Shown here: in pieces, positions 1-62,686 of the stretch
How positions within the stretch are numbered: position 1 is the first letter of the stretch
How the letters are laid out: the number at the start of each line of letters is the position of its first letter
Assembly (NCBI GenBank): GCA_016214755.1
Contig: JACRNX010000030.1
Location: 1 to 62,686, forward strand
Direction of reading: 5' to 3'
DNA: 62,686 bases
Origin: Candidatus Falkowbacteria bacterium
Lineage (GTDB): Bacteria > Patescibacteriota > Patescibacteriia > UBA11705 > JABHMO01
Position numbers and translations under genes: made by a program
Notes under the pieces: model-generated
Databases searched by the model: none
Seen by the model: the letters and a program-made list of their open reading frames with translations, nothing else
Told to the model about the DNA's origin: nothing

Positions 1-50
1 CGAGCAAAACATGTGGGTCATTGCCGCTACCGCGCCGGCTATTCAGGCGG

Positions 51-134
51 TCAAAACTATTCATTAAAGCACAAGTCAAAACTATCAAGGTATGACATTT
101 CTATTTCCCTCAAACTATGACATTTCTATTTCCC
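51..134 (+). repeat. Iteron/operator-like direct repeats: TATGACATTTCTATTTCCC x2 (91-109, 116-134) and TCAAA(A)CTAT x3 (51-60, 76-85, 110-118)
   Basis: Read directly. Two perfect 19-bp copies lie 25 bp apart, each preceded by a TCAAA(A)CTAT word, immediately upstream of the promoter of the first operon. Confidence 0.75.
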
Positions 135-155
135 GTTGACACTGTCCCTACATTG

Positions 156-184
156 TTGACAACGAGCCAGCTATTTAGTAAGAT
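156..184 (+). promoter_or_regulatory. sigma70-like promoter TTGACA-17 nt-TAAGAT for the 226..3164 operon
   Basis: -35 TTGACA at 156-161, a 17-nt spacer, -10 TAAGAT at 179-184. Two further TTGACA words lie at 136-141 and 201-206. AGGAGG sits 8 nt before the ATG at 226. Confidence 0.5.
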
Positions 185-225
185 GAGGTGAAATCGAACA
201 TTGACAACTTAAAGGAGGAAGAAAG

Positions 226-1827
226 ATGCAGCAGCAATTAGTCCTGTTTTTGCGGCCAGCGGAAATGCTGGTCTTCAACACTCTGTTTGACAATGCCAGC
301 CAATTATCAAAAACCATGCCAGGAAAGTTTATCGTCTTGACGCCAAAGGCAGTTGAAAAGCTGTTCCACGAAATCGCGGACGCGGAAAAAGATATTAAGC
401 CGGAAAGTTTTTTTCACAATGTGGTTGAAGCGTTAGTCAGATGCGGATTACTGTTAAAAGCCGACGATAAAACTAAGGATGCGCCGGCCGGCGTTTTCCA
501 GCTATTAGTTGAGAAATCGCAAATCAATGGTCCGGATTATATTGTGGAAAAAGGCGTTTTCCGCCTTGTCATTTCGTTTAAGAGGGTGTTTCGCATTTTT
601 CACGCGGGCGCAGAAGATAAAGCCAGCGCTGTTCCGCCGGTTGAGAAACCAGCGGTAGACGTAGGGACAGAATTAAATTCTGTCCGGAGCCTATCCGCGC
701 CGGCGATGCAAGACATTGTCGCGCGGCTGGAAAAGCTGGAACGTTTTGTCGAAGAGCAACAAAAAGAAATTGAAGATATGGGGCAAACAGTAAAACAATG
801 CGTTGACGCGATTCGGTTCCAAAACGTAGGAACCCCGCCAATGGCGGGGTCTGCGTCCGAGACCGTAGGGACAGGTCGCGACCTGTCCATGTCCAAAATC
901 GCAGGGACAGAATATCATTCTGTCCCCGCGTTAGACAAAATAACCAAGATGCCGGAATTTAATAAAGTTCTTTCTCATATTGAACAGATATTAGTGTTAT
1001 TTGTCCTTTCGCCATTCGCGAAAGAATGGGCGACGTCAGGGGAGTTTGTTCGATTTGCTGAAAAATATATAAGTCACAGATTTAGATTGCTTCTTATCGG
1101 AACGGTTTCTATATATATCAAAAAACACCAAGAACTTTTTGAATGGAAACTTCTCTCTGATTCGGAGAGAAAACGTCGAGGAGTGAGAAGCAACGCTAAA
1201 CTTTTGTTCCGTTTATTGCCAGCGGGCGAAGCGCGCGCTTTGAGAGTGCTTGAATTATTCGGCGTCAAGCGAGACGAGCGAGATGAACAAATTTGTCATG
1301 CTGGACTTTCCGCCGAAGGCGGATCCGCCTCAGGCGGAGATCCAGCATCTACATCTAATAGATTCCGGGTCCCGCCGTCGCCAAGGCTTTTGCGGGCAGG
1401 CAAGCCCGGAATGACGGATAAGCAAGACAAGATTGTAGGAACAGGTTGTGATCTGTTCCTCGCCTCTGCGCCAGATGAAAGAATCAAACGAATAATCCAA
1501 AGTCCGTATTTTCAAGTATTGCCATTTATGCAAAGATTGCTGATTTACATTGGACTTTCTCCGTTTTACGATAACTGGTTTGTGCAATATGAACTTCAAA
1601 ATTTTATCGCCAGATGCGATGGCGTTTGCCCGTCTCCAAAGGAGCGCCATCTAATCAACTCATTATTGGTGAATGATATAAAAAAATCTGGTAGCCTTTT
1701 TTTGAGAAAGGAAATTCCCGATGATGAAAGAATAAGATGGAAACATTCCTCAAGATTACGCTTCCAGTACAAGTTAAGCCCGGCCGGAGAGAAACGAGTA
1801 AAAGAATTGTTAACAAAATTTGAATGA
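226..1827 (+). CDS. Hypothetical protein with repeated winged-helix-like modules separated by palindrome-encoded linkers
   Basis: 533-aa ORF with a strong AGGAGG RBS. Two clearly homologous modules (..LSPFAKEW..LLPAGEARALRVL.. and ..LSPFYDNW..LSPAGEKRVKELL..) plus an N-terminal module. The linkers are built from REP-like hairpins. No family recognised with confidence. Confidence 0.55.
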   Translation: MQQQLVLFLRPAEMLVFNTLFDNASQLSKTMPGKFIVLTPKAVEKLFHEIADAEKDIKPESFFHNVVEALVRCGLLLKADDKTKDAPAGVFQLLVEKSQINGPDYIVEKGVFRLVISFKRVFRIFHAGAEDKASAVPPVEKPAVDVGTELNSVRSLSAPAMQDIVARLEKLERFVEEQQKEIEDMGQTVKQCVDAIRFQNVGTPPMAGSASETVGTGRDLSMSKIAGTEYHSVPALDKITKMPEFNKVLSHIEQILVLFVLSPFAKEWATSGEFVRFAEKYISHRFRLLLIGTVSIYIKKHQELFEWKLLSDSERKRRGVRSNAKLLFRLLPAGEARALRVLELFGVKRDERDEQICHAGLSAEGGSASGGDPASTSNRFRVPPSPRLLRAGKPGMTDKQDKIVGTGCDLFLASAPDERIKRIIQSPYFQVLPFMQRLLIYIGLSPFYDNWFVQYELQNFIARCDGVCPSPKERHLINSLLVNDIKKSGSLFLRKEIPDDERIRWKHSSRLRFQYKLSPAGEKRVKELLTKFE

Positions 1828-2729
1828 AAACATTAACGCCGACAAATGCCAGAAAGGAGGCAAAAATGGGCGTGAAAACCAGGTTGGACGGAATCAGGCG
1901 GGCGATTAAAGCAGGTGAAAAAGAACTTGAAAAGCTGGTCCGTAAAGAAAAGAGATCAAGGGAAATTTGGACTAAGGCGTACATGGTTTTTATTAAGGCG
2001 GGCGAAATACTCGCTCAATTGAAAGTTCGCGGGACCAAGAAAGAAGAGGCGTTGCGCAAGGTCGTTCTCAGTTGGAGAACACGGACTGTTGAACTGACGC
2101 AGGAAAGAGACGAACTGCGCGCGCGAATTAGAGAAGCGGAAGAAAAACTTCAGAAGCAGAGAATCGCGCTCGCCCAGTTCGTCGAACAGACCGTGGGTCT
2201 GACGCGCGCGACAGATGAAATCGTGAATCAGGTGTTTGTTTACAACGACGCCGTTGTCCAGTCGGGACAGAAAAGAGAGGGCTATCTCACTGCCCACGTG
2301 TTCAGCCGTTTGGTTGATGACCAAGGCAATCTTCGTTCGCAAATCACTTTCGACAGCTCGGACGGTTTGCGCCGGGTGGTGGCGATGGTCAACACTATGA
2401 CCATTGTCCGTTCTGATCTCGCGGACGAGGCGATGAAACAAATCCAGCAGTTCTTCGGACGTTTTCAGCAAACCACGCCGATGGACGCGACCATGCAGGC
2501 GCTGTATGATTTGACGAAGAAGTTGCTCGTTGAAAAAATATCGCATAAAGTCGGACCCGACCTCTATCGTTTTCTGGCGGTTGATTTTGACCCAGCGACT
2601 TTGCCGGAGCTGGCGCTTGCCCAGCGATTGCTCCGCGAAAGCATTCGTTCGGAAAAAACGACCTCTTATATTCGGCTTTACGAGCGGCTGAACAGGACGT
2701 CGAAGTGGATGCCGGTGAGGCAGATTTGA
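1824..2729 (+). CDS. Hypothetical protein, N-terminal coiled coil
   Basis: 301-aa ORF with an ATGA overlap onto the upstream stop. An alternative start at 1866 (MGVKT..) has an AAGGAGG RBS. The N-terminus is heptad-rich and K/E/R-rich; the C-terminus ends in ..SYIRLYER... No confident family call. Confidence 0.6.
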   Translation: MKTLTPTNARKEAKMGVKTRLDGIRRAIKAGEKELEKLVRKEKRSREIWTKAYMVFIKAGEILAQLKVRGTKKEEALRKVVLSWRTRTVELTQERDELRARIREAEEKLQKQRIALAQFVEQTVGLTRATDEIVNQVFVYNDAVVQSGQKREGYLTAHVFSRLVDDQGNLRSQITFDSSDGLRRVVAMVNTMTIVRSDLADEAMKQIQQFFGRFQQTTPMDATMQALYDLTKKLLVEKISHKVGPDLYRFLAVDFDPATLPELALAQRLLRESIRSEKTTSYIRLYERLNRTSKWMPVRQI

Positions 2730-2747
2730 AAAAGGAGGCGAGAACAG

Positions 2748-3164
2748 ATGGACGAATGCGAAGTATGCCGGGCGACTATCTCAAAATGGGCGCGCGGAAA
2801 CGCATCAATCGCGGATTTACTGGAAGATAAAGTTACCGAGCATTTAAAAATATGTACTGTTTGCTTCCAGTTCCTTTTCAGTCAATTGGCAATAATAGCC
2901 GACTGCGCGATTATGCCTGCTCCGCCTGGAACTCTCTGCAATCAGTACCGACAAGTTCTGTTTGGCATCGCGCACGGACAGGAATTGTTCGGAGAAAAAG
3001 CGGGAAATCTCGCGCGGGTGCATTCGCTTTTATGCGAGCCGTGCGGGCAATATTTTTTCGAGGAATGCGAAAAAGACGAGACAATCGAAGTTCCGCCATT
3101 GCCGCAGAAAGTGCTGGAAGCGCTTCTTGACGCCGGCACAGATTTGCCTGAAGAAGCATCATAG
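2748..3164 (+). CDS. Putative zinc-binding protein with two ZAS-type H-x3-C-x2-C motifs (anti-sigma-like)
   Basis: AGGAGG lies 9 nt upstream. Motifs are CEVC...HLKICTVC and C...HSLLCEPC, each with about 25-27 residues between the first Cys and the His, as in zinc anti-sigma (ZAS) domains. Confidence 0.6.
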   Translation: MDECEVCRATISKWARGNASIADLLEDKVTEHLKICTVCFQFLFSQLAIIADCAIMPAPPGTLCNQYRQVLFGIAHGQELFGEKAGNLARVHSLLCEPCGQYFFEECEKDETIEVPPLPQKVLEALLDAGTDLPEEAS

Positions 3165-3207
3165 CCGTAGGGACAGGGCATTGCCCTGTTCATTGGATTA
3201 ACAAAAA

Positions 3208-3236
3208 GACCGAGAACAATTTCTCGGTCCTTTTAA
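3208..3236 (+). terminator. Intrinsic terminator of the 226..3164 operon
   Basis: Perfect 8-bp stem GACCGAGA/TCTCGGTC with a 6-nt loop, followed by CTTTTAATT. Confidence 0.7.
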
Positions 3237-3489
3237 TTATTATACGGATTACGGATTATGTACGAATATACGGATAATACAAGATGTACAGATTATTACA
3301 GATGTACAGATGAGGACAAGCTAAACGGTATAAACAAGATGGATGAGACAGCCCGAGCCTTTGTTACTCGTTGCGCGTTACGCGTCGCGTGTCGTTTTAA
3401 TGTTTTAGTGCTTTATTGTTTTTTTGTTTTCTTGATTTTTTGATTTCTTGTCCGCGCTTCTATGCTTCAGTGTTTCTTTGCTTCAGTAA

Positions 3490-3762
3490 TCATTTACTTG
3501 CTAAATTCAATCCTCTCGCTGATTCTATCGGCTCTTTGCTTTTTACGTTCGTGGCTTTTTCCGGCGCTTCTTTCGCCGCTTCCGCCGCTTGTTTTTGAAC
3601 TGGCGGCGGCGCGTCAATTTTTACTTCTGTTTTTCCAGCGTCATCAGGGTCTTTTTTGTAATCCTCGAATTTCGGCGCGTGTTTTAAAGTGTCTTTTTCC
3701 ACTTCTTGCACGATTTTTTTCACCGGTTTTTCGCCTGCGTTTGAAGGTTTTTCGAATGGCAT
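3490..3762 (-). CDS. Possible small Lys/Glu/Pro-rich hypothetical protein
   Basis: 90-aa ORF in a low-complexity region where several frames are open. No RBS and no motif, so it is retained only as a possibility. Confidence 0.3.
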   Translation of the reverse strand: MPFEKPSNAGEKPVKKIVQEVEKDTLKHAPKFEDYKKDPDDAGKTEVKIDAPPPVQKQAAEAAKEAPEKATNVKSKEPIESARGLNLASK

Positions 3763-3828
3763 AAAATAAGTTTAATAATTAGTTGGTTTATCATGAACCT
3801 GACCCCGCCATTGGGGAGGAATGGTTCA

Positions 3829-3915
3829 TGGTGCCGCCGGTCGGGGTCGAACCGACATGGAATTGCTCCCACACGATTTTGAGTCGTGCGCGTCTACCAG
3901 TTCCGCCACGGCGGC
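3829..3915 (-). tRNA. tRNA-Leu (anticodon CAA), CCA encoded
   Basis: The reverse complement folds by hand into a cloverleaf. Acceptor stem is GCCGCCG/CGGCGGC. Anticodon stem is CACGA/TCGTG with loop CTCAAAA. It has a long variable arm, a T arm GTCGG-TTCGACC-CCGAC, and a 3' ACCA. Confidence 0.92.
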
Positions 3916-3952
3916 AAAATGATTTAATTTATTATAGCCAAGAACAACAAAA

Positions 3953-3981
3953 TTGTCAAAATAAAATAATTGCTGTATAAT
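3953..3981 (+). promoter_or_regulatory. Promoter TTGTCA-17 nt-TATAAT directly in front of parA
   Basis: -35 at 3953-3958 and -10 at 3976-3981. The parA ATG at 3991 is only 9 nt past the -10, implying a leaderless or near-leaderless mRNA. Confidence 0.5.
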
Positions 3982-3990
3982 GTTTTCGAT

Positions 3991-4752
3991 ATGGCGAAAA
4001 TCATCGCGGTGGTTAATCAAAAAGGGGGGGTCGGCAAGACGACAACAGCCGTGAACCTCGGCGCTTATCTGGCGGAATTCGGCAAATACGTTTTGCTGAT
4101 TGATTTGGACCCGCAGGCGAACGCCACTTCGGGGCTCGGCGTTGATTATCAGAATTTGGAAAAAGGCATTTACGAAGCGCTTTCGGGAAATTTTTTAGTC
4201 CGAGAAATTATTCAACCAACCAGTCATATCGGTTACCGGATCGCGCCCGCCACGCCGGCTTTGGCTGGCGCCAATGTCGAGCTGGTCAATATTGACAAGC
4301 GCGAGTTCCGGCTGGCGGAAGCCCTGCTCGAAGTCCGGAGCGATTATGACGTGATTATCATTGATTGTCCGCCGTCGCTCGGTCTGTTAACGTTAAACGG
4401 GCTGGTGGCGGCTGACCACGTGCTCATTCCGATTCAAGCGGAATATTACGCCCTCGAGGGTTTGGGCCAGTTAATGAGCACGATCGCGCTCGTCCAAGAA
4501 AATTTAAAACCAGAATTGTCCATTCTCGGCGCGGTCATCACCATGTTTGATAAAAGAGTGCGGCTGTCTGACCAGGTTTTTCAGGAACTTTATAAATTCT
4601 TTCCTGATAAAATATTCCGGACCGTGGTGCCGCGCAACGTGCGGCTGACCGAAGCGCCCAGCCACGGAAAATCCATCGCTCATTACGACGCTGGCTCCAA
4701 AGGCGCGCGGGCGTATGAAAAATTGGCGCGGGAGGTTTTGGAAATAATTTAA
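3991..4752 (+). CDS. parA: Chromosome partitioning ATPase ParA/Soj
   Basis: MAKIIAVVNQKGGVGKTTT deviant Walker A, and DCPPSLG. The start was moved from 3970 to 3991 because of the promoter position. Confidence 0.93.
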   Translation: MAKIIAVVNQKGGVGKTTTAVNLGAYLAEFGKYVLLIDLDPQANATSGLGVDYQNLEKGIYEALSGNFLVREIIQPTSHIGYRIAPATPALAGANVELVNIDKREFRLAEALLEVRSDYDVIIIDCPPSLGLLTLNGLVAADHVLIPIQAEYYALEGLGQLMSTIALVQENLKPELSILGAVITMFDKRVRLSDQVFQELYKFFPDKIFRTVVPRNVRLTEAPSHGKSIAHYDAGSKGARAYEKLAREVLEII

Positions 4753-4854
4753 ATAAAAAATGAAAAATAATAGATAAAAAACACAAATTAAAAATAAAAA
4801 ATTCCAAATTTATTATTTATTATCTTTCATCTTTAATTTACATATTTTAATATT

Positions 4855-5736
4855 ATGGCAAAGATAATTGGTTTGGGCCGGGGGCTTAGCTCCTTAATCC
4901 CAAAAAAAATTTCATCAAGCATTTTTTCCGAGGGACATCGAGATATTTTAGTGAGCCAAGACGCGAACAGGATTTTGCAAATCCCCGTTGAAGACATCGG
5001 CGTCAATCCGCTTCAGCCGCGCAAGGTTTTTGACCATGAAATGATGGAAGAATTGACCGAGTCAATTAAAGAGCACGGCATTATTCAGCCGCTGATTGTT
5101 ACTGTTCTGCCGGGCGGCGCGTACGAACTTATCGCCGGCGAGCGCCGTTTGCGCGCGGCGAAAATTTTGGAACTGGCCAGCGTGCCGGCGATTATCCGCG
5201 CGGCAGGGGAGCAGGAAAAATTGGAATTGGCTTTGATTGAAAATGTCCAGCGCGCGAATTTGAATCCAATGGAAAAAGCGGCGGCTTACGCGCGCCTGGC
5301 GGATGAATTTAATTTGACGCAGGAAGCGGTGGCGAAAAAAATGGGAATCAGCCGCTCCGCGGTGGCCAACACATTGCGTCTTTTGGATTTGCCGGAAAAA
5401 GTCCAGCAAGCTATCGTCAGCGGTGAGATTACCGAAGGCCATGCGAAAATAATTTGCGGTTTGTCGGATGAAAAAGAGCAACTCGCGCTTTTGGAGAAAA
5501 TTTTGCGGAATGATTTCACTGTCCGCGAAGTGGAGCAGGATGTCCGGAGCTCGTCTAAAAAAATAATAACAAGGAGGAGGTTGAAAAATCCTTTGCTTGA
5601 AGAAAAAGAAGACCAATTGCGCCGCGCATTGGATACCAAAGTGAACATTAACCAGAAAGGCGAACGCGGGCAAATCATCATTGAATTTTATTCTGACGAA
5701 GAGTTGGATTCAATCATCAACAGAATCGTTAAATAA
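4855..5736 (+). CDS. parB: Chromosome partitioning protein ParB/Spo0J
   Basis: IQPLIV..IAGERRLRAAK ParB box, an HTH (LTQEAVAKKMGISRSAVANTLRLL), and position directly after parA. Confidence 0.93.
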   Translation: MAKIIGLGRGLSSLIPKKISSSIFSEGHRDILVSQDANRILQIPVEDIGVNPLQPRKVFDHEMMEELTESIKEHGIIQPLIVTVLPGGAYELIAGERRLRAAKILELASVPAIIRAAGEQEKLELALIENVQRANLNPMEKAAAYARLADEFNLTQEAVAKKMGISRSAVANTLRLLDLPEKVQQAIVSGEITEGHAKIICGLSDEKEQLALLEKILRNDFTVREVEQDVRSSSKKIITRRRLKNPLLEEKEDQLRRALDTKVNINQKGERGQIIIEFYSDEELDSIINRIVK

Positions 5737-5741
5737 TCAGT

Positions 5742-6293
5742 ATGCGAAAAATTTTCATTTTAATTTTGTTAATCATTGTCAGCGTTTCATTTTCCGGTTG
5801 TGTGGGTAAAAAAGGCGAAGCGGGGTTATTTTTGTCGGAAAAAGAGGTCAAAGCGAAAGTCAAGGATTGGCGCGTTTACACTAATCCGGCTTTTCGTTAT
5901 GAACTGCGGCATCCGCTCGCTTGGCGAATGGAGACGAGCGGCGAAGACGGCAAATTAACCGAGTTTTTTATTTCCAAACAATCAGCGTCAAAGGCGTTCG
6001 TGATTCGCGGCGTTTCCAATTGGAAAGAAAATTTAACCCTTGAGCAATATTTCGCCGGCCAGCCCGAGGACTTGTTCAAAGCCGGTTATGAACAAGAAGA
6101 GACAACCGTGTCCGGCGAAAAAGCGGTTTGGTTCAAGGCCGTCAAGCGCGCTGATTTGCCGATCAATGTCATCGCCGTCGCCAGCGAAGACAGGATTTTA
6201 ATCATTGAAATTTGGACGGATTGGGAGGATAGTTTGGCGGTGCTGAACAGCATAAAGTTTTATCCGAACAAGACGTTTGATGGAATTAAATAA
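5742..6293 (+). CDS. Hypothetical lipoprotein
   Basis: Signal peptide with lipobox (..VSFSGC). The mature domain (YTNPAFRYELRHPLAWRME..) resembles the C-terminal domain of the 40909..42069 protein (YGYKILYPIAWVVQP..). Confidence 0.7.
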   Translation: MRKIFILILLIIVSVSFSGCVGKKGEAGLFLSEKEVKAKVKDWRVYTNPAFRYELRHPLAWRMETSGEDGKLTEFFISKQSASKAFVIRGVSNWKENLTLEQYFAGQPEDLFKAGYEQEETTVSGEKAVWFKAVKRADLPINVIAVASEDRILIIEIWTDWEDSLAVLNSIKFYPNKTFDGIK

Positions 6294-6334
6294 ATAAGAA
6301 AATAAGAAATTAAGAAAATAAGAAAACAAATGTT

Positions 6335-6484
6335 GCTACAAATTACCCTTCGACGGGTTCGACAAGCTCACCGCAGGCAAGCTCAGGGCAAGCTCATCAC
6401 TACGAATGTTACAAATGAAAATTTAATTTTTCCGTCTCAAAAATCCGTACATCCGTACATCCGTACATAATCCGTAATCCGTAT
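6335..6484 (+). repeat. About 150-bp composite repeat; an inverted copy lies at 51235..51376
   Basis: Hand alignment of this segment with the reverse complement of 51235..51376 is near-identical across GCTACAAATTACCCTTCGACGGGTTCGACAAGCTCACCGCAGGCAAGCTCAGGGCAAGCTCA.. and the following ..AATCCGTAATCCGTAT words. Confidence 0.8.
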
Positions 6485-6487
6485 TTT

Positions 6488-6517
6488 AAAAGCCGGGAAA
6501 TGTTCCCAGCTTTTTTA
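6488..6517. terminator. Candidate bidirectional terminator between convergent genes
   Basis: Hairpin AGCCGGGA-aatg-TTCCCAGCT is flanked by a T-run on the plus strand (TTTTTTATT) and an A-run upstream. It lies between 5742..6293 (+) and 6578..7255 (-). Confidence 0.55.
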
Positions 6518-6577
6518 TTATGTCCGCCTAAAAAGCGTTACGCGTTACTCGTTGCGCGTTCCTAAGCATTGGTTTAT

Positions 6578-7255
6578 TTACGGATGTTCATTAATTCTTG
6601 TTTGGCGATAGATTCGCCGCGTGATGGACACCCAATTGTTACTATAGTCAGTTTTGATTTCCAAAACACCGTCATAATTGGCGCTGTATTCAGAACCGCT
6701 CTTTTCAGCTAACGCGAACGGCTCTTCGCCTGTTGCTCGGACGCGGAAGAAGATTGGTTTATCAATAAACCATCTCCAGCGCCAGCCCTTTTTTAGTTTA
6801 AAAACAGTGTATTCTATTCCTGGATTAATCCAGTTTTTGAAATCAGCGTCTTCTATAAATATATTGTCGTGGCCAACAGGATTTACAGTTACCGTGGTTG
6901 ATGGTTTCGCCGCGTCCGCGCGAATCAAATCGTCTAGTTGGCGATATAGCCAGATCGCGACGCCGATTAAGCCGCCGATTAGTAGAAGGGCGACGAGAAT
7001 GCCACTAATGGCGGTCGCCAGGGTCGCCTTACTCGTTGGAGTCGCGCTCGGTGTTGGCGCGGCCGGCGCGCTTGGAGTCGCCGGCGCGGCCGTTGTTTTT
7101 GCGGACTTTGAAAAAAGTGCTTTCGCGATGAGCCAGACGATGGCGCCGGCCGCGAGTGCAATGCCTATTTTCCAGATGTCTGAAATGTCTGTCGTTTGGT
7201 CGAGGCAGATTAGCGCGCTGGCCGCGGTGACAACAGCAAAGAAAAACTGTTTCAT
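6578..7255 (-). CDS. Hypothetical membrane protein, co-operonic with the SPFH gene
   Basis: 225 aa with N-terminal TM helices, an Ala/Pro/Thr linker, another TM helix and a beta-rich C-terminal domain. Its start overlaps the stop of the upstream SPFH gene by 4 nt. Confidence 0.65.
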   Translation of the reverse strand: MKQFFFAVVTAASALICLDQTTDISDIWKIGIALAAGAIVWLIAKALFSKSAKTTAAPATPSAPAAPTPSATPTSKATLATAISGILVALLLIGGLIGVAIWLYRQLDDLIRADAAKPSTTVTVNPVGHDNIFIEDADFKNWINPGIEYTVFKLKKGWRWRWFIDKPIFFRVRATGEEPFALAEKSGSEYSANYDGVLEIKTDYSNNWVSITRRIYRQTRINEHP

Positions 7256-8271
7256 GGCGCGCCCCGCGTGAATTTGGTGAGCATTGATTTAATCTCATCC
7301 ATAATATTGCCGCTGATGACGAATTTAGCGCCTGGATTGGCGAACATTTTCGCGTAGGTATCCAGCGCTTCTTTCGAGAGGAGGAACGCCGCTTTTTCTT
7401 TGTCCGGCAGTTTTTCCGCGCCGAGCGCTTGAGCAATCGTGCGGATTGATTCTGCCTGGCCCTTAGCTCTGGTTTTCATTGCTTCCGCGTCACCGTTGGC
7501 TTTGATTACCGCGATATCTCTTTCTCGTTCGGCAATTTTCTTCAATTTGTCGAATTCAATTTGAGCAGTCCTTTGCATGAAAGATTCTTTTGTAATGTTG
7601 TCGAGCGCTTCTGCTAGCTTGGGGTCAGCCGGTATGAAAGGATTGTTGAGTTTCAAGAAAACAATGTCAATCGGTATGTTTTTATCATCGCAATCTTTCT
7701 GTGTTTCAGCGCGAATTTCTTCCACAGATTTTTGAGGAAATCTCATTACGTCGGTATAATTCATGTCCATCGCTTTTTCTCGAAATTTTGCCTGGATGAT
7801 GTCAGTCACTTCTTCAATCAGTTTCGCCAATTTCTCTTTCTGTTGTTCCGCGGAAGTTAAGTAGCGGACATATATTTCGACCCGTTTTCGCGCCTCGTCA
7901 TTAAAAATAAATTTTTTAGCAGGATCTTTTTGAAAGGAGACCACGAAGTTTAAGCTTACTTGTTTTGACTTGAATTCCGCGATTGCGCCGAGTTTAGCGG
8001 GCTCGGTAGTGGCCGCCTCAAGCGGCGGCACATTGCAGGTTACGACGACTTCCTCAATGTTCGTTGTCATTCTTTCAATCTTTACTTCTTCTTTATGACT
8101 AATCGGATATGGCAATGTCCAATACCAACCCGGAGGGAGGACGTTTATGATTTTGCCGCCGAAGCGGGTGACAAAAACATAATAGCCCTGTTTGACAATG
8201 GTTACACAAGAATAAATTATTCCTATTATTACGATGGCAATAATGCTTCCAATTCCAATCCAAGTCAACAT
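7252..8271 (-). CDS. SPFH/band-7 (prohibitin/flotillin-like) domain protein
   Basis: N-terminal TM helix (MLTWIGIGSIIAIVIIGIIY), then ..VKQGYYVFVTRFGGKI..LPPGWYW.. and a long coiled-coil tail (RERDIAVIKANGDAEAMKTRAKGQAESIR). The start at 8271 has GGAG upstream; the track ORF extends to 8394. Confidence 0.8.
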   Translation of the reverse strand: MLTWIGIGSIIAIVIIGIIYSCVTIVKQGYYVFVTRFGGKIINVLPPGWYWTLPYPISHKEEVKIERMTTNIEEVVVTCNVPPLEAATTEPAKLGAIAEFKSKQVSLNFVVSFQKDPAKKFIFNDEARKRVEIYVRYLTSAEQQKEKLAKLIEEVTDIIQAKFREKAMDMNYTDVMRFPQKSVEEIRAETQKDCDDKNIPIDIVFLKLNNPFIPADPKLAEALDNITKESFMQRTAQIEFDKLKKIAERERDIAVIKANGDAEAMKTRAKGQAESIRTIAQALGAEKLPDKEKAAFLLSKEALDTYAKMFANPGAKFVISGNIMDEIKSMLTKFTRGAP

Positions 8272-8595
8272 GGCTTTCTCCTTTCTACAAATAGAGGTTA
8301 GAGGTGAGAAATTGGAGGTTAGAAAAAACAAAAGCAGTTTGATTGTCAATGAACGGTAGATATTGTATCTTAGCGCAAAATAAAAAAAAGTCAATAGTTG
8401 TCTCTGACCACCTCCCCTCGTTCCCCTCCCCGCCAGAGGCGGGCAAGCTTAGCAAGGAGGGGATGTTAAACATAGGGACAGAATACAATTCTGTCCCTAC
8501 AATTTACCTCCTATCCCGACGTTCGCCTTTGGCGAAGTCGGGATCCCGACCGTAGCGTCGGGACAACCTACTCACTACAACCTACTCACTAGACC

Positions 8596-11466
8596 CTATC
8601 CCCCAGCCGTTGAGCCGAGGACTTTTAAGATGAAATTGATGATGATGAAACTGGTGAAGACGACAATTAAGCCGATGCCCGCCCAAACCATGGTGTCGCG
8701 GCCTTGTTTTATCATTTTGTCTTCGCCGCGCGAGATGAGCCAGAGCGTGCCGCCGTAGAGGAACATGGCGAGCGCGGCGCTGCCGATAAGTCCGATAATC
8801 CATGATATGACGCGGCCGATGACAACCGCGAAATCCGTCTCGCCGAGGAAATTCGGCAGTTCAATTGATTTAATCTCCGTGGCGCCGGCTTGCTCGGCTG
8901 TCGGCGCGGTGCATTTTCCGTTTTCGCATAATCCAGATTGACAGACATCGTTTTCTCCATCCGCGCAGGGTTCGTCTGCCCCGTATTTTGATTCGCATTT
9001 ATCAGTGTTTTGGCCAGAAGCATTATCAGTATTATCGCAAAAGAATCCCGAGCCGCACTCGTTGTTTTCCGCGCAACCGCAGATACTGCTCATACATATT
9101 CCAGAAAGACATTCTCCTTCTTCTTGCCCTCCCGCGTTTTTTAACGTACAGGTATCTCCTGATTTCTTTTTCAATTCACATTTGTTGTTTGTGTTGCAAA
9201 ATTCATGACTTGGACATTGAGAGGGAGAAACAGTGGGGTTGCAAGCTTTACCGCTGGCGACGCCTAATTTTTCGCAAAGATTAGTGGGGAGATCGCCTTG
9301 ATTATTACAGTATTCTCCAGAATTACAATGACTGTTTGCCGTGCAGCCACATTTTAATGCAGGAGACGGACAAGTTTGATATAAACATTCTGCAGGTGTT
9401 GTGCAGGACACGCCAGCTAGTTTTTTAACTTGGCATTCGTTAGGGTCTTTAGACGTGTCGCAGTAATGGGTAGCAGGACATCCGTCAGGAGATGGAGATG
9501 GATATTTTTTTGTATCACAAAGTATTGGTCCACCGGGTTTTGCCGCGCCGCCCGCGGCGGCCGGTTTCGGCGCGCACTTTGATGTTTTGGCATCGCAGTT
9601 TCCGCTTTTACATGTTTCAGGAAAAGCGATAGCACATAGTTCTCCGTTAGCTATTTTTTTTATACATTTGGTGGTCGTGGTATCGCAAAAATAATCTTGG
9701 CCACAATTTTTGTCCTCTTTGCAACCGATTACTGCTTCGGGTTTGATTTTACAATTATCGCAAGCGGCCTTTTCTGCGTCTGGAGTAGTTGTAGCTGGAT
9801 CGCATTCTTCTTCGTATTCAACTATTCCATTGCCGCACTTTGGGACATCTTTACATTTTTTTTCTACTGGATGGCAGAAGTTAGATTTACAATGGCCGCC
9901 GATTTCGCAATCGCCGCCGACATCTTTTTTATTTACACAAGTTCCGACACTGCAATATTGGTCAACCGTGCATTCGATTTTAAGAAATCCTTTGATTACT
10001 TCGCATTCTGACGGCGCCGCTTTTTCGCAAAGATGCGAGGCGGTGTTGCATTTTTTGCCCTCTGAACAATCTTTGTCAGCATAACAACCGCCGAGTGTTA
10101 TACATTGTCCAGTTGAACCGCATTGGCCTGACTCGCAGTCGCCGTCTTTTTGGCAAGGAGCGTCTTTTGATTTTACTGCTACGCATTTGAAAAACGCGCC
10201 GCTTTTATCGCAGAAATAATCAAGTTCACAATTAGCATCTTTGGTGCATTCGTGATCCTCGGGATTTACGTCTTTGCAGGTGCCGCTACCAGGGACAGTC
10301 TCTGTATCACAATATCCAGATAAGCATTCTTCATTGACCGCGCACCCAGAATTATTATTTTTTTTATCCTCGCAAATTTTATTTGTGGCCGCGGACTTGC
10401 AAAATTTGCCGTCTCCGCAGTCAGTATCCTTTTGACATTTATCGGTGTCCGCGCATTTGCCGCTGACGCATTTTCCAGAGAGGCACTGATTGGCAGTGTT
10501 CGCAGTGCAGGATTTGCCTGGCGCCTTTTTGCTAAGGCATTTCTTGGGCATCGAGCTAATGTCGCAATAATCCGTGGAAGAGCAATTTTCGTCTTTTTTG
10601 CATTGGTCTTCCACGATAATGCACTTTTGGTATAAACATTTTCCCGAAACGCATTCGTTATCTTTCGCGCATGTTTCCCAACTGTATTTTTTTTCTTTGC
10701 AAATTTTTGGGGTTTTGTCTGTTCGGCAATAAAAATCTGTTTCGCAGTCAGCGTCAGTTTTGCAATACGCCGGCTCTTGGCAAATGCCGAAATAGCAAAC
10801 TTCGGATAAGCATGCTTTATTACTTTTACACAAATTGTCTCCTTCTAACGATGGCTGGCAAGTCAGACCTGGGTCGCAGAAGTAGTTATTTGGACAGCCC
10901 CCATCTGAACCTATGCCGCCTGCTTTTGTGCACTTTTGAGCGCACTTGTATTCGTATTTTATACAGTCGCCGGATATACATTGAAATGAATTGAGGCAGT
11001 CGTGGCCAGTTTGATATTTTGAAACGCAAGTATTGGGCACGATCTCGGGCTTGCAAAATTGATTGGCGTCTTTGCAGAGATTTTGCAAACCGCACTGATT
11101 GGTCGGAATTCCAAGCGCGACGCCGGCCGGGCATTTTCCAAGCGTGCAGCCGCTTTGCTTTAAACATTGCGCTGACAGTTCTTTGTAACTATCTTGCGCG
11201 TAATTTTGTTTCGCCATTAGTTGTTCTAATTCTGAAAAACCAATGAATTCTGGATAATAATTGCTGATATTCTCCGGCGTAACTGGTCCGATATTGGCTA
11301 AGCATTGCGCCGGCGAAGAAACGCAACAGACATCAAACGGTTTGTCGAGGAGATCTTTAATAGTATAGTTATAATGGTTCGTTACTGCTTGGGCGCTACT
11401 GGCAAGCAAAGTAAAACTAATCGCGAAGAATATTATCGCGGAAAAGAGGATTTTTGTTTTTGGCAT
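8596..11466 (-). CDS. 956-aa secreted Cys-rich repeat protein with a C-terminal TrbC/VirB2-like two-helix membrane domain
   Basis: Signal peptide MPKTKILFSAIIFFAISFTLLASSAQA. About ten tandem modules of the type C-x-[KT]D-x-[DN]C-x4-5-[FY]C..K..C...EC.SG.C. The C-terminus is ..ISWIIGLIGSAALAMFLYGGTLWLISRGEDKMIKQGRDTMVWAGIGLIVVF.. Confidence 0.85.
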   Translation of the reverse strand: MPKTKILFSAIIFFAISFTLLASSAQAVTNHYNYTIKDLLDKPFDVCCVSSPAQCLANIGPVTPENISNYYPEFIGFSELEQLMAKQNYAQDSYKELSAQCLKQSGCTLGKCPAGVALGIPTNQCGLQNLCKDANQFCKPEIVPNTCVSKYQTGHDCLNSFQCISGDCIKYEYKCAQKCTKAGGIGSDGGCPNNYFCDPGLTCQPSLEGDNLCKSNKACLSEVCYFGICQEPAYCKTDADCETDFYCRTDKTPKICKEKKYSWETCAKDNECVSGKCLYQKCIIVEDQCKKDENCSSTDYCDISSMPKKCLSKKAPGKSCTANTANQCLSGKCVSGKCADTDKCQKDTDCGDGKFCKSAATNKICEDKKNNNSGCAVNEECLSGYCDTETVPGSGTCKDVNPEDHECTKDANCELDYFCDKSGAFFKCVAVKSKDAPCQKDGDCESGQCGSTGQCITLGGCYADKDCSEGKKCNTASHLCEKAAPSECEVIKGFLKIECTVDQYCSVGTCVNKKDVGGDCEIGGHCKSNFCHPVEKKCKDVPKCGNGIVEYEEECDPATTTPDAEKAACDNCKIKPEAVIGCKEDKNCGQDYFCDTTTTKCIKKIANGELCAIAFPETCKSGNCDAKTSKCAPKPAAAGGAAKPGGPILCDTKKYPSPSPDGCPATHYCDTSKDPNECQVKKLAGVSCTTPAECLYQTCPSPALKCGCTANSHCNSGEYCNNQGDLPTNLCEKLGVASGKACNPTVSPSQCPSHEFCNTNNKCELKKKSGDTCTLKNAGGQEEGECLSGICMSSICGCAENNECGSGFFCDNTDNASGQNTDKCESKYGADEPCADGENDVCQSGLCENGKCTAPTAEQAGATEIKSIELPNFLGETDFAVVIGRVISWIIGLIGSAALAMFLYGGTLWLISRGEDKMIKQGRDTMVWAGIGLIVVFTSFIIINFILKVLGSTAGG

Positions 11467-11621
11467 AATTTTATTTTAGAGAGGATAGGGATTAGTAATC
11501 CGTAACTTGTAATTGGTAATTTGAAAATTAAAAATTAAAAATTCATTGAAAATTGAGAATTGAAAATTTATCTCGTCCTCATCTGTATATCTGTAAAAAT
11601 CAGTACATCTTGTATTATGTA

Positions 11622-13070
11622 TTATTTGAATTTGGGCAGGAATTTTTTCCAACCTTTATTTTTATATGTTTCAATTTGGTGTCTGGCGGTTCTGGTTTTA
11701 ACTGAATCAATCCACTCGGTATTCGGTCCCTTGCGGTTTTTGTCAGTGATAATTTGAACCACGTCGCCGTTTTTCAGTTTGCGATCGAGCGCCACGATTT
11801 CGTTGTTGACCATCGCTCGCGCGCATTTATTGCCGATTTCCGTGTGGATGTGATAAGCGAAATCAATCGGCGTGGCGCCGTCCGGCAGGTCAATGACGTC
11901 GCCTTGCGGAGTAAAAACGAAAATGCGATTTTGGAAAACGTCAATCTTCGCGCCTTCGAGCAGTTGGGTGTTGTCTTTAAGCCCCTTCAGCCAATCAGCC
12001 AATTCATTGACCCAGGCGATTTCTTTTTTATCAATCTTGCCGGCTTCTTTGTATTGCCAGTGGCTGGCGATGCCGAGTTCCGCCTGCTCGTGCATTTTCC
12101 GCGTGCGAATTTGGATTTCCACGATTTCTTGGTCATCGCCGAAAACAGCGGTGTGCAATGATTGGTAGCCGTTTGGTTTTGGCTGGGCGATGTAATCTTT
12201 AATGCGGCCGCGGATCGGCTTCCATAAACTGTGCACAATGCCAAGGACGGCGTAGCAATCAGCGACGTCTTGCACGATGACGCGCAAAGCGACAAGGTCG
12301 TAGATTTGTTTCGCGTCGCGATTGTATTTCAGATACTTGCGGTAAAAGCTGTAATAATGCTTGGTGCGGCCGTAGATGTCGGTGGATTTGATATTTTCTT
12401 TATCGAGCCGCGTTTTAATTTTTCGAATCATGCTGTTCAATATCTTTTTTTTCAGCGGAAAATTGCTCTTGATAATTTGTTCGATATTTATGTATTCGTC
12501 CGGATAGGCGTATTTAAAAGCCGCGTCTTCAAGCCGCGACTGCAGTTCTCCGATGCCCAAGCGATTGGCGATGGGCGCGTAAATTTCCAATGTCTCGAGG
12601 GCGATGCGCTTTTGTTTGTCTGCCGGCAGAACGTAGAGCGATTGCAAATTGTGCAGGCGGTCGGCGAATTTAATCAAAATAACGCGGATATCCTCGGCCA
12701 TGGCGACAAACATTTTTCTTAAATTTTCAAGGTAGCGGTCAATGCCGCGATATTTTACCCGCGATAGTTTTGTTATCCCTTCAACCATTTTGGCGATATC
12801 AGTGCCGAATTCTTGGCGGATTTCATCGAGGGAACGTTTGGTATCCTCGGGTACATCGTGCAGAAGTCCGGCGATGACAATCGGCACTGGTAATTTTAAT
12901 TCCGCCAATGTTTTCGCGGTGTACAAAGAGTGAACAATATAATCATCGCCTGTTGTCCGTTTTTGTCCTTGGTGCGCTTTTTCCGCGAAATTATAAGCTT
13001 GCTCGATTAATTTAATATCGGCATCCGAATAATTTTGCTTAATGATTTCCTGCAATTGGCGGAAGGTCAT
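11622..13070 (-). CDS. rel: RelA/SpoT homologue (HD hydrolase + synthetase + TGS), short form
   Basis: HD motif ..HSLYTA..LLHDVPEDT. Synthetase motifs YGRTKHYYSFYRK, DLVALRVIV, GYQSLHT, EIQIRT. TGS VFTPQGDVIDLPDGATPIDFAYHIH. No ACT-type C-terminus. Confidence 0.9.
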   Translation of the reverse strand: MTFRQLQEIIKQNYSDADIKLIEQAYNFAEKAHQGQKRTTGDDYIVHSLYTAKTLAELKLPVPIVIAGLLHDVPEDTKRSLDEIRQEFGTDIAKMVEGITKLSRVKYRGIDRYLENLRKMFVAMAEDIRVILIKFADRLHNLQSLYVLPADKQKRIALETLEIYAPIANRLGIGELQSRLEDAAFKYAYPDEYINIEQIIKSNFPLKKKILNSMIRKIKTRLDKENIKSTDIYGRTKHYYSFYRKYLKYNRDAKQIYDLVALRVIVQDVADCYAVLGIVHSLWKPIRGRIKDYIAQPKPNGYQSLHTAVFGDDQEIVEIQIRTRKMHEQAELGIASHWQYKEAGKIDKKEIAWVNELADWLKGLKDNTQLLEGAKIDVFQNRIFVFTPQGDVIDLPDGATPIDFAYHIHTEIGNKCARAMVNNEIVALDRKLKNGDVVQIITDKNRKGPNTEWIDSVKTRTARHQIETYKNKGWKKFLPKFK

Positions 13071-13303
13071 GTTTCAAAATAAAAAATTAAAAATAATAGA
13101 TAATAAAGTTAAATTCAAAATTCAAAATGCAAAAATCAAAAGTTCAAGTAAAAAGTAAAAAGTTTTTGTTTTGACTTCAAAATACTTTTGGATTTTGATT
13201 TGCAATTTTGACTTTTACCTTTTGACTTCTAACTTAAATATCTTTGAATCTTTAGTCTGTATCTTTTATTTATTATTTATCATCTTTCATCTTTCTTATT
13301 ATA

Positions 13304-14944
13304 TCAAAGTCGAAATCTTCTTTCCACTTCCTGCTTGTTGAAATAGTCCTCGATGTGTTTTTTGGCGGCGTTGGTTTTGACGAATTTAAGCCATTCGTAA
13401 CTGGGGCCGTCTTTCGCGCGGTCGACGGTTATCTGGACGACGTCATTGGTCGCTAATTGATGGTCGAGAGACACCTGGATGTCATTGACAACCGCGCCGG
13501 CGCATTTATTGCCGATTTCCGAATGGATGTGATAAGCAAAATCAACCGGCGTGGCGCCCGAGGGCAAAGAGATAACGTCGCCTTTCGGGGTATAGACGTA
13601 AATGCGGCTGTTGAGTATCTCGGAAGAAAACTTCGCCCAAAATTCCTCGTCATTTTTATACTGTTGCTGTTTTAGCAACAATTCTTGAATCCAAGGCGGA
13701 ATTTTCTTCTTTAGATTTTTATAGTACCAATGGGCGGCAATGCCGTAATTCGCTTCTTCATTCATTGCTCTGGTTCTGATTTGGAATTCTGTCGCCCGGC
13801 CGTTCAGCCCAAAAACAGTGGTATGCAAACTTTGATAATGATTATTTTTGGGAGCGGCGATGTAATCTTTAAACCGGCGGTGCCTCGGCCGCCAGAGCCG
13901 GTGGATGATGCCAACTATCCGATAGCAATCATCCACTGAATTCACGATTACGCGCAAGGCGAAAACATCGCAGATATCGTCGAAACTTTTTTTCTTCGCT
14001 TTCATTTTAGTATAGATGCTGTAAAAGTGCTTAAAGCGGCCGTCGATTTGGCAGGCAATACCCGCGTCGGCAGCCGCTTTTTCTAAGATATTTTTTGTTT
14101 TTTGAATATATTTATCGCGATTTTTCTTTTCGTCAATATTGAATCGGCGCGAAATTTTTTCGTATTCTTCTGATTCGAGGATTTTGAATGAATAGTCCTC
14201 CAATTGCCAGCGCAGTTTCCAGATTCCGAGAAGATCGGCGAGGGGCGCGAGAATTTCTTTTGATTCAATGGCGCAGATTTTTAACGCGTCTTCCGAGGGC
14301 AGAGTGCGATTTTTCAAGCGGTCAATGTTGGAACACATTTTAATGATAATAACTCGGAGATCCGCCGCCATGGCGACAACCATTTCGCGCAAATGGGATA
14401 TGTATTGCTGGTTGTTCGGGGCTTTTATCCAAAGAAGTTTTTGAAAATGTTGCACCAGTTCGGCTATTTCTTTATTTGATATTTCCGCGATCTCTTCGAT
14501 AGTGACGTGACAATGATAGGGGAGTTCGTGCATAAGCGCGGTGCAGACAGCCGTCAAACCAATTCTGATACTCGCGACTTTCAACGCCGTGCGGTATGAG
14601 TGGTCGAATCGTCCTCTATCCTCGCGCAATTTTTGTTCAGCGTAGTTATAGCATTTCACGAGAACGCCGATTTCCGCCCCTAATTTATTTTCAATTTTCG
14701 CGTGCAAATTCTCATCTCGCTTTGCCAAATCAAAAAATAAACACGCGCAAACGCATTCCACTTGCGCCTTTTCTTCGGCGGCGATTATCGCGGCTTCAAC
14801 CGCTTGTTCATGCAGTATTTTTCTTTCGCTTGAATCGAAACGTTCAAGTTCATCATTGAGCAGCTGGTAAGCTTTTTCAATAATTTCAGCGGAAATCGTC
14901 GGTTGCTTTTCTTTAATTATTTCTATAATTTTGCCAATATCCAT
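13304..14944 (-). CDS. Second RelA/SpoT homologue with a degenerate HD domain
   Basis: Synthetase and TGS motifs are conserved (GRFKHFYSIYTK, DVFALRVIV, HYQSLHT, EFQIRT, VYTPKGDVISLPSGATPVDFAYHIH). The HD dyad position reads LMHELPYH and there is an extra N-terminal extension. Confidence 0.88.
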   Translation of the reverse strand: MDIGKIIEIIKEKQPTISAEIIEKAYQLLNDELERFDSSERKILHEQAVEAAIIAAEEKAQVECVCACLFFDLAKRDENLHAKIENKLGAEIGVLVKCYNYAEQKLREDRGRFDHSYRTALKVASIRIGLTAVCTALMHELPYHCHVTIEEIAEISNKEIAELVQHFQKLLWIKAPNNQQYISHLREMVVAMAADLRVIIIKMCSNIDRLKNRTLPSEDALKICAIESKEILAPLADLLGIWKLRWQLEDYSFKILESEEYEKISRRFNIDEKKNRDKYIQKTKNILEKAAADAGIACQIDGRFKHFYSIYTKMKAKKKSFDDICDVFALRVIVNSVDDCYRIVGIIHRLWRPRHRRFKDYIAAPKNNHYQSLHTTVFGLNGRATEFQIRTRAMNEEANYGIAAHWYYKNLKKKIPPWIQELLLKQQQYKNDEEFWAKFSSEILNSRIYVYTPKGDVISLPSGATPVDFAYHIHSEIGNKCAGAVVNDIQVSLDHQLATNDVVQITVDRAKDGPSYEWLKFVKTNAAKKHIEDYFNKQEVERRFRL

Positions 14945-14946
14945 AT

Positions 14947-15128
14947 AGTGAGATGGTTGCGAAACTGCTTTTGCTGCAATTTGTCTTTTTTACCTGATAC
15001 TTCGTCAGACTGCGCCAAAATGATTTTCGCCGTAATCCTATTACGTCTCAAATCATTTTGCTTGTCTTCCTCGTCTCAGGCAAAAAATTTCAAATTTCGC
15101 TTAAAAGGGGTTTCGCAACCATCTCACT
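14947..15128. repeat. 182-bp long palindrome with perfect 19-bp termini (AGTGAGATGGTTGCGAAAC / GTTTCGCAACCATCTCACT)
   Basis: The terminal inverted repeats at 14947-14965 and 15110-15128 are exact. Interior arms also pair (CAAAATGATTT/AAATCATTTTG). The element starts 3 nt upstream of the start codon of the second RSH gene. Confidence 0.8.
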
Positions 15129-15189
15129 TACATTTAAGCAAGAATTAGAAAAAAAATCAACTGTGAACAAGATTAACGGGCGAAGTTGA

Positions 15190-15218
15190 TTGACAAGAAC
15201 AAAAAAGTTTGTTATAAT
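15190..15218 (+). promoter_or_regulatory. Consensus promoter TTGACA-17 nt-TATAAT with no protein gene behind it
   Basis: -35 at 15190-15195 and -10 at 15213-15218, both perfect consensus hexamers with a 17-nt spacer. Confidence 0.6.
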
Positions 15219-15223
15219 GGAGT

Positions 15224-15294
15224 TGTTGATGATAGGGGAAGAATTCCCAATTTGAGAACTCCCGGGTCTTTTGGTCTGGGAGTTCTCGCTTTTT
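15224..15294 (+). ncRNA. Candidate ~70-nt small RNA (promoter-to-terminator unit)
   Basis: Starts about 6 nt after the -10. It has a small hairpin GGGAA-gaa-TTCCC, then a perfect 10-bp stem GAGAACTCCC/GGGAGTTCTC (15254-15287) followed by GCTTTTT. The only ORF inside is 8 codons. Confidence 0.4.
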
Positions 15295-15375
15295 AAAATA
15301 GAATCTAGAATCTAGAAAGTAGAAAATAGAATGTAGAATTTTGTTAGACAGGGTTTTAAAATCAGCTTAACGAAA

Positions 15376-15413
15376 CTAAAAATCTCTTTGACGTACGTCG
15401 GAGAGATTTTTAG
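15376..15413 (-). terminator. Strong hairpin downstream of topA (candidate terminator)
   Basis: Perfect 12-bp stem CTAAAAATCTCT/AGAGATTTTTAG enclosing the GACG-ta-CGTC palindrome, about 130 nt after the topA stop on the minus strand. The trailing U-run is weak. Confidence 0.4.
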
Positions 15414-15542
15414 TGCGGGGCGCTGGATGAAACCCCAATTATTTGTTGATGATAGGGTTGTCACAGCGGCCCCACGGAAGTATTATAGAGAATGTTTATT
15501 TTATTCGCAAGCGTTGATTGTTTCTTTTGTAGGAAACGCATA

Positions 15543-17762
<2,220 letters not shown>

Positions 17763-17992
17763 AATAAAAATTAAAAAGTAAAAAGTAAAAATGAAAAATT
17801 ACAATTAAAAAGAAAAAATGGGAAATTCAGAATTTCTTTTTTATTTAGTTCGATTAACGATAATATGACAGAGCGATTAATAATTGTCAAATTTTGTCAA
17901 AAGATTCCTCCATTCCGCTCCGCTTCAGTCGGAATGACAAAAGTGTAAACAATGTTGAACTTTCTAATACTTGAATCTTAAATCTTGAATCT

Positions 17993-19081
17993 TTAAATTA
18001 AAACGTACGTCATATTGCCGATGTTTTTCACTCGGCCTTTGATTTCGAGGAGCATTAAAGCGGCGTTGATTTCAATAATGGATAAATCGCTGCGCCGGAC
18101 CAGCTCATTGACATGCAATGGTTCAACGCGCAAAAATTTTAGAATGGCCGCCTCTTCCGGCGAAGCGGGAATGGTCTCGTCTGTTTTTTGGACGCCGTCG
18201 AATCGCTTGATATTCAATTCTTCAAAAATATCTTCCGCGCTGGCGACAAGTTTGGCGCCCTTTTTTATTAACTCATTCGCGCCAATGGACATTTGATTCG
18301 TTATGTTGCCGGGCACGGCGAACACCTCGCGGTTTTGTTCAAGCGCGAAGCGGGCGGTGATGAGCGCGCCGGATGATTCGCCCGCTTCTACGACGAGCAC
18401 GCCCAGAGACAAGCCGGCGATTACGCGATTGCGCGTTGGAAAATGATGGCGTAGAGGCAGAGTACCTGGAGAATATTCAGAAACAAGCAATCCGCCTTTG
18501 GCGATGATTTCTTCTGCCAGCGGCCGATTGACAGATGGATAAATGTTTTGTTTGTCCAGTCCAGAACCGAGCACGGCGGCGGTTAGTCCATTATGCGCGA
18601 GGCAGGCAATGTGGGCCGCGGCGTCAACGCCGAGCGCTAGTCCGCTGACGATGAACATCTTTTCCGCGACCAATTCAGCCACGATTTTTTCGGTAACTAA
18701 TTTGCCGTAAGCCGTGATTTTGCGCGTGCCGACAACCGCGATCGCCTGATTAGTTAAATTATTTAGCTCGCCTTTGTAATAAAGGATAAACGGCGGGCTG
18801 TAAATTTCTTTCAATAATTCGGGATAACGTTCCTCGGCGATGGTGATGGTGTTGATTTTTTCAGCGTTTAATTTTTCCAGTTCTTGGTCAGGATTAATTT
18901 CTTTTCGCGTCAAAATAAATTCTTCCGCGAATTCCTGATTGATTCCCGCGCGGATAAGTTCAGCCAGCGGCGCTGTCCACGCTTCTTTTAAAGAAGGAAA
19001 ATAGGCGCGCAGGGCGCTGATTTTTTGAAAGCCGAATTTATTCACGGCTGAAAAGGCGAGCCAGTATTTTAAATCAGACAT
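17993..19081 (-). CDS. dprA: DNA processing protein DprA (Smf)
   Basis: IAVVGTRKITAYG, SGLALGVDAAAH, VVEAGESSGALITA and a C-terminal winged-helix-like tail. The start is set at MSDLKYW (19081) because the upstream 29 codons are a REP palindrome and word repeats. Confidence 0.9.
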   Translation of the reverse strand: MSDLKYWLAFSAVNKFGFQKISALRAYFPSLKEAWTAPLAELIRAGINQEFAEEFILTRKEINPDQELEKLNAEKINTITIAEERYPELLKEIYSPPFILYYKGELNNLTNQAIAVVGTRKITAYGKLVTEKIVAELVAEKMFIVSGLALGVDAAAHIACLAHNGLTAAVLGSGLDKQNIYPSVNRPLAEEIIAKGGLLVSEYSPGTLPLRHHFPTRNRVIAGLSLGVLVVEAGESSGALITARFALEQNREVFAVPGNITNQMSIGANELIKKGAKLVASAEDIFEELNIKRFDGVQKTDETIPASPEEAAILKFLRVEPLHVNELVRRSDLSIIEINAALMLLEIKGRVKNIGNMTYVLI

Positions 19082-19521
19082 ATCGTTTATAAGTTCAAAG
19101 CTCCAAGCACAAAGTCCAAAGTAAATTTTCCGCCAGAGGCGGATCCGCCTTCGGCGGAAAAATTTCAAATCTTCTATTTTCTAGATTCTACTTTCTATTT
19201 TCTATTTACAGATTACGAGTTACGGATTACCAACCCCGCGTCCCTTGTAGTAAACAGCAAACTTTTGAATTAGTCAAAAATTGTATAAAAAGAGAAGGCG
19301 GGTAATCTGTAATCCGTAACTCGTAATCCGTAATTTTTTAGACTACGAATTACAAATTTCGCTACGAATCTACGAATTTAGAAGTGGGAAGTTGGAGATT
19401 GGAAGTTAGGGATAGTTAAAAATCAAATCCAACTTCTCATCTCTCACCTCTAACCTCTCATATTTGTAAATCTTGTATTATAGTATTTTAGCTTAATTTG
19501 AAGAAAGGGAGATTAAAATCC

Positions 19522-19550
19522 TTGACTTTTCAGTCAAAGTATGCTATAAT
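19522..19550 (+). promoter_or_regulatory. Promoter TTGACT-17 nt-TATAAT
   Basis: -35 at 19522-19527 and -10 at 19545-19550. Confidence 0.6.
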
Positions 19551-19598
19551 TTAATGGTTCGTAGGTCATCAATCAACATACAAAACAAAGGAAATGAG

Positions 19599-19700
19599 AT
19601 GGAAGCAGTGGTGATGTTCGTCGGAATGTTCTGTGGCATGATCTTGGGACTCGGGATTTGCGCAGCAGGCGCCGCGATAATTCGCGGGGTGAAGGAGTAG
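19599..19700 (+). CDS. 33-aa hydrophobic small peptide (MEAVVMFVGMFCGMILGLGICAAGAAIIRGVKE)
   Basis: Not in the ORF track (<60 aa). AAGGAAA lies 6-8 nt upstream. It has its own promoter and terminator and a single predicted TM helix with a basic C-terminus. Confidence 0.5.
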   Translation: MEAVVMFVGMFCGMILGLGICAAGAAIIRGVKE

Positions 19701-19709
19701 TAGATAAAG

Positions 19710-19746
19710 CAGTCATATCTTCACAAGGTATGACTGTTTGCGTTTT
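19710..19746 (+). terminator. Intrinsic terminator of the small-peptide unit
   Basis: Stem CAGTCATA/TATGACTG, an 11-nt loop, then TTTGCGTTTT. Confidence 0.65.
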
Positions 19747-19806
19747 AAATGAAATTAAATTCCAATTACGATTTACGGATTACGAATTACGGATTACGAA
19801 TCAAGG

Positions 19807-19835
19807 TTGACAGGATTATTATTTCACGCTATAAT
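19807..19835 (+). promoter_or_regulatory. Consensus promoter TTGACA-17 nt-TATAAT
   Basis: -35 at 19807-19812 and -10 at 19830-19835. AAGGAGG follows at about 19849 and the ATG at 19861. Confidence 0.65.
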
Positions 19836-19860
19836 TGGCAGTCGTAAGAAGGAGGTAAAA

Positions 19861-21132
19861 ATGAGAGGTTTCATCGTGTTTTTGTTCTTTCCAATTATTG
19901 TTTCCTGTTTTGAGATTGAGGCAAAGCCGTCGAAGAAGCACTCTGTCCGACAAATTCAAAGCGCCAAACCAAAAACAACCGCGGTGGTTCCGTCGGAATC
20001 AGATAAGCCGAACGTCTGTCCGAGAAATCCAGCGCTGCCGGCTGATAAAATTGATGTTCAGGAAAGGATCTGCTCCGCGCGCGAGCTTTTGAAAAGCGAG
20101 CGCGCTGAAATGAAAATTTGCGAAAAGAAAAAGATGATTTGCCGCGGCAAAGGTACAAAGCGGCATTGCGGGATGGTTGTTACGGCCAAACCGATTTGCT
20201 ACCGGACAATCATTCTCGCTTCAATGGACGTAAAGACCGGCCGACTGGCGATTATCGAAATGATCAGGTTGAAAAATGGCAAATGGTCTAGGATAGGATA
20301 CGCCATTCATAGCGGCGCTAGCGACGGCGTTGACACTGAATACGAAGTCCGCTCGCCGCCGGGCCAAGTGGTGCTTGGGATTCAATATCCTCTCTCGTTG
20401 CGCACGCATCGAGGATTGGAGCGGGTGCGGGCGGTTTACACTCCGTATTCAGACGCGCTGGTTAACGCGTTTCCTGAATTGATCGAAGTCGGCTATTTGT
20501 ATCTGTTTCACGAACTTGAAGTCGCGCGCCAGAAAATTACTGAAGCTGGCGTTGACGTCGCGGACATTAATTGGGAAACGCTTTTCGCGCTTGTTCTCGT
20601 CGAGCATCTTACGAACGAAGTGGTGGAAGATAAAAATGTTGAAAGGGAAACGCGCCGCGTGCTCTCGACGATTGGCGCGAATCAGGAATTGGCCTATCGC
20701 TATTCCGTCTCCTCGGCAAAAGCGCGAGGAATCGCTCAAATAATCCCACGAACATGGAACGCGTTGCATCGCCGGTATCCGAAATTGGTTTCCGCTGATT
20801 TCTATCGCGGCACCGCGACACATTCAATCGCTCTTGTGACGCAGATATTGCTCGCCAAAGAAGACCTGAAATTTCTTTTTTCTCAAAAGGGATGGCGGAA
20901 AAATCCGAGCAGGCGGGAAGAATTTTTGCGCGATAGCCGCGGGGTTGGCGAATATCTGGCGCTGGCGTACAATGGCGGCGCGCCGCGCGCTTACCGCTGG
21001 CTTGAGAGCGGAAAAAAAATCGCCTTGCCGCGCGAAGGTCTGCGTTACATTCAGAAATTCAATCAGGTTTGGAAATGGCACCAAGACGTAAAACGCCGAA
21101 CCAGCCGCGCTCAGGGAAAATTAGCTCTATAA
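19861..21132 (+). CDS. Secreted hypothetical protein, possibly lytic-transglycosylase-like
   Basis: Signal peptide MRGFIVFLFFPIIVSCFEIEA. The C-terminal part contains ..SSAKARGIAQIIPRTWNAL.., reminiscent of the SLT G-x-x-Q-I motif; the product call is tentative. The start was moved to 19861 (promoter and RBS). Confidence 0.7.
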   Translation: MRGFIVFLFFPIIVSCFEIEAKPSKKHSVRQIQSAKPKTTAVVPSESDKPNVCPRNPALPADKIDVQERICSARELLKSERAEMKICEKKKMICRGKGTKRHCGMVVTAKPICYRTIILASMDVKTGRLAIIEMIRLKNGKWSRIGYAIHSGASDGVDTEYEVRSPPGQVVLGIQYPLSLRTHRGLERVRAVYTPYSDALVNAFPELIEVGYLYLFHELEVARQKITEAGVDVADINWETLFALVLVEHLTNEVVEDKNVERETRRVLSTIGANQELAYRYSVSSAKARGIAQIIPRTWNALHRRYPKLVSADFYRGTATHSIALVTQILLAKEDLKFLFSQKGWRKNPSRREEFLRDSRGVGEYLALAYNGGAPRAYRWLESGKKIALPREGLRYIQKFNQVWKWHQDVKRRTSRAQGKLAL

Positions 21133-21413
21133 AGAATTCAGCAAGACAAGACAAGCAAGACAAGTAAAACAAGCAAGACAAGCGGGACGAGTCATCGCTT
21201 GTCAACGCTCGTCAACGCTTGTTTTGCTGACCTTGCTGTTTATCGCCGATTGCGATACGCTTGAAAGGCGAGTTCTCTTCTGCTGAAAGCCAAATCAGTG
21301 CTTGATAGCGAAGCAGAATATCGCTCTGTCTGCGCTGTCATCTTGTTCAAGTCCCACCAACATTCTTCTATTAATCTTTCATATCATCCTCAGAAGCAGA
21401 GGAGAATGAGCAG

Positions 21414-21449
21414 CGCCCCGGCACGACAATCGTGACGAGGCGTTTTTTT
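21414..21449 (+). terminator. Intrinsic terminator about 280 nt after the 19861..21132 stop
   Basis: Imperfect GC stem (CGCCCCGGCACGA-caa-TCGTGACGAGGCG) followed by T7. Confidence 0.55.
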
Positions 21450-21495
21450 ATTGAATTTGATAGATCCTGTTACAAATTGAGAAATTGGCTACAAA

Positions 21496-22077
21496 TTACA
21501 AATCGCTACAAATGTTACGAATTGGTTTACTTGGCTTGCTGATCACTTGTAGAAGTTTCCCCATAATTTTTTCTTTAACAAAGTTCAACTTGATTTTTTC
21601 GAATAATGAAAAATTTTTTAGAACAAAATCAGCAGTGTCGCCTTGTTTGTTTTTTTCGCTTTTCCCGACGCCCACGCGCATCCGGATGAAGTTTTGCGTG
21701 CTGATGGCGTCAATAATGGACTGCACGCCGCGGTGGCCGGCGCTGGCGCGGTCGGTCTGGATTTTGAATTCGCCAAACGCAATGTCAACATCGTCGTGGA
21801 CAACGATTAAGTCCGCCGATTCGATTTTATAAAATGACAGCAGCAATTGCGCCGCCTGGCCGGAATTGTTCATAAAAGTCAGGGGTTTGGCGAGAATAAT
21901 TTTTTCGTCATTCAAATTGCCTTCGGAAATTTCCGCTTGGAATTTTTTGCTTTCGCGCCAATCGGAAAAGCTGTTTGCCAATTTTTTTTGCAGGCAGTCG
22001 AGAACCATGAAGCCAACGTTGTGCCGCGTGTTTTTGTATTTTTCTCCGGGATTGCCCAGCCCAATTATTATTTTCAT
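21496..22077 (-). CDS. pth: Peptidyl-tRNA hydrolase
   Basis: MKIIIGLGNPGEKYKNTRHNVGF.. and ..VVHDDVD.. motifs; length is typical. Confidence 0.92.
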   Translation of the reverse strand: MKIIIGLGNPGEKYKNTRHNVGFMVLDCLQKKLANSFSDWRESKKFQAEISEGNLNDEKIILAKPLTFMNNSGQAAQLLLSFYKIESADLIVVHDDVDIAFGEFKIQTDRASAGHRGVQSIIDAISTQNFIRMRVGVGKSEKNKQGDTADFVLKNFSLFEKIKLNFVKEKIMGKLLQVISKPSKPIRNICSDL

Positions 22078-22161
22078 AATGTTAAAATCATGGATAGAAT
22101 TTAGAATCTAGAAAGTAGAATGTAGAAGTATGTTAGAGGGTGCATTTAAAAATTCTAAATT

Positions 22162-23619
22162 CTAGATTCTATTTTCTGTTAGCATTAATTTGATGCCGCA
22201 GCCGGGAAATTTAAAATATTCCCTGATCGCGCTGACGATGAAACGCCGGTAGGGAAAAACGAGATTGTCCGCGTTATCGGCGATGATTTCAAAAGTAAGC
22301 GGCGATACTCCGCGCTGTTTGATTCCGCGGATATAGGGGGACATGAAGCCCGAGCCGCGAGGCGGCGTTTTTCTTCGCAACAGATAACGTTTAAATTCAT
22401 TTAATTGTTCTTGGCTGATTTTTTGGCGTTCAGATTCGAAAATTTCAATCGTCATTCTTACCAGCCGCTCGACCCTTCGACTCGCCCCGACGGACGTCGG
22501 GGCTCGCTCAGGGTGTCGCCCATCCCGAGTCGAAGAGTCATCTTGCCTATGGGGCTCCACTTTGGCGCCGGTTTTCGCCGAGAGGAAGATAATCGGCGCC
22601 CAGGTCAGAAACGGGAAAAAGCGGTGGAGATAGAGCGCGTATTCTTTGTCGCTTTTCGTGGTTTTATTCGGGAAGAGGTCCCATTTATTCACGATGAAAA
22701 TCAACGATTTGTTTTGTTCCAAAATTTCATTGGCTAAATTTTTATCTTGTTCGGTAATCGGTTCGCTGGCGTCAATTAAAAGAAGGCAGATGTCGCTTTT
22801 TTTAATGGCCGTCAAACTTCGCTCAATGCTTCTTTCTTTTAATTCATCTTTTATTTTTCGGTGTTTGATGATGCCAGCCGTGTCAACAAAAGTGAGATGA
22901 TATGTTTTCTCGTTTTGGACGCGTTCGATCGTCATGTCTTGGCTGTCGCGGGTGGTGTGGGGAACAGGGGAGACGATGGCGCGCTCTTCGCCGACGAGTT
23001 TGTTGAACAGCGACGACTTGCCGACATTCGGCTTGCCGATGATCGCGATTTTAATTGAGTTGTATCCAGGCGCATCGTCGGGCGAAATCCGCGCATCATT
23101 GTTTTTGAATTGCCGCCTTAGTTCGTCCAACACGCCATCCAATAAATCGCCGGTGCCGCCGCCGGTTTTCGCGGAAATGGCGAACACGTCTTTAAATCCT
23201 AATTGATAAAAATCCGCCGCTCGGCTCAAATGTTTGGCTGAATCAATTTTGTTGACCACGACGAGCGTTGGTTTTTTTGATTTTTGAATAATTCTCGCGA
23301 ACTGATTGTCCTGGGGCAGGAGCCCGTCTTTTCCGTCCACGACGAACAAAATCAAATCCGCTTCTTTGATTGATTTTTCCGCTTGGCCGGCGGAAAGCCG
23401 ATCAATTTCTTCTTCTCCTGAAACATCGAGTCCGGCGGTGTCAACAATCGTGAATTGCTGTTTGTCCCAGCCGCAAATTCCAAAACGCCGGTCGCGGGTG
23501 GTGCCGGCGATTCTCGAGGTGAGCGCTTTTTTGTCGCCGACTAAGCGGTTGAACAGCGTTGATTTGCCGACATTGGTGCGGCCGATGATGGCGACAAGGG
23601 GGAGCTTGGTATATGTCAT
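22162..23619 (-). CDS. der: Ribosome-associated GTPase Der/EngA (with an in-frame palindrome insertion)
   Basis: Two G domains (GRTNVGKSTLFNRL, DTAG; GKPNVGKSSLFNKL, DTAG, NKWD) plus a KH-like C-terminus. The start is at MTYTKLPL (23619), 13 nt after the upstream stop. Confidence 0.92.
   Translation of the reverse strand: MTYTKLPLVAIIGRTNVGKSTLFNRLVGDKKALTSRIAGTTRDRRFGICGWDKQQFTIVDTAGLDVSGEEEIDRLSAGQAEKSIKEADLILFVVDGKDGLLPQDNQFARIIQKSKKPTLVVVNKIDSAKHLSRAADFYQLGFKDVFAISAKTGGGTGDLLDGVLDELRRQFKNNDARISPDDAPGYNSIKIAIIGKPNVGKSSLFNKLVGEERAIVSPVPHTTRDSQDMTIERVQNEKTYHLTFVDTAGIIKHRKIKDELKERSIERSLTAIKKSDICLLLIDASEPITEQDKNLANEILEQNKSLIFIVNKWDLFPNKTTKSDKEYALYLHRFFPFLTWAPIIFLSAKTGAKVEPHRQDDSSTRDGRHPERAPTSVGASRRVERLVRMTIEIFESERQKISQEQLNEFKRYLLRRKTPPRGSGFMSPYIRGIKQRGVSPLTFEIIADNADNLVFPYRRFIVSAIREYFKFPGCGIKLMLTENRI
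22462..22556 (-). repeat. REP-like palindrome inserted in frame in der
   Basis: Minus-strand CACCCTGAGCGAGCCCCGACG-tc-CGTCGGGGCGAGTCGAAGGGTCG encodes ..EPHRQDDSSTRDGRHPERAPTSVGASRRVERLV.. between the G2 domain and the KH domain. Confidence 0.7.
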
Positions 23620-23632
23620 ATATGACTTGCTC

Positions 23633-25051
23633 TTATTCTTCTTCCGCGTTTGCTCCAAGAACAATGAAAAAATCCAAATCCGGCGTCGCTTCACTCATTA
23701 TCCAATCAGGAATTTCGTTTCCCGAGAGCATCGTGGACTGGTATTTTTTTTCTAAAAGTTGAACTTGGTCTTTTTGCTCGCGCGTTGAAATTTTAAAAAT
23801 TTGCGTCGCGGTTTTATTTTGCTCCGGCGCGTTGCCGATTTTCAAAACGCGGAATCCCAGCAGTTTCAGTTCCTGCGAGTGGCGCGAGGCCAAACCGCTG
23901 ATTTCCGTGCCGTTCCTGATTTCAACGGTAATCGGCTTGTTTTCCGCGATAATCTGTTCGCTTTGAAAAACGTTTTTTACCAGATATTGAATTTGGTTGA
24001 AGTCGTCTCCTTTTGGCTGAAGAACGTACGCTTCATTAACGATATTGGCGTAAAGAAGTCCGCTTTCGCTGTCGTCTAAAACTTTAGTAATGATATTTTT
24101 TGCGTCAACTTTCTCGATCAGCTTGGCGAGAACAATCGCCTCCCATGGTTCCATATTGGTTTTAAAATTATCGGAAAGCGTATTCGACAATTTGCTGATT
24201 TTTCTGGGAGATAAGAAAAAGCTGTAAGAAAGAACTCGTTCTTTGAATGCTTCTAAAATTTTTTGCTGGCGCTTGCTTCTGGCGAAATCCGACCCTTCGC
24301 CATTGTTGCCGTGCCGCGAGCGCGCGAATTTCAGCGCCGTGTCTCCGTCCATCGTTTGCAGGCCGGCTTCGAACGAAACGACTTGGTATTTGAAATCCGC
24401 GGTTGGATATTGAAAATCAGTGAAAGCGCGCTCAACGTTGATTTTTAATCCGCCGAGGTCGTCAATGATTTTTTCAAAGCTGGAAAAATCCACCCGCACG
24501 TAATATTGGATGGGAATATCCAATGTTTTTTCCAGCGTCTGGCTGGCGAGCATGGGTCCGCTGCCGAATTCTTTTTGCTCGCCAAAAGCGTTCGCGTTAT
24601 TGATTTTCCACCAGCCGAATGCCGGTATGTTCACAAGTAAGTCGCGCGGGATAGAAATGAGCGCCATCTTTTGGGTGGATGGCTTGACGCTGGCGACGAT
24701 AACCGTGTCTGTTAAATACGGCCCTTCGTGCCCGGCGCCGCCCATGCCGAGAAGGAGGATGTTGATTCTGTCGTCTGTTTCGCCTTTAAGATTGTTGCCA
24801 TCCAATGCTAAACTGCTTAATTGTTTGAGAATATTAATTTTGCCGTTAAAGACTTCGCTGATGCTATTGCCGGTGAAAATCACTTGGTAGGAAAAAATGA
24901 AAAAAGCGATTGTCATGATTATCAGCAAATACAAAATGAAGCGGCTGACGCGGAAAATTTTCCGTCCGTGCGGTTGTTGGTTGTCGCTCGGCGACAAAAG
25001 ATTAATCCGTCCGTCGAGCACTTGCTTTCTGGCTTCAAATCCGTCCTGCAT
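23633..25051 (-). CDS. LytR-CpsA-Psr (LCP) family protein
   Basis: N-terminal TM helix, then ILLLGMGGAGHEGPYLTDTVIVASV..ISIPRDL..FARSRHG.. motifs. Confidence 0.85.
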   Translation of the reverse strand: MQDGFEARKQVLDGRINLLSPSDNQQPHGRKIFRVSRFILYLLIIMTIAFFIFSYQVIFTGNSISEVFNGKINILKQLSSLALDGNNLKGETDDRINILLLGMGGAGHEGPYLTDTVIVASVKPSTQKMALISIPRDLLVNIPAFGWWKINNANAFGEQKEFGSGPMLASQTLEKTLDIPIQYYVRVDFSSFEKIIDDLGGLKINVERAFTDFQYPTADFKYQVVSFEAGLQTMDGDTALKFARSRHGNNGEGSDFARSKRQQKILEAFKERVLSYSFFLSPRKISKLSNTLSDNFKTNMEPWEAIVLAKLIEKVDAKNIITKVLDDSESGLLYANIVNEAYVLQPKGDDFNQIQYLVKNVFQSEQIIAENKPITVEIRNGTEISGLASRHSQELKLLGFRVLKIGNAPEQNKTATQIFKISTREQKDQVQLLEKKYQSTMLSGNEIPDWIMSEATPDLDFFIVLGANAEEE

Positions 25052-25134
25052 AAAAGAAATAACAAAAAGTCCTCCCGCTAATTATATGTTAAAATCAGTT
25101 AATTAGCAAGCATGAAAGGATAATTTTGATGGAG

Positions 25135-25163
25135 TTGAAGTTGTTCTAAAAGTGTGATATGAT
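25135..25163 (+). promoter_or_regulatory. Promoter TTGAAG-17 nt-TATGAT (TGn extended -10) for lepB
   Basis: -35 at 25135-25140 and -10 at 25158-25163, preceded by TGA. An 80-nt word hairpin (25168-25241) lies in the leader. Confidence 0.5.
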
Positions 25164-25247
25164 GTTTAAAAGTAAAAATGAAAAATGAAAAAGTAAAAAG
25201 TGAAGCGGTTTTTCCTTTTTCATTTTCAATTTTTACTTTTTAACCTT

Positions 25248-25847
25248 ATGCCCTTTGTCACCCGTTATTCAGAGCCAAAATTAACGCCCGCCCAAAAAGC
25301 CATTCATTTTGTTTGGGATTTGTTGAAAGTGGTCTGTGTTTCCCTAGCCATCATCATTCCCGTGCGCTATTTTTTGATTCAACCGTTTTACGTTAAAGGC
25401 GCGTCAATGGAGCCATCTTTTTTTGACCATGAATATTTGATTATTGATGAAATAGGTTACCGGTTCGGCGAGCCGAAACGCGGCGATATTGTTGTCTTTA
25501 AATATCCAAAAGACCCGTCGCTGTATTTTATTAAAAGAATCATCGGTTTGCCGGGAGAAACCGTGGAAATCGCTGACAGCAAGGTTTATATTCATCCAGC
25601 GGAGCCGGGCGCGCCTAAGTTTATTTTAGACGAGGAAAATTATTTGTCGTCGGAGGTTAATACTTTCGGAAATAAAACCTGGGTTCTCGGCGCGGACGAT
25701 TATTACGTGCTCGGCGATAATCGCGAGTCCAGTTTGGATTCGCGGACATTCGGCCCGGTTTTTCGCGAACTTATTGTCGGCAAGGTTTGGTTTCGCGGCT
25801 GGCCAGTCGCGCGGGTTGGGTTGTTTCCGTCGGTCAAATATGAATAA
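25248..25847 (+). CDS. lepB: Signal peptidase I
   Basis: S26 motifs: VKGASMEPSF (Ser), YFIKRIIGLPGE (Lys), VLGDNRESSLDSR. The start is at the ATG at 25248 because the upstream codons of the track ORF are the hairpin arm. Confidence 0.9.
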   Translation: MPFVTRYSEPKLTPAQKAIHFVWDLLKVVCVSLAIIIPVRYFLIQPFYVKGASMEPSFFDHEYLIIDEIGYRFGEPKRGDIVVFKYPKDPSLYFIKRIIGLPGETVEIADSKVYIHPAEPGAPKFILDEENYLSSEVNTFGNKTWVLGADDYYVLGDNRESSLDSRTFGPVFRELIVGKVWFRGWPVARVGLFPSVKYE

Positions 25848-25867
25848 GTTAAAAGTTAAAACTGAAA

Positions 25868-26245
25868 ATGGAAAACGAAAAGGAAAAATTTAAAACCGAA
25901 CTAAAGCGTCGAATTTATACATGGATTCTTCGCCTTATTAAATTTTTAGATAGTTCGCCAAAAGATACCATAACTTATCGGGTTGTCGATCAATTATTTA
26001 GAAGCGGCGGCAGTATTGGCGCGAATTATATTGAAGCTCAAGCATCAAGTTCCAAAAAGGATTTTGTTAATTTTCTACATCATTCTCTTAAGTCTGCAAA
26101 TGAATCAAAGTTTTGGTTGGCGATTCTTAGAGATACCAAACGCGGAGATGCGGAGAAAATTAATTTGCTTCTTGACGAACTTATTGAAATTGCCAATATT
26201 TTAGGCGCCAGTATCTTAACCGTTAAAGGCAAAAGAAAGTTTTAG
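25868..26245 (+). CDS. Four-helix-bundle protein (23S rRNA intervening-sequence protein / Avd-like family)
   Basis: ..RSGGSIGANYIEAQASSSKKDFVNFLHHSLKSANESKFWL.. matches the family signature (s-I-x-a-N-I-a-E...f..fl..a.gS..E). The size of 125 aa is typical. Confidence 0.85.
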   Translation: MENEKEKFKTELKRRIYTWILRLIKFLDSSPKDTITYRVVDQLFRSGGSIGANYIEAQASSSKKDFVNFLHHSLKSANESKFWLAILRDTKRGDAEKINLLLDELIEIANILGASILTVKGKRKF

Positions 26246-26290
26246 ATTGTCAATTTTCGTTTTTCATTTTTACTTTTTAATTTTATTTTT

Positions 26291-27619
26291 ATGCCAAGAC
26301 GAAAAAAAGAAGAAATTCCGCATGAAGAAATAAGAAAAATAAAAACGCCGGCGATCGTAGACGGCATGCGGGATGTTTTGCCCGCTGACCACAAATATTG
26401 GGAGTTCGTGGAACGGGAAATTCGCAAAGTGATTGACGGTTACAGTTTTTTACGGATCGCCACGCCGATTCTTGAAAAGTACGAGCTTTTCAATCACACG
26501 TTGTTTAAACAGAGCGGCGCTTTGGAAGGAGAGGTTTTTGATTTTATTGACCGCGGACAGAAATTAATCTTGCGGCCGGAGAACGCCGCTTCCATCGCCC
26601 GCGCTTTTATTTCGCATAACATGGCCAACCAGCCCATGCCGCTTAAGGTTTATTTTTGGGGTCCGATGTTTCGGCAAGCGCGCGGGGAAGCGAACAAGTG
26701 GCGGCAATTCACCCAGGCGGGGTTTGAGATTATCGGCGAAAAAGCGCCGGCCATAGACGCGGAGCTGATCATTATCGCCAGCAATATCATGAAAAATTTG
26801 GGATTAGAAACAGAAGTGCGGCTGAACAGCGTTGGTTGCGGCATCTGCCGGCTTGAATACAGCAAAGCGCTTTCCGGCTATCTGAAATCCAAGCGGGCGA
26901 TGCTGTGCCAGGACTGCCGGCGCCGGATTGGTCGCGACCCCCAGCATTTTCTGGCTTGCCAAAACAACCGTTGCGCGCGGCTCAAGGAAGACGCGCCGCA
27001 AACCGTTGATTGGCTGTGCGATGAATGCCGCAACCATTTGTTTCGCGTCCTCGAATATCTAGATGAATTAAAAATTCCTTATCAGCTTGATTCCACTTTA
27101 CTTTCCACTTTTGGTTTTTACTCGAAAACGATTTTTGAAATTAACGCTAATGGCGAACGGGGCGAAAAAATTTCTCTGGCCAGCGGCGGCCGCTTCGATA
27201 ATCTTTTGGAAATGCTAAGCGGCCCGGCCATGCCCGGCGCTGGTTTCGCCTTGGGGCTGGAGCGGGTGATTCAACAGCTTAAAACAGCGAAGGCGGAAGT
27301 GCCGAACCCAGCGGCGCCGGACGTGTTTTTGGCGCAAATCAGCGAACAGGCGCGGCAGAAGGCATTCGCTTTTTTCGAGGAACTGCGGCGTCACAATTTT
27401 TCCATTAAAGCGAATTTATCAAAAGCGAATTTGAAAGCGCAATTGGAAATCGCCGCCAAGTTGGGCGCGAAATATGTTTTGATTCTTGGCCAAAAGGAAG
27501 CAATGGAAGGCACGGTGATTTTGCGCGATATGGAGAGCGGGATTCAGGAGGTGGTCAATCGCACCAAGGTCGTCAAGGAAATTCAAAAGCGATTGAGAGA
27601 CAATTTGTTGAAATTGTAA
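26291..27619 (+). CDS. hisS: Histidine--tRNA ligase
   Basis: Class II motifs: LRPENAASIARAF, FRQARGEANKWRQFTQAGFEIIG, GGRFDNL, and a C-terminal anticodon-binding domain. Confidence 0.92.
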   Translation: MPRRKKEEIPHEEIRKIKTPAIVDGMRDVLPADHKYWEFVEREIRKVIDGYSFLRIATPILEKYELFNHTLFKQSGALEGEVFDFIDRGQKLILRPENAASIARAFISHNMANQPMPLKVYFWGPMFRQARGEANKWRQFTQAGFEIIGEKAPAIDAELIIIASNIMKNLGLETEVRLNSVGCGICRLEYSKALSGYLKSKRAMLCQDCRRRIGRDPQHFLACQNNRCARLKEDAPQTVDWLCDECRNHLFRVLEYLDELKIPYQLDSTLLSTFGFYSKTIFEINANGERGEKISLASGGRFDNLLEMLSGPAMPGAGFALGLERVIQQLKTAKAEVPNPAAPDVFLAQISEQARQKAFAFFEELRRHNFSIKANLSKANLKAQLEIAAKLGAKYVLILGQKEAMEGTVILRDMESGIQEVVNRTKVVKEIQKRLRDNLLKL

Positions 27620-27742
27620 TCAGCGATGGAAGACTTTTTGCCTGTCATGCTTCGAGAGCCTCAGCATGACATCAACTTGTCACCTTGAGGCGAGTTTGAA
27701 CGTGAACTGTTTCAAATCGTTTCGCATAAACCTCTCGAATGG

Positions 27743-27771
27743 TTGACTTTTCAATTTTTTTAGCTTAAAAT
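27743..27771 (+). promoter_or_regulatory. Promoter TTGACT-17 nt-TAAAAT upstream of rpsU
   Basis: -35 at 27743-27748 and -10 at 27766-27771. Confidence 0.5.
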
Positions 27772-27863
27772 AACTTCTGAAATAGAGTCAATTTCTATTA
27801 TTCGATTATTCTATTTTCTACTTTCTATTTTCTAGATTCTAAATAAAGGAAAGGAGTTTTGAA

Positions 27864-28112
27864 ATGGCAATTGAAGTTAAAAGGAAAAAAGTTGAAACAT
27901 TCGAATCATTATTGCGGCGATTTAATCGGCGCATGATTCAGAGTAAATTAGTTTTGGAATGCAAGCGAAAAGCGCATTATAAGCGGCCGTTAAGCCGCAA
28001 TCGCCAGCGGGCGAACGCGCTTTCACGAAAGACCTACAGCGAAAAGCGCAATTATCTGCGCAAGACAGGCCGTCTGCCGGAAGAAGAATTGACGCAGAAG
28101 AGGAGGTATTAG
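27864..28112 (+). CDS. rpsU: 30S ribosomal protein S21
   Basis: MAIEVKRKKVETFESLLRRFNRRMIQS..; basic, 82 aa, with a GGAG RBS. Confidence 0.92.
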   Translation: MAIEVKRKKVETFESLLRRFNRRMIQSKLVLECKRKAHYKRPLSRNRQRANALSRKTYSEKRNYLRKTGRLPEEELTQKRRY

Positions 28113-28185
28113 GGTATAGGGTTTAGGGTAGAGGGTATAGGGTAGAGTTAGGTTTTAGGTTGAATAAAATTGTGGTATAATAAGT

Positions 28186-28635
28186 ATGAGTTTATCACAA
28201 GAAATTGAGAAGCAACTGACTCAAGCGATGAAAGAAAAGAATGAGTCGGTTTTAGTGACCATGAGAATGTTAAAATCAGCGATGACGAATCGGGCGATTG
28301 AATTGATGAAAAAAGAATTGACTGACGAAGAAACCATCAGCGTCATCCGCGGAGAAATCAAGAAGCGCGACGATTCAATCGAAGCGTATCAAGCGGGCGG
28401 CAGGCAGGACTTGGTTGAACAAGAAACGCGGGAGAAAGAATTATTGAAGGCGTTTTTGCCGCCGGCAATGTCGGCCGAAGAAATTAAGTCCGCTGTCGAA
28501 AAAGCGATGGCCGGGCTGGCGGAGGCAGACAAGAAAAATTTTGGAAAAGCCATGGCTTTGGCCATGAATGAACTTAAAGGAAAAGCGGACGGCAAGGCGG
28601 TCAGTCAGGCGGTGAAAGAATTGCTCACGCAATAA
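28186..28635 (+). CDS. GatB/YqeY domain protein
   Basis: ..LTQAMKEKN..RMLKSAM.. and ..KNFGKAMALAMNELKGKADGKAVSQAVKELL are typical of the YqeY family. Confidence 0.88.
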   Translation: MSLSQEIEKQLTQAMKEKNESVLVTMRMLKSAMTNRAIELMKKELTDEETISVIRGEIKKRDDSIEAYQAGGRQDLVEQETREKELLKAFLPPAMSAEEIKSAVEKAMAGLAEADKKNFGKAMALAMNELKGKADGKAVSQAVKELLTQ

Positions 28636-28650
28636 TCATTGATATAAATC

Positions 28651-30756
28651 ATGCTTGTCAACAAGATCCTGAATCGAGTTCAGGATGACAAATTTGGTTC
28701 GCCGGAAGAAAATTTAGCCGCGGTGGCGAAACAGGCGGGCTTGGAGAAAGAAGATCCGCGGATTATCGTCGCTCGATTCATCAAATGGTTTCTCGGTATT
28801 ATCGGCGCCATCGCGTTTATCATCGTCCTTTATGGCGGCTACACCTACATGACATCAGCCGGCGATCCGGAGAAAGTAAGGAAAGCAGAGGCAATATTGA
28901 AAAACGGCGTCATCGGGCTGATTATTATTTTCGCCGCTTATTCAATTACGGTTTTTGTGTTTAACATGTTATCGGTGAAAGAACCGTCTGGGACAGGATT
29001 GACGACCGCCGGCAGTGGACAGCTCGCCGGCAGTCCGTATGGATTGTCGAAAGGCGCGTTCGGCACGGTGATTCAAAGCCAGTATCCCCTGCCGGAGCAA
29101 ACCGGCGTGCCGCGCAATACCATGATTTTGGTGACTTTCAAAGCGCCGTTTGCCATTGATTCGCTGATTGACGTCAGTAAAAATGGCGATTGTCCAAAAG
29201 ATGACAAAGGCGCGTTGATAAAAAATTGCGGGGCAATTAAAACGGCCGCGTTCCGCGTTTATCAATGCGCGGATATGTTAAAAGAAAAATATTCTGATGA
29301 TAAAAACGCGACTTGCTTTAATAAAGAAATTTTTGATTTGGCGGATGAGAGCAAATTGGTTTCCGGTTATGGAATCGTAACCGAGGATTCTAAGACGATA
29401 ATTTTTAACCCATACGGCGACTCAAAAGAACAGCATTTGGGCAATGAGTTTGAAGATGTGCCATATATCGTCTATTTGACCGGCAAGATAATGCGGCAGG
29501 ATAATCCGGCGAAGTCCATTTTCACGACACAATATCCTGACCATAAGTGGCGGTTCACTACCAGCACGATTTTGGATTTGACGCCGCCTAAAGTCAGTTC
29601 AGTGGTGCCGGCTAATGTCGTTTACCCGATTAAGTGTCCGGGTGTTGGTTGCGCGGACGTTGATTCCAGCGGCAAGGTCTATTTGAATCAAATGGTTTAC
29701 ATTCATTTTAATGAACCAGTGATTCCGCCGCTCACGCAGACGCAGGATTGCACGATCGCTGATGATGACAATGAGGCGCAACTTGTTAACAACAAAAAAA
29801 TAGGCAGTTGTTTGACGATGCATGTCCCAGGTAAATGGAAAGTGGGAATTAATGGCTATCAAACAATCCAGTTCATTCCCACTACGCCGTGCGAAGGCGT
29901 TGAGAAAAATTCTTGCGGTAATCCGGTCTATTGTCTGCCGGCGAATTCGCAATTAATTGGTAAGGCCTTGGCGGCGAAAATTGTCGGCGGCGTTAGCATG
30001 CCCGGGACCGGTATTATGGATATGGCCGCCAATTCTTTGGATGGCAATGGCAACGGCAAGTCCGATGGGCCCGGCCCAATAGACGCTGACCCGAATAATA
30101 AAGACGCGATGCTCGATAGTTATTTTTGGGATTTTATAACTGGCGACAAATTGGATTTGATTGCGCCATGGGTGACCAGTTTGGAACCGAACAATAATAC
30201 CGCAGGCATTACGGACGTGAATCTTCCGTTATCCGCGATGTTCAGCGAATCAGTGGACGCCTATTCTGTTGACACGGAAATAAAATTAACTGGCTATAAC
30301 TCTGATGGAAAACAATTTGACGGCTGGTTTGACCCGAATCTTGGGAAAGAGGTTATTACGGAAAAAGTCGGCGACAAGGAGGTCTCGTCTGAAAAAGTTT
30401 TAGACAACAAAGCGGTGATTAGCCACGGCCCGTTTGAAGAATATATCGAAGGCCCTTCTCCATTGTACACGCCGGTTATTGGTTCAGAAGTAAAAGACAC
30501 GCGCCAGAATTGTTTCAGCCCGACCAAAGACGGCGCGGCGAAGGCGGAAGAAACAACTATTTTAAATAGCGAATGCGGGGTAAAAGATGCGGCAGGGGAG
30601 GTAAAAATACCTGGCGTCTCTTGTTGTCCGCAAGACGGAACTTATAAATTAATAGGGGACACAGGCGAAGAATGCACAACGCCTTGCCCGACAGGTTACA
30701 ACAAAGTAATAAAAGATAAAAAAGAAGAATGTATAATGCCGAAGGTTGTTAAGTAG
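28651..30756 (+). CDS. 701-aa surface protein: N-terminal TrbC/VirB2-like two-helix domain plus Ig-like (SbsA/Big_5-like) ectodomain and a Cys-rich tail
   Basis: ..IVARFIKWFLGIIGAIAFIIVLYGGYTYMTSAGDPEKVRKAEAILKNGVIGLIIIFAAYSI.. followed by beta-rich repeats (TPPKVSSVVPAN.., LIAPWVTSLEPNN..). The first 14 codons are a REP palindrome, so the start is uncertain (in-frame GTG at 28723). Confidence 0.8.
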   Translation: MLVNKILNRVQDDKFGSPEENLAAVAKQAGLEKEDPRIIVARFIKWFLGIIGAIAFIIVLYGGYTYMTSAGDPEKVRKAEAILKNGVIGLIIIFAAYSITVFVFNMLSVKEPSGTGLTTAGSGQLAGSPYGLSKGAFGTVIQSQYPLPEQTGVPRNTMILVTFKAPFAIDSLIDVSKNGDCPKDDKGALIKNCGAIKTAAFRVYQCADMLKEKYSDDKNATCFNKEIFDLADESKLVSGYGIVTEDSKTIIFNPYGDSKEQHLGNEFEDVPYIVYLTGKIMRQDNPAKSIFTTQYPDHKWRFTTSTILDLTPPKVSSVVPANVVYPIKCPGVGCADVDSSGKVYLNQMVYIHFNEPVIPPLTQTQDCTIADDDNEAQLVNNKKIGSCLTMHVPGKWKVGINGYQTIQFIPTTPCEGVEKNSCGNPVYCLPANSQLIGKALAAKIVGGVSMPGTGIMDMAANSLDGNGNGKSDGPGPIDADPNNKDAMLDSYFWDFITGDKLDLIAPWVTSLEPNNNTAGITDVNLPLSAMFSESVDAYSVDTEIKLTGYNSDGKQFDGWFDPNLGKEVITEKVGDKEVSSEKVLDNKAVISHGPFEEYIEGPSPLYTPVIGSEVKDTRQNCFSPTKDGAAKAEETTILNSECGVKDAAGEVKIPGVSCCPQDGTYKLIGDTGEECTTPCPTGYNKVIKDKKEECIMPKVVK

Positions 30757-30804
30757 ATTCGAGATTAAAGATTAAAGATAAAAAAATACAGAGCCGCGCC
30801 TTAC

Positions 30805-30923
30805 CGTCATTGCGAGGAGTCCCGCTAAGGCGGGACGACGAAGCAATCTCGAGACTATAGACGCTGGGATTGCAGAGTTTATCCCGAACTTGTTGAGGGA
30901 TCGTCGGACTCCTCGCAATGACG
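30805..30923. repeat. 119-bp composite palindrome with perfect 18-bp arms (CGTCATTGCGAGGAGTCC / GGACTCCTCGCAATGACG)
   Basis: The arms at 30805-30822 and 30906-30923 are exact reverse complements. The element lies between the two pilin-domain genes. Confidence 0.8.
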
Positions 30924-31018
30924 TGAAAAAAAGAACGCCTGTCTGCAGGCAGGCTCACCATGGATGACAAATGTACTGAACTCGGGATGACAATACGAGT
31001 TACTAAAAAAGTTAAAAC

Positions 31019-34000
31019 ATGTTTGCGCGATTGAAAAAAGATTCAAGATTCTTGATAGCCGTGGTTGGCGCGGTGATTATTTTCAGTTTGTTCGCGTTCA
31101 GCGCGCTGGACATTGTCCATGCGCAGGGAACGCCGGAAGAGGGGCTGGCGCTGACTGGCACGGCGGCTGGACTGCAAGCCGGACAAGACCTCCGCGTAAT
31201 CATCGGCAACATCATCAAAATTATTCTGGGATTTTTAGGCGTGCTCGCTTTATGCATTGTTCTTTACGCTGGTTTTTTGTACATGACTTCTGGCGGCGAT
31301 CAAGAGAAAGTGCAGAAAGCGCGGCGGTGGCTGGTGAACGGCGCGATCGGTTTGGTCATTATTTTTTCCGCTTACGCCATTACTTCGTTCATCATCAATA
31401 AACTGAAAACGGCGGTCAGCGGCGAGGAAGCGTCAATTGCCGGCGGCGGAGGAGAGGGTGGACTGGGCATCGGCGGCATCATGGTGTTCACCGCCGGGCC
31501 GATCACGCCCAACACGCCGGCGGCCATCAATTATCCGGTCAAAGTATTTTTTAACAAAGGAGTGGATTCGAAAACAATAAATAAAGATAATGTCCAAATA
31601 ATTAAAAAGGGCGCTAAGGGCAAAGTGGTAAAAACATTAGCGCCGATTGAGGTGATTGAAAAAGGCGGCCAGGGCGCGGACAGTTTAAGCAAGATTCTCG
31701 TTAGCGACGACCAGTTCACGGGCTGGGATGTCTGTTTAACCGATACTTCTTCCGAGAGCACCAAAAAAATATCCGAGGGATACACGCCGATGTCAATGAT
31801 TTTTGATATTAGTGAATTAAAAGGTAAGTTGCCGTCTTCAGCAACGTATAAATTTGAAAACAAAAATTCGCCGGGCGGAAGATTCACGATTAGCTGCGGT
31901 GACAAAAATAATCCGGCGAAAAAAATCATAAAAGAAAAATGGGCCACGTCAGATAAACCTTATACCCAAAAAGTGAAAAATTCTTTAGAACTGCCTAAGG
32001 AATGTTTCAACAATGTCGCTGACAATCTGTTGTATATTCAGTGGAAGAGAGCGGGCGGCGCTTGCATTAAATTTGATTACATGGCGCTGGAAATGGCGTA
32101 TGAAGATTACACTGGCGCCGAGTCCGCGGTCAGCGGCGGTTTTAACGTCAGCGGTTCAACCGTGAGATTCCTGCCAGCTGATGATTGCAAAGATCCTGCT
32201 TGCAAAGGACAAAAATGTTTTGAAAAAAATACTGATTACAAAGTAGTTTTAAAGCCAAATGTCATTAAATCAAACACTGGCATTGGTTTGTCTTGCGCCG
32301 TTGGTAGTGTCTGCCTGCATGAATTTTCGACTAACGATGTCTGCGACGTCACCGCGCCGGCTGTTTCTTTCATCGAGCCGTGGAATGGCGCGAAAGTCAG
32401 CCAGGACGCGGATGTTGATGTAACAGTGAAGGCGATTGATGACGGCGGAGTGGATTACATTGATTTTTTGGTGGACAGCGTGTTTCAGGATAAAGCGACG
32501 CCGGCCAGCGGTAAAAACGAGCAAGAATTTTACGGCTATTTTTCGTGGAATACCGAGGATATTGTTTTAGATCCAGTGACGAAAAAAGCGGTTAAAAAAT
32601 TAAAAGCAGAAGCCGAGGACTTGGACAACCATTTGGCGAGCAAGGAAATTGAGGTAACGGTTTTGCCGGCATATTGTTTTGACAAAGAGGGCGCGATTAT
32701 ATGTGATAAAGACGGCACGCATCCTGAATGCGGCAAGTGTGATGGATCTGATTGCGTGAAAGATGATGATTGCGCTGGCGTCTGCAATAAAAAGTGTGTT
32801 GACGCAGAAGCGAAGCAATGCAAAGTTAATGCTGATTGCGCGTCCGGCGTGGCGTGTAAAGGCACTTGCGAGACATTGCCGGTTATCACCAATGTCAGTC
32901 CAGATATAGCCGGCGCGGGAAATTATGTAACGATTTTTGGTAAAGGATTTTTGTCATATAAAGAAGGAGTAAGCCAAGCGTTTTTCACTGGCGCGGCCGG
33001 AGGATATTTGGAAGCAAAGATTGTTAATTGCGTGGCAGGCAAGCCGGCCTGGTCATATAATCAAATAATCGTAAAAGTGCCTGAACTGGCTGGCACTGGC
33101 CCAATTAAAATAATAAATTCAAGCGGAAAGGAAGATGATACACAGGACGAGGATGGCTGGCAGGGCGAGTTTGAGTTCGACGCGAAAATAAAATATCCGG
33201 GTTTGTGCGCGGTCCAATTACAGAGTTGTACGCCGTCAAATATTGTTTCATGCGACGAAGGCGCGGTCGGCGATTCAGTCAAAGCAATAGGAATAAATTT
33301 CGGGCATGAGATGGCTGATTATGACATGATTTATTTCGGCAGCGCGCCGTTCGGGCAAGGCGCGGGCTTTGATTGGAAGGATAAGGAAATAAAAGGAATC
33401 CAAATACCAATAGTTAATCCTGCTAGTTATGGTGTGACTGTGGCCAAAGAGGATTCGAAGGATATTAATAAAAAAATTTACAGCAATCCGGTTTATTTTC
33501 ATGTTATTCCAGCCGCCAATCTGCCGAAGATTGATAAAGTCAGTCCAATGCCCGCGCCGTTTGGCCAGATGGTAACGATTAGCGGGCAATATTTTGGAGC
33601 AAACGTCGGTCATGTTGAATTTAGGCGATACATTAACGGCCAGCCGTATGATTGGGTCGCGGGTTTGGCCTGCGCCAGTGGAAGCTGGTCAGACAGTGAA
33701 ATCATTATTAAAGTGCCGAAAGAAATCGCCAATACTATTGCCAAAATCGAAGGCGCGGACGCTTTTAGCAAGGATTATCAAATTATTGTTTATAACTCGA
33801 AAGGGTTGGCCAGCAAGCCGGTTGATTTTGAAATTAACAACAAGGCGCCGGGGCCGGGCTTGTGTTCGATCAGTCCAAACAATGGGCCAGTCGGGACGAA
33901 ATTTAATTTATCCGGTGAAAATTTTGGCGAGTCAAAAGATTATTACATAAAATTTCCTGCGCCTGACAAAAAAAATGTTAATGTCACTGCTTTCAAAACA

Positions 34001-37000
34001 TGGGGAGAAAAACTGATTGAAAACGCGGCCGTGCCGGCTGGCGCGATTTCCGGCGCTGTGTTTTTGAGTTCAAACGCCGCGGACGTGGATATTGACAGCA
34101 ATAGTTTGAACTTTAGCGTCGGCAGTTGCAAAAAGGACTCTTGCGACGAAGGATTGACTTGCTGTCCAACTGGTATTTGTCAGACAAAATGCGAAGCAGA
34201 AGTGGAATATTCGCCATCAGAATATATGTGGTTAGTCAGCACTGGTCCCTTACCGATTTTGCCGCAGGTGTTGGAGCGAAGTTGCATCAAAGGCGTGTAT
34301 TCGCAATCGCCATCGCCATTCAAATCAACGGAAGACGCGTGTCCCAATGGTTTGATCTCCGCCACTTTCAATACGGCGATGAAAAAAGATAGTTTGAATA
34401 ATAATATCGAAGTGCGGCGCTGTTTTCTCAAAGATGGTGGCAAATGCGATTTCAGTATTTGTAAGAAAGGAGAAAAATTGGGAGACATAATTTGCGCCGG
34501 CGGCGAGGTTAAATGTCTGAAAAACGGCACGTGCGTTGCCAAAAGCGTCAGTCAAATAACGGCCAATGATTTTAGCGAGTCAAATTTGTCTATTAGTTGC
34601 AAAACGCCGGCCGGCGCGGATTGTTCTGTCGGCGCGAAGGACTGCCAATGTGTCAAAGGTTCGCTAGTTTCGCAGTTCAATTTATTTGACGCGCTGTCAG
34701 AATTAGCGGCCGGAGAAGTTCCGTTGATAAAGTCGGAAGACGACAAAGGAAAAATTATTCCTTATCAACTATTCGAAAATACTTGGTATCAGGTAATTAT
34801 CAAAGGCGGAACCATGAATGACGAGAATCAGTTCGAGGGCGGAGTCGTCTCGTCGGACGGAAAATCAATGGCTAGCGATTATGCCTGGACGTTCAAAACG
34901 AAAAATGAAAAATGCGTTCCTGATAATTTACTGTTGAAGCCGCTTATCGGTTTAATCAGCGATTTATACGGCATGCAAAAGTATATTGTTTCAGGACAAT
35001 ATCAATGTCAGGAAATCGCGCTTAACAATGAAAAATGGGAGTGGGGAGCGCAGGAGAGTTATAAAGAGAAAATTAAATTCAGCGGATATGGATGCGTTAA
35101 TGGAATTGAAGGGCAAATTTGTCCAGCCAACACGAACGATAAACGGCCGGACATTGGGTTTTACGGGTTGTTTACTGAAAAAGCGTCCACATTAAATTTA
35201 GAAACGCCGCTTGGTGAACCAGCGATTATTTTTGCGGACGCGGTGCCGACAGTTGATTCATTCATGAAAACCGCTTTTGACAAAATGCATAAAGAAGGCG
35301 GACTGGAAGTTAAATTCGCGGCGCCAAAAGTGATTTCTTATTATCCAAATTGCCAATCAGCTTGCATTAACAGCGAGCTCGGCGCGCATTTCAGCGCTCA
35401 AATGGACGCGGCTAGTTTGACGCCAAATAGCGTTAAACTTTATTCCTGCGCCAGCGCTGATTGCATTAATTTGACGTCAGTAGCGTTAACGTCGGGAGAA
35501 ATTGATTATCAATGGACAGCGCCTGACGTGACAAATAAAAGTCAGATAAGCAATTTAAAAGTCAATCCGACAAATGATTTGTCATCCAATACTTTTTATC
35601 GAATGGTAATCACAAATGGCGTTCAAAGTTCAAGCTTGAAACCGCTGGCGGGCTTGAATTATACAATTGCGAACGCGCCCAAAAGCGATTGCGCTGATTG
35701 GAAAGATAATGACGCTGATAATGGCATTGATGTCAGCGGCGGTTATATATACAAAGGCAACGATAAAAAAATATTAGATTTCGTTTGCGGTTGCTATAAT
35801 ACATCTGCGACAGGTGAACCAGCGCAGAAATTCGTCTCGTATAATAAAGTTGACGCTAAAGTGGCTTGTCCGACGGGAGTAAGTTTTTCTTGTTTTAACA
35901 TCAAGGAATCAATCATTACCGACCCGGTGGATTTGAAAAAAATTGTCGAGGATTATAATTATTTCAGCCCAGACAGCCAGTGCGCGAGCGAAGCGGATTT
36001 TGAAATCGGCAAGTCGGGGCAGTACGACGCGTTCAGTTGGGTGTTCAAAACCAAAGCGTCTTCGGAAAAATGCGAGATTGACAAAGTCGATGTCGTGCCA
36101 GTTAGTTACACGACCGAAAAGCAAGGCGAAAAGATTGAATATTGGTCGAATCCATATTCAGCGCCTGATGAATGTTCGGATAAAGGACAGCTTTTAGACC
36201 CGTTTGATTATGCGTGGAAGTGGGATAGCACAGCCAAAGTCATTGTTAACAATATTGCGATCCCTGCAATAGCTGAAATTACTAACACGAAAATAATGGA
36301 CGTACCTGAATATTGCACAGAGAATTGTTTGGCAAAAGGCGGCACGCCCGCTGGTTCTGTTTGTGGCGACGGCGCAGTCGGCTCTGGCGAAGAGTGCGAT
36401 GATAAAAATATCGTGAACGGAGATGGCTGTTCGGATAAATGTCTATTAGAACCGTTTAAAAATTGCACTGCCGATCAATTAAAAAATAAAGCAACGGGTT
36501 GTTGCGGCAACGGCACGCCAAATGAAGCGATTACAAATATTTACGGAAAAACATATAACGAAGAATGCGACGCGGGTTGCGAATACAAAGACGGGAGCGG
36601 TAAGGCCTGCGCGCCGTCCGCGGACAAACCAGAATGTGTCTGCGTATCCAAAGAATCATATTGTTCAAATGGCTGCTTAAATATTGGCACGGCGGCTGGT
36701 TTTGTCTGCGGTAACAGTAAAGTCGAAGCCGGCGAAGATAAAGATGATGGAAATAATAAAGATGGCGACGGCGTGAGTTCGATTTGTTTGAATGAAGGCG
36801 CGAAGTATAAAACAGGAGAGAAAGCGGCGTTATGCGGTGACGGTAAAATTGATTACGGCGAAGAATGCGAGGCGATTGCGAAGACAGCAGGCGGTTCAAT
36901 ATCATTAGATAATAATCCATATTGCAATGAAAAATGCTTATGGCAGGGATTTCCTGCTTGCGGAAAATGCGAAAAGAAGGTCGTTGATCCAGCGACAGGT

Positions 37001-39928
37001 AAGGAAACAGTTACAGCATGTTTACCGACAGATCCAGCTTGCGGCTGTTATAAATGTTGCGGCAACGCGCAGTTGGAGGATTATGATAATACGGATAAAG
37101 ATGACAATATAAATACGGATTTTGATGAAGAATGCGAAGCGACAGCGTTGTCTTGCGTGAAAAAGACAAAGACAGCGGACGGGAAAGAGAAGATCGAGTC
37201 GTGTGATTATTTGAAGGAGACGAATTGCGTCTGCGAGTTAAAATTTCCTGAATGGTGCAGTCCAAAATGCTTGAATCTGGGCTCGTCGTATAAATATGAT
37301 TCGTATTGCGGTGATGGATATGTTGGCAATGAAAAGCTTGTTAGTGAAAAGCCCGGCACTAAATACCTTTCCCTTGGCGAGGACGAACAATGCGAAGATG
37401 CCGGCTCAATGAGCGGCGCGCCATATCAAGTGGCGATAATAAAAGAAATAATGGATTTTTTCGCGGTGGATTCTGCGAACAAACCGATATTTTCATTCAA
37501 CGCCGCAACAAAATTTGTCGAAGGCGCGACGAAAATTATTGCGACAGCGACAGTGGATAAAGACGGAAAAAGTGTCGGGAAAACAGGAGAAGCTGATTTA
37601 AAATTCCGCACGAACGACCCGGACGTGCTCGCGAAATTTTGCTCGACTGAATTATGGCTTTCCGCAGGCAGTTCGCCGACAGAGAATCAGCAGAATGTCT
37701 GCCGCAACGCGCTGTTGTCATTTAATTTTGACAAACAATTAGACACGGCAAGCGCCAGCGTCGTGCTGTACAAAGTCGTTGGTAGTAATTCTGAACCGGT
37801 TGAATCGTCTTTCGCGGCCACGAACGTCGGCGGCAAGACGCATATCATTGTTACGCCCAAGTCGCTTTTGGATGCAACGAAAGATTATAAAGTTAAAATG
37901 TTCAATATAAAAAATGTCTGCGGATTTTATTTCTCGCCGTGGACGTTAAATTTCAAGACAGGAAGCGCTGTCTGCAAGCTCGATAAAATTAAAATCGAAC
38001 CAGCGGAAGAATTTGCGTTCGCGCCGAATCAAATTCATCTATTCCAAGCGTTGGCGATGAGCGGCGAGGAGGCGATAAACGAGGCAGTAGGTCTTTATGA
38101 GTGGACTTGGACATGGACGGCGGACGACACGACGATTGTCAGCGCTCCAGTTGCTTGCGCTTTTCCTCAAAATAGTAATGTGTGTGCATCGGGAACAGGG
38201 GTTGATAGTCCGACTGTCAATGTGACAAACCAAGCAAAGAACGGAACGGCGACGATTTTCGCTGAAACAAAAATCACGAAAGATGTTAATGTTGATGCGA
38301 CGGATGAAAATGCGAAAAGCACGGTAGGAGAAACAACTTCCGGCAGCGCCAAACTACAAGTTCTGATTTGTGAGAATTTATGGCAGCCGACAACATTGCC
38401 GGCGAATTGGGATACTTGGAAAATTACCAGTACAAATTTATCTGAGCCGGTTTCAACGCATGTTTACGAGAAAAATTACAACATCGGCTTGTTGTACTGC
38501 CGCGATTTCGGCCAGCCAAATAATAAAACCGACGACTTGCCGAAGGTGAAAATTATAACTATGGGCGGCTGTCAAAACGGAATTGATGACGATATGGACG
38601 GAAAAATAGACGCACTCGAGACGAAAATATTTACGGACAAGGTTAATATATCAATTCAGTCAAAAGATGTAGGGATGTCTTTCAGTAGTGAACCAGTAAA
38701 TTTTGTAAAGCAGGGAAAAACAACAGCAATAACTTTAAAGTTCACGTTGACTAAGCCAGTTCAGAATTTATTTACATTGAATATAGAATTTTTTAATAAT
38801 GACACCTCGATAGGTAGCAAGAATTTAATTGGAATTAACAATAATATTCCGAAATATTTTCCTTTTGACCAATTTCTTAATTATGGAAATGTGGCATTTA
38901 AAGTTATAGTGAAGGAAGAGAATAGCATTATTACTACTACAATGGGATTTTTAGAAAATAATGATTCTGATCCTAAGTGCAAGACCAAGGACGACAGTGA
39001 AATCGCAGTAGGAAATTTATTGACAGAATATTTTTTGACGCGCGACGAGACAGAAACAGATAATTCAACTGATGTTATCGCTCTCCGCATCTACAAAAAT
39101 CCAGAATTTTTGGCGCCGTCGGTTTGGTACCAAAAATACGCGCCGAATCCAGCGGACACGACCAGCAGTTTGTCTCTCGACTGCCAAAAAGACGAGTTTG
39201 GAGAATTTTGCTATTCAGCGGCCGTGGACGGGCCGTCGGTTTATGTCGGCGCGAGCAATCTGGCGGGAGGTACTACTCCGGGAATTGATATTTATAACAA
39301 CATCCATATTTTAAGCCATTCGCAAAGCGCGAACGAGGCGACATTAAATATCTTTAATCAAATAGTGGCGTATTTGCAGTTCAATTTTAATCTTGGCGGT
39401 TTGTCGAAGGTCTCTTTAATTCGCGACACGCAGAGGATTCAAGATATGGTGTGGACGCGGCTTGTTATTGACCAATACAAACAAAAGCATAATGGCGAGG
39501 CGCCGCAACTTGAATCAGGCACTTATGAACGGGGATTGTCGTTTAGTGTTTGGCCATCTTGGCAGAACGAATTAGGCGGCGCGTTGAAGCAGACATTGCC
39601 GGTTGATCCGTTGAATCATTTCAAATGGGAAAAGCCGAGCTTTGTTGGCGCTGGAATCGCCTGCCTTGGTTCTGTTAAATGTCCGGACGCGGCTTTCCAG
39701 TGCGTTATTCCCAATAAATATTGCGTTAAATGTCCAACCGGATTTGACGCGCTGACCTGCTATGACAGCAACACGCAAAAGTTTTTCAATTATTATTCAA
39801 ATCCAGACGAGCATCCGGTTTACTCTTATCAAGCTGACCCAGAAAATGCAAAAAACAAATCAGCGTATAAATTGGACTTTATGCTGGAGATAACGAGTAA
39901 GATATATAAAATAACGACGGGGTTTTAG
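31019..39928 (+). CDS. Giant (2969 aa) cell-surface protein: signal peptide, TrbC/VirB2-like two-helix domain, Ig-like and IPT/TIG domains, CGDG..EECD Cys-rich repeats
   Basis: Signal peptide ..ALDIVHA-QG. Pilin-like segment IIKIILGFLGVLALCIVLYAGFLYMTSGGDQEKVQKARRWLVNGAIGLVIIFSAYAI. IPT-like PVITNVSPDIAGAGNYVTIFGKGF, PKIDKVSPMPAPFGQMVTISGQYFG, PGLCSISPNNGPVGTKFNLSGENFG. Cys-rich repeat CGDGAVGSGEECDDKNIVNGDGCSDKC plus five related repeats. Confidence 0.9.
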   Translation: MFARLKKDSRFLIAVVGAVIIFSLFAFSALDIVHAQGTPEEGLALTGTAAGLQAGQDLRVIIGNIIKIILGFLGVLALCIVLYAGFLYMTSGGDQEKVQKARRWLVNGAIGLVIIFSAYAITSFIINKLKTAVSGEEASIAGGGGEGGLGIGGIMVFTAGPITPNTPAAINYPVKVFFNKGVDSKTINKDNVQIIKKGAKGKVVKTLAPIEVIEKGGQGADSLSKILVSDDQFTGWDVCLTDTSSESTKKISEGYTPMSMIFDISELKGKLPSSATYKFENKNSPGGRFTISCGDKNNPAKKIIKEKWATSDKPYTQKVKNSLELPKECFNNVADNLLYIQWKRAGGACIKFDYMALEMAYEDYTGAESAVSGGFNVSGSTVRFLPADDCKDPACKGQKCFEKNTDYKVVLKPNVIKSNTGIGLSCAVGSVCLHEFSTNDVCDVTAPAVSFIEPWNGAKVSQDADVDVTVKAIDDGGVDYIDFLVDSVFQDKATPASGKNEQEFYGYFSWNTEDIVLDPVTKKAVKKLKAEAEDLDNHLASKEIEVTVLPAYCFDKEGAIICDKDGTHPECGKCDGSDCVKDDDCAGVCNKKCVDAEAKQCKVNADCASGVACKGTCETLPVITNVSPDIAGAGNYVTIFGKGFLSYKEGVSQAFFTGAAGGYLEAKIVNCVAGKPAWSYNQIIVKVPELAGTGPIKIINSSGKEDDTQDEDGWQGEFEFDAKIKYPGLCAVQLQSCTPSNIVSCDEGAVGDSVKAIGINFGHEMADYDMIYFGSAPFGQGAGFDWKDKEIKGIQIPIVNPASYGVTVAKEDSKDINKKIYSNPVYFHVIPAANLPKIDKVSPMPAPFGQMVTISGQYFGANVGHVEFRRYINGQPYDWVAGLACASGSWSDSEIIIKVPKEIANTIAKIEGADAFSKDYQIIVYNSKGLASKPVDFEINNKAPGPGLCSISPNNGPVGTKFNLSGENFGESKDYYIKFPAPDKKNVNVTAFKTWGEKLIENAAVPAGAISGAVFLSSNAADVDIDSNSLNFSVGSCKKDSCDEGLTCCPTGICQTKCEAEVEYSPSEYMWLVSTGPLPILPQVLERSCIKGVYSQSPSPFKSTEDACPNGLISATFNTAMKKDSLNNNIEVRRCFLKDGGKCDFSICKKGEKLGDIICAGGEVKCLKNGTCVAKSVSQITANDFSESNLSISCKTPAGADCSVGAKDCQCVKGSLVSQFNLFDALSELAAGEVPLIKSEDDKGKIIPYQLFENTWYQVIIKGGTMNDENQFEGGVVSSDGKSMASDYAWTFKTKNEKCVPDNLLLKPLIGLISDLYGMQKYIVSGQYQCQEIALNNEKWEWGAQESYKEKIKFSGYGCVNGIEGQICPANTNDKRPDIGFYGLFTEKASTLNLETPLGEPAIIFADAVPTVDSFMKTAFDKMHKEGGLEVKFAAPKVISYYPNCQSACINSELGAHFSAQMDAASLTPNSVKLYSCASADCINLTSVALTSGEIDYQWTAPDVTNKSQISNLKVNPTNDLSSNTFYRMVITNGVQSSSLKPLAGLNYTIANAPKSDCADWKDNDADNGIDVSGGYIYKGNDKKILDFVCGCYNTSATGEPAQKFVSYNKVDAKVACPTGVSFSCFNIKESIITDPVDLKKIVEDYNYFSPDSQCASEADFEIGKSGQYDAFSWVFKTKASSEKCEIDKVDVVPVSYTTEKQGEKIEYWSNPYSAPDECSDKGQLLDPFDYAWKWDSTAKVIVNNIAIPAIAEITNTKIMDVPEYCTENCLAKGGTPAGSVCGDGAVGSGEECDDKNIVNGDGCSDKCLLEPFKNCTADQLKNKATGCCGNGTPNEAITNIYGKTYNEECDAGCEYKDGSGKACAPSADKPECVCVSKESYCSNGCLNIGTAAGFVCGNSKVEAGEDKDDGNNKDGDGVSSICLNEGAKYKTGEKAALCGDGKIDYGEECEAIAKTAGGSISLDNNPYCNEKCLWQGFPACGKCEKKVVDPATGKETVTACLPTDPACGCYKCCGNAQLEDYDNTDKDDNINTDFDEECEATALSCVKKTKTADGKEKIESCDYLKETNCVCELKFPEWCSPKCLNLGSSYKYDSYCGDGYVGNEKLVSEKPGTKYLSLGEDEQCEDAGSMSGAPYQVAIIKEIMDFFAVDSANKPIFSFNAATKFVEGATKIIATATVDKDGKSVGKTGEADLKFRTNDPDVLAKFCSTELWLSAGSSPTENQQNVCRNALLSFNFDKQLDTASASVVLYKVVGSNSEPVESSFAATNVGGKTHIIVTPKSLLDATKDYKVKMFNIKNVCGFYFSPWTLNFKTGSAVCKLDKIKIEPAEEFAFAPNQIHLFQALAMSGEEAINEAVGLYEWTWTWTADDTTIVSAPVACAFPQNSNVCASGTGVDSPTVNVTNQAKNGTATIFAETKITKDVNVDATDENAKSTVGETTSGSAKLQVLICENLWQPTTLPANWDTWKITSTNLSEPVSTHVYEKNYNIGLLYCRDFGQPNNKTDDLPKVKIITMGGCQNGIDDDMDGKIDALETKIFTDKVNISIQSKDVGMSFSSEPVNFVKQGKTTAITLKFTLTKPVQNLFTLNIEFFNNDTSIGSKNLIGINNNIPKYFPFDQFLNYGNVAFKVIVKEENSIITTTMGFLENNDSDPKCKTKDDSEIAVGNLLTEYFLTRDETETDNSTDVIALRIYKNPEFLAPSVWYQKYAPNPADTTSSLSLDCQKDEFGEFCYSAAVDGPSVYVGASNLAGGTTPGIDIYNNIHILSHSQSANEATLNIFNQIVAYLQFNFNLGGLSKVSLIRDTQRIQDMVWTRLVIDQYKQKHNGEAPQLESGTYERGLSFSVWPSWQNELGGALKQTLPVDPLNHFKWEKPSFVGAGIACLGSVKCPDAAFQCVIPNKYCVKCPTGFDALTCYDSNTQKFFNYYSNPDEHPVYSYQADPENAKNKSAYKLDFMLEITSKIYKITTGF

Positions 39929-40032
39929 GCATTGTTTAACATCCCCTCCTTGCCAAGGAGGGGAAAGAGGGGAGGTAGACAGGACACCCCCTCTGTGTCT
40001 CCCCCTTGGTAAGGGGGAGAGAAACGAAATAT

Positions 40033-40692
40033 ATGCCAAATGAACAAAACAAACCAGAAAACAAAGAGGTTGTTGATATCTTCGCTGGATTGGACCCGGC
40101 GCCAGAGCGGATCAGAAAAGAAATTCCTGAAATGAGACCGCCTGCGGCTTCAATGAGTGATTTTTACGTTCCGCCGGCGCCACCGTATCCTCCGCCACCT
40201 CCGGCGCGCGGCAAATTTTTTATTGTCGCTATTGTCTTAGCAATATTTCTCGCGATAATTGTCATTGGCTTGATTGTTTTGAAATTCGTTTTTGGAATTA
40301 ATTTAGAAAAAATTAAATTTGGAGGAAAATCAGCGCCAGTAGTGGAAAAGGTTGAGGAAGCGATTCCCGTGCCAATAGTTGAAGCGCCGGTGATTGAACC
40401 CGCGATTGAACCGAAGAGCGCGCCAATCATAGAAATGATAAAAGAAGACAGCGACAATGACGGCTTGACAGACGCCGAGGAAACAAACCTTGGAACCAAT
40501 TTATTAAAAATTGATAGCGATAACGACAAGTTGCCTGATTACGATGAGGTGAAAATATATGGCACTGACCCGTTAAGGGCAGACAGCGACGGCGATGGTT
40601 ATCTTGATGGTGAAGAGGTGATCAATGGATATAATCCAAAGGGGCCGGGCAAGTTGTTGAATTTTGAGAAAGCGCTGGAGAAAGTAAAATAG
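40033..40692 (+). CDS. Small TM protein with thrombospondin-type-3-like Ca-binding repeats
   Basis: Start MPNEQNK (the upstream part of the track ORF is a repeat element). Pro-rich segment and a TM helix (FFIVAIVLAIFLAIIVIGLIVL), then DSDNDGLTDAEE..DSDNDKLPDYDE..DSDGDGYLDGEE. Confidence 0.8.
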   Translation: MPNEQNKPENKEVVDIFAGLDPAPERIRKEIPEMRPPAASMSDFYVPPAPPYPPPPPARGKFFIVAIVLAIFLAIIVIGLIVLKFVFGINLEKIKFGGKSAPVVEKVEEAIPVPIVEAPVIEPAIEPKSAPIIEMIKEDSDNDGLTDAEETNLGTNLLKIDSDNDKLPDYDEVKIYGTDPLRADSDGDGYLDGEEVINGYNPKGPGKLLNFEKALEKVK

Positions 40693-40908
40693 ACGGTTTC
40701 TCCGAAGGGCTACTTTTTGACGACAAAAAGTAGCCAAAAATCGCTGGGGTTCCGCATTCGCGTGGGGACAATTATCGTTCGTGGAAAATGCGTTGGCGAA
40801 GCTCCACCCCAGACCCCGTGAGATGAGTAAGTAATAGTTAAAAACACGGGTTAAAGACGGTAAAAAATTTTAAATAACATTGATTTTTATATTTTTAAAG
40901 TAAAACGT

Positions 40909-42069
40909 ATGTTCGATGACATTGATAAAAAACAAACTGCGACGGCGCCGAACGCGCCGGCGGTTTCAAATCAACCAGCCGCGGCCATAGTAAAACCGAC
41001 GGCGCCAAGCGCGGATAGTGCCGAGGCGGCCAACGTCGAAGAAGTCCATACCATGCCAATGGAATATTATCTTGGTTCGCAGACGGCCGAAATGACGAAA
41101 GGCGAAAAAGTGACGAAAAGCGCGGGGCCGGCTGGCGCCTCGGCGCCGAGCAAAAAGAGGATTTTAAACATTGTTATTGTCGCGGTTTTGGCTTTAATCG
41201 TGGCCGGCTCGGCGTTTTTATTGTTCAAAAGTTATGAACAACCGGCGCCCGCGCCGGCTCCAGTAGTGACGTTCGCGCCCACAGTCACGTCAACCGCGCC
41301 GGTAGCAGAACCTGAACCAACGGTTGCTCCTCCTGCGCTAGTGGTAAAAGTTGAAACACCGGCGCCAGTCGCGAAATTCAATCCCGCGGAAATTAAAAAA
41401 TTCACTTTATCTTTAATGAGTGGATTAGACACGGATAAAGACGGATTGACGGACGCGGAAGAAGCGGTGTTCGGCACGAACATAAATCTAAACGACAGCG
41501 ATGGCGATGTTTTTAAAGATAAAGAAGAAATTATAAATTTTTACAGTCCAGTGGATAAAGGAAAAGTCCGTTTATGGGAAAAATTATTCGTCCAATATTA
41601 CGTCAATAAAAATTACGGATATAAAATATTATATCCAATCGCTTGGGTAGTTCAGCCTGTTGATCCTGACGATCCGAAGGACTTGATGATAAGCTCCAAT
41701 CAAAATGAGTTTGTTAATATTGTTGTTTTGGATAAAGACACGAAACAAACATTGGAGGATTGGTATTTGCAAATGGCGCCAGAAGTTAAAAAGGAGGACC
41801 TGAAAAAATACCAAACATTCAGCAAATTGCCGATATTGGAAAGTCCGGACGCTTTCACCGCTTATATTGAGTCCGCGAAAAAAGATAAAGTGTTTGCCGT
41901 TAATTATAATATCGGCTTGAAAGAAGAGGCGAGTTTTCCCGCGGTTTTCCAAACAGTGATAAACAGTTTCGAGTTCGCGCCAATTGAATACACGCCGACG
42001 CCGATTCCATTGACACCGAAGCCAGCGGCGCCGGGTGAAGATACGGGCGAATTGCCGGGTGGGGAATAA
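40909..42069 (+). CDS. TM protein with TSP3-like Ca-binding repeats and a C-terminal beta-rich domain
   Basis: TM helix ILNIVIVAVLALIVAGSAFLLF, a Pro/Ala/Thr linker, DTDKDGLTDAEE..DSDGDVFKDKEE, and a C-terminal domain like that of the 5742..6293 lipoprotein. Confidence 0.8.
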   Translation: MFDDIDKKQTATAPNAPAVSNQPAAAIVKPTAPSADSAEAANVEEVHTMPMEYYLGSQTAEMTKGEKVTKSAGPAGASAPSKKRILNIVIVAVLALIVAGSAFLLFKSYEQPAPAPAPVVTFAPTVTSTAPVAEPEPTVAPPALVVKVETPAPVAKFNPAEIKKFTLSLMSGLDTDKDGLTDAEEAVFGTNINLNDSDGDVFKDKEEIINFYSPVDKGKVRLWEKLFVQYYVNKNYGYKILYPIAWVVQPVDPDDPKDLMISSNQNEFVNIVVLDKDTKQTLEDWYLQMAPEVKKEDLKKYQTFSKLPILESPDAFTAYIESAKKDKVFAVNYNIGLKEEASFPAVFQTVINSFEFAPIEYTPTPIPLTPKPAAPGEDTGELPGGE

Positions 42070-42098
42070 AATTAGGGGGTAGGTGGTAAGGGGGTAGT

Positions 42099-42209
42099 GA
42101 GTAGTTTTATAGAGACGACAAAAATTGGAATTGAGAAGTGAGCTGTCTTGGAAGGGTTCCTTTTTACGTCAAAAAATCTCTACAACCTACTCACTACAAC
42201 CTACAACCT
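42099..42209 (+). repeat. 111-nt repeat, copy 1 (candidate structured RNA or MITE)
   Basis: Identical to 50571..50681 except for 2 substitutions (hand alignment). Rod-like self-complementarity: GACG..AAAAA / TTTTT..CGTC and GGAAY / GTTCC. Confidence 0.8.
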
Positions 42210-42278
42210 GTTTCGTTTTTTCGTTTTTCGGTATGTTAATCCGTATATCCGTAAAATAATCCGTAATCCGTATCTAAG

Positions 42279-42701
42279 ATGATAATTGAAATTAATAATC
42301 AAACCGATTATTCTATCCCGAAAGAAAAGATTGACGCTTTGCTCCGTCTGGCCGGCCGGGTTTTGAAAATCAGAAAAAAACAGCGGATATCGGTTGCTTT
42401 TGTCCCGTCCGCGCGGATCAGGGAAATGAACCGGATATATCGCAAAAAAAATAAAATAACTGATGTCTTGTCATTCGCGCTTTCTCCGTCTGAATCGGAA
42501 ATAATTATTTGTCCGTCAGCGGCGAAAGCGCAAGCGAAAAAACAGCCCGGCGGATTCCAACAAGAAATTTTAGCTTTAGTTCTGCATGGATTTTTGCATA
42601 TTAATGGATTCGAGCATGAAAAATCAAAGATCGCCGCGAGGAAGATGGAGAAAATTGAAGAAGATATTATTACAAAATCCGAAATCCTAAATCCTAAATA
42701 A
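42279..42701 (+). CDS. ybeY: rRNA maturation RNase YbeY
   Basis: HGFLHINGFEHE metal-binding motif; 140 aa. Confidence 0.88.
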   Translation: MIIEINNQTDYSIPKEKIDALLRLAGRVLKIRKKQRISVAFVPSARIREMNRIYRKKNKITDVLSFALSPSESEIIICPSAAKAQAKKQPGGFQQEILALVLHGFLHINGFEHEKSKIAARKMEKIEEDIITKSEILNPK

Positions 42702-42860
42702 ATTCCATCCTTCGAGGCTCGTCCCGCCTTCAGCGAGACTCGCACCTCAGGATGACAAACTACAATTCCCTAAGCCACTCTATAAATTGTTTGGAGTTTG
42801 AACATTGGAAAATTGGAGTTTGTTTAGAATTTCGATATTCGAATTTTGAATTTAAACTTT

Positions 42861-43214
42861 ATGGTAAATTTAAAACGACTGCTTCAAAGTTTCAAATGCG
42901 CTTTCCGCGGATTGGGCTCGGTGGTCAAAAAAGAGCAAAATTTTCGCGTTCACATAATCGCCGCGCTTCTCGCGATTTTTTTTGGCATTTATTTTGAGAT
43001 TAAATTATGGCAATGGTCGCTCATTATTTTGATGGTGGCCGCTGTTTTTATTTTAGAATTGGTGAACACCGCTTTTGAACGGCTCGCTGACATGCTGGAA
43101 CCGAAAATCCACGATTATGTCCGCGAGATAAAAGATATTATGTCGGCGATTGTGCTGATCGCGTCGCTGACGAGTTTGATTATCGCGCTGTTGGTTTTTC
43201 TGCCGTATTTTTAG
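42861..43214 (+). CDS. dgkA: Diacylglycerol/undecaprenol kinase family protein
   Basis: ..KKEQNFRVH.., three TM helices, and the ELVNTAFERLADM motif. The ATG at 42861 is preferred over the TTG at 42846. Confidence 0.82.
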   Translation: MVNLKRLLQSFKCAFRGLGSVVKKEQNFRVHIIAALLAIFFGIYFEIKLWQWSLIILMVAAVFILELVNTAFERLADMLEPKIHDYVREIKDIMSAIVLIASLTSLIIALLVFLPYF

Positions 43215-43487
43215 AATGTCATGCTTCGAGAGCCTCAGTATGACAAAGGTCGTTCGCTATGTCATCCTGAGGTTCTCGAAGGATCGAAGGGCTGAACTAA
43301 AAATGTGTGCAAAAAATTGAAAAATCCTGTAAATTTGGGATTTTTTAAGCACCATTTGGCGTTTTGTTAAAAAGGTATTATAATAGAATAGTAAATCGTA
43401 ATCTGTAATTGGTAATCCATAATTTATGAGACAGATTTAAAATTACGAATTACGAATTACGAATCCCTGTTTTCTCTTAATTATCTT

Positions 43488-44738
43488 ATGTCCGAACATA
43501 TAATTACCGGTCTCGATGTCGGGTCGTCAATGACGCGCATTGTCATCGGCCAAATAACTAAGAGCGGCGAGGCGGAGCAACTTAATATTATCGGCGTGGT
43601 GGAAGTGCCTTCACAGGGTTTAAATAAAGGGCTGGTTGTCAGCATTGAAGACGCGGTATCCGCTATTTCCGGTTGTATCGAAAAGGCGGAGCGGATGATC
43701 GGGCTGCCGATTGAGCACGCTTGGATTGGCATTGGCGGCACGCACATCGCTTCGCAGGAAAGCAATGGTGTCATCGCTATTTCGCGCGCCAATGGCGAGA
43801 TCCAAGAGAATGATGTCGCTCGGGTGATTGAGGCAGCGCGGGCAGTGGCGGCGCCAGTTAATTATGAAATTTTGCACGTCATTCCAAAGACATTTTCCAT
43901 TGATAATCAGACTGGAGTGAAAGATCCAATCGGCATGTCGGGCATCCGGCTCGAAGTGACGACGCAGGTAATCCGCGGTTTGAGCTCGCACATAAAAAAT
44001 CTCACCAAGTGCGTTTATCGCACTGGACTGGATATTAATTATGTCATTTTTTCCGCGTTGGCGGCGGCCGAGGCAGTGCTCACCAATCGCCAGAAGGAGT
44101 TGGGCGTGGCTTTGGTGGATATCGGCGCGCGAACGACCAAAGTTGTTGTTTTTGAAGAAGGCGACGTGATTCACGTCGCTGTTTTAGCGATTGGCGCTGA
44201 CCATGTCACCGCTGATTTGGCGATGGTTTTGCAGACATCGCTCGATGTCGCCGAACGGTTGAAACTGGAAATCGGCAGCGCTTTGCCGGCGCAATTTGAA
44301 AAAACCGAAGAAATTAATTTGCGCGATTTCGGCGGCGACAATCAGGTGTTCTCGAAAAAATACATCGCGGAAATCATTGAAGCGCGCGTTGAAGAAATCT
44401 TTGATAAGATTGACAAAGAACTGCAAAAAATAAGTCGGAGCGGTCTCCTGCCGGCCGGCCTCGTATTAATCGGCGGCGGCGCGAAATTGCCTGGCATGGT
44501 GGAAGTGGGAAAGAAAAAAACAATGCTGCCGACCGCGGTCGGCGCGAGCAAACGTTTCAATACCGCGGTTGATAAAGTGAATGACATCGCTTTCGCCACT
44601 GGTTTGGGACTTGTTATGTGGGGCTACGGCGCGCTCAATGAAAAGGGCGGGACGAAATTCCATTTATCAGGGATTTCCGGTTCAGTCAAAGAAACAACAG
44701 GCAAAGTAATCGGTTGGTTCAAAAATTTGATTTCTTAA
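43488..44738 (+). CDS. ftsA: Cell division protein FtsA
   Basis: Actin-fold motifs GLDVGSSMTRIVIG, VDIGARTTKV, LIGGGAKLPG; directly upstream of ftsZ. Confidence 0.92.
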   Translation: MSEHIITGLDVGSSMTRIVIGQITKSGEAEQLNIIGVVEVPSQGLNKGLVVSIEDAVSAISGCIEKAERMIGLPIEHAWIGIGGTHIASQESNGVIAISRANGEIQENDVARVIEAARAVAAPVNYEILHVIPKTFSIDNQTGVKDPIGMSGIRLEVTTQVIRGLSSHIKNLTKCVYRTGLDINYVIFSALAAAEAVLTNRQKELGVALVDIGARTTKVVVFEEGDVIHVAVLAIGADHVTADLAMVLQTSLDVAERLKLEIGSALPAQFEKTEEINLRDFGGDNQVFSKKYIAEIIEARVEEIFDKIDKELQKISRSGLLPAGLVLIGGGAKLPGMVEVGKKKTMLPTAVGASKRFNTAVDKVNDIAFATGLGLVMWGYGALNEKGGTKFHLSGISGSVKETTGKVIGWFKNLIS

Positions 44739-44811
44739 TTTTAATGTGGTAAGACGAGGGAGAGAGCTAACCCCCTCTGTATCTCCCCCTTGGTAAGGGG
44801 GAGAGGAACAT

Positions 44812-46020
44812 ATGCCAGAAGTAAAACCAGAAATACAAACAATCGCGAAAATAAAAGTCATCGGCGTCGGCGGCTGCGGCGGCGCGGCGGTTAATCGCAT
44901 GGTAGCGGCAAAAGTTAAAGGCGTGGAATTTATCGCCATTAACACGGATTTGCAGGCCTTGCAACACAATACGGCGCCTTTGAAATTGCACATCGGCCGG
45001 AGCACGACGCGCGGTCTTGGCGCGGGCATGAATCCAGCGCTTGGCCGGAAAGCGGCGGAAGAATCGCAAAATGAAATCCGCGAAGCGTTGAAAGGCGCGG
45101 ACATGATATTTTTAACGTATGGCGGCGGCGGTGGCACGGGCGGCGGCGCGGGTCCGAAAGTGGCGGAAATCGCCCAAGAACTTGGCGCGCTCACTATTGC
45201 CATTGTCACCAAACCGTTTTCATTCGAAGGCGGCCCGCGAAAACGTTTTGCCGAAGAAAGCATCAATGAACTTAGCGCCCGCGTTGACACGTTGATAACA
45301 ATTCCGAACGACAGAATCTGGCAGATTATTGACAAAAAAACGCCATTGCTCGAAGCGTTTGGTCTTGTTGATGAAGTTCTGCGTCAGGGCGTGCAGGGGA
45401 TTTCCGAATTGATTACTTTGCCCGGACTTATTAACGTTGATTTCGCTGATGTTAAAACCATCATGGAAAAGAGCGGTTCAGCTTTGCTTGGCATGGGCGA
45501 GGCCGGCAGCGATAACCGAGCGGTGGAAGCGGCGAAAGCGGCGATTGCCAGTCCGTTGCTGGAATTATCCATCGAAGGCGCGAAAGGAATTTTGTTTACT
45601 ATTACCGGCGGGCCGAACATGACTATGTATGAAGTAAGCGAAGCGGCGAAAACAATCACCGAGTCGGTGGATAATGACGCGAAAATTATTTGGGGCGCGG
45701 TGATTGACGATTCGCTTAAAGACACGATGAAAATAACGGTTGTCGCCACTGGATTTGAAGACGCGGTCCGCGGCCATTTGCGCGGGGTCTCGTCAGCTGT
45801 CCGCGGCGCTAGCGGCATTTTCGCGCCGCCGAAACAAGCGCCAAAGCCCGATCTGCCGTCGAAATCGCCGTTTGAATATAAAAATATAAAAATTGAAGAA
45901 AATAAAAATGATGAAACCGTAAAGCCGTCGTCCACAGTGCTTACTGATATTAATGAACCGACTAGCGCTGACGACGAAGATATTGAAATCCCGCCGTTTA
46001 TTAGGAAAAAAATGATGTAG
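44812..46020 (+). CDS. ftsZ: Cell division protein FtsZ
   Basis: VIGVGGCGGAAVNRM, NTDLQAL, the tubulin signature GGGGGTGGGAGP, and the C-terminal conserved peptide DIEIPPFIRKK. Confidence 0.96.
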   Translation: MPEVKPEIQTIAKIKVIGVGGCGGAAVNRMVAAKVKGVEFIAINTDLQALQHNTAPLKLHIGRSTTRGLGAGMNPALGRKAAEESQNEIREALKGADMIFLTYGGGGGTGGGAGPKVAEIAQELGALTIAIVTKPFSFEGGPRKRFAEESINELSARVDTLITIPNDRIWQIIDKKTPLLEAFGLVDEVLRQGVQGISELITLPGLINVDFADVKTIMEKSGSALLGMGEAGSDNRAVEAAKAAIASPLLELSIEGAKGILFTITGGPNMTMYEVSEAAKTITESVDNDAKIIWGAVIDDSLKDTMKITVVATGFEDAVRGHLRGVSSAVRGASGIFAPPKQAPKPDLPSKSPFEYKNIKIEENKNDETVKPSSTVLTDINEPTSADDEDIEIPPFIRKKMM

Positions 46021-46237
46021 TTTTACAAATTCGAAATCCGAAATCCTAATTTCTAAACAAATCCGAAATCAGAAATTCGAAATCTTAAACAAATTTGAAA
46101 ATTACAATTTTCCAAATTACTTTTTTATGTTTAGAATTTAAAACATTGGAAAATTAGAGCTTGTTTAGAATTTAGAAATTCGGACTTATAATTTTCAAAT
46201 AGGAGGCGGGTTATCCGTCTCTTTTGTTAAATAGCGT

Positions 46238-46924
46238 ATGGACTACAAAGGATTGTTATTTCTTGACATTGACGGTACGTTTTTCCGCTGGTCGCTGTTT
46301 TTATATATGGTTGACGCGCTGATTGACGAGGGCGTGTTCAACAAAGTTATCCGCCGGCACTTTGCCGCGGAAGAAAGAAAATGGCGGGAGCGGCAGGGGA
46401 GTTATGATGAATATTTGAGCCGGGTGATTGAGATATTCGAGGCGCGGATTGAAGGCGTCCAAACAGCGGATTTTGAAGCGATTGCGCGAGAGATGGTTGA
46501 AAAATACAAAAATCAAGTTTATCGTTTCACTCGCGATTTAGTTAAAGAAAAAATTAGGGAGGGCTGGTACATCGCCGCCATAAGTTGTTCTCCCGAGGAG
46601 GCCGTCAAACCATTCGCCATCGCTTGGGGAATCCACGAGGCGCGGGCGGCGGAAATCGAAAAAGTCAACGGCCGATACACCGGCATGCGCCACGTGCCGC
46701 GCGACAAAGCTAAAATCGCGCGCGAAATAATGAGCCGGCCGGAATTTCAGGAAATACCAGCGGAAAATATCTGGGGCGTGGGCGACAGCGAAAGCGACAT
46801 CAATTTTTTGGAAATCGTCGGCCATCCGATTTGTTTTAATCCCACTTTGCAGTTATACGAGGAAGCCAAGCGACGGCGATGGCAAGTGGTGGTGGAGAGG
46901 AAGAACGTCATTTATAGAATCTAG
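46238..46924 (+). CDS. HAD-superfamily hydrolase (SerB-like subfamily IB)
   Basis: LFLDIDGTF (motif I), ISCSPEE (motif II region), GVGDSESD (motif IV). Confidence 0.8.
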   Translation: MDYKGLLFLDIDGTFFRWSLFLYMVDALIDEGVFNKVIRRHFAAEERKWRERQGSYDEYLSRVIEIFEARIEGVQTADFEAIAREMVEKYKNQVYRFTRDLVKEKIREGWYIAAISCSPEEAVKPFAIAWGIHEARAAEIEKVNGRYTGMRHVPRDKAKIAREIMSRPEFQEIPAENIWGVGDSESDINFLEIVGHPICFNPTLQLYEEAKRRRWQVVVERKNVIYRI

Positions 46925-47038
46925 AAAATAGAAAATAGAATTTAGAAAATAAAATTGTTATCCACAGGCTAGACAAGAAAAAATATCGGCGCGAAAAATT
47001 CAATCAATTTAGACGAAAACTTGACGCCGCTTTAAATT

Positions 47039-47132
47039 TTGAAGCGGTTTTGTTATTGATGTATAATGTTAATTGAAGACAACAGTGGAGAACGTTTAAA
47101 AGAGACAAAAAGGCGAACGCTGTTGTTTTTTT
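47039..47132 (+). promoter_or_regulatory. nrdD promoter (TTGAAG-17 nt-TATAAT) followed by a terminator-like leader hairpin
   Basis: -35 at 47039-47044 and -10 at 47062-47067. Stem ACAACAG(79-85)/CTGTTGT(120-126) is followed by T6. About 130 nt more of leader precede the ATG at 47261. Confidence 0.45.
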
Positions 47133-47260
47133 ATTCGGTTGTAAAACGACCTTTCGTCTCTTCGCAGAACGTGGAGCCACTTAGAATGACGAAAAGAACG
47201 CTATGGCCATATGAAATTTAATTGGAATTTGTAATTTGGTACTTGGAACTTTATTAAATT

Positions 47261-49327
47261 ATGGTTTACGCGGCAAATAAAATCATCCAAATTCACAAGC
47301 GCGACGGCAGTATCGTTGAATTTGACCAAGCGAAAATTTCCAGCGCCATTTTCAAAGCCATGCGCGCCTGCGGCGAGCCGGACGCGGAGAAAGCCGAGCA
47401 GTTGTCGGACGTTATTGTCGAAAAACTGAACAAAAAATTCCATCAGCGGTCCATTCCGGCAGTAGAGGAAATCCAGGACATTGTCGAGGAGGTTTTGATT
47501 GAAAGCCGGCTGATTAAAGTCGCCAAATCGTATATCATCTATCGCGACCAGCACGCTAAGATGCGCGACATTCAATCCATGATCAATTCCGACGAATTGA
47601 TGGATAACTATCTGAAGCAATTGGACTGGAAGGTTAAAGAAAACAGCAACATGGATTATTCATTGCAGGGGCTGAATAACTACGTGGCGTCGAATTTGAG
47701 CACGAATTATTGGTTGAACAAGATTTATTCGCCGGATATCAAACAGGCGCATCTTTCCGGCGATTTTCATCTGCATGATTTACAGCTCTTGGCGCCGTAT
47801 TGCTGCGGCTGGGATTTCAAGGATTTGTTGTTGCGCGGATTTGGGGGAGTGCGCGGCAAAGTCGAGAGCAAGCCGCCGAAACATTTGATGACCGCTTTAA
47901 GTCAGTTAGTTAATTTTTTCTATACTTTGCAGGGCGAAGCGGCCGGCGCGCAGGCCGTGTCGAATTTGGATACTTATCTCGCGCCGTTCATTCGCGCCGA
48001 CGAGCTGGATTTCAAAGGGGTAAAACAGCAGGTTCAGATGTTTCTGTTCAACATGAACGTGCCGACGCGGGTGGGGTTTCAATCGCCTTTTACCAATGTT
48101 ACTTTGGACTTGTTTCCGCCGGCCGACGTGGCGGAGGAGGCGGCGATCGTGGGCGGCGAGCCGCAGGCGGAAAAGTACGGCGATTTTCAGAAAGAAATGG
48201 ACATGTTCAACCAAGCGTTCATTGAAATAATGATGGAAGGCGACCGCAAAGGCCGAGTGCTGAGTTGGCCGATTCCGACGTACAATATCGCGAAAAATTG
48301 GGATTGGGATTCAGCGATAATCAGTCGGATTATGGAAATGACCGCCAAATACGGCATTCCGTATTTTTCCAATTTCGTGAACAGCGACATGCGGCCGGAA
48401 GACGCGCGCAGCATGTGCTGCCGCCTGCGGCTCGACAACCGCGAATTGCGCAAGCGCGGCGGCGGTTTGTTCGGCGCCAATCCATTGACTGGCTCAATTG
48501 GTGTAGTGACCATTAATATGGCCCGGCTGGGGTATTTGGCGAAAACAAAAGAAGAATTTTTTGAACGATTGGCCGGACTGATGGATTTAGCCAAAACCAG
48601 TTTGAAGATTAAGCGCAACGCCCTGGAGAAATTCACTGACGGCGGATTGTATCCGTATTCACGGCACTATTTAAGCGGAATAAAAGAACGTTTCGACGAA
48701 TATTGGAAAAATCATTTTAACACCATTGGTTTGAACGGCGTTAATGAGGCCTGCTTGAATCTGCTTGGCGTTGAACACAGCATCGCTTCAGTTGAAGGCC
48801 GTAAATTCGCCGGTCAGGTTTTGGATTTTATGCGCGAGCGCATGATGGATTATCAAAATGAAACGAACGAGCTGTTTAATCTGGAAGCAACGCCGGCCGA
48901 AGGGACGTCTTACCGTTTCGCCCGGCTTGATAAGGAAAAATTTTCCGATATAATCGTCGCCAACGAGCAGGCCTGGCAAGAAAAAAAAGCGGCGCCGTAT
49001 TACACCAATTCAACGCATTTGCCGGTCGGTTACACGGATGATATTTTCGAGGCATTGCGCTTACAAGATGATTTACAGACGAAGTACACTGGCGGCACCG
49101 TCTTGCATGGTTTTATCGGGGAAAAACTGCCGTCAGCGGACAGCACGAAATTGCTGGTGAAAAAAATCGCGGAAAATTTTCATTTGCCGTATTTCACCAT
49201 CACGCCGACTTTCAGCGTCTGCCCGATTCACGGCTATCTCGAAGGCGAGCACGAGTATTGCCCTTTCTGCGATGAAGAAATGGGCTACGCGGAAGAAGCG
49301 GCGAAATTGGAAAAATTAGGTAATTAA
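47261..49327 (+). CDS. nrdD: Anaerobic ribonucleoside-triphosphate reductase, large N-terminal piece (lacks the glycyl-radical loop)
   Basis: ATP-cone (IHKRDGSIVEFDQAKISSAIFKA) and a class III RNR core. It ends after the zinc ribbon CPIHG..x..CPFC, and no RVxGY motif occurs before the stop. Confidence 0.9.
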   Translation: MVYAANKIIQIHKRDGSIVEFDQAKISSAIFKAMRACGEPDAEKAEQLSDVIVEKLNKKFHQRSIPAVEEIQDIVEEVLIESRLIKVAKSYIIYRDQHAKMRDIQSMINSDELMDNYLKQLDWKVKENSNMDYSLQGLNNYVASNLSTNYWLNKIYSPDIKQAHLSGDFHLHDLQLLAPYCCGWDFKDLLLRGFGGVRGKVESKPPKHLMTALSQLVNFFYTLQGEAAGAQAVSNLDTYLAPFIRADELDFKGVKQQVQMFLFNMNVPTRVGFQSPFTNVTLDLFPPADVAEEAAIVGGEPQAEKYGDFQKEMDMFNQAFIEIMMEGDRKGRVLSWPIPTYNIAKNWDWDSAIISRIMEMTAKYGIPYFSNFVNSDMRPEDARSMCCRLRLDNRELRKRGGGLFGANPLTGSIGVVTINMARLGYLAKTKEEFFERLAGLMDLAKTSLKIKRNALEKFTDGGLYPYSRHYLSGIKERFDEYWKNHFNTIGLNGVNEACLNLLGVEHSIASVEGRKFAGQVLDFMRERMMDYQNETNELFNLEATPAEGTSYRFARLDKEKFSDIIVANEQAWQEKKAAPYYTNSTHLPVGYTDDIFEALRLQDDLQTKYTGGTVLHGFIGEKLPSADSTKLLVKKIAENFHLPYFTITPTFSVCPIHGYLEGEHEYCPFCDEEMGYAEEAAKLEKLGN

Positions 49328-49534
49328 GAAATTAAGAAAACAAGAAATTAAGAAATTAAGTAATTGGTAATTTGGAAATTAAAAATTAAAAATGAAAAAC
49401 GAAAAGGATAAAGGAAAAACCGATATTTTAGGCGCGAGTGTTTTAACTGTTAATGACAAAAAGAGCGTTTTAAGTTTTTAATTTCCCTTTTTACTTTTTC
49501 ATTTTCAACTTTTAATTTAAAGGAACAACATCTT
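49328..49534 (+). repeat. 207-nt intervening cassette in nrdD: internally deleted four-helix-bundle gene (mini-ORF 49392..49481) between inverted word arms
   Basis: The mini-ORF MKNEKDKGKTDILGASVLTVNDKKSVLSF matches the N- and C-termini of 25868..26245 (MENEKEKFKT / NILGASILTVKGKRKF). The arms AATTAAAAATTAAAAATGAAAAACGAAAAGG and CCCTTTTTACTTTTTCATTTTCAACTTTTAATT are inverted. Confidence 0.75.
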
Positions 49535-49681
49535 ATGACCTTGCAAAAAATCGAGCGGCAAAAATGTGAAATCTATTCGCGCGTGGTCGGCTACTTAAGC
49601 CCGATCCATCGTTGGAATGACGGCAAAAAAGCGGAATTTGGCGATCGAAAAACGTATGATAAGATGCTTAGTAAGAATTAA
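49535..49681 (+). CDS. nrdD: NrdD C-terminal glycyl-radical fragment (48 aa, separate ORF)
   Basis: MTLQKIERQKCEIYSRVVGYLSPIHRWNDGKKAEFGDRKTY.. carries the class III RNR glycyl-radical signature R-V-x-G-Y...W-N-x-G-K..E. AAGGA lies 10 nt upstream. Same frame as 47261..49327. Absent from the ORF track (<60 aa). Confidence 0.75.
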   Translation: MTLQKIERQKCEIYSRVVGYLSPIHRWNDGKKAEFGDRKTYDKMLSKN

Positions 49682-49764
49682 GAGGAGGTTATTAGTGAGT
49701 AGTGAGTAGTTGGTAGTGGGTAGTGTTTTGATATAATTACCACCTACAACCTACCACCTACAAT

Positions 49765-50451
49765 ATGCTGATTGGCGGACTGCAGAAAACAACCTTGCTT
49801 GATTATCCGAACAAAGTGGCAGCGACGGTTTTCACCATTGGGTGCAACTTTCGCTGCTCTTTTTGTCATAATCCGGATATTGTTAAAGGCATTACCCGAG
49901 TGATTCCCGTGCCCCGCGTTTTGCGTTTTTTGCAGAATCGCAAGAAATTGCTCGACGCGGTTTGCCTTTCCGGCGGCGAGCCGACTATCCAGCGCGGCCT
50001 CGTCTCGTTTATCAAAAAAATTAAAGCCCTCGGCTATTTGGTGAAATTGGACACTAACGGCGCGCGGCCGGACGTGATTGAAAAATTGCTGGCGGAAAAA
50101 TTAGTTGATTATATCGCCATGGACATCAAGGCCAAATGGGAGGATTATCAAAAAGTCACTTGCCGGATTTGGGATTTGGACGCGGTGAAAAAAAGCGCTA
50201 TAATGTTAATGAAAAGCGAAATTCCTTATGAATTCCGCTCCACGGTTTTGCCCGTGCTCCACCGCGAGGCGGATCTGCTGGCGATAGCCGAGCAAATCAA
50301 GGGCGCGGCGCGATATTATCTTCAGCCGTTTAAAAGCGAAAGCAAACTGGTCAATGATAATTTCGTCGGCGAAAAAACGTATTCCAAAAAGCAGTTGAAC
50401 GATTTCATTTCGAAAATTAAAGGATGGTTTTCCGTCTGCGAAGTGCGGTGA
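49765..50451 (+). CDS. nrdG: Anaerobic ribonucleotide reductase activating protein (radical SAM)
   Basis: CNFRCSFCHN CxxxCxxC cluster motif, LSGGEPT, and its position after nrdD. Confidence 0.9.
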   Translation: MLIGGLQKTTLLDYPNKVAATVFTIGCNFRCSFCHNPDIVKGITRVIPVPRVLRFLQNRKKLLDAVCLSGGEPTIQRGLVSFIKKIKALGYLVKLDTNGARPDVIEKLLAEKLVDYIAMDIKAKWEDYQKVTCRIWDLDAVKKSAIMLMKSEIPYEFRSTVLPVLHREADLLAIAEQIKGAARYYLQPFKSESKLVNDNFVGEKTYSKKQLNDFISKIKGWFSVCEVR

Positions 50452-50570
50452 AAAAATATGGATTACGGATTATGTACGGATATACGGATTACGGATTTGT
50501 CCAAATGTACGGATTAACATACATACGAAAAAACGAAACAGGTTGTAGGTTGTAGGTGATAGGGGGTAAT

Positions 50571-50681
50571 GAGTAGTTTTATAGAGACGACAAAAATTGG
50601 AACTGTGAAGTGAGCTGTCTTGGAAGGGTTCCTTTTTACGTCAAAAAATCTCTACAACCTACTCACTACAACCTACAACCT
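50571..50681 (+). repeat. 111-nt repeat, copy 2
   Basis: See 42099..42209. Here both flanks (GGTTGTAGGTTGTAGG.. / ..CTACAACCTACAACC) form an additional closing stem. Confidence 0.8.
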
Positions 50682-50689
50682 AACAAAAT

Positions 50690-51028
50690 ATGGACGAACT
50701 AAAATCATTAATTTCCAGAAATCTGCGCGAAACCGAAGAAGTTAAAGCAGCGGTAAAAAAAATTCAACGTTATGTTTTATGGCAGCAGATTTTTAGCTGG
50801 ATAAAACTAGTAATTATCGTCGTGCCGATTGTGCTGGCAGTTATTTACGGCATGCCGCTTTTCAAGCAGGCGATCAGCGCGTACCAAGGATTAATGGGCA
50901 AGGTTGATGCGATAAAAGGCGTTAATAATGGTCCGGCCGGCATCATGAAGATTTTTGAAGAATTGGAAAAGGGCGGACTAAAAAATGGAACATTAAACGA
51001 AGCGGAGATAGAAAAATTTTTAAAATGA
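50690..51028 (+). CDS. Hypothetical small membrane protein
   Basis: 112 aa, with one central TM helix (IFSWIKLVIIVVPIVLAVIYGM) and amphipathic flanks. No family recognised. Confidence 0.6.
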   Translation: MDELKSLISRNLRETEEVKAAVKKIQRYVLWQQIFSWIKLVIIVVPIVLAVIYGMPLFKQAISAYQGLMGKVDAIKGVNNGPAGIMKIFEELEKGGLKNGTLNEAEIEKFLK

Positions 51029-51033
51029 TTTGC

Positions 51034-51196
51034 AGACCTTTTGCAAAATAACTTTTTCTACTGCAAATTCCAAATTTCGGCTGCAAATTGTTCAGGGCTC
51101 CTCACATTATACGTTGTATAGTGTTTCGTCGCCCATTCACAATTTTCGCTCGAAATTTGTAATTCTCGTTGCGAAAAATTATTTCGCAAAAGGTCT
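51034..51196. repeat. 163-bp long palindrome with 18-bp arms (AGACCTTTTGCAAAATAA / TTATTTCGCAAAAGGTCT, 1 mismatch)
   Basis: Arms at 51034-51051 and 51179-51196. The interior is built of TGCAAA/TTTCGC-type words, the same architecture as 14947..15128. Confidence 0.7.
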
Positions 51197-51234
51197 TGTT
51201 GACACGGCGAAAGGGCGGTGTTTTAATTTTAAAT

Positions 51235-51376
51235 ATACGGATTACGGATTATGTACGGATATACGGATTATTTGAGACAGGAAAATTAAATTTTATTTGT
51301 AGCATTTGTAGTGGTGAGCTTGCCCTGAGCTTGCCTGCGGTGAGCTTGTCGAACCCGTCGAAGGGTAATTTGTAGC
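51235..51376 (-). repeat. Inverted copy of the 6335..6484 composite repeat
   Basis: Its reverse complement aligns with 6335..6484 over about 140 nt with few differences. Confidence 0.8.
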
Positions 51377-51428
51377 CGCTATTGATTCTTATTTCTATAA
51401 TTTTATACTTTTTATATTTTTATATCCT

Positions 51429-52652
51429 ATGTGTGACAAAAATTCACGCGGCTATTTGGCCGTTGTCATCATCGTCAGCTTGATCGTCGGCGGGTTCGCC
51501 GGCGCCTTTGGTTCTTTTTTCATCGCGCCGTCTTTGGAAAAAACAAATTGGGGCAAGCAGTTTTTAGGGACAAACGCGCCGGAGCAATCCGTCAATCAAA
51601 AAAAAGTCATCAGCGTTGAAGAAAATTCAGCGACGATTGAGGCGGTGAAAAAGGTCTCGCCGTCTGTCGTCAGCGTCGTCGTCACTAAAGAATTGGAAAG
51701 TTTTTACAATTTGACCGGGCCGGATGTTTTTAATTTTTGGAATTTCGGAACGCAAATCCCTCAAGGCAATGGCAAAAAAGAGAAAAAAGAAATCGGCGGC
51801 GGCACGGGCTTTGTCATCGGCGCCGACGGTTTGATTTTGACCAACAAGCACGTGGTAGCCGATGAGCAGGCGGAATATTCCGTTCTTTTCAGCGACGGAA
51901 AAAGATACGAGGCGAAGGTGCTTGGTCGCGACACTGTTTATGACGTCGCGGTTTTGAAAATTGACGCGAAAAATCTGGCGGTCGCGGAAATCGGCGATTC
52001 GGATAAAATTGAAATCGGGCAAACGGTCATCGCCATCGGCAACGCGTTGTCCGAATATTCCAATTCAGTGACTCGCGGCGTGGTGTCAGGCATCAATCGG
52101 AAAGTTATTGCCGGCGACAGCGGCGGCGGCTCGGAAGTTATTCAAGGAGCGATCCAAACCGACGCGGCGATTAATCCAGGCAATTCCGGCGGCCCGCTTT
52201 TGAATCTGGCCGGCCAGGTCATCGGCGTTAACACTGCGGTCAACTGGCAGGGGCAATCGCTCGGTTTCGCCATCCCGATCAATCAAGCCAAAAGCGTGAT
52301 CGAGAGCGTCAAGCAATTCGGAAAAATCGTGCGGCCGTGGCTCGGCGTTCGCTATATCCAGTTAAACGAAGAAATCGCCAAAGCCAATAATTTGAAATAC
52401 AATTACGGGGCCATGGTTCTGCAAGGCCAGAATAAAACCGAACCAGCGGTGGTGGCGGCTAGTCCGGCGGAAAAAGCGGGCATTAAGGAGAATGACATTA
52501 TTTTGGAAGTCAATGGTGAAAAATTGGACGATGATTCGTCATTAGTCCAAGAGATTTCCAAATACAAGCCGGGCAATGTGATAATTTTGCAAGTCGCGCG
52601 CGAGGATAAAGTTATGGAAATAAAGGTGAAGTTGGAGGAGAGGCGGGAATAG
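51429..52652 (+). CDS. htrA: HtrA/DegP-family serine protease with PDZ domain
   Basis: N-terminal TM helix, GGGTGFVIGADGLILTNKHVV (His), a DVAVLK (Asp) region, GNSGGPLLN (Ser), and a C-terminal PDZ domain (..GAMVLQ..SPAEKAGIKENDIILEVNG..). Confidence 0.9.
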   Translation: MCDKNSRGYLAVVIIVSLIVGGFAGAFGSFFIAPSLEKTNWGKQFLGTNAPEQSVNQKKVISVEENSATIEAVKKVSPSVVSVVVTKELESFYNLTGPDVFNFWNFGTQIPQGNGKKEKKEIGGGTGFVIGADGLILTNKHVVADEQAEYSVLFSDGKRYEAKVLGRDTVYDVAVLKIDAKNLAVAEIGDSDKIEIGQTVIAIGNALSEYSNSVTRGVVSGINRKVIAGDSGGGSEVIQGAIQTDAAINPGNSGGPLLNLAGQVIGVNTAVNWQGQSLGFAIPINQAKSVIESVKQFGKIVRPWLGVRYIQLNEEIAKANNLKYNYGAMVLQGQNKTEPAVVAASPAEKAGIKENDIILEVNGEKLDDDSSLVQEISKYKPGNVIILQVAREDKVMEIKVKLEERRE

Positions 52653-52702
52653 GGCAAATAGAGCAAATAGGACATATAAGACAAATAGGACATATATTAA
52701 CC

Positions 52703-53806
52703 ATGCAAGACAGTTTTGAAAAAATGACCGAACTTAAAGAACGCATTCAGCGAGCTTGCGCGATTATTCGAATTGACGAGAAAAAGAAAAAAATCATTGA
52801 ATTGCAGCACCAGATGTCGCGGCCGGATTTTTGGCGTGAGCAAGAACAAGCGAAAAAGACCAGCCGGCTGGCGTGCGATTTGGAGGAAGAAGTCGCGGCT
52901 TGGGAAGGGCTCGGACAGCGCATTGACGATTTGCGCGCGTTGATTGAGATGGGAGAAGGAAACGAATCGTCCAACTTGCGGGTAGACGCGGAACAGGAAT
53001 TGGCGCTAGTGGAAAAAGAATTGAATAAAATGGAATTCGCTTTGCTTTTTGCCGGAAAATACGATCATTGCGACAGCGTGGTGAGCATTCGCGCCGGCGC
53101 CGGCGGCACGGACGCGCAGGACTGGGCGGAAATGCTTTTGCGGATGTACCTTCGTTTTTGCGAAAGCCAAAAGTGGCAGACGAAAATCGTGGAAATTTCA
53201 GCGGGCGGGGAAGCGGGAATAAAAAGCGTTTTGTTCGAAGTGCGCGGCCGGAACAGTTACGGCTATTTAAAAGCCGAGCACGGTGTTCATCGCTTGGTTC
53301 GCATTTCGCCGTTTGACGCGGAGAAAATGCGGCACACTTCGTTCGCTTTGGTGGAAGTTCTGCCGCTGTTGGAAGAAGCGGGAGAAATTGAAATAAAACC
53401 GGATGAACTTCGGATTGACACTTATCGGGCGGGCGGGCACGGCGGACAGGGAGTCAATAAAACCGATTCCGCGGTCCGGATAGTCCATCTAGCGACGAAG
53501 ATTACAGTTACCTGCCAGAACGAACGTTCCCAGCAGCAGAATCGTGAAACAGCGCTTAAAATTCTGCGGGCAAAACTCCAGCAATATCATGAAGCGAAGG
53601 AAGAGGAGGAACGGATGCGGTTGCGCGGCGAATACACGGAAGCGGCTTGGGGCAATCAAATCCGTTCTTATGTTTTGCATCCGTATAAAATGGTAAAAGA
53701 CCATCGGACGGAAATGGAAACAAGCGACGTGGAAAGAGTTCTCGACGGCGATTTAATTTTGTTTATGGAGGCGTATTTAAGAATGAAGGTTGGAAATAGG
53801 TTGTAG
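52703..53806 (+). CDS. prfB: Peptide chain release factor 2 (single ORF, no programmed frameshift)
   Basis: SPF tripeptide (VRISPFD) and GGQ (AGGHGGQGVNKTDSAVRI). The full-length 367 aa lie in one frame. Confidence 0.93.
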   Translation: MQDSFEKMTELKERIQRACAIIRIDEKKKKIIELQHQMSRPDFWREQEQAKKTSRLACDLEEEVAAWEGLGQRIDDLRALIEMGEGNESSNLRVDAEQELALVEKELNKMEFALLFAGKYDHCDSVVSIRAGAGGTDAQDWAEMLLRMYLRFCESQKWQTKIVEISAGGEAGIKSVLFEVRGRNSYGYLKAEHGVHRLVRISPFDAEKMRHTSFALVEVLPLLEEAGEIEIKPDELRIDTYRAGGHGGQGVNKTDSAVRIVHLATKITVTCQNERSQQQNRETALKILRAKLQQYHEAKEEEERMRLRGEYTEAAWGNQIRSYVLHPYKMVKDHRTEMETSDVERVLDGDLILFMEAYLRMKVGNRL

Positions 53807-53867
53807 TGAGTAGTGGGTAGTGTTTTGATATAACTACCACCTACCACCTACCACCTACCACCTAATT

Positions 53868-54950
53868 ATGCGTTGGTTTGTCGGAGTGATTATCGCAGTT
53901 GTCATCGCCGGAGCCGTGGCGGCGGCGAGTTATTTTATTTTTCACGAAGAAGTTGATTTTATCGTTGATAAAACATTGAAAACCGCTGGTTTGATTCCAT
54001 TCGGCGATTGGGCGCGCGGTCAGGAAAAGGAAGCGGAAATATTGAACGCCAAGGAAGCGCTGGAGTCGCGGATCAGCTTGCTGGCGGTCGGCGACATAAT
54101 GCTCTCGCGCGTCGTTGGCCAGAAAATGGTTGCGTACAAGGATTATCATTTTCCGTTTTTGAAAGTCCAGGATTTGATTGGCCAGGCGGACATCAGCTTC
54201 GGTAATTTGGAAAGCCCGATTATAAAAGGAGCGCCGGTTAAAACCGGCTCGTTCAATTTTCGCGCCGACCCGGAAGCGGCCGAGAGTTTGTCTTTCGCCG
54301 GCTTCGATGTGTTAAGTTTGGCGAACAATCATATTTTAAATCAAGGACAGGATGGACTGCAAAAAACGTTTTATTATCTAAAAGAACAAAAAATTGATTA
54401 TTGCGGCGCGGTGAACAATTCCGGCAAACTTCAATTCGATACGCTTCTGCCGACGATTAGAGAGGTCAAAGGCGCAAAGATTGGCTTTCTGTGTTACGGT
54501 TATGGTCCGGAAAATTACGCGGCCAAGCAAAAAAGCGCGGGCATTATCCTTATGGACGAAGAACAACTTGCTCGCGACATTCAAAATGCAAAAGAACAAA
54601 ATTTAGTTGATTTTCTGGTTGTCTCAATGCACGATGGCGTTGAATATCAAAAAGAGCCGTCTGCGCGTCAAAAATCGTTTGCCCATCGAGCGATTGATCT
54701 CGGCGCTGACCTTGTCGTCGGCCATCACGCGCATGTCGTTCAGGAAATCGAACAATATAAAGGCAAATACATTTTTTACGGTTTAGGCAATTTTGTTTTT
54801 GACCAGATGTGGTCCGAAGAAACGAGAAAGGGATTGGCGGTGAAGTTTATTATTAAAAAGGAATCGGCCGGCGTGTTTAAAGTTGAAACAGTTGAACAAT
54901 ATCCTGTCATAATCGAGGATTATGGCCAGCCAAGTTTAGTCAGAAAGTAG
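53868..54950 (+). CDS. CapA/PGA-capsule-synthesis-like metallophosphatase family protein
   Basis: TM anchor, then LLAVGDIMLSR, GNLESP, LSLANNH, VSMHDG, VGHHAHV. Confidence 0.85.
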   Translation: MRWFVGVIIAVVIAGAVAAASYFIFHEEVDFIVDKTLKTAGLIPFGDWARGQEKEAEILNAKEALESRISLLAVGDIMLSRVVGQKMVAYKDYHFPFLKVQDLIGQADISFGNLESPIIKGAPVKTGSFNFRADPEAAESLSFAGFDVLSLANNHILNQGQDGLQKTFYYLKEQKIDYCGAVNNSGKLQFDTLLPTIREVKGAKIGFLCYGYGPENYAAKQKSAGIILMDEEQLARDIQNAKEQNLVDFLVVSMHDGVEYQKEPSARQKSFAHRAIDLGADLVVGHHAHVVQEIEQYKGKYIFYGLGNFVFDQMWSEETRKGLAVKFIIKKESAGVFKVETVEQYPVIIEDYGQPSLVRK

Positions 54951-54981
54951 AAAATAGAAAGTAGAAAATAGAATTAATGAA

Positions 54982-55332
54982 ATGGGTACAAAATCATTTA
55001 AAGAATTAATTGTTTGGCAAAAGTCGCGAGATTTAGCAATTGCTGTTTATCAATTTACAGAAAAATTTCCACGTTCAGAATTATATGGATTGTCAAGTCA
55101 GATGAGACGAGCCGCTGTTTCAATTTCCTCGAATATCGCGGAAAGTTATCGCCGTTTTCATTTTAAAGAGAAAAGACATTTATTGACAATTGCTTTTGGT
55201 TCTGGTTCGGAGTTAGAAAGTCAAATTGAGATTTCGAAAATATTGTTCTCAAATATAGATTACGATCGCGCGGAGCGAACTTTAGACGAGGTAATGAAAC
55301 TCCTCAATAATTTTTTGAATAATAATAAATAA
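54982..55332 (+). CDS. Four-helix-bundle protein (23S rRNA intervening-sequence protein / Avd-like family)
   Basis: ..LIVWQKSRDLAIAVYQFTEKFP..QMRRAAVSISSNIAESYRRF..GSGSELESQIEISK.. is a canonical signature of the family. Confidence 0.88.
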   Translation: MGTKSFKELIVWQKSRDLAIAVYQFTEKFPRSELYGLSSQMRRAAVSISSNIAESYRRFHFKEKRHLLTIAFGSGSELESQIEISKILFSNIDYDRAERTLDEVMKLLNNFLNNNK

Positions 55333-55380
55333 AATTCTACATTCTACATTCTACATTCTATTTTCTATTTTCTAAATTCT

Positions 55381-56322
55381 ATGTTTATTAAACCAAAAGT
55401 ATTAGTCACCGGCGGCGCCGGGTTCATCGGCTCGCACCAAGTAGACGCGCTCATTGACGCCGATTATCGAGTGGCGGTGGTTGACAATTTGTCAACCGGC
55501 GATCGAAATAATTTGAATCCGCAGGCAGAATTTTACGAATTAGACATCCGTGAAAGCAAGCTGGCGGAAGTTTTTGAAAAAGAAAAGCCGGACTTTGTTT
55601 TTCATTTCGCAGGGCAAATCAGCGTCAATCAGTCGGTGGAAGACCCGGTTTACGACGCGGACGTCAACATCATCGGTTCGTTGAATCTGCTGGAGCAATG
55701 CGTGAAATATAAAGTCAAAAAAATTATTTTTTCTTCCACCGGCGGCGCGCTTTACGGTGAAGCGGACGTCGTGCCGACGGCAGAGGACTATCCCTGCCAG
55801 CCGATTTCACCGTATGGCATCGCTAAATTGTCGGTGGAAAACTATTTGCGATTTTATTTTGAACAATTCGGTTTGGCCTGCGGCATAATGCGCTACGCCA
55901 ATGTCTATGGCCCGCGCCAGAACTCAAAGGGCGAAGCCGGCGTGATCGCGATTTTCACGGAAAAAATGCTCAATCGTTTAACGCCAATCATCCACGGCGA
56001 CGGCCATCAAACGCGCGATTATGTTTTTGTCGAAGACGTCGTCAGCGCCAACATGGCGATGCTGGAAAGCGAGGCCGTGGATTTTTACAATGTTGGCACT
56101 AGCCGGCAGACGACGGTGAACGAGGTTTTTAATTTCATCAAAAAGGAATTAGCGTCGGACGCCGAGCCGCGCTATGACCCTAACGCGTTTGCCGGCCAGG
56201 CGGTCAGCTGTTTGAGTTTTGAAAAAATTCAGCGCGCGCTCGGCTGGCGGCCGCTCTTTGATGTTGAGGAAGGAATCAAGAAGACGGTGGAGTGGTTTAG
56301 GGATAAAGAAAATAGAAAATAG
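55381..56322 (+). CDS. NAD-dependent sugar epimerase/dehydratase (UDP-glucose 4-epimerase-like)
   Basis: VLVTGGAGFIGSH Rossmann motif and the catalytic SPYGIAKL (YxxxK). Confidence 0.88.
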   Translation: MFIKPKVLVTGGAGFIGSHQVDALIDADYRVAVVDNLSTGDRNNLNPQAEFYELDIRESKLAEVFEKEKPDFVFHFAGQISVNQSVEDPVYDADVNIIGSLNLLEQCVKYKVKKIIFSSTGGALYGEADVVPTAEDYPCQPISPYGIAKLSVENYLRFYFEQFGLACGIMRYANVYGPRQNSKGEAGVIAIFTEKMLNRLTPIIHGDGHQTRDYVFVEDVVSANMAMLESEAVDFYNVGTSRQTTVNEVFNFIKKELASDAEPRYDPNAFAGQAVSCLSFEKIQRALGWRPLFDVEEGIKKTVEWFRDKENRK

Positions 56323-56478
56323 AAAGTAGAAAGTAGAAAGGATAGGGTGAAAATTAATGGAGACATGGAATTACAGATAGGATGTGGCGTCAGATTTCGT
56401 GCGTTTAGTTTTCCCCTTTAGACTTGCCCTGAGTAAAATCGAAGGGATAAGGGGGAAAAAGGGGGTTATTCAAGGGTT

Positions 56479-57435
56479 ATGAAACGTGGAAGCAATAATT
56501 TTTTGCCAAAGGATAATTTTCGGCCACGCAAACGGTTGGGGCAGAATTTTTTGATTGATAAAAATATTTTGCGAAAAATTATGGCCGCCGCTCGTTTATC
56601 AGCCGCGGACAACGTGCTTGAAGTCGGCCCGGGAAAAGGCATTCTGACCGAAGAGCTCGTCAAAAAAGCGAAGCGGGTCGTGGCGGTGGAAAAAGATAAA
56701 AGATTGGCAGAAGAAATTCTAAACAAATCACAAATTCCAAATTACGAATTACGTCCTTCGAGGCTCGCCCCGCCAGAAGCGGGGCTCGCACCTCAGGATG
56801 ACAAGTGCGTTTTCTCTGTCACCCTGAGCCCATTCGACGGAGTTTATCCTGAGCGAAGTCGAAGGGCTCAGGGTAAACTCTGTCGAAGGGACGATTTACG
56901 AATTATCTGCGCCGACATCTTGAAGATTACGGCGGACGATTTGCGGGAATGGTTTAACGCTGAACCGTATAAAATCGTCGCCAATTTGCCGTACAATATC
57001 ACCAGCCGATTTCTACGGCAGTTTTTGGAAAGCGACTATCAGCCGAAAGAAATGATTTTAATGGTCCAAAAAGAAGTGGCTGAGCGCGTCGTCCAAAAGC
57101 CCGGGCAGATGAGCTTGTTGTCCGTGTCAGTGCAATTTTTTTGCGAACCGGAAATTTTGTTTTTTGTCTCAAAAAATTGTTTTCAGCCGGCGCCGAAAGT
57201 TGACAGCGCCGTCATTCGATTGAACAATATCCGGCGCGATAAGTTCGCGATTCCAGCGGATATTTTTTTCGCGGTGGTGAAAAAAGGGTTCAGCGCCAAG
57301 CGCAAGCAGTTGAAAAACAATCTTGGAGTGACCGCGACGGCATTAAGTCAGCTGGGGCTTAAGCCAACAGTCAGGCCGCAGGAGCTTTCAATGGGCGATT
57401 GGATTAAATTGGCGGAAAGAGGTGGTAGATTGTAG
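56479..57435 (+). CDS. rsmA: 16S rRNA (adenine1518/1519-N6)-dimethyltransferase RsmA/KsgA (with an in-frame repeat insertion)
   Basis: KRLGQNFL, VLEVGPGKGILTE, VAVEKD, ANLPYNITS. An extra block of about 60 aa lies between the SAM-binding strand and the ..IICADIL.. strand. Confidence 0.88.
   Translation: MKRGSNNFLPKDNFRPRKRLGQNFLIDKNILRKIMAAARLSAADNVLEVGPGKGILTEELVKKAKRVVAVEKDKRLAEEILNKSQIPNYELRPSRLAPPEAGLAPQDDKCVFSVTLSPFDGVYPERSRRAQGKLCRRDDLRIICADILKITADDLREWFNAEPYKIVANLPYNITSRFLRQFLESDYQPKEMILMVQKEVAERVVQKPGQMSLLSVSVQFFCEPEILFFVSKNCFQPAPKVDSAVIRLNNIRRDKFAIPADIFFAVVKKGFSAKRKQLKNNLGVTATALSQLGLKPTVRPQELSMGDWIKLAERGGRL
56728..56906 (+). repeat. About 180-nt composite REP-like insertion, in frame, inside rsmA
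   Basis: Contains a family-A unit (56755-56804, also at 42709-42758 and 58712-58761 rc) and a GTCACCCTGAGCC..GGCTCAGGGTAAAC palindrome. It is bounded by TTACGAATTA words on both sides. Confidence 0.75.
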
Positions 57436-57672
57436 GTGGTAGTGAGTAGGTGGTAGTCGCCCACCAATTTGTCAAAAGATCCTGAATCGAGTTCAGGATG
57501 ACAATTAGACATGCCCAAGATTTATTCACATCCCTTTGGTTATTTGCATTAAAAATGTTATAATGTATTCAGTAAAAAAACACGCTAAAATAAGCAAGCG
57601 ATGTCTGCATATTTTTCAAGACAATAAGTTTTGCGTTTTCACTTTCTACAACCTACTCACTACAACCTAAAT

Positions 57673-58572
57673 ATGCGCGAAGAAGATAAGAAGGAATTTC
57701 CAGCGGATGAACCTGAAATCCAGCCAGATGTTAATGTTGAAAAAGGATTCGGAGCCACGCGGTTCGCGCAAAGCAATCCAGTGGATGATTTTAATGTTTA
57801 TCAAAGAGAGAAAAGGAAACAAATAATCGCTTTAACCGGAGTGGCGGTGATTGGCATCGGAATAGTAATTATTGGATTTTGGCAATTAAAAAATAATTTG
57901 ACGCTGCCTTGGCCAGCCGCTCCCAAAGACAGCGGGACAGCTGTTTCCGCGAGCCAGGTAATCGAAAAGATGGATATCAGCGATGAAGATCCGGCGGTTT
58001 TGAAACAAAAGGATTCAGATGGAGATAAAATCAGCGACTTTGACGAATATTACATTTATGGCACCAGCGCTTATCTCGCTGATTCTGATTCAGATGGCGT
58101 CTCGGATTTTGACGAAATCCAAAATAGCGAAGACCCGAATTGCGAAAAAGGCAAGCAATGTTTTCGAACTGGAGAGTTCGTGGAAGCCGGCTTGAGCGAG
58201 GGGACGAAAACCGAAAGCAGTCCAAAAAGCAGTTTATTGAATATTGACGCTGACACTTTGCGGAAATTGTTAGCGCAGTCAGGCAAAATCAGCGAAGACC
58301 AGTTGAAAATAATCAGCGACGCGGATTTGATAGAGATGTACAAGCAAATGCTGGCGGAAAATCCGGATTTAGTGAAAAAGTTTGAGGCGCAGGCGAACGA
58401 GGATAAAAGTTCGGCGCCAACCGAGGGGAGCGTGACGATCGTGGATATAAAGAAAATGCTGTTGAGCCAAGGGATAAGCGAATCAGAATTAAACGCTTTC
58501 GGCGACGCGGAGTTGACGAAAATGTACCAAGCGGCTTTTGAAAAAGTTAAGACAGAAGAACAAAACAAATAA
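57673..58572 (+). CDS. TM protein with TSP3-like Ca-binding repeats
   Basis: Start MREEDKKEF. TM helix IIALTGVAVIGIGIVIIGFW, then DSDGDKISDFDE..DSDSDGVSDFDE. The upstream codons of the track ORF are word repeats. Confidence 0.8.
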   Translation: MREEDKKEFPADEPEIQPDVNVEKGFGATRFAQSNPVDDFNVYQREKRKQIIALTGVAVIGIGIVIIGFWQLKNNLTLPWPAAPKDSGTAVSASQVIEKMDISDEDPAVLKQKDSDGDKISDFDEYYIYGTSAYLADSDSDGVSDFDEIQNSEDPNCEKGKQCFRTGEFVEAGLSEGTKTESSPKSSLLNIDADTLRKLLAQSGKISEDQLKIISDADLIEMYKQMLAENPDLVKKFEAQANEDKSSAPTEGSVTIVDIKKMLLSQGISESELNAFGDAELTKMYQAAFEKVKTEEQNK

Positions 58573-58778
58573 TGTTTTGTCATGCTTCGAGAGCCTCAGC
58601 ATGACAAGCATCCTCGGCGTGACAGAATCTTCGCGTGAAGAAAGTCGCCCCTCTGTGTCACCCTGAGGCTCTCGAAGGGTGACATTGGGTGACATTTGGA
58701 AAACGTCCTCATGTCATCCTGAGGTGCGAGTCCCGACGAAAGTCAGAGCGAGCCTCGAAGGATGACGAAGAGAATATT
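58573..58778. repeat. Tandem array of three or more REP-like palindromes
   Basis: GTCATGCTTCGAGAGCCTCAGCATGAC (58579-58605, also at 27644-27670 and 43219-43245); GTCACCCTGAGGCTCTCGAAGGGTGAC; and the family-A unit at 58712-58761 in reverse orientation. Confidence 0.8.
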
Positions 58779-61700
58779 ATGATTATGTTTAAAACAAGTA
58801 AAACAGAAAAAAATAAAAAAGTGATTACGATTTTAATAGTGTTGTTTTTTATTTTGCAAACAGCGAATCCGATTTTGTGGATGCCGAAAGAGGCGGTGGC
58901 GATAATGGCGGTAGAGGACGTGCCAGTGTTAGGAGCAATAACTGGCACTGCTGTTAGCGAGAAAGGCGAAAGGACAGCAAAAGAAGTAAAAGAATCAGTG
59001 TTCGATAAAATTTTCAAGGGAATGGTGTTAACCGCGGCGGTTACTTTGAGAAACACCTTGATCATGATGTCAAAGCGCGCGGCCGAGCAGACCGTTACTT
59101 ACATTTCCACCGGCAGTTGGGGGCAGGGCGCGATGTTTTGGACTGAAGCGTGGGGCACGTTCAAGGAAAATTTAACTTATTATATCATCGGCCAGTTTTT
59201 GGATAATTTGAACGCTATGTTCGGCATTGACATCTGCCAGCCGGGCACGCCGGAATTTGAATTTGGTTTAAAATTAGGATTGCAATTCGCCTGGCTTGAA
59301 GACCCCCAGCTTGATAAACTAAAAAAGCCGAACTGCGATTTGCAGAAATTATCGCACAATTGGGGCGCGCTTGTTGACGGCATCAGGAAGAAATATGAGG
59401 CGGTTATCGGTTTCGCCAAAGCCGACCCTTATCATCAAGCGTATATGTCGGTCGCGGTTTTGAATGAGGTCTTTGATGTTTCTTATTCAAGAGAAAAAAG
59501 CGGCATTGGCATGAAGCTGACAGTTGAGGATAAAGCGGCCGAAGAGATAAGGAAAAAACAGGAAGCAGAGGCTAAACAGCGGGAGGAAAATCAGGGAGCC
59601 AAGGGAATAACATCGCCGGGCAGAGAATATATTAAAACGCCGTCCTGGCTCACCAAAAGCCATTCAGAATCAGAATTAGAAGCAGCAAAGTCAACCCCGA
59701 AAGAGGAACTCAGCCCAGCTGGCGATGTCATGGCATCAGTTCCTGGTTCTATAGCAGTAGCGTTTTTGAACACCTTTGTCTCAAAAATGTGGACTGATTA
59801 TATTTTAAAGAAATTTTTTGAAAAGGGCTTAGTCAATCCAACGGCCTCGTATAATCCGCTTCAAAAAACATTTGACACCAAAGAAAATCTGCAGAAAGAG
59901 TTTGCCATGCAGACGATTAATCTTGCTTTTACCCAAAAGCAGATTGACCTTTTGTCTGAATATTCGACTTGTCCCGAGTTCCGCGGATTGAACAATTGCG
60001 TGATGGATAATTCATTCGCCGAGGCAGTGCGCCGCGCCACGCAAGACAAGCCGCTTACAGTCCAAGGGGCGATTGACGCTAAATTATTGAAAGGCGATTT
60101 GCCGTTTATCGGCGTAAACGATGACCGCAACAAAGATGATGATTGTTATACAATCGGTTATTGTTATTCCAACTTAGTCAAACTCCGCCGGGCGCGCATT
60201 ATTCCGATTGGCTGGGAAATCGCGGCGAACTTGGTTGAGCCCGGCATGAATAAAAATTTGAATGATTTAATTAACGATTTTAGTGCAGCATCCAGTCCAT
60301 TTTATAAATTGGTTGACCCGAATTGGGTACTGCGCTATCCGGAGACGCAGTGCAAGGCAACGGTTAGCGGGCAGCTTTTAATCGGCAGCGGCGCGGACGA
60401 GCGTTCGGAAGCGTGCGTGGATATGACGAGTTGCGTCAAGACCAATGAAGACGGCTCTTGCGCCGCGACAGGTTATTGCGCGGCCGAGCGCAATGTGTTC
60501 CGCTTCGGCGGCAAGCAGTGCAACGGCGCGTATGATTCTTGCCGCACGCTTCAGACGCGGACAGGGAAGACAGCCAGTTATTTGATGAACACAGTTGATT
60601 CCGGCGTTTGCAATGCGGATAATGTTGGTTGCAAGTGGTACAGCACGTTAAAAAATATTAGTGCAGGAACATTGGTATCGTCAGAACTGTGGTCAAGCGC
60701 GGACGCGGATAAAATTTATTTGAATAAAAAAATTGAAGACCAAGAATGTTCGCCTAAATCAGATGGCTGTACGCGGTTTATCCGCACCAAAGCCGGCATG
60801 GGCACGAATTTGATTCCTAATGGTGGATTTGAAATTAATGATGGCAAGGACGATAGTTTGGCGAATAGTACGTCGCAAAATGTCCCTGGCTGGGGGAATC
60901 AAAAATTAACGAACGACGCGTTCAGCGGCAAGGCAGGGTTGCTGTTAGTGAGTAATGAAAAAGCGGAACAATCAGTACAGATTGCACCTGCGAAATATAA
61001 ACGTTTTTTCACGTTAAGTGGAAAGATAAAGCCAATGGAATTAGGGGAAGGCGCGACAATAAATCTTTCGTCTGATGTAACAGGAACATTGGTACAAAAG
61101 AGCCAAATGCCAGTAGCCGCAGATATTATGAATAAACAAGATGAATGGGTGGAAATTAAACGTACTTATGAATTAATGCCTCTTGCCGGCGCAAGTGATA
61201 TTACTGATAGTACGAAATTTGCAACTTCTTTTACAATTCAAATCGAACCAAATAAAAAAGTAATAGTTGACGAATTAATGCTTGAAGAAATTGACGAGCC
61301 GACGCTGGAGGCGAGCCATAGTTATGTTGATTACGCGACAAAAAATGATGTGCATTTGAAAAAAGCGCCTGATTATTTAAAATGTTATAATGTACATACC
61401 ATAGCAACGCCTCCTAATCAACCAATGCCGGATTTAACTTTATACGGCAAACCAAAAATTAGCGCGCAAATTACGATAGGTGATGATGTCGTCAGCACAG
61501 ACAAGTTAAGCGGTTGTGATAAATACGCGAAATTGTGTTCAGCCGAGGAAGTCGGTTGTGAGGCATACAAGCCGACTGATGGCGGCGCGACCATGAACGG
61601 CATCGCGTCGTATTATGATTATTGCCCGAAAGAGTGCGCCGGCTACAATGCGTTCAGTATGTCGGAAACCTATTTTGAAGATGGCGAATTCCCGAAATTT

Positions 61701-62686
61701 TTAATTCCGTCCACAGCTAAGAAATGCAATGCCGCGAACGCCGGCTGTGATGAATTTACCAATTTGGATGTTTTAGCCGCGGGCGGTGAGGCGAAAGAAT
61801 ATTACAAAGAATTGCGGCATTGCGCCAAATTGCCGGAAAAGCAAAGCAGTTGCTCGACTTTTTACACTTGGGAGGGCTCGGAGGTTACGGGCTATCAATT
61901 GCAGTCGCATAATTTGCAAAAAGCGGCTGACGGTAGTCCTGATATCGTCAATCCGACGAGTAATGCGTCTGCCTGCGATAAAAATATTTTTAACGCCAAA
62001 ACCAATCCTGATTGCCGGCAGTTCTATGATAAAGACGGCAAGGTTTTCTATAAATTATATTCAAAAACCATATTCTGTTCGGCTGACTGTCATCCATTCC
62101 GGCGCACGTTGAAATACACAGGACAAATTGACGCGCAAAATATAGCAGAATGCACTGGCCGCAATGGCGAGTGGAAATCCGGCGAATGCGTTTTTTGGGC
62201 CATTCAAAATCAGGGCGTAAAATGTTCGGCCGAGAACAATGCCTGCCGCGAGTACCGCGGCAATCAGGCGGGCATTGAGTTTGAAGTGGAGAATTATACT
62301 TTTTCCGCGGGCACTGATTCTGATTTATCAGAATTGCAAGCGTCAAAGTCAACATTGAAAACATCCCCAGAATACGGGCAATATCTTAATGTCTCTAAAG
62401 GCAATAGTTCTTATATATATTTGGCGACCAAACCGGATAAAGTAATTTTTGGAGCAGCGGATTATAATGTTTCTTTTTGGATAAAGCAAGCAAGTTCAGC
62501 GGGTAATTTTGGTGTCGGCTTGAAGGCAGATGCTGCGGACGCGGCGAGCGCTCAAATAATGATTACTGACAATAATGTAAATCTATCTACCGAATGGAAA
62601 TTCCATACTTTTCAAATAATTGCTAATTCGTTTGTAGATTTTTCAAACAAGTCCTCGCTAACGCCATCATTGGTGGTTTCATCCAC
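58779..62686 (+). CDS. Large (>1302 aa, 3'-truncated by the window) secreted/anchored Cys-rich protein with CBM4_9-like jelly-roll segments
   Basis: Hand translation gives MIMFKTSKTEKNKKVITILIVLFFILQTANPILW.., open to the window end, so it is missing from the ORF track. It has paired-Cys modules (..CDKYAKLCSAEEVGCEAY.., ..CNAANAGCDEF..) and NLIPNGGFE..GW.. segments. Minus-strand track ORFs here are shadows. Confidence 0.8.
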   Translation, partial: MIMFKTSKTEKNKKVITILIVLFFILQTANPILWMPKEAVAIMAVEDVPVLGAITGTAVSEKGERTAKEVKESVFDKIFKGMVLTAAVTLRNTLIMMSKRAAEQTVTYISTGSWGQGAMFWTEAWGTFKENLTYYIIGQFLDNLNAMFGIDICQPGTPEFEFGLKLGLQFAWLEDPQLDKLKKPNCDLQKLSHNWGALVDGIRKKYEAVIGFAKADPYHQAYMSVAVLNEVFDVSYSREKSGIGMKLTVEDKAAEEIRKKQEAEAKQREENQGAKGITSPGREYIKTPSWLTKSHSESELEAAKSTPKEELSPAGDVMASVPGSIAVAFLNTFVSKMWTDYILKKFFEKGLVNPTASYNPLQKTFDTKENLQKEFAMQTINLAFTQKQIDLLSEYSTCPEFRGLNNCVMDNSFAEAVRRATQDKPLTVQGAIDAKLLKGDLPFIGVNDDRNKDDDCYTIGYCYSNLVKLRRARIIPIGWEIAANLVEPGMNKNLNDLINDFSAASSPFYKLVDPNWVLRYPETQCKATVSGQLLIGSGADERSEACVDMTSCVKTNEDGSCAATGYCAAERNVFRFGGKQCNGAYDSCRTLQTRTGKTASYLMNTVDSGVCNADNVGCKWYSTLKNISAGTLVSSELWSSADADKIYLNKKIEDQECSPKSDGCTRFIRTKAGMGTNLIPNGGFEINDGKDDSLANSTSQNVPGWGNQKLTNDAFSGKAGLLLVSNEKAEQSVQIAPAKYKRFFTLSGKIKPMELGEGATINLSSDVTGTLVQKSQMPVAADIMNKQDEWVEIKRTYELMPLAGASDITDSTKFATSFTIQIEPNKKVIVDELMLEEIDEPTLEASHSYVDYATKNDVHLKKAPDYLKCYNVHTIATPPNQPMPDLTLYGKPKISAQITIGDDVVSTDKLSGCDKYAKLCSAEEVGCEAYKPTDGGATMNGIASYYDYCPKECAGYNAFSMSETYFEDGEFPKFLIPSTAKKCNAANAGCDEFTNLDVLAAGGEAKEYYKELRHCAKLPEKQSSCSTFYTWEGSEVTGYQLQSHNLQKAADGSPDIVNPTSNASACDKNIFNAKTNPDCRQFYDKDGKVFYKLYSKTIFCSADCHPFRRTLKYTGQIDAQNIAECTGRNGEWKSGECVFWAIQNQGVKCSAENNACREYRGNQAGIEFEVENYTFSAGTDSDLSELQASKSTLKTSPEYGQYLNVSKGNSSYIYLATKPDKVIFGAADYNVSFWIKQASSAGNFGVGLKADAADAASAQIMITDNNVNLSTEWKFHTFQIIANSFVDFSNKSSLTPSLVVSS

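Follow-up and report, generated by a model that had tools for sequence, protein, structure and literature searches.

How did 29 residues that its homologues lack come to stand inside an essential protein? Der is an essential ribosome-assembly GTPase, and the original prediction, made on the 62,686-nt stretch of DNA that we call the window, held that der carries a hairpin inserted in frame between the second G domain and the KH-like domain. The source of the DNA is an ultra-small bacterium of the candidate phyla radiation. The gene is located as follows.

22162-23619, minus strand: der (engA) coding sequence, 485 aa (open reading frame list and translation).

In translation, the 485-aa protein starts with the Met at MTYTKLPLVAIIGRTNVGKS and consists of two tandem Ras-like G domains and a C-terminal KH-like domain. 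Pfam matched MMR_HSR1 twice along the protein (E = 4e-62) and placed KH_dom-like at residues 400-479, and EngA structures in the PDB were matched at E = 1e-77. Both G domains keep G1 (GxxxxGKS), G3 (DTAG), G4 (NKxD) and G5 (SAK), as judged from the translation and from invariant alignment columns. This genome has a single der, the remaining tblastn matches being weak and to other GTPases. Because it is the sole copy in the genome and all of its G motifs are intact, Der with the insert most likely still functions.

As predicted, an in-frame insert was found after G domain 2 and before the KH domain; it is 87 nt long. Its parts and its immediate flanks are the following.

22471-22557, minus strand: in-frame insert, 87 nt, coding the 29 residues EPHRQDDSSTRDGRHPERAPTSVGASRRV (residues 355-383).
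22474-22512, minus strand: repeat unit CCTGAGCGAG-[inner hairpin]-CGAGTCGAAGG, read as PERAPTSVGASRR (genome-wide pattern catalogue).
22484-22503: inner hairpin GCCCCGACG-TC-CGTCGGGGC with a perfect 9-bp stem (inverted-repeat search).
22471-22484: right arm of the outer inverted repeat, 14 nt (GACCCTTCGACTCG on the plus strand; inverted-repeat search).
22526-22539: left arm of the outer inverted repeat, 14 nt (CGAGTCGAAGAGTC on the plus strand; inverted-repeat search).
22555-22560, minus strand: GTGGAG (Val-Glu), upstream member of an imperfect 6-nt direct repeat on either side of the insert (read from the sequence).
22468-22473, minus strand: GTCGAG (Val-Glu), downstream member of the same repeat (read from the sequence).

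The flanking VE/VE repeat makes the placement of the insert ambiguous, and 22468-22554 fits equally well. GTGGAG and GTCGAG agree at five of six positions, which may be chance, and where they flank the insert the relatives have a single K-V-[E/D]-R-L. Of the features by which a MITE is recognized, terminal inverted repeats and a target-site duplication, the locus has 14-nt inverted arms and, as a possible duplication, this 5/6 flanking repeat, which may be fortuitous.

To establish whether the segment is general to Der, we looked for it in orthologues. It was missing from 26 aligned homologues, from all of the 119 best homologues in a search of 5.8 billion proteins, and from all of 40 related genomes searched by tblastn. 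In each of these 40 relatives the match to Der broke at residue 354/355 and restarted at 382/383 while the DNA ran on contiguously. The relatives' junction reads SAKTG[F/A]K[V/I]-x-RL without a linker, and in 19 of the relatives the insert junctions were compared codon by codon. Recurrent insertion of a hairpin in the der genes of relatives was considered and rejected, as the matches break in G013 and G003 at a different loop, which has Lys/Glu-rich expansions there; in the der of G009 the break falls where the translation is an unresolved run of X. The 5.8 billion proteins contained no same-species allele without the insert, the best homologue being 54-55% identical, and the insertion can therefore be neither dated nor demonstrated to be polymorphic.

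Compared to the genome, with a GC content of 44%, the insert is GC-rich (62-64%). The inner stem pairs 22484-22492 with 22495-22503. The outer 14-nt arms are 93% complementary; the right arm is paired in both the RNA fold and the DNA fold, and the left arm represents part of a second unit, oppositely oriented. The segment had been described as a near-perfect palindrome. This held for its inner part, as GCCCCGACG and CGTCGGGGC alone are perfectly complementary, but CACCCTGAGCGA and GAGTCGAAGGGTCG are not complements of each other; they are the conserved frame of a repeat family. The stems in der depart from the consensus of that family, with GACACCC.. and ..GGGTCGAG in place of GTCACCC.. and ..GGGTGAC. 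BLAST detected no close paralogue of the left 40 nt and no full-length paralogue of the 87-nt insert, and matched the two modules alone. Given the off-consensus stems and the lack of a close paralogue for the left 40 nt, the limits and the precise identity of the inserted unit are uncertain.

The family itself is abundant in this genome, and the suggestion that the der hairpin is of the same style as the intergenic REPs is borne out by its size. In 1.09 Mb we counted 166 loci with the frame CCTGAG..TCGAAGG, compared to ~2 in shuffled sequences, and there are 82 strict copies here compared to 0-11 in relatives. The units are hairpins of 17-66 nt, often nested, that begin GTCAYCCTGAG, and a loop of the family is GAGGCTCTCGA. 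The great majority lie between genes: 121 of the 166 loci do not touch any crudely called ORF, and at 11 the copy overlaps the edge of one. These are many dispersed, short, GC-rich, mostly intergenic hairpins, as expected of REP-like repeats. The unit at 22474-22512 in der belongs to the CCTGAGCGAG..CGAGTCGAAGG sub-family, and copies elsewhere in the window include the following.

58657-58681, plus strand: intergenic family copy GTCACCCTGAGGCTCTCGAAGGGTGAC, in a stretch given as 58662-58761.
58718-58761, plus strand: intergenic long-loop unit, in the same stretch.
42709-42751, minus strand: copy of the long-loop sub-family, CCTGAGGTGCGAG..hairpin..CGAGCCTCGAAGG (pattern catalogue), overlapping the edge of a crudely called ORF at 42308-42745 (minus strand).
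6347-6387, minus strand: 41-nt variant CCTGAGCTTGCCTGCGGTGAGCTTGTCGAACCCGTCGAAGG (pattern catalogue).
51324-51364, plus strand: twin of the 41-nt variant CCTGAGCTTGCCTGCGGTGAGCTTGTCGAACCCGTCGAAGG.

The inner hairpin of der is a copy of an 18-mer, CCCCGACGNNCGTCGGGG, that occurs 18 times in the genome in four different host palindromes. Neither the outer frame nor the inner 18-mer is therefore unique to der. The 18-mer was present as one copy each in 2 of 60 relatives, and its membership in a pan-phylum family was rejected because it was absent from all of 20 genomes of other phyla. Judging from this distribution, it is a separate, lineage-restricted module.

We found 18 copies in frame within 15 identified genes, including rsmA, alaS, mnmA, tsaD, polA and radA, so that at least 14 identified genes besides der carry in-frame copies. 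The claim that a second essential gene in the window has such an insert was confirmed for rsmA (56479-57435), which has two units in a stretch listed on the plus strand (56755-56865).

56755-56797, reverse orientation: first family unit in frame in rsmA.
56823-56865, forward orientation: second family unit in frame in rsmA.

About 11% of copies (18/166) are within identified genes in a genome that is 83% coding by a crude ORF call. All five stop-free frames are used by the intragenic copies and the TGA frame never is, which indicates that the copies are read. The inserts in mnmA and tsaD are missing in 11 of 12 relatives. Matches to NCBIfam profiles are split into at least two stretches in alaS, mnmA, tsaD, tsaE, murE and hrcA, and in alaS, mnmA, tsaD and tsaE the match boundaries abut the repeat. 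At least 15 genes of one 1.09-Mb genome thus carry inserts of this kind.

Where in the protein the extra residues fall was examined by mapping the site onto an EngA structure. It is a surface position, approximately residue 336 of B. subtilis EngA (PDB 2HJG), directly past the G5 motif (SAK) of G domain 2 and before the helix towards the KH domain. AlphaFold2 modeled residues 351-377 as coil with pLDDT < 50, between a strand at 343-345 and a helix at 377-397, with confident domains on either side. The 29-residue insert is probably a hydrophilic, disordered loop.

Taken together, these data make it very probable that a composite copy of a dispersed REP-like hairpin family entered der once this lineage had diverged from those of its relatives that have been sequenced. 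The inserted DNA would comprise one full CCTGAG..TCGAAGG unit, with the small hairpin CCCCGACGTCCGTCGGGG nested in its loop, and a partial inverted unit. It would have entered the exposed turn that leads from the last strand of G domain 2 (with the G5 SAK) to the helix running to the KH domain, and it would have been tolerated there since 87 nt preserves the reading frame and the frame used has no stop codon. A predicted disordered loop of 29 residues would then be acceptable immediately after the G5 motif of Der. Rickettsia and REP-rich bacteria provide earlier cases of palindromic repeats translated within essential genes, and the der insert is of this known kind.

It could be speculated that the insert has been put to use, either as an mRNA hairpin that slows ribosomes or tunes the stability of the der mRNA, or as a loop that serves as a lineage-specific linker or ribosome contact. 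The structure is strong, with an RNA fold of -60 kcal/mol over 141 nt and z-scores of -3.2 (RNA, 141 nt) and -3.0 (DNA, 87 nt); the insert sits exactly at the boundary of G domain 2 and the KH domain; and in a single-copy essential gene it cannot be harmful. We nevertheless consider this improbable. Members of the family lie in 14 other genes, where their positions are unrelated, both orientations occur and no open frame is left unused; a filter, and not a function, leaves such a pattern. No relative has anything at the der site. Furthermore, the insert peptide is predicted to be disordered and the der copy has decayed relative to the family consensus. The most likely explanation is that the insert is selfish or neutral DNA filtered by selection and not an adaptation.

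Another possibility is that the insert is an artefact of assembly or binning, or a minority variant, or that der is a decaying pseudogene in a metagenome-assembled genome. The genome is a repeat-rich draft of 71 contigs, repeats break assemblies, and fragments of transposases lie at five contig ends. Still, this is very unlikely, as the insert, flanked by unique sequence within a 62.7-kb contig, has a length divisible by three, contains no stop codon and disrupts neither the KH domain nor any G motif. An artefact would not keep the frame in der and in 17 other intragenic copies, and there is no second der gene.

Removal of the segment before the protein is finished, whether as an intron-like or otherwise processed RNA, by translational bypass or as an intein, is scarcely credible. 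A tight hairpin together with a short direct repeat is vaguely like the signals for bypass or excision, but 87 nt and 29 residues are far below the size of a group I or group II intron or an intein. The insert had no match in Rfam at E up to 5 and therefore resembles no known structured RNA there; its open frame means that plain translation suffices; and the avoidance of the stop-codon frame by the intragenic copies implies reading. Finally, a native, lineage-specific linker that is self-complementary by chance would fit the variable length of Der and the Lys/Glu-rich expansions in another loop of its relatives, but this is contradicted by the repeat catalogue, in which each half is a dispersed repeat that the genome has dozens of times at other places, by a GC content foreign to der and by the finding of a residue there in 0 of 119 homologues, and we give it practically no weight.

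If the der insert is indeed a copy of a dispersed family, the question becomes how that family spreads. Its hairpin is shared, to the extent of an exact 27-mer, by phyla that range from Patescibacteria to Nitrospirota, Spirochaetota and Acidobacteriota. One candidate for a partner, the REP-associated tyrosine transposase that accounts for classical REPs, was rejected, as the matches to PF01797 are of the IS200/IS605 type with unrelated hairpins. One RAYT-like ORF in the genome is a truncated remnant that holds a different palindrome, and in other phyla 120 motif sites had no Y1 gene closer than 8 kb. No Y1/HUH gene flanked by the same hairpins was thus seen, as a REP/REPIN-RAYT system would have, and the family units lack the GTAG/CGTC tag. 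The name REP was for this reason kept in part only: the hairpins are dispersed in the manner of REPs and, with no such transposase linked to them, are called REP-like. Other repeat families in the genome do carry GTAG/CGTC tags (GTAGAGACG.. and CGTCATTGCGAGG..).

The hairpin is physically associated with a different gene, which encodes a small GIY-YIG protein. At the gene G000:C35:25765-26061, the commonest variant of the genome (29 copies) lies 20 nt upstream and sister hairpins lie on both sides. Starting from the motif, 5 of 120 loci in other phyla have a GIY-YIG homologue directly bracketed by the hairpin. Starting from the gene, among 63 metagenome loci a unit was present upstream in 44, downstream in 48 and on both sides in 40; for control windows the figures were 5 of 86 (at a distance of 1-1.3 kb) and 5 of 126 (shuffled). 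A fixed layout, in which the small gene has a forward unit on its upstream side and a reverse one on its downstream side, was found in 35 of the 63; the bracketed layout is present too in G000:C35, G018, G025 and five loci of other phyla.

The protein is ~95 residues long and SLX1/UPF0213-like, with Tyr, Tyr, Arg, His and Glu positions that are invariant. Its profile matched the UPF0213 structures 1ZG2 (E = 3e-19) and 1YWL (E = 2e-16), and SLX1 more weakly; NCBIfam assigned no family to the two GIY-YIG proteins of this genome. There are 1-11 copies of the gene per ~1-Mb genome, some with stop codons. Simple co-variation of gene number with hairpin number was not seen: this genome has two genes and 166 hairpins, whereas strict copies are few in relatives, whose GIY-YIG genes number up to 11.

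We infer from this arrangement that the nuclease would move the hairpins. An SLX1-like GIY-YIG nuclease would cut them structure-specifically and they would then be copied into new sites, which is the most likely route by which the family spread; such sites would include the loops of other hairpins and coding sequence. More tentatively, and with rather less confidence than in the insertion itself, we suggest that the der insert may be a stray copy of a pan-bacterial counterpart of REP-RAYT, in which the ~95-residue SLX1-like nuclease (UPF0213) recognizes the flanking CTGAG-loop-TCGAAG hairpin or cruciform and spreads or maintains the repeats. We found no relevant literature on the motif sequence or on any link between GIY-YIG proteins and REPs, and a hairpin family that would travel across phyla with a tiny nuclease gene appears in no paper that we found. 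If true, this would give a role to the widespread UPF0213 family of "unknown function", whose structures were solved without a known function, and would add a new nuclease fold to the enzymes that drive REP-type repeats. If the nuclease moves the hairpins, it would also explain how repeats arrive in coding sequence. In our view the repeat family is worth more than the der insert itself.

Compared to canonical Der/EngA (B. subtilis 2HJG, T. maritima 1MKY, E. coli 3J8G), the protein shares two G domains, a KH-like domain and all G motifs, and differs by 29 added residues past G5 of G domain 2, near B. subtilis residue 336.

The Rickettsia palindromic elements (RPEs) offer one precedent. In the work of Ogata et al. 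(2000, 2002), as summarized in PMC10969869, RPEs are ~100-150 bp long, occur only in Rickettsia and have no known partner gene. According to the same review, they are, like the hairpins described here, dispersed palindromes that keep the frame in a small genome's housekeeping genes, many and unrelated, adding peptide segments where the protein fold allows; translation here is predicted. In contrast, our hairpins are 17-66 nt long, occur in many phyla and are tied to a GIY-YIG gene, so the likeness to the RPEs of that account is one of behavior alone.

A second comparison is with the prokaryotic stand-alone SLX1-family GIY-YIG proteins (UPF0213), which have been described, with no mention of palindromes, as vertically inherited and probable repair enzymes (Dunin-Horkawicz et al. 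2006, PMC1564403). Unlike in that account, the genes here number 1-11 per ~1-Mb genome, some have stop codons, and they are bracketed by hairpins.

A third comparison is with intragenic GTAG/CGTC REPs and the REP/REPIN-RAYT "REPtrons" (Di Nocera et al. 2013, PMC3733652; Nunvar 2010, PMC2817692; Bertels and Rainey 2011, PMC3116915). The family differs from these in having no GTAG/CGTC tag and no nearby Y1 (HUH) transposase, here or at the 120 loci in other phyla, and in flanking a gene with a GIY-YIG fold that is SLX1/UPF0213-like. As in those systems, the hairpins are short, GC-rich and mostly intergenic, some lie inside genes and code for 20-30 extra residues, and the commonest hairpin variant stands in inverted copies on both sides of a nuclease gene.

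Homologue alignment moved the start of der from the GTG of the listed ORF (23694, minus strand) to the Met of MTYTKLPLVAIIGRTNVGKS. The gene and the segment studied here are as follows.

22162-23619, minus strand: der, 485 residues
22471-22557, within der, 87 nt, ends approximate: in-frame segment EPHRQDDSSTRDGRHPERAPTSVGASRRV, residues 355-383, between FLSAKTGAKV and ERLVRMTIEIFE

Pfam identified two MMR_HSR1 G domains and an EngA KH-like domain (residues 400-479) in the product, which matched the EngA/Der chains of the PDB at E ~1e-77. The gene is single copy; the remaining tblastn matches in the genome were weak and to other GTPases. GC content of the segment is 62-64%, compared to 44% for the genome.

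The original prediction held that a palindrome had been inserted in frame in this gene, and comparison with relatives bore this out. In every one of 40 related genomes, which share the family, order or class, the tblastn alignment broke at residue 354/355 and restarted at 382/383, the DNA of the two pieces being contiguous or slightly overlapping. An uninterrupted junction, SAKTG[F/A]K[V/I]-x-RL[V/I], was read in the ORFs of 7 relatives and the codons of 19. An alignment of 27 Der sequences had a clean 29-column gap in every row except that of the window's Der, and among the best 120 proteins from a collection of 5.8 billion (MAFFT), 119 homologues have one residue where this Der has 29. The segment is an insertion at a defined place in the protein. 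The reading K-[V/I]-E-R-L in several homologues makes AAA GTN GAG CGN CTN the probable ancestral junction. The insert is flanked today by GTGGAG and GTCGAG, which may represent a 6-nt target duplication or may be due to chance. Because the nearest homologue is only 54-55% identical, the insertion can be dated no more closely than after the genus split. The der genes of two relatives (G013, stretch L149; G003, stretch L150) carry Lys/Glu-rich expansions of 25-70 residues in the G-domain 2 loop after TIEY, which are not related to the hairpin repeats.

To place the insert in the protein, we modeled Der with AlphaFold2 from the 27-sequence alignment; mean pLDDT was 80.6, and the KH domain and each of the G domains were modeled confidently. 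Residues 351-377 had pLDDT <50 and no secondary structure; the G5 strand (343-345) precedes them and helix 377-397 follows. Mapping onto EngA, also proposed originally, was achieved by HMMER alignment and put the site at about residue 336 of the B. subtilis protein (SALTKKRI^HTLMP). Together, the model and the alignment make it probable that the insert is a disordered loop opening the last helix of G-domain 2. Der would presumably still work with the insert, which is likely neutral.

Inverted-repeat searches of the insert identified a perfect 9-nt pair, GCCCCGACG/CGTCGGGGC (22484-22492 and 22495-22503), and a 14-nt pair of 93% complementarity (22471-22484 and 22526-22539). The pairing first put forward, CACCCTGAGCGA with GAGTCGAAGGGTCG, did not hold: these strings are not complementary, and they form the frame conserved in the repeat family. 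Predicted folding energies were -60.2 kcal/mol (z = -3.2) for 141 nt of RNA around the insert and -24.1 kcal/mol (z = -3.0) for the 87-nt insert as DNA. The reading we prefer is of one unit, CCTGAGCGAG-[loop]-CGAGTCGAAGG, whose loop holds a small nested hairpin, CCCCGACGTCCGTCGGGG, plus a partial second unit oriented the other way. BLAST paralogues cover the full unit and the nested hairpin only; a BLAST search for a close copy of the left 40 nt found none.

The insert belongs to a dispersed family, as the original prediction supposed: the 1.09-Mb source genome has 166 loci with CCTGAG..[TC]CGAAGG, versus ~2 in shuffles. The commonest form is the 17-mer CCTGAGGCTCTCGAAGG within GTCACCCTGAGGCTCTCGAAGGGTGAC (29 copies). 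Longer units hold a nested hairpin in the loop, and units also nest within one another's loops. The inner 18-mer CCCCGACGNNCGTCGGGG is present in 18 copies; as CCCCGACGTACGTCGGGG (contig C63:5388-5405 and 17 other sites) it is nested in loops of four distinct host palindromes, and a single copy directly abuts a tRNA 3' end (..CCA). Two distant relatives have one identical copy apiece, and 20 genomes from other phyla have none. Two sister families accompany these repeats, one with the same loop and other stems (GTCATG[GC]TTCGAGAGCCTCA..CATGAC, 43 copies) and one tagged with CGTC (CATTGCGAGG..GAAGCAATC, 39 copies). Separately, AT-rich 7-8-nt word repeats (AAAATGA, AATTAAGA and similar) occupy many spacers of the window (4737-4822, 13063-13169, 17748-17839, 25149-25249, 49306-49528), with long imperfect inverted pairs between distant sites.

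By a crude ORF call, under which 83% of the genome is coding, ORFs contain 34 of the 166 loci, and 18 of these are in 15 genes.

Genes carrying hairpin copies
Named by NCBIfam: porB, alaS (two copies), mnmA, pyk, ackA, tsaD, tsaE, murE, hrcA, radA
Named from Pfam: der (one copy)
Named from translation: rsmA (two copies)
Taken, on reading the translation, to be: polA, a UvrD-like helicase, a membrane protein (two copies)

NCBIfam profile matches fell into at least two stretches in alaS, mnmA, tsaD, tsaE, murE and hrcA, and the match boundaries adjoin the repeat in the first four. The mnmA and tsaD inserts are missing in 11 of 12 relatives. The tsaD of relative G014 (C3:34134-35216) aligned in one piece to all 376 residues of the source genome's TsaD, unlike that of 11 other relatives, and may have an insert of its own in the corresponding loop. 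Reverse orientation accounts for fourteen intragenic copies and forward orientation for four; frame scoring, as initially suggested, found all five stop-free frames in use and the forward TGA frame never. In-frame hairpin copies are a genome-wide pattern. Identified genes contain about one in nine of the copies, a sign that most insertions into genes are strongly selected against; those that survive keep frame and sit in tolerant places. In mnmA (C5:19303-20511) and hrcA (C45:2386-3177), the hairpin-coded segments are joined to Lys-rich or QDDK-type low-complexity runs (in HrcA, for example, ILRQAQDDKRQVQDDKWSIRNDKKRARNKRVQNDK), which suggest several stacked or decayed units.

The strict family occurs in 12 of 41 relatives at 1-11 copies each, versus 82 in the source genome. 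The exact 27-mer GTCAYCCTGAGSNNNTCGAAGGRTGAC is present in at least 120 stretches from many phyla and groups (Spirochaetota, Nitrospirota, Acidobacteriota, Bacteroidota, Ignavibacteria, Eremiobacterota, Dehalococcoidia, Rickettsiales and others). Frequently the 27-mer alternates with a sister hairpin in which other stems surround the same CTGAGCYTGTCGAAG core; at such loci (for example L029:6397-7195, L095:1053-1421, L113:1-512 and L134:4893-5679) the loop is conserved and the stems vary.

A tyrosine transposase was considered as the partner and rejected. The Y1 transposases of the source genome are IS200/IS605-like and have their own, different hairpins. The sole ORF resembling a REP-associated tyrosine transposase (RAYT) is a truncated remnant with a GTAG-type palindrome: C1:14787-15026 encodes the C-terminal half only, with one in-frame stop (tblastn), and begins within a GTAGGGAACGCATATATGCGTTCCCTAC palindrome, directly after a gene that we take, from its translated C-terminus, to encode a tryptophanyl-tRNA synthetase. 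No Y1 gene was detectable in the 120 8-kb stretches from other phyla with the three queries used. An IS200/IS605-type transposase 3' end with a CTGCGGGCTAAAGCCCGCAG hairpin recurs at five contig ends of the source genome (C4:3-92, C30:12718-12807, C31:8225-8317, C67:8476-8565, C70:5799-5891); this element is multi-copy and breaks the assembly.

A PF01541 search of the source genome identified two small GIY-YIG genes (~99 aa) outside the window, which share contig C35 and are each set among repeats.

C35:25765-26061 (region 25600-26110): GIY-YIG gene 1; commonest unit 20 nt upstream of the start, sister hairpins on both sides
C35:31912-32208 (region 31700-32330): GIY-YIG gene 2; bracketed by CGTC-tagged palindromes CGTCATTGCGAGGAG..CGACGAAGCAATCTC

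Gene 2 is closely followed by a degenerate copy of the inner 18-mer. Starting from the motif, a GIY-YIG homologue was found at 6 of 120 loci from other phyla, directly bracketed by hairpins in 5. Starting from the gene, we scanned metagenome contigs with a 7-sequence alignment that has invariant Tyr, Tyr, Arg, His and Glu positions, and retained the 63 loci flanked by 250 nt or more both upstream and downstream. Hairpin units were present upstream at 44, downstream at 48 and on both sides at 40. In 35 of the 63 the upstream unit was forward and the downstream unit reverse. Control counts were 5 of 86 for windows at a distance of 1-1.3 kb and 5 of 126 for shuffled flanks. Long-loop versions of the unit are present at many loci that a narrower pattern overlooked. 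The forward-upstream, reverse-downstream layout is also present in relatives G018 and G025. The hairpin family is physically associated with a small GIY-YIG gene across phyla, and we infer that the nuclease mobilises the hairpins.

The protein profile matched two UPF0213 structures, 1ZG2 and 1YWL; its match to the structure-specific endonuclease SLX1 was weak. Of 41 related genomes, 39 carry genes of this type, at 1-11 copies, and some of the genes contain stop codons; this suggests a selfish habit rather than housekeeping. Gene number does not follow hairpin number across genomes. We found no paper tying GIY-YIG proteins to REP-like repeats; a 2006 survey of the superfamily described this branch as vertically inherited, probable repair enzymes, and never mentioned palindromes (PMC1564403).

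By itself the der insert is ordinary, and the link between family and nuclease is the part worth pursuing. The insert behaves as Rickettsia palindromic elements and intragenic REPs do. Its family differs from the REP-RAYT kind in two defining respects, having neither a GTAG or CGTC tag nor a linked tyrosine transposase. The insertion is therefore an event known in kind, and the repeat system behind it looks like a new variant.

Follow-up and report, generated by a model that had tools for sequence, protein, structure and literature searches.

A four-helix-bundle gene within inverted heptamer-word arms between lepB and hisS: a candidate IVS-type cassette of host operons

Cassettes, a deleted copy and word hairpins in the window

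The DNA analysed here, which we call the window, is a 62,686-nt stretch from Candidatus Falkowbacteria bacterium. On its forward strand, the signal peptidase I gene lepB (25200..25847) is followed by hb1 (25868..26245), a 125-aa four-helix-bundle (4HB) gene of PF05635 / TIGR02436, and then by hisS (26291..27619). Together with its flanks, hb1 takes up the entire spacer between the lepB stop (25847) and the hisS ATG (26291), forming a unit that we term cassette 1 (25848..26290). An earlier note, made from the sequence alone, had described the 4HB gene as an exact fit to the lepB–hisS spacer, and these coordinates bear it out.

Cassette 1 is bounded by two arms, both given for the forward strand. 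The 5′ arm (25850..25896) lies 3 nt past the lepB stop, is A-rich with a 7-nt word period (TTAAAAG, TTAAAAC, TGAAAAT, GGAAAAC, GAAAAGG and so on) and includes the 4HB start codon and first ∼10 codons. The 3′ arm (26239..26285) is T-rich, carries TTTTTCATTTTT, the complement of the start-codon region, and ends 5 nt upstream of the hisS ATG. The arms (25850-25896 / 26239-26285) are 47 nt each and, although imperfect, are 79% complementary; they are paired in the minimum-free-energy fold of 25836-26300 (z = −3.8; 0/100 dinucleotide shuffles as stable). The earlier note was therefore right that the gene start and the 3′ flank are inverted complements. For the identical cassette in locus L001, the flank-to-flank duplex was −49.9 kcal/mol, compared to −20.2 ± 2.4 for composition-preserving shuffles. 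The predicted cassette stems include continuous helices of 19 bp, which are compatible with RNase III but are not evidence for cleavage. A consensus scan found no cassette-specific promoter or terminator. At the downstream edge, the hisS N-terminus (MPRRKKEE) is kept in relatives, and therefore cassette 1 stops at the native hisS start codon.

The hb1 product is a clear family member, with 65.6 bits to Pfam PF05635 (cut-off 33.8), 78.2 bits to TIGR02436 (cut-off 24) and a PDB match to 2rld (E = 5e-13). The AlphaFold monomer model (pLDDT 93.9) has four helices, at residues 2-28, 34-59, 63-89 and 95-119. The best Foldseek matches of hb1 were 2rld (BT_0352; TMt 0.86) and 2gsc (Xcc0516; TMt 0.85), PDB entries with five chains each, followed by Avd (4dwl/8ub7). 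The family motif is GxxRxxxSxxxNxxE (PMC3936711). Its RxxxSxxxNxxE part is present in hb1, where R45, S49, N53 and E56 are invariant in 33 homologues, and takes the form RAAVSISSNIAE in hb2, the second 4HB gene of the window; the leading G is missing in both. A PADLOC defence search gave no match.

Further along the forward strand, cassette 2 (54942..55380) has the same design. Its 5′ arm (54942..54974) consists of five heptamer words (AGAAAGT, AGAAAAT, AGAAAGT, AGAAAAT, AGAATTA) and includes the stop at which the upstream PGA_cap gene (53868..54950) ends. The 116-aa gene hb2 (54982..55332), also PF05635 / TIGR02436 (105 bits to TIGR02436), has no similarity to hb1 detectable by phmmer. The 3′ arm (55341..55380; ATTCTAC three times, then ATTCTAT, TTTCTAT and so on) runs up to the ATG of a GalE-like epimerase gene (55381..56322). 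Over 33 nt, the arms (54942-54974 / 55341-55373) are 88% complementary and are paired in the predicted fold, with a duplex energy of −44.2 versus −21.9 ± 2.7 for composition-preserving shuffles. A third copy of the cassette-2 words (AGAAAGT × ∼5), followed by AATTAATGGAG, is found on the same strand 3′ of the epimerase gene (56307..56360), and probably represents what is left of the 5′ arm and beginning of an hb2-type cassette in decay.

An internally deleted hb1-type cassette is present at 49328..49534 (forward strand), with a leftover 28-codon in-frame ORF (MKNEKDKGKTDILGASVLTVNDKKSVLSF). Of a cassette-1-type ORF, ∼10 codons survive at the start and ∼17 at the end, and over its 3′-terminal 86 nt the copy shares 71% identity with cassette 1. 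The remnant arms (49376-49420 / 49474-49518; 45 nt) are 80% complementary, and the overall fold is not better than shuffles (z = −0.17). On either side are, on the same strand, a 688-aa N-terminal nrdD ORF (47261..49327), which ends after CPFCDEEMGY, and a 48-aa C-terminal ORF (49535..49681) with the glycyl-radical motif RVVGYL, which is a separate ORF in relatives too. The two-ORF nrdD is common to relatives, with different fillers in the spacer, which rules out a fresh insertion into nrdD and indicates that the split is ancient and older than the remnant. The remnant thus occupies a spacer. A second cassette and a deleted copy of shared design had both been listed in the earlier note and both stand, but the deleted copy sits between the 688-aa and 48-aa ORFs rather than inside nrdD.

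The cassette arms are one case of the pervasive intergenic heptamer-word arrays and ORF-less hairpins of this genome. About 60 period-7 arrays were found in the window, nearly all intergenic and not confined to 4HB genes. Several of the ORF-less arrays and hairpins bear cassette-type arm sequence, and hb1-type arms are present at five sites. An ORF-less hairpin of hb1-type words (AAAAGTAAAAATGAAAAA / TTTTTCATTTT...TTTTTAACCTT; 25159..25249, forward strand) has 41-nt arms that are 85% complementary and a 9-nt loop, and folds at −29.5 kcal/mol (z = −7.1). The GTG listed as the lepB start falls in this loop, and the true start is therefore probably the ATG near 25251, which the hairpin adjoins. 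A solitary hb1-type word array (AAAAATTAAAAAGTAAAAAGTAAAAATGAAAAATT; 17765..17830) adjoins topA. The ORF-less element in the ybeY–dgkA spacer (42790..42853) is 80% identical to 46131-46194 and shares its words with the arms of a second 4HB subfamily (AAATCC/AAATTC type). The ORF-less hairpin 3′ of ftsZ (46022..46199) has AAATCCG/AAATTCG words and 39-nt arms that are 79% complementary. Arms of foreign cassettes match 25159-25249, 17765-17830, 42790-42853, 46022-46199 and 56307-56360, the first of these being matched by arms of foreign hb1-type cassettes. There are also multi-copy families of ORF-less hairpins (49706-49761 / 53803-53858 at 93%; 42089-42209 / 50561-50681 at 98%).

At the level of sequence, a decay series can be shown in the window, from intact cassettes through the in-frame deleted copy at 49328-49534 to arm-only hairpins. 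Searches of the large window spacers and of the 590-nt lepB–hisS spacer of L032 for protein-level 4HB remnants gave nothing better than E = 1; most ORF-less hairpins therefore cannot be proven to be dead cassettes.

Occurrence at the lepB–hisS site and across the PF05635 family

We compared the lepB–hisS site between related genomes, a check for empty sites that the earlier note had suggested. In 24 of 30 related Patescibacteria genomes lepB and hisS are ≤39 nt apart, and none of the 30 has a 4HB gene at this site; the presence of the gene is sporadic among related genomes. Homologues 72-85% identical to hb1 were found at unrelated sites (MJ0043_C-like–VTT, DUF8128–TraG-like and DnaB–RecR), each ∼20 nt past the upstream stop and with a common 3′ arm, TTTTCGTTTTTACTTTTTCATTTTT. 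Comparison of these sequences supports the view that gene and arms behave as one module, the arms travelling with the gene into unrelated contexts.

The flanks of 78 non-redundant PF05635 contexts, taken from a metagenome scan and from other homologue loci, were compared with those of 215 neighbouring genes. Arms were defined as strong where the 5′/3′ flank duplex was >10 kcal/mol better than composition-matched shuffles. Strong complementary flanks were found for 64% of the 4HB genes versus 4% of the 215 neighbouring genes (Mann–Whitney p = 9e-23), leaving 36% of family members without strong arms. Autocorrelation was strongest at lag 7 in 65% of 5′ and 85% of 3′ 4HB flanks, compared to 25% and 32% of control flanks. 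The tie between arms and 4HB genes that the earlier note had drawn is thus upheld by the flank comparison, but its exclusivity is not, given the ∼60 arrays elsewhere in the window.

Polarity and setting were also consistent across the family. Of the 50 strong cases, 42 have the A-rich arm on the 5′ side and the T-rich arm on the 3′ side, and both neighbours are co-directional with the 4HB gene in 53/64 contexts (83%). With median gaps of 45 nt upstream and 75 nt downstream of 4HB genes, the spacers are filled by the arms. Cyanobacteria (Nostoc punctiforme, Geminocystis) carry plasmid copies whose flanks are inverted heptamers of the same type. No rRNA motifs were found in the 78 contexts, and an Rfam search of the window gave only a tRNA. 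For 22 full hb1-type cassettes, RNAalifold returned no column-consistent terminal stem, because the low-complexity words slip in register; classical covariation thus gives the stem no support.

Could the arms be a product of composition, an A-rich gene start and a T-rich downstream spacer in an AT-rich genome around an ordinary, vertically inherited gene? The arms are of low complexity and only 79-88% complementary, and the poor overall fold of the 49328..49534 remnant fits with this. Against it, the composition-preserving shuffles of both cassettes gave far weaker duplexes, the control genes come from the same loci as the 4HB genes, the same AT-rich word arms surround 4HB genes on GC-rich contigs (L119, L112), and the gene is missing from the lepB–hisS site in all 30 relatives. 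We consider chance an extremely improbable explanation.

A second possibility is that the arms regulate the resident gene in cis. Translation would be autoregulated, or the mRNA stabilized, either through binding of the 4HB pentamer to the ∼5 heptamer words in the leader or trailer of its own gene or simply through a stem that hides the start codon. The 4HB start codon is paired in 32 of the 50 strong-arm cases, and the start-codon-region complement (TTTTTCATTTT) is conserved in hb1-type 3′ arms. Arrays typically have ∼5 words, and the closest PDB entries, 2rld and 2gsc, are the five-chain structures noted above; cassette positions are stable across many samples, and Lin et al., in the form in which PMC3936711 cites them, may be counted in favour. 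Such regulation is compatible with a cassette and does not exclude one. Alone, it leaves unexplained the empty orthologous sites, the unrelated contexts of close homologues and the ORF-less copies, and as the whole explanation it is, in our view, quite unlikely.

Movement and a proposed life cycle

The earlier note had suggested a mobile, IVS-like module spreading outside rRNA. The module itself, the empty sites, the decayed copies and the non-rRNA contexts all agree with this, but no mobilizing enzyme (transposase, integrase or reverse transcriptase) was found among the scanned genes of the 62.7-kb window. No target-site duplication is evident at the cassette junctions. Across many samples a given protein keeps its genomic context, so that any mobility is slow. 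An hb1 homologue in ‘Portnoybacteria’ is 85% identical, which is insufficient as proof of transfer: NrdD is likewise 83-89% identical to relatives, and the available flanks share no gene with the window. A phage vector was rejected. No hb1-type gene was found in 2.9 million viral contigs and hb1 is without any PHROG match; the sole PHROG match is that of hb2 to Avd, which is weak (E = 8e-7). With the NCBIfam model DivGenRetAVD, hb2 scores 20.7 bits versus a cut-off of 80, and hb1 has no match.

Movement could also take place purely at the DNA level, with an enzyme from another part of the genome (e.g. a RAYT / IS200-IS605-type transposase) moving REP/MITE-like palindromes as single-stranded hairpins or via their terminal inverted repeats. 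The 4HB gene would then be cargo and RNA processing irrelevant. The hb1-type cassettes share conserved ends (AAnTTAAAA...TTTTAAnTT) that form terminal inverted repeats, and the ORF-less hairpin families of the window have multiple copies that are 80-98% identical. In 59 arm alignments, compared for signs of RNA-level selection, sense-strand G:U columns showed no clear excess over A:C columns (149 versus 124, p = 0.15), and a homology breakpoint between L009 and L002 falls exactly at the cassette edge, through either rearrangement or an assembly mis-join. These points favour a DNA element, whereas the missing enzyme and target-site duplication speak against one. The fixed A-rich-5′/T-rich-3′ polarity and host co-orientation are unexpected for a symmetric DNA element, and arm sequence is linked to particular 4HB subfamilies. 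Movement of this type thus seems to us unlikely as the full account.

The reading that we favour is that cassette 1 is a promoterless, palindromic cassette of the intervening-sequence (IVS) type that is carried along in host operons and decays into hairpins, to which we give a probability of about 0.6. What we infer in this model is transcription through the cassette, processing by RNase III, any function of the 4HB protein and how the cassettes spread. A cassette would settle in the gap between two co-directional host genes, or at the extreme end of one, and would be transcribed with the host operon. In the transcript, the arms would pair to give a long stem, which in the hb1-type subfamily would bury the 4HB start codon and place the upstream stop and the downstream start side by side at its foot. 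If rRNA IVSs are a guide, RNase III would act on this stem and release the cassette RNA, with the flanking host messages unharmed. The ORF would gradually be lost through internal deletion, leaving ORF-less word hairpins in the operon spacers.

Heptamer arrays and hairpins are also plentiful at gene boundaries that lack a 4HB gene, most of them with no protein-level 4HB remnant, so the arms may not belong to the 4HB gene but serve as a general vehicle or be a feature of the host. A bolder proposal, to which we attach little probability, is that the heptamer words have a dedicated partner in the PF05635 pentamer, each subunit taking one word and each arm offering ∼5. In that case, 4HB cassettes would represent the autonomous form of an element class that is widespread, with the ORF-less hairpins and arrays (Patescibacteria, Cyanobacteria STRR, Bacteroidetes, Beggiatoaceae) and short rRNA IVSs as its non-autonomous derivatives. 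Excised stem or word RNA, or else hairpin DNA, would be the ligand of the protein, which would promote its copying into new sites; a reverse transcriptase might be recruited for this, in the manner of the homologous Avd. If so, a single mechanism would account for both heptamer repeats and IVS proteins, a decades-old puzzle.

Significance and comparison with known systems

PF05635 is a large and widespread family whose function is still a puzzle more than 30 years after its discovery in rRNA intervening sequences, and intergenic heptamer repeats are likewise unexplained. Full-text literature searches turned up no paper connecting PF05635 genes with heptamer arms or with non-rRNA cassettes. If gene and word arms form one selfish cassette, rRNA IVSs would be a special case of a general operon-dwelling element, and 4HB genes ‘associated’ with cas or other operons would probably be insertions rather than functional partners. 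Many intergenic hairpins of candidate-phyla genomes would gain an origin, and the heptamer words would become a concrete candidate RNA or DNA ligand for an Avd-like protein. For annotation, the start codons of neighbouring genes can be miscalled inside arms, as for lepB.

The closest known system is that of the ORF-bearing 23S rRNA IVSs of Leptospira and Coxiella burnetii (PMC4990558), and the earlier note's comparison of the two geometries holds. In both, a PF05635 ORF of ∼120 aa lies in the loop of a terminal stem, terminal inverted repeats enclose the whole element, the size is about 430-450 nt, a sporadic distribution implies horizontal spread, and no recombinase is encoded in the element. 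In Coxiella, the IVS measures 428 nt and is cleaved by RNase III, and its 28-bp terminal stem closes a loop that holds an S23p (PF05635) ORF (PMC4990558); 23S_rRNA_IVP ORFs are found in CPR rRNA insertions too (PMC11270868). The cassettes differ in their host site, which is a spacer between protein-coding genes instead of a helix of a 23S (or 16S) rRNA gene. An rRNA IVS is removed from the precursor RNA by RNase III with no ligation; this cleavage has been shown for the rRNA IVS and is a prediction for the cassettes. The tandem heptamer words are a feature described here for the cassette arms.

Tandem 7-nt units are shared with the heptamer repeats known as cyanobacterial STRR and as TAACTGA of Beggiatoaceae, Cyanobacteria and Bacteroidetes (PMC4679880), which are also nearly all intergenic, often just 5′ of start codons, with many word families per genome. 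The arrays described here differ in forming inverted pairs around a specific gene family, or hairpins, and the TAACTGA-repeat paper (PMC4679880) makes no mention of PF05635 / S23 proteins. REP/BIME and MITE elements are similarly short, imperfect palindromes in operon spacers, multi-copy and, as proposed for the cassettes, co-transcribed with their neighbours, with more ORF-less than ORF-bearing derivatives. Unlike these, the cassettes have arms that are word arrays with a fixed strand polarity and encode a small helical protein rather than a recombinase, and no cognate transposase was found in the 62.7 kb.

Avd of the diversity-generating retroelements has the same four-helix-bundle fold (TM 0.73-0.74 to 4dwl/8ub7) and, according to the 8ub7 title, acts while bound to a structured RNA together with a reverse transcriptase. 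The window genes have no reverse transcriptase and no template or variable repeats nearby, the neighbours of the two 4HB genes being lepB/hisS and PGA_cap/GalE-like. Integron cassettes are, in the same way, promoterless, co-directional and tightly packed single-gene units with a structured, recombination-site-like palindrome; there, the palindrome is a 3′ attC, whereas here it brackets the ORF, no integrase was found, and the 4HB cassettes are scattered singly among housekeeping genes instead of forming an array.

A four-helix-bundle gene enclosed by inverted arms

The window is chromosomal, from a Patescibacteria (CPR) genome with a GC content of 45%, and the genes that we identified in it include parA/parB, two relA/spoT paralogues, topA, dprA, pth, der, a LytR-family gene, lepB, hisS, rpsU, ybeY, dgkA, ftsA, ftsZ, nrdD, nrdG, htrA, a release factor gene and ksgA. 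The best match to HisS in a search of 185,579 species representatives was 66%, to Parcubacteria/Kuenenbacteria-type MAGs. A single 2,969-aa ORF spans 31019–39928, and T4SS-pilin-like domains are encoded by the ORFs at 8596..11466 and 28651..30756.

The arrangement described in the earlier note holds: between the lepB stop at 25847 and the hisS start at 26291 lies an ORF of 125 aa (25868–26245). Its product, hb1, clearly belongs to PF05635 (65.6 bits, cut-off 33.8) and to TIGR02436 (‘four helix bundle protein’, 4HB). It matches PDB entry 2rld with E = 5e-13, and its structure is predicted with confidence as a four-helix bundle (pLDDT 93.9). Among solved structures it comes closest to BT_0352 (2rld) and Xcc0516 (2gsc), with five chains in each deposited entry, and then to the DGR protein Avd.

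The inverted arms around this gene, which are built of tandem ∼7-nt words, are real. They form 47-nt inverted repeats at 25850–25896 and 26239–26285 (79% complementary) and pair with each other in the minimum-free-energy fold of the complete unit (z = −3.8). The flank duplex, calculated for the identical cassette in L001, reaches −49.9 kcal/mol, far below the −20.2 ± 2.4 kcal/mol of composition-preserving shuffles. The 5′ arm begins 3 nt past the lepB stop and covers the 4HB start codon and the first ten codons; the 3′ arm holds TTTTTCATTTTT, which is complementary to the region of the start codon, and stops 5 nt short of the hisS ATG. The lepB start was called mechanically at a GTG at 25200, within the loop of an upstream hairpin (window 25200–25260), and the first ∼17 ‘codons’ of that ORF are translated T-rich arm. 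Translation of lepB probably begins at the ATG near 25251, and word arms are a likely cause of start-codon miscalls in such genomes.

The second cassette that had been proposed was also recovered. Its ORF (54982..55332) encodes hb2, another PF05635/TIGR02436 member, and its 33-nt arms (54942–54974 and 55341–55373, 88%) have the geometry of cassette 1. No similarity between hb2 and hb1 was detectable by phmmer, and the arm words are AGAAAGT/AGAAAAT in cassette 2 versus AAAAGTT/GAAAACG in cassette 1.

A third copy had been placed inside nrdD. A deleted hb1-type copy does exist at 49328..49534, with an in-frame internal deletion and both arms kept, but it lies in the spacer of a two-ORF nrdD (window 47261–49681; loci L142–L148). 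The 688-aa nrdD ORF ends just past the CPxC zinc-ribbon motif and the glycyl-radical motif is on a separate 48-aa ORF, whereas in Thermotoga maritima NrdD both parts are contiguous; one relative, of 717 aa, is also intact. The same end point and a conserved ...CDEEMGY tail recur in almost every one of the ∼120 closest homologues (67–89% identity), which come from MAGs named Falkowbacteria, Kuenenbacteria and Uhrbacteria. In four relatives, a 46–48-aa NRDD ORF follows after 56–135 nt of filler, which is quite different from case to case and again often consists of word hairpins. The shared stop site and the separate NRDD ORF in relatives therefore indicate that the split is old, and the remnant sits in what became an ordinary operon spacer. 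The arrangement may represent a conserved anaerobic ribonucleotide reductase in two pieces, its radical domain being encoded on its own.

Gene and arms across the family

About 1,760 relatives of hb1 were detected, many of them 65–85% identical and from other Patescibacteria. Three that were looked up lay in three unrelated gene contexts: between an MJ0043_C-like gene and a VTT-domain gene, between DUF8128 and a TraG/DUF87 ATPase, and between DnaB and RecR. In all three, the 4HB gene has the direction of its neighbours, starts ∼20 nt past the upstream stop and is separated by 52–65 nt from the downstream start, and the same arms are present on both sides (5′ ...TTAAAAAnTAAAAnnTAAAAATG; 3′ TTTTCGTTTTTACTTTTTCATTTTT...TTTTAAnTT). 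Some arm changes among hb1-type cassettes are paired (CGAAAAG/TTTTCG versus CGACAAG/TTGTCG).

A metagenome scan added 80 4HB loci (31–82% identity), giving 78 scorable contexts after removal of redundancy, with genes from the same loci as controls. The flank duplex was more than 10 kcal/mol better than shuffles for 64% of the 78 4HB genes and for 4% of 215 control genes (p = 9e-23); the control positives are few and several adjoin a cassette, e.g. lepB. Period 7 was the best lag in 65% of 5′ flanks (control 25%) and 85% of 3′ flanks (control 32%). The words vary by subfamily (AAATCCG/AAATCCT, AGAAAGT, AAAAGTT, TCAGGAG, GGGAAAA), and the units are always tandem and ∼7 nt long. An A-rich arm lies upstream and a T-rich arm downstream in 42 of the 50 strong cases, and in 32 of these 50 the 4HB start codon is within the paired part. 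Both neighbours are on the 4HB strand in 53/64 contexts, and the spacers are short (medians 45 nt and 75 nt), leaving room for little but the arms. AT-rich word arms of this kind are found also on two GC-rich contigs (L112 and L119). The design recurs around plasmid-borne 4HB genes of Nostoc punctiforme (TCAGGAG x5/CTCCTGA...) and Geminocystis (GGGAAAA words), and is only weak in the Nostoc PCC 7120 and Calothrix copies. rRNA was absent from every 4HB locus examined. The arm-cassette design is thus a property of the 4HB family and not of the lepB–hisS locus.

Two contigs encoding an identical 4HB protein, L009 and L002, are 99.6% identical onward from the exact 5′ edge of the cassette (nt 572 and nt 2979, respectively) and unrelated upstream. 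Either a rearrangement broke at the edge of the cassette here, or the metagenome assembly was joined wrongly at a repeated word array.

Word elements without the gene

The lepB–hisS pair is conserved in Patescibacteria, and in none of 30 genomes in which both genes were found does a 4HB gene separate them. The empty sites that the earlier note proposed to look for are common: the spacer is ≤39 nt, or the genes overlap, in 24 genomes, is about 63 nt in one and is 108–590 nt in five. Three of these five are among the four closest relatives, and their spacers hold an ORF-less CACGAAT/ATTCGTG hairpin (L029, 4900–5011), an ORF-less GAACAT/ATGTTCC hairpin (heptamer GAACATG; L030, 5893–6000) and 590 nt of word arrays without an ORF (L032, 5411–6000); the fourth relative (L031) has an empty 21-nt spacer. 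ORF-less hairpins likewise occupy this spacer in L052 and L053, and the heptamer words differ considerably across relatives. The site has therefore been occupied by palindromic word elements repeatedly, or continuously with fast turnover, and in the window genome the element there is one that happens to include the gene.

A window-wide search found about 60 period-7 arrays, nearly all intergenic, as well as numerous inverted pairs and hairpins with no 4HB gene. Some of these ORF-less elements are clearly cassette-derived or cassette-related. A 91-nt hairpin of hb1-type words (25159–25249; −29.5 kcal/mol, z = −7.1) abuts the likely lepB start; elements at 17765–17830, 42790–42853 (ybeY/dgkA) and 46022–46199 are all matched by arms of foreign 4HB cassettes; and a repeat of cassette 2 words at 56307–56360 includes a start-like AATTAATGG. 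Two multi-copy ORF-less families have loops of their own, one at 49706–49761 and 53803–53858 (93%) and the other, a 121-nt element, at 42089–42209 and 50561–50681 (98%). The latter, possibly a small RNA or non-autonomous element, has word arms (GGTAGTGAGTAG/CTACTCACTACAACC) around a conserved ∼90-nt non-coding loop. No protein-level 4HB remnant was found in the large spacers of the window. The objection that arms occur equally at unrelated boundaries, by chance, thus holds in half: arms are not exclusive to 4HB genes, yet a strong and specific enrichment of the enclosing geometry is seen at these genes, and arm sequence travels with the gene.

Other repeats were also seen. The adjacent RelA/SpoT-family paralogues (11622–13070 and 13304–14944; HD_4, RelA_SpoT and TGS domains) are separated by 233 nt of word arrays forming a 51-nt inverted pair. 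A GC-rich hairpin family unrelated to the heptamer words (TGTCATGCTTCGAGAGCCTCAGCATGACA/GTCATCCTGAGG...CTCGAAGG) is scattered in spacers, with members at 27650–27700, 43215–43290, 58578–58684, 42701–42758 and 56747–56804. The rRNA adenine dimethylase gene ksgA/rsmA (56479..57435) has an in-frame insertion of ∼55 aa (LNKSQIPNYELRPSRLAPPEAGLAPQDDKCVFSVTLSPFDGVYPERSRRAQGKL...; window 56700–56880) made of repeat DNA, a word array (56713–56753) followed by a GC-rich hairpin 86% identical to 42701–42758; palindromic repeats have thus invaded coding sequence as well, leaving the frame intact. A short repeat, GAGG.AGA...CCCCCTCTGT.TCTCCCCCTTGGTAAGGGGGAGAG, lies just upstream of two genes (39972–40025 and 44756–44809, 87% identical).

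Possible mode of action and relation to known systems

The 4HB unit is a promoterless single gene bracketed by polar heptamer-word inverted arms and placed flush between co-directional host genes. It is missing at orthologous sites, has close homologues at unrelated sites and decays to arm-only hairpins. In the rRNA element, a PF05635 ORF lies in the loop of a 28-bp terminal stem that RNase III cuts mid-stem (PMC4990558). By analogy with these homologous elements, the arms would pair as the operon transcript folds, RNase III would remove the cassette RNA and the host cistrons would outlast its removal. The flush fit brings the stop codon upstream and the start codon downstream together at the foot of the stem and, speculatively, this proximity might maintain translational coupling. 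As relatives are pentameric and Avd acts on structured RNA with a reverse transcriptase, binding of the words by a putative nucleic-acid-binding 4HB protein is a reasonable first hypothesis. The arrays are typically about five words long, a regularity much of which may reflect shared ancestry and not independent observations. Comparison of G:U with A:C mismatches and alignment covariation did not discriminate between action on RNA and on DNA, so a hairpin or TIR mechanism at the DNA level, with a trans-acting enzyme, is a live rival to RNA removal. The 62.7 kb of the window encode no such enzyme.

PF05635 ORFs have been reported in CPR rRNA insertions (PMC11270868), PF05635 genes between cas genes have been interpreted as functional partners (PMC3936711), and heptamer repeats have been described with no link drawn to PF05635 genes (PMC4679880). 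We found no description in the literature searched of a gene-plus-word-arm cassette outside rRNA; curators’ notes or paywalled papers may hold one, and we therefore do not claim it as categorically new. The earlier observation is confirmed, and its interpretation as an IVS-like module finds partial support: the data support a module that has spread beyond rRNA, RNase III processing is a proposed step, and the many arrays and ORF-less hairpins show that the arms are not the gene’s alone. The cassette is not an integron cassette. hb1 and hb2 are not DGR Avd proteins, as the neighbouring genes include no reverse transcriptase and the Avd-model score falls under its threshold. Some features are common with REP/MITE elements and with STRR-type heptamer repeats. 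Architecture and cargo are those of the rRNA IVS, but the defining location, in rRNA, differs, and the 4HB cassette is best called IVS-like and not an IVS.

What the first reader, a model, noticed from the sequence alone, without database searches (positions are those of the whole stretch)
28651..39928. One TrbC/VirB2-like two-helix membrane module reused as the anchor for three very large Cys-rich surface proteins, at either terminus
- The same ~70-aa segment occurs N-terminally in the 701-aa and 2969-aa proteins (nt about 28762-28981 and 31190-31409). Its consensus is I.G.II..ILG.IG..AL..VLYGG..YMTS.GD.EKV.KA...L.NG.IGLIIIF.AY.
- It also occurs C-terminally in the 956-aa protein (nt about 8596-8830).
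- In VirB2-type pilins both termini face outward and the basic loop faces the cytoplasm, so a fusion at either end would display the ectodomain outside. That fits the Cys-rich, Ig-like cargo.
- No T4SS ATPase or channel genes are nearby, so the module seems to serve as a generic display anchor rather than as a conjugative pilin.
Basis: partly seen in the sequence, partly recalled or inferred. Interest (0 to 1): 0.75.

Follow-up and report, generated by a model that had tools for sequence, protein, structure and literature searches.

The report
Pilin hairpin anchors giant surface proteins
Three very large, cysteine-rich surface proteins of an ultra-small (Patescibacteria) bacterium each carry a complete copy of the small secretion-system pilin of that phylum, apparently as a membrane anchor, and two of them form a gene pair conserved across a whole bacterial class, which may be the cell-attachment proteins not yet identified for this phylum's secretion system.

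Summary
Three ORFs each carry one two-helix module that passes Pfam PF18895 (T4SS_pilin) above its curated cut-off: 701 aa, 2969 aa and 956 aa. No other copy exists in the window.

The module is homologous to TrbC/VirB2, though only just below the TrbC cut-off. Charge distribution predicts both ends outside and the basic loop inside, so cargo at either end would be extracellular.

The "generic anchor" reading is only partly supported.
- The shared unit is a whole mature pilin, not just two helices.
- The 701-aa and 2969-aa genes are an adjacent pair in 75 of 80 related species (class ABY1), in fixed synteny: lepB-hisS-rpsU-yqeY-pair-two TSP3 membrane proteins-ftsA.
- The pilin part is the most conserved part of the 701-aa family.
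- It is homogenised between the two neighbouring genes.
- All five related genomes that could be checked carry VirB4 elsewhere.

The window's 701-aa copy alone has lost its signal peptide through an in-frame deletion. The 956-aa C-terminal fusion is an independent, lineage-specific event.

Most likely these are pilin-anchored adhesin or coat proteins that still interact through the pilin part. I found no description of these fusions in the papers I could search.

The parts
28651..30756 (+). p701: pilin module, Gly/Ser linker, about 500-aa Ig-like ectodomain and a Cys-rich tail. In this window it lacks the signal peptide.
   Evidence: Pfam PF18895 38 bits and Big_5. AlphaFold2 mean pLDDT 83: helical hairpin aa 36-107, disordered aa 109-128, beta-rich aa 130-625. 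Foldseek finds only Ig-like stalks, such as LdtMt2 domains A/B at about E 6e-6. 243 homologous clusters, nearly all PF18895+Big_5.
28753..28983 (+). Pilin module of p701 (aa 35-111): helix 1, basic loop, helix 2
28651..28720 (+). Site of an in-frame loss of about 72 nt that removes the hydrophobic core of the signal peptide present in all 51 aligned orthologues
   Evidence: Protein alignment A2. DNA alignment with the closest relative L085, 72% aa identity. The yqeY stop is at 28635, leaving no room upstream.
31019..39928 (+). p2969: signal peptide, mature pilin, Gly-rich linker, then about 2840 aa of Ig-like (Big_5, Big_7, TIG) and Cys-rich acidic repeats
   Evidence: Orthologues of 2100 to more than 3600 aa follow the p701 orthologue in 75 of 80 loci. 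Conserved blocks lie at aa 400-1100, 1700-2000, 2300-2500 and 2700-2900.
31019..31126 (+). Predicted cleavable signal peptide of p2969 (aa 1-36, ...IVHA|QG)
   Evidence: Hydropathy peak aa 12-30. Similarity to p701 and to mature small pilins starts at G37.
31178..31414 (+). Pilin module of p2969 (aa 54-132)
   Evidence: In isolation it scores PF18895 44.3 bits and TrbC 25.6 bits. 63% identical to the stand-alone pilin P0001. AlphaFold2 hairpin, pLDDT 89.
8596..11466 (-). p956: signal peptide (aa 1-27), about 850-aa stalk of Dickkopf_N-like Cys-rich modules (106 Cys), and a C-terminal pilin module
   Evidence: No full-length homologue was found in 5.8 billion clusters.
8599..8850 (-). C-terminal pilin module of p956 (aa 873-956), followed by only 7 residues
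   Evidence: PF18895 32.4 bits. Its nearest relatives are stand-alone pilins P0052 and P0026 at 51-53% identity, against at most 42% to p701- and p2969-type modules.
40006..40692 (+). Conserved downstream neighbour: single-pass membrane protein with extracellular TSP3 calcium-binding repeats
   Evidence: Pfam TSP3_bac. Sequence. Present downstream in 11 loci where the end of the giant gene is visible.
40909..42069 (+). Conserved downstream neighbour: second single-pass membrane protein with TSP3-like repeats and a C-terminal domain of unknown fold
   Evidence: Present in 8 loci.

Best explanation
The window comes from a Patescibacteria (CPR) chromosome most like class ABY1 (Falkow-/Magasanikbacteria). 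p2969, p956 and the orthologues of p701 are Sec-exported, disulfide-rich surface proteins. Each is held in the cytoplasmic membrane by one complete copy of the phylum's VirB2-like pilin: a short outside peptide, helix 1, a 20-odd-residue basic cytoplasmic loop, and helix 2.

The hairpin starts and ends outside, so cargo can be attached after helix 2 or before helix 1. In p701 and p2969 this puts 600-2850 aa of Ig-like and Cys-rich domains after helix 2, on a flexible Gly-rich linker. In p956 it puts an 850-aa cystine-module stalk before helix 1.

p701 and p2969 are a fixed two-gene unit of the core chromosome, next to two TSP3-repeat membrane proteins and ftsA/ftsZ. The pilin part is not a passive anchor. 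It is kept under pilin-type constraint and kept alike in the two partners. I therefore infer that the two proteins associate through it with each other and with the cell's stand-alone pilins or T4SS platform, which is encoded elsewhere. They would act as the adhesin or coat component of that surface apparatus.

Shown: the homology, the architecture, the conservation, the synteny and the concerted evolution. Inferred: the topology, the extracellular display, pilin-pilin association and the adhesive role.
For: - PF18895 passes its cut-off in all three proteins.
- Link to TrbC/VirB2.
- Stand-alone 100-147-aa Patescibacterial pilins share the same sequence.
- K+R is enriched in the loop, and Cys counts outside are even.
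- The AlphaFold2 model shows hairpin, disordered linker and Ig-like stalk.
- Similarity between p701 and p2969 covers exactly the mature pilin.
- The pair is present in 75 of 80 species loci with the synteny lepB-hisS-rpsU-yqeY-pair-TSP3-TSP3-ftsA.
- The module is the most conserved region.
- Same-locus module identity is 0.61, against 0.487 +/- 0.006 for shuffled pairs. The gene's own partner is the best of 149 modules in 21 of 71 loci. 300-nt DNA repeats are 92% and 85% identical in L074 and L029.
- Related genomes with the pair have VirB4, 5 of 5 in the published table.
- A relative that appears to carry the pair also holds an 8-gene small-pilin array; the link rests only on equal longest-contig lengths (594,201 nt) for P0028 and P0123.
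- Published work finds VirB2-like pilins essential in a Saccharibacterium (PMC10633639) and detected no PrgB-type adhesin in Patescibacteria (PMC12102498).
- In the T-pilus both pilin termini face outward and the basic loop faces the lumen (bioRxiv 10.1101/2022.09.25.509369).
Against: - No T4SS gene or stand-alone pilin lies within the 62.7-kb window. None was recognised next to the pair in 80 related loci, but those flanks were only matched against window genes and scanned for the pilin module.
- The housekeeping context fits a constitutive envelope protein as well as a T4SS accessory.
- Concerted evolution could be a by-product of recombination between adjacent repeats, without selection.
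- Structure search of the hairpin is uninformative: no hit below E 0.84, and VirB2/TraA are not in the top 50.
- A sequence-profile search of PDB gives VirB2 only at E 1.6.
- The window's p701 lacks its signal peptide and has 8 K/R in its 45-aa N-tail, so its hairpin may not adopt the normal topology here.
- Topology rests on a simple charge count, not a dedicated predictor or an experiment.
Confidence: 0.55

Rival explanations
1. Passive display anchor. The hairpin serves only to hold unrelated ectodomains in the membrane, independently of any T4SS or pilus. The proteins are ordinary surface or S-layer-like coat proteins.
For: - No T4SS genes in the window, and none recognised among the pair's neighbours in 80 related loci.
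- The housekeeping and cell-division neighbourhood.
- The module works at either terminus and with different cargo: Big_5/TIG, Dickkopf-like, and PKD in L087.
- Tandem 2-15-module proteins show that the hairpin can stay as an integral membrane element.
Against: - The anchor is more conserved than the cargo, including its cytoplasmic loop at 54%.
- The whole mature pilin is retained, not only the helices.
- The modules of the two partners are homogenised.
- The sequence is indistinguishable from stand-alone pilins, 63% identity to P0001.
Confidence: 0.25
2. True pilus subunits. The fusions are minor, tip or base pilins that VirB4 pulls out of the membrane. They are built into an extracellular VirB2-type filament, which displays the giant ectodomains on the filament.
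For: - In solved VirB2 pili both termini face outward and the basic loop faces the lumen, so cargo at either end is geometrically compatible.
- The module is under pilin-type constraint.
- VirB4 is present in related genomes.
- No other adhesin has been detected for the Patescibacterial T4SS.
- Small pilins are occasionally inserted in the pair: L060, L063, L066.
Against: - No pilus has been shown for these organisms' T4SS.
- From the T-pilus dimensions, each subunit has roughly 640 square angstroms of outer surface (my estimate). Cargo of 600-2850 aa could therefore only be tolerated sparsely or at an end.
- The genes are not linked to virB4.
- The signal-peptide-less p701 here would be a poor substrate.
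Confidence: 0.15
3. Artefact: mis-called or frameshift-fused genes (a small pilin gene run into a downstream gene), or decaying pseudogenes.
For: The window's p701 has a deletion in its signal peptide. p956 has no full-length homologue.
Against: - The ORFs are uninterrupted at 701, 2969 and 956 codons.
- The same fused architecture recurs in 243 protein clusters and 75-80 species loci.
- The AlphaFold2 model is confident across the junction.
- Signal peptide, even Cys counts and Pfam domains are coherent.
Confidence: 0.02

Closest known systems
Stand-alone VirB2-like pilins of Patescibacteria (Pfam PF18895; Wang et al. 2023 Cell, PMC10633639; Quinonero-Coronel et al. 2025, PMC12102498)
   Same: Same domain: all three proteins pass PF18895, and identity to 100-147-aa pilins reaches 63%. 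Same layout of signal peptide, short outside peptide and two helices with a basic loop.
   Different: The known pilins are small, occur in arrays of 2-11 genes and often lie near virB4. Here the mature pilin carries 600-2850 aa of ectodomain at its C-terminus or 850 aa at its N-terminus. The genes sit in a housekeeping locus, and two of them form a conserved pair. The papers I read do not discuss such fusions.
TrbC/VirB2 conjugative pilins of Gram-negative T4SS (Pfam PF04956; Agrobacterium VirB2, RP4 TrbC)
   Same: Two-helix hairpin after a long signal peptide and a basic inter-helix loop. Sub-threshold but consistent sequence similarity. In the T-pilus the termini face outward and the loop faces the lumen. 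Membrane topology with termini outside and loop inside is from my own knowledge of the VirB2 literature; the paper (PMC2944537) could not be read here.
   Different: The loop here is about 8-10 residues longer. The PF04956 cut-off is not reached. There are no neighbouring virB3/virB4 genes. No VirB2 or TrbC with a large fused ectodomain is known to me.
Type IV pilin-like anchoring of large proteins (minor pilins GspK, TcpB and CofB; archaeal 'bindosome' substrate-binding proteins with class III signal peptides)
   Same: Same logic (from my own knowledge): a filament-subunit membrane segment carries a large extracellular domain, which can dock onto or cap a pilin assembly.
   Different: An unrelated pilin superfamily with a single N-terminal helix and a prepilin-peptidase site. 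No such site exists in the three proteins.
Surface adhesins of Gram-positive conjugation systems (e.g. PrgB of pCF10)
   Same: Large, Ig-like-rich surface proteins of a monoderm that could provide cell-cell contact for a pilus-poor T4SS. The Patescibacterial T4SS is of the monoderm MPF-FATA type.
   Different: PrgB-type adhesins are LPXTG/sortase-anchored and encoded in the transfer operon. No LPXTG motif is present here, and the published survey detected no PrgB homologue in the phylum.
Mbov_0395-family pilin-like conjugal transfer protein of Mycoplasma ICEs (NCBIfam NF045849)
   Same: Weak similarity across the whole hairpin: 31-35 bits for p701 and p2969.
   Different: Below the curated cut-off of 40 bits. 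Those are small stand-alone proteins of mobile elements.

Membership tests
Pfam PF18895 T4SS_pilin (Patescibacterial VirB2-like pilin) | Score above the curated gathering threshold (26.6 bits) | tested here: met
   38.0, 37.5 and 32.4 bits. 44.3 bits for the isolated p2969 module.
Pfam PF18895 T4SS_pilin (Patescibacterial VirB2-like pilin) | Signal peptide followed by a two-helix hairpin with a basic connecting loop | tested here: met
   Met for p2969 and p956. Met for 51 of 51 p701 orthologues, but not for the window's p701, whose signal-peptide core is deleted.
Pfam PF18895 T4SS_pilin (Patescibacterial VirB2-like pilin) | Small stand-alone protein (about 100-150 aa), usually in arrays and/or near virB4 | tested here: not met
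   Lengths are 701, 2969 and 956 aa. No arrays and no virB4 in the window, and no extra pilin array beside the pair in the related loci.
Pfam PF18895 T4SS_pilin (Patescibacterial VirB2-like pilin) | Assembly into a T4SS-dependent filament or channel | not testable with these tools
   Needs microscopy, biochemistry or genetics.
Pfam PF04956 TrbC/VirB2 | Score above the gathering threshold (27.9 bits) | tested here: not met
   16.8 bits for whole p2969 and 25.6 bits, E 1.4e-5, for its isolated module. 39 of 67 relatives hit at E<=0.01, best 8.7e-8. This indicates homology, but not membership by Pfam's rule.
Pfam PF04956 TrbC/VirB2 | Profile or structure similarity to an experimentally characterised VirB2 | tested here: inconclusive
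   hhalign against Agrobacterium C58 VirB2 gives probability 51%, E 1.5e-4, 58 columns in register. The PDB profile search gives VirB2 at E 1.6. Foldseek on the hairpin is non-specific.
Pfam PF04956 TrbC/VirB2 | Encoded with virB3/virB4 in a mating-pair-formation operon | tested here: not met
NCBIfam NF045849 (Mbov_0395 pilin-like conjugal transfer protein) | Score above the curated cut-off (40 bits) | tested here: not met
   31.0, 34.7 and 16.3 bits.
Type IV pilins / pseudopilins | Class III signal peptide with a prepilin-peptidase site (G|F/M-T-L-x-E) | tested here: not met
   The motif is absent in all three proteins.
Sortase-anchored Gram-positive adhesins (PrgB-like) | C-terminal LPXTG sorting signal | tested here: not met
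   No LPxTG-like motif.

The most novel reading that the evidence does not exclude
The conserved p701/p2969 pair is the adhesive tip or base complex of the Patescibacterial T4SS surface apparatus. These would be the first VirB2-type pilins that carry their own giant adhesin domains. The two pilin modules would be kept matched by gene conversion so that they co-assemble with the cell's variable small pilins. This would identify the adhesin not yet detected for the Patescibacterial T4SS, which in the one system tested is required for epibiotic growth. It would also define a new way of building an adhesive conjugative-type pilus in a monoderm.
Probability: 0.2. Interest if true: 0.8.

Novelty: new variant of a known kind. 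Interest (0 to 1): 0.6.

Why it matters
The T4SS and its VirB2-like pilins are essential for the epibiotic life of the one Patescibacterium that has been tested genetically. What they contact and how is unknown, and a survey of 3,035 genomes detected no PrgB-type adhesin. A class-wide gene pair fuses that pilin to giant Ig-like and Cys-rich ectodomains. Its pilin part is the most constrained region and co-evolves between the partners. That gives a concrete, testable candidate for the contact-making component.

It also shows that the VirB2 hairpin behaves as a portable module: stand-alone, in tandem arrays within one protein, or fused at either end to cargo. That is relevant to pilin evolution and to engineering surface display in monoderms. 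If the module proves to be only an anchor, the finding is a modest annotation point.

Tried and rejected
- Exact-sequence look-up of p701 in public assemblies: not on record.
- Single-protein scan of GTDB genomes with p701: no relative found. The alignment-based scan worked.
- Full-length homologue search for p956: only itself.
- Profile search of PDB with the pilin family: the top hits are spurious summed matches to designed 'Pizza' repeat proteins; VirB2 appears only at E 1.6-6.
- Foldseek of the isolated hairpin against PDB: only generic helical hairpins, no discrimination.
- Foldseek of the p701 model: Ig-like stalks only, no enzymatic domain.
- tblastn of a small CPR pilin against 72,556 plasmids: no match. 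These pilins are therefore not plasmid-type TrbC genes.
- R388 accession not held.
- From reading the sequence I suspected that the p2969 C-terminus might contain a type IV pilin-like head domain. Pfam at E<=1 gave nothing, so I dropped the idea.
- Promoter and terminator scan between p701 and p2969: nothing informative.
How common C-terminal fusions are remains unmeasured beyond the 150 best representatives, where p956 is the only one.
- The paper on VirB2 membrane topology (PMC2944537) is not held.
Full report
**1. What is in the sequence**

The three ORFs exist as described: 28651-30756(+) 701 aa (p701), 31019-39928(+) 2969 aa (p2969) and 8596-11466(-) 956 aa (p956). Each contains one stretch that passes Pfam PF18895 'T4SS_pilin' above its gathering score of 26.6 bits:
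- p701 aa 43-102, 38.0 bits.
- p2969 aa 60-125, 37.5 bits.
- p956 aa 881-946, 32.4 bits.

The three stretches align without difficulty, at 53% and 34% identity to the p2969 copy. A profile made from them finds no fourth copy in the six-frame translation of the window. BLASTP of p701 against p2969 gives one strong match: 54% identity over 93 aa, E 8e-23. It runs from the residue after the predicted signal-peptidase site of p2969 (..VHA|QG) to the end of helix 2, and nothing significant follows. The shared unit is therefore a whole mature pilin, not merely two hydrophobic helices.

- p2969 has Big_5, Big_7, TIG and cysteine-rich acidic repeats.
- p701 has Big_5.
- p956 has at least five Dickkopf_N-type cystine modules.
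- Cys content is 2.6%, 4.0% and 11.1%, with even Cys counts outside the module.

**2. What the module is**

Searches with the module return tens of thousands of proteins. A full HMM scan of 1.84 billion cluster representatives gave 57,298 hits at E<=1e-3 and 16,524 at E<=1e-10. The word-index search returned only 100-147-aa stand-alone proteins, those with a source name being from Patescibacteria. They show the layout signal peptide, short peptide, two helices, and are up to 63% identical to the p2969 module.

These are the 'VirB2-like pilins' of the Patescibacterial T4SS described in the literature:
- They were detected with PF04956 and PF18895 in 1,948 VirB4-containing assemblies.
- They lie near virB4 in 1,135 of those.
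- They often occur in arrays of 2-11 genes (PMC12102498).
- They are essential in Southlakia epibionticum (PMC10633639; review PMC12857230).

The link to classical TrbC/VirB2 is real but weak:
- The isolated p2969 module scores 25.6 bits (E 1.4e-5) on TrbC, against a cut-off of 27.9.
- 39 of 67 family members hit TrbC at E<=0.01, and TrbC is by far the second-best family.
- hhalign of the family profile against Agrobacterium C58 VirB2 aligns 58 columns in register. E is 1.5e-4 and probability 51%. The CPR loop is about 8 residues longer.

Sequence-profile search of PDB (VirB2 at E 1.6) and Foldseek on a confident AlphaFold2 hairpin (pLDDT 89; no hit below E 0.84) do not discriminate. A helical hairpin is too simple a fold for that.

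**3. Topology**

Over 64 stand-alone family members, K+R averages 3.4 in the 23-residue loop. It averages 0.8 and 0.3 in the 15 residues before helix 1 and after helix 2. By the positive-inside rule this places the loop in the cytoplasm and both ends outside. From my own knowledge of the VirB2 literature, this matches the topology reported for VirB2 in the inner membrane; the paper could not be read here. In the solved T-pilus the termini lie on the outside of the filament and the basic loop faces the lumen (bioRxiv 10.1101/2022.09.25.509369).

p2969 and p956 have ordinary N-terminal signal peptides. This rests on a simple charge count, not on a dedicated predictor or an experiment.

**4. An anomaly in this window**

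All 51 aligned orthologues of p701 have an N-terminal signal peptide (consensus ..KITASCF..LAVFLF....AQ). The window's p701 does not. Against its closest relative (72% aa identity) the gene has lost about 72 nt in frame. The preceding gene, yqeY, stops 15 nt upstream of the p701 start codon, so no alternative start exists.

The remaining 45-residue N-tail carries 8 K/R. Helix 2 with its basic N-side could still export the ectodomain as a signal-anchor. Helix 1 may then not span the membrane normally. This is inference. The rest of the ORF is intact.

**5. The pair is conserved across a class**

The p701 family has 243 clusters in the 5.8-billion-cluster collection. Nearly all are PF18895+Big_5, 546-1134 aa long. 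Source names include Falkow-, Buchanan-, Uhr- and Parcubacteria, and NCBI calls some 'pilin' or 'Ig-like domain-containing protein'.

An alignment-based scan of one genome per GTDB species matched more than 580 stretches, of which 80 loci were kept. Findings from those loci:
- In 75 of 80, the p701 orthologue is immediately followed by a giant ORF that starts with the pilin module. Complete examples are 2097-3460 aa, and many are cut by the 10-kb flank. All five loci without a recognisable giant ORF are cut by a contig end shortly after the p701 orthologue. One of the 75 (L024) has p2969 similarity downstream of the p701 orthologue but no pilin module was detected in it.
- Gene order is fixed: lepB (66 of 80), hisS (68), rpsU (72), yqeY (61), p701 (80), p2969 (75). 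Where the end of the giant gene is visible, two single-pass TSP3-repeat membrane proteins and ftsA follow.
- No other pilin-module ORF lies within 10 kb in most loci.

This is a core chromosomal unit in a housekeeping neighbourhood, not a mobile T4SS locus. Five of the genomes appear in the published table. All five are class ABY1 and all have VirB4. One of them also has TrsD, three coupling-protein hits, VirB1 and three VirB2 hits, none of the VirB2 hits near virB4. One relative also carries an 8-gene small-pilin array, with no VirB4 within 10 kb. That it is the same genome as the P0123 pair is inferred only from the equal longest-contig length (594,201 nt) recorded for P0028 and P0123.

**6. 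The module is under more constraint than an anchor needs**

Mean pairwise identity within the p701 family:

| Region | Identity |
|---|---|
| Helix 1 | 56% |
| Loop | 54% |
| Helix 2 | 54% |
| Three ectodomain thirds | 35-46% |
| Linker | 24% |

The modules of the two adjacent genes are also more alike within a genome than orthologues are between genomes. Same-genome identity is 0.61. Between genomes it is 0.49 for p701-type modules and 0.51 for giant-type modules. Shuffled pairings give 0.487 +/- 0.006. A gene's own partner is the best of 149 modules in 21 of 71 loci.

In L074 and L029 the two modules are 300-nt direct DNA repeats, 92% and 85% identical. In the window they have diverged to 53% aa identity with no DNA repeat. 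This is concerted evolution. It may be selected, or it may be a by-product of recombination between neighbours.

**7. Structure of p701**

AlphaFold2 with 52 homologues gives mean pLDDT 83. The model shows a helical hairpin (aa 36-107), a disordered Gly/Ser linker (aa 109-128), a beta-rich body (aa 130-625, mostly pLDDT above 90) and a low-confidence Cys-rich tail. Foldseek against PDB finds only Ig-like stalks: LdtMt2 domains A/B at E around 1e-6 to 1e-5, then weaker matches to Saf and T6 pilins and CopC. No catalytic fold appears.

**8. p956**

This protein is a separate case. Its module is closest to another sub-lineage of small pilins (P0052 and P0026, 51-53% identity; 'ALAMFIYGG..LISGG'). 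It is at most 42% identical to p701- and p2969-type modules. No full-length homologue was found.

Among the 150 best representative hits to the module:
- 126 are tandem multi-module proteins.
- 12 are small single-module pilins under 200 aa.
- 2 are single-module proteins of 213 and 266 aa with little extra sequence.
- 9 are N-terminal module plus large cargo.
- Only p956 itself has a C-terminal module after large cargo.

The module has therefore been fused to cargo at least twice independently. The C-terminal arrangement looks rare, though a full census was not possible because the metagenome scan failed.

**9. Interpretation**

The evidence supports hairpin-anchored, extracellular, disulfide-rich proteins whose anchor is a bona fide VirB2-like pilin. 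It does not support calling the hairpin a generic anchor. Retention of the whole mature pilin, its high conservation including the cytoplasmic loop, and its homogenisation between partners all point to specific contacts. These could be with each other, with stand-alone pilins, with lipid, or with T4SS parts encoded elsewhere.

Whether the proteins stay in the membrane or are lifted into a filament cannot be decided here. The outward-facing termini of VirB2 in pili make decoration possible. From the T-pilus dimensions, a filament surface offers only about 640 square angstroms per subunit (my estimate), which argues for sparse or terminal incorporation at most.

The published survey detected no PrgB-type adhesin in the phylum, so these fusions are natural candidates for that role. 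I found no paper describing them. That claim is limited to the searchable library.

**10. Verdict**

This is a new variant of a known kind: a known pilin family in an undescribed fused, paired and conserved form. Interest is moderate to high for people working on T4SS or on CPR biology.

Noticed in passing
window 28651-28720: The window's p701 has lost about 72 nt in frame, removing the hydrophobic core of the signal peptide that all 51 aligned orthologues keep. The rest of the 701-codon ORF is intact.
   Followed up: yes
P0241, P0321, P0340 and 123 others among the 150 best representative hits: 'Polypilins': single ORFs made of 2-15 tandem pilin hairpin modules (for example 820 aa with 8, and 1775 aa with 15). 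Linkers between some adjacent modules (about 10-16 aa) look too short to hold signal peptides, so such modules would stay covalently linked as 4-30-helix membrane proteins.
   Followed up: partly
L074 9922-10221 / 11733-12032; L029 9971-10270 / 11787-12086: 300-nt direct DNA repeats, 92% and 85% identical, cover the pilin modules of the two adjacent genes. This indicates recent gene conversion between them. No such repeat exists in the window.
   Followed up: yes
L087 9925-16481: In another Patescibacterial locus an 8-module polypilin is followed by a 155-aa pilin, a 383-aa pilin-PKD fusion and a PKD-rich 718-aa protein. No VirB4 lies within 10 kb. The pilin module is thus fused to other kinds of Ig-like cargo elsewhere.
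   Followed up: partly
window 58776-62686 (+), runs off the end: A fourth giant Cys-rich ORF (more than 1300 aa within the window) has an N-terminal hydrophobic segment and a weak CBM_4_9 match but no pilin module. Not all large Cys-rich surface proteins of this organism use the pilin anchor.
   Followed up: partly
window 40006-40692 and 40909-42069: Two single-pass membrane proteins with Pro-rich cytoplasmic N-termini and extracellular TSP3 (calcium-binding) repeats lie directly downstream of the pair. They are conserved there in relatives, upstream of ybeY, dgkA, ftsA and ftsZ.
   Followed up: partly
window 11622-13070 (-) and 13304-14944 (-): Two tandem RelA/SpoT-type genes (HD_4 + RelA_SpoT + TGS) sit next to topA and dprA.
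   Followed up: no
P0247 (718 aa): A protein with one pilin module at aa 165-243 and another at aa 640-716, flanking a roughly 400-aa segment. The predicted ectodomain would be anchored at both ends.
   Followed up: no
L006-L008, L011, L013 and many other loci: Many GTDB-species records that carry the pair are titled 'uncultured Gammaproteobacteria bacterium' (others 'Udaeobacter', 'Kapaibacterium'). Their gene content and synteny are those of Patescibacteria, so the record titles look like placeholders or mislabels.
   Followed up: no
L003 6465-10402: An array of eight consecutive small pilin genes (seven annotated as PF18895, one more found by the local profile) follows a solute-binding protein gene. 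No VirB4 lies within 10 kb. The array may belong to the same relative genome as the P0123 pair (equal longest-contig lengths only).
   Followed up: partly

Follow-up and report, generated by a model that had tools for sequence, protein, structure and literature searches.

A predicted two-subunit class III ribonucleotide reductase in a Candidatus Falkowbacteria genome, with the glycyl-radical loop encoded by a small separate gene

Glycyl-radical enzymes are viewed as single chains, in which the C-terminal radical domain swings out to the activase and then back. A 62,686-nt stretch of Candidatus Falkowbacteria DNA, hereafter the window, contains a class III ribonucleotide reductase (RNR) gene that does not conform to this picture, for its long reading frame ends before the radical loop, and the loop is found on a 48-codon ORF further downstream. 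The question is whether such a locus encodes a working enzyme and, if so, in how many pieces. The original prediction held that a cassette had split nrdD, and offered a two-piece enzyme with a trans-acting radical module, removal of the gap at the RNA level, or a fresh pseudogene as possible explanations. The features of the locus, all on the forward strand, are listed below.

47261..49327, forward strand: nrdD-N, class III RNR large subunit, 688 aa (profile matches and motifs)
49311..49373, forward strand: purine-rich tract at the cassette's left edge, (AAGAAATT)n-like with a period of 8 nt (from direct-repeat families D1 and D2)
49318..49523, forward strand: block absent from the closest relative, read as a decayed IVP cassette (pairwise alignment)
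49328..49534, forward strand: spacer between the two nrdD cistrons, 207 nt, containing six stop codons in frame with nrdD
49376..49420, forward strand: left inverted arm (inverted repeat I1, 45 nt)
49392..49481, forward strand: remnant ORF, 29 aa (MKNEKDKGKTDILGASVLTVNDKKSVLSF), collinear with an intact IVP gene
49474..49518, forward strand: right inverted arm (inverted repeat I1, 45 nt)
49520-49524, forward strand: SD-like AAGGA of doubtful significance, 10 nt 5' of the nrdD-C ATG
49535..49681, forward strand: nrdD-C, predicted 48-aa stand-alone glycyl-radical subunit (Pfam NRDD, orthologues, codon changes)
49706..49761, forward strand: low-complexity hairpin, arms only (GTAGTTGGTAGTGGGTAG / CTACAACCTACCACCTAC), in the interval between nrdD-C and nrdG (inverted repeat I12)
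49765..50451, forward strand: nrdG, radical-SAM activase, 228 aa, with the cluster motif CNFRCSFC (TIGR02495, Pfam Radical_SAM)

The 688-aa product of nrdD-N scores 589.7 bits against Pfam NRDD (PF13597; cut-off 26.2), over profile positions 1-532 of 562, and 1037.7 bits against NCBIfam NF006126 (PRK08270; cut-off 548), over positions 3-652 of 684; an exact-sequence look-up with it returned no matching record. The protein comprises an ATP-cone (Pfam), a catalytic barrel and a zinc ribbon, followed by DEEMGY and a 12-residue tail, its C-terminal end reading ...CPIHGYLEGEHEYCPFCDEEMGYAEEAAKLEKLGN before the stop. Both cysteines of the finger loop SMCCRLRL, C386 and C387, are invariant in an alignment of 40 homologues, and family membership suggests that they act as the radical acceptors in catalysis. 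All four residues of the zinc ribbon (C654-x2-H657...C667-x2-C670) are invariant among the aligned homologues as well; the zinc site of tmNrdD has the ligand pattern CxxxH..CxxC (PMC4493059) and, by homology with it, the full set of four ligands appears to lie within the large piece. A motif search of the 688-aa ORF for the glycyl-radical signature RVxGY found none. The ORF and its profile matches thus bear out that nrdD ends at 49327 right behind the zinc ribbon, and that the junction falls between the ribbon and the glycyl loop, namely 3 residues past the CxxC knuckle.

The end of the profile is found in nrdD-C, the sequence of which begins MTLQKIERQKCEIYSRVVGYLSPIHRWNDGKKAEF... and carries Cys11 and the radical loop RVVG19Y. 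Its sole Pfam match is to positions 531-562 of 562 of NRDD (E 1.7e-9), and it matches PRK08270 at positions 649-682 of 684; since the large piece covers positions 3-652, the latter profile runs unbroken across the junction and no part of it is missing. The assignment of the glycyl-radical signature to this ORF, and the similarity of the ORF to NrdD C-termini, are therefore upheld. Identity to stand-alone orthologues amounts to 72-88%, and a second C-like ORF was sought in the window and beside the intact genes of relatives, in neither case with success. From its counterpart in the closest relative (L089, with 89% identity in the N piece), nrdD-C differs by 21 synonymous and 6 replacement changes among its 48 codons, and nrdD-N differs by 256 and 81, respectively, among 688 codons; where dS was computable, dN/dS between the two genomes was 0.06-0.11. 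Judging from these codon comparisons, the small ORF is evidently under purifying selection.

As to the surroundings of the small gene, the original prediction had credited it with a ribosome-binding site of its own. The AAGGA is indeed there, yet it argues only weakly for such a role, because no more than 5 of the window's 32 long ORFs carry any SD-like motif; at the matching site of the closest relative, no SD-like motif is found. Downstream, nrdG is intact, as had been stated, with 203.1 bits against TIGR02495 NrdG2 (cut-off 131.15). The hairpin ahead of it has an unexceptional fold (-20.1 kcal/mol, z -0.69).

Of the 80 GTDB species loci compared, 61 share the split, and at the same residue; 18 loci are intact, and one lies on a truncated contig. 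Wherever the gene is split, exactly one C piece is found within 3 kb. The spacers of split relatives vary between -38 and +311 nt and include overlaps (-20 to -38 nt), and the three frame offsets are represented by 25, 23 and 14 of 62 split relatives. The two pieces flank nrdG in eight loci (Orenia metallireducens, Halanaerobiales, Bacillota, Synergistia) and are therefore independent genes. Searched with nrdD-C, all 60 word-indexed matches are stand-alone proteins, and so are the best 150 representatives, on which lengths were judged, of the 2560 matches in an exhaustive search (E<=1e-3); they are 38-131 aa long, the best 150 representatives spanning 48-131 aa. Conversely, 118 of the best 120 N-piece homologues stop just past CPxCDEE[MI]GY, without RVxGY. 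The break is flanked by conserved residues on both sides, with DEE[MI]GY behind the CxxC in about 100 of the 120 N pieces, and R-x-[KRP]-C ahead of EVYSRVVGY in the small proteins, the Cys being retained in 191 of 194. Carriers of the split family include most of the sampled Patescibacteria of the Falkowbacteria/Kuenenbacteria/Parcubacteria type, as well as Halanaerobiales/Orenia, Synergistia and Woesearchaeota, the sampled genomes being mostly MAGs. In a neighbour-joining tree of N pieces, for which only midpoint rooting was used, the intact forms are a single clade nested among the split ones. When small proteins or intact relatives were added to the MAFFT alignment, the small proteins were misplaced and the intact RVVGY was aligned onto DEEMGY. 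The comparison shows, at the level of sequence, a split that is old and conserved, with the two-piece arrangement maintained in many bacteria and some archaea.

It is thus highly probable that 47261-50451 is a three-gene operon, nrdD-N / nrdD-C / nrdG, predicted to encode a naturally two-subunit class III RNR, and it is this option of the original prediction that the comparative data strongly support. I infer that the radical loop functions in trans. A 48-aa polypeptide, bearing the glycyl-radical loop RVVG19Y only, would be made from its own start codon; NrdG would take a hydrogen atom from its Gly19; and the small subunit would then occupy the mouth of the barrel, the site of the attached C-terminal loop in ordinary NrdD, and hand the radical to the finger-loop cysteine. 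A glycyl radical is lost to oxygen through cleavage of the chain at that glycine; for this reason a detachable 5.6-kDa radical subunit, replaceable without remaking the 79-kDa enzyme, might be of use, speculative as this benefit is. An AlphaFold2 model of a head-to-tail fusion has a mean pLDDT of 73.9, with values <50 over 675-736 (the tail and the C piece, where the alignment is 3 sequences deep), so that docking is without support in silico; the finger loop (387-412) is also <50. Searching the PDB with the 97-aa sequence of the junction gave marginal matches only, to the NrdD entries 8P23, 4COI and 4U3E (E about 0.6-0.9).

The small protein might, on the other hand, be mainly regulatory or sacrificial, for example in sensing oxygen or in setting a titratable limit on RNR activity, and not a stoichiometric subunit. 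If the radical carrier is translated separately, its level could be controlled independently, and gene order does vary between N-C-G and N-G-C; nonetheless, this role is unlikely, and would refine the two-subunit reading more than replace it, for the small piece would be needed for catalysis regardless, the large piece having no other radical source.

What, then, is the 207-nt spacer? Its length keeps nrdD-N and nrdD-C in one frame and it contains stops, as the original prediction had noted, six of them in the nrdD frame; the description of the cassette as frame-preserving is accurate for this locus, but a match of frames has a one-in-three chance, as the offsets among relatives indicate. In the pairwise alignment, homology to the closest relative stops near 49317 and returns at 49524, and nrdD-N takes its final three codons and its TAA stop from the intervening block. 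Within the block, the two arms are 80% complementary over 45 nt, and the right arm (49474-49518) is 96.7% identical over 30 nt, on the reverse strand, to an arm of an intact cassette at 26254-26283. The window holds two intact IVP cassettes. Compared with the intact copy at 25868-26245 (65.6 bits against PF05635), the gap consists of four collinear segments (left arm, ~9 codons, ~16 codons, right arm) and has lost ~310 nt internally; its remnant ORF joins the N-terminal ~9 codons to the C-terminal ~16 codons of the 23S_rRNA_IVP four-helix-bundle gene. The 29-aa remnant has no Pfam match by itself, its DNA being collinear with both ends of the PF05635 gene. The match to the intact copy supports the view of the gap as an internally deleted four-helix-bundle gene between inverted arms. 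Purine-rich runs similar to that at 49311..49373 also occur at 6295-6329 and 11509-11542.

The spacer is accordingly read, from these alignments, as a decayed 23S-rRNA-IVS-protein cassette. Like the two intact copies in the window, it derives from a gene of this kind (PF05635) with long inverted arms on either side, but the element sits in an intergenic spacer of an mRNA and not in 23S rRNA; protein-coding cistrons lie on both sides of it, the window is free of rRNA, and the gene is internally deleted to 29 codons. It is a secondary insertion into a pre-existing intergenic spacer, since the split is shared by relatives with unrelated spacers and the spacer of the closest relative is a plain 56 nt. 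The original prediction, according to which the cassette split nrdD, had cause and effect reversed. The insertion is evidently recent and private to this lineage; by this comparison, the cassette landed in the existing spacer and replaced the last three nrdD-N codons and the stop, with no need for its removal. The 29-codon remnant is very probably inert, yet the long AU-rich stem between the cistrons (hairpin fold -27.5 kcal/mol, z -1.87, marginal) might reduce small-subunit expression in this lineage. Promoter and terminator scans of the plus strand of the spacer yielded nothing convincing. The cassette is of minor import, as an indication that the IVP cassettes of this genome enter mRNA intergenic spacers and then decay.

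Three further explanations are effectively excluded. Had the cassette just inactivated nrdD, leaving the 48-codon ORF as an undecayed leftover, one would expect what is seen in the cassette being lineage-private and in the in-frame stops of the gap; such a fresh pseudogene is nevertheless highly improbable, contradicted as it is by a break older than the cassette, by the excess of synonymous changes in the small ORF and by the intact nrdG.

Equally improbable is that the gap is removed or skipped to give one full-length NrdD, be it through an intron, through excision and ligation in the manner of an IVS, or through a ribosomal bypass or a frameshift. The gap is in frame here and is flanked by the 45-nt inverted repeat, and IVP cassettes within 23S rRNA are known to be excised by RNase III (PMC11270868). 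However, the spacers of relatives come in every length and frame, including overlaps, and a whole nrdG intervenes in the eight loci mentioned above; no Rfam family, group I intron included, matches the spacer at E<=1, and the region 49300-49560 folds no more stably than shuffled sequence (z +0.5). Moreover, RNase III excision of an IVS is not followed by religation. The RNA-level option of the original prediction is contradicted on these grounds. Least probable of all is joining at the protein level, by a split intein or similar trans-splicing: the near-invariant Cys just past the break is what would be expected of a +1 extein residue, and true inteins do occur elsewhere in the N piece of some relatives (P0167, PF14890), but an N tail of 3-50 variable residues and a C head with a median length of 14 residues are far too short and too variable for intein halves, neither piece has an intein domain match in Pfam, and 17 of the 18 intact GTDB-locus relatives have the junction Cys as well.

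The predicted two-subunit enzyme may now be set beside known systems. It shares with canonical NrdD (Thermotoga maritima, PDB 4COI/4U3E; phage T4) the domain order of ATP-cone, barrel, finger loop, C..H..CxxC zinc ribbon and RVxGY (PMC4493059), the presence of a cognate radical-SAM activase, NrdG, and a match to PRK08270 over its full length once the two pieces are combined. Canonical NrdD is, however, a single chain, whereas here the chain is broken behind the zinc ribbon, a gene product of its own, 45-60 aa long, provides the glycyl-radical loop, and conserved motifs flank the break.

Similar in logic is GrcA/YfiD, likewise a small stand-alone protein, homologous to a glycyl-radical enzyme's C-terminal radical domain and presumably activated by the same activase and acting in trans on the large protein. 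GrcA serves as a backup for a pyruvate formate-lyase (PFL) which is itself equipped with a radical domain; as the large subunit here lacks one, the small protein would be the only radical carrier. GrcA, moreover, belongs to the PFL lineage and has 127 aa, in contrast with the 48 aa of nrdD-C, which is of the NrdD lineage. The GrcA-like logic of the original prediction holds for a radical protein acting in trans, but not for a spare part, its partner being devoid of a radical loop. According to a 2026 review, formate lyases alone among the glycyl-radical enzyme classes have known spare-part proteins (PMC13450708).

RNRs encoded by two adjacent genes are known from other classes, namely NrdJa/NrdJb of Pseudomonas aeruginosa (class II) and NrdA-a/NrdA-b of the Aeromonas phage Aeh1 (class I), and in both cases the products of the two genes must assemble (PMC4520616; PMC3653736). 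They differ from the present case in the RNR class and in the break point, and in that it is here the radical cofactor loop that is split off; Aeh1 NrdA is split by the mobE homing endonuclease gene, whereas here there is no endonuclease and the mobile-element remnant is secondary. The literature searched contains no description of a split NrdD, but only phage nrdD genes with introns or inteins, the split NrdJ and the split Aeh1 NrdA; an obligately two-subunit class III RNR family thus appears to be undescribed so far.

That the split loci form such an obligate family across domains, in which a free peptide of ~5 kDa would be activated by NrdG and dock reversibly into a large subunit without a radical, is a broader proposal, to which somewhat better than even confidence is attached. 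If true, it would be the first glycyl-radical enzyme with its sole radical domain encoded in trans, in effect a replaceable protein cofactor, and the 'spare part' concept would reach from pyruvate formate-lyase to ribonucleotide reduction. With a separate 48-residue radical loop, activation of the free peptide, docking, radical hand-over and exchange after oxygen damage would become directly testable. The split also accounts for the truncated-looking NrdD of many Patescibacteria MAGs: in annotation, the ORFs of 45-60 aa should be called a subunit and not fragments, and metabolic reconstructions should refrain from treating a 'truncated' nrdD as a pseudogene.

Two separately encoded, co-conserved and selected polypeptides, which jointly make up one complete NrdD profile, adjoin the activase gene in the window:

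47261..49327, nrdD-N, the large piece, 688 aa; Pfam NRDD (PF13597) 1-532 of 562 plus ATP-cone; NrdD model PRK08270 (NCBIfam) 3-652 of 684
49535..49681, nrdD-C, the small ORF, 48 codons, MTLQKIERQKCEIYSRVVGYLSPIHRWNDGKKAEFGDRKTYDKMLSKN; NRDD 531-562 of 562; PRK08270 649-682 of 684
49765..50451, nrdG, intact; NrdG2 activase model TIGR02495, 203 bits

The large piece ends in ...FSVCPIHGYLEGEHEYCPFCDEEMGYAEEAAKLEKLGN and a stop. Since the two pieces cover adjoining spans, the family profile is continuous over the break, no part of it being lost or doubled. The original prediction of an nrdD-N stop, a separate 48-codon glycyl-radical ORF, a 207-nt gap with stops (6 in frame) and an intact nrdG thus agrees with the sequence and the profile searches.

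At the junction intact relatives read CPxC-xxx-CEVYSRVVGY, whereas split relatives read CPxC-DEE[MI]GY, a variable tail and a stop, and then M...R-[QT]-[KRP]-CEVYSRVVGY; this places the break three residues past the second zinc knuckle and one residue ahead of a Cys, which 191 of the 194 stand-alone pieces retain. The T. maritima structure shows a zinc ribbon with ligands CxxxH..CxxC that follows the last barrel strand and precedes the Gly loop (PMC4493059). Since C654, H657, C667 and C670 of nrdD-N are invariant, the large piece contains the whole ribbon and, with the relatives' junctions aligned, the break falls between ribbon and Gly loop, as had been proposed. The conserved DEE[MI]GY and R-x-K-C at the edges of the break are candidates for an interface between the pieces. 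In an AlphaFold2 model of the fused sequence the entire C piece has pLDDT <50, and MAFFT misaligned the C-terminal region when the alignment there was deepened.

The split is widespread. The 48-aa piece as query brought up 60 proteins of Patescibacteria, Synergistales and other groups, each 38-85 aa long and with PF13597; in an exhaustive HMMER search, 1.84 billion representatives yielded 2560 matches at E<=1e-3, the best 150 of which are all 48-131 aa long. Among the best 120 large-piece homologues, at 67-89% identity, 118 end soon after CPxCDEE[MI]GY without RVxGY, only P0172 and P0177 being intact. Eighty loci fetched from GTDB species representatives comprise 61 split at the same residue, 18 intact and one truncated contig; exactly one C piece lies within 3 kb in every split locus, and none of the intact loci among the 80 has an extra copy. 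Split carriers include Falkowbacteria, Kuenenbacteria, Parcubacteria, Woesearchaeota, Synergistia, Halanaerobiales and the cultured Orenia metallireducens, while intact loci belong to Smithella/Syntrophales and other Deltaproteobacteria, Coprothermobacter, one Syntrophomonadaceae member and one Patescibacteria MAG; the NJ tree of N pieces is rooted by midpoint only. The large ORF of one relative, a MAG (L054, JAZDMY010000018.1, 4696-5401), ends ahead of the zinc ribbon, some 40 codons short, and is separated from the small ORF by a gap of 307 nt; it may be a true pseudogene or reflect a misassembly.

The gap (49328-49534) is to be read against the IVP genes (23S_rRNA_IVP, PF05635) of the window:

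25868-26245, intact IVP gene, 125 aa, flanked by low-complexity, AU-rich inverted arms
54982-55332, intact IVP gene, 107.5 bits, flanked by low-complexity inverted arms
49376-49420 and 49474-49518, inverted arms of the gap, 45 nt, 80% complementary

It is collinear with the first of these, its nearest intact relative, through the left arm, the first ~9 codons (ATGAAAAACGAAAAGGA...), a ~310-nt deletion, the last ~16 codons (ATATTTTAGGCGCGAGTGTTTTAACTGTTAA...) and the right arm; collinearity and arm pairing confirm an internally deleted four-helix-bundle gene between inverted arms. The cassette hairpin exceeds shuffled sequence in stability by a small margin only (z -1.87).

Elsewhere in the window, the right arm of the first IVP cassette (25840-26290) is abutted by the ATG of the downstream gene at 26291, without SD; the second (54940-55380) has a different arm family (GTAGAAAATAGAAAG... 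/ ...TTCTACATTCTACATTC) and lies flush against a gene start at 55381. A solo, near-perfect AU-rich hairpin of the first arm family, with no gene inside, occupies 25160-25250 (-27.4 kcal/mol, z -7.25, 0 of 200 shuffles equally stable) and overlaps the predicted GTG start of the ORF 25200-25847; further runs resembling these arms are found at 6295-6329, 11509-11542 and 17765-17798. A low-complexity 'TACGGAT/ATCCGTA' family (50455-50520, 6440-6480, about 51230-51275) has members in opposite orientations, tens of kb from one another, in several intergenic regions. A single reading frame of 2969 aa spans 31019-39928 on the + strand.

The cassette had been held to split nrdD, yet the closest relative (L089; N piece 89% identical) already has two genes with an ordinary spacer of 56 nt. 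Pairwise homology with L089 extends to ~49317, is lost, and returns at 49524, 11 nt before the nrdD-C ATG, so that the block 49318-49523 is an insertion or replacement in a spacer already dividing two genes; it changed the final three codons of nrdD-N, together with the stop, from KSKM* to KLGN*. Spacers of other relatives differ: plain AT-rich sequence of 34-46 nt in L005, a length of 117 nt in L007, and 311 nt with other low-complexity arms in L001, and an IVP gene occurs nearby in one fetched related locus only. The cassette is a recent passenger, the object of interest being a conserved two-subunit class III RNR; an assembly artefact would touch the cassette only and leave the split unaffected.

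Removal of the gap at the RNA level, or its translational bypass, is contradicted by the spacers. Patescibacteria keep the order nrdD-N, nrdD-C, nrdG with spacers from -38 (overlap) to +311 nt, and frame offsets in 62 split loci number 25, 23 and 14; the 207 nt of the window are indeed in frame, as predicted, but by chance. Moreover, a whole nrdG lies between the nrdD pieces, set off from them by a few to some tens of nt, in eight loci (L056, L059, L075, L076, L078, L081, L083, L088) of Orenia metallireducens, Halanaerobiales, a Bacillota MAG and Synergistia, and no Rfam family matched in the gap region, even at E<=1. An event in cis, whether intron, IVS excision with ligation, ribosomal hop or frameshift, cannot explain all of these arrangements. 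In the eight loci the activase gene separates the two halves of the activase's own substrate.

A fresh pseudogene, also proposed, is contradicted by the commonness of the same split, by its precedence over the cassette, and by selection. Between the window and L089, synonymous-only and replacement codon changes are 21 and 6 in nrdD-C (48 codons), 256 and 81 in nrdD-N (688) and 73 and 53 in nrdG (228); against more distant relatives dS is saturated and dN is 0.13-0.22, with dN/dS of 0.06-0.11 where dS is computable. On these codon comparisons purifying selection acts on nrdD-C no less strongly than on nrdD-N, which excludes a decaying remnant. A split intein was rejected: true inteins do occur elsewhere in some relatives (P0079, P0086, P0116, P0167), but these also lack the Gly loop, while neither the tail nor the head at the break is long or constant enough, and an intein domain is absent. 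These four large-subunit homologues (~1015 aa, ending at DEE.GY; PF14890 in P0167) are intein-interrupted and split at once.

Because only 5 of 32 window ORFs of >=150 aa have an SD-like motif <=22 nt upstream, nrdD-C is probably translated independently of the AAGGA at 49520-49524. Starts in the window are mostly preceded by AU-rich or low-complexity sequence, and initiation largely independent of SD is suggested for this Patescibacteria-like genome. A strong SD-like GAGGAGG (49682-49688) lies directly 3' of the nrdD-C stop, 77 nt upstream of the nrdG ATG, with an arms-only hairpin (49706-49761) in between; the layout resembles that of a former ribosome-binding site cut off from nrdG by insertion of a hairpin element.

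The closest analogues (PMC9669993, PMC4520616, PMC3653736) are GrcA/YfiD, a radical domain acting in trans, and the split RNRs NrdJa/NrdJb (class II) and phage Aeh1 NrdA, the latter broken by mobE. The small subunit would work in the manner of GrcA but lacks the defining feature of GrcA, since the large subunit does not carry a radical domain that could be backed up. The full-text literature searched yielded no account of a cellular NrdD broken at the Gly loop, which does not prove novelty. In source databases the small ORFs go under 'anaerobic ribonucleoside-triphosphate reductase' or 'hypothetical protein', and no NCBIfam model is specific to them.

The comparative loci and selection thus support the first hypothesis of the original prediction, a two-piece class III RNR with a trans-acting radical module. 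By established glycyl-radical enzyme knowledge, NrdG would convert Gly19 of the small subunit to the radical, and this subunit would fill the normal C-terminal loop position and pass the radical to the finger-loop cysteine (C386/C387) of the large subunit; such a mechanism is suggested because activases act on the exposed RVxGY loop and activated GrcA restores oxygen-cleaved PFL (PMC8683613, PMC13450708). Speculatively, the split may be of benefit in that an oxygen-cleaved radical carrier could be replaced cheaply.
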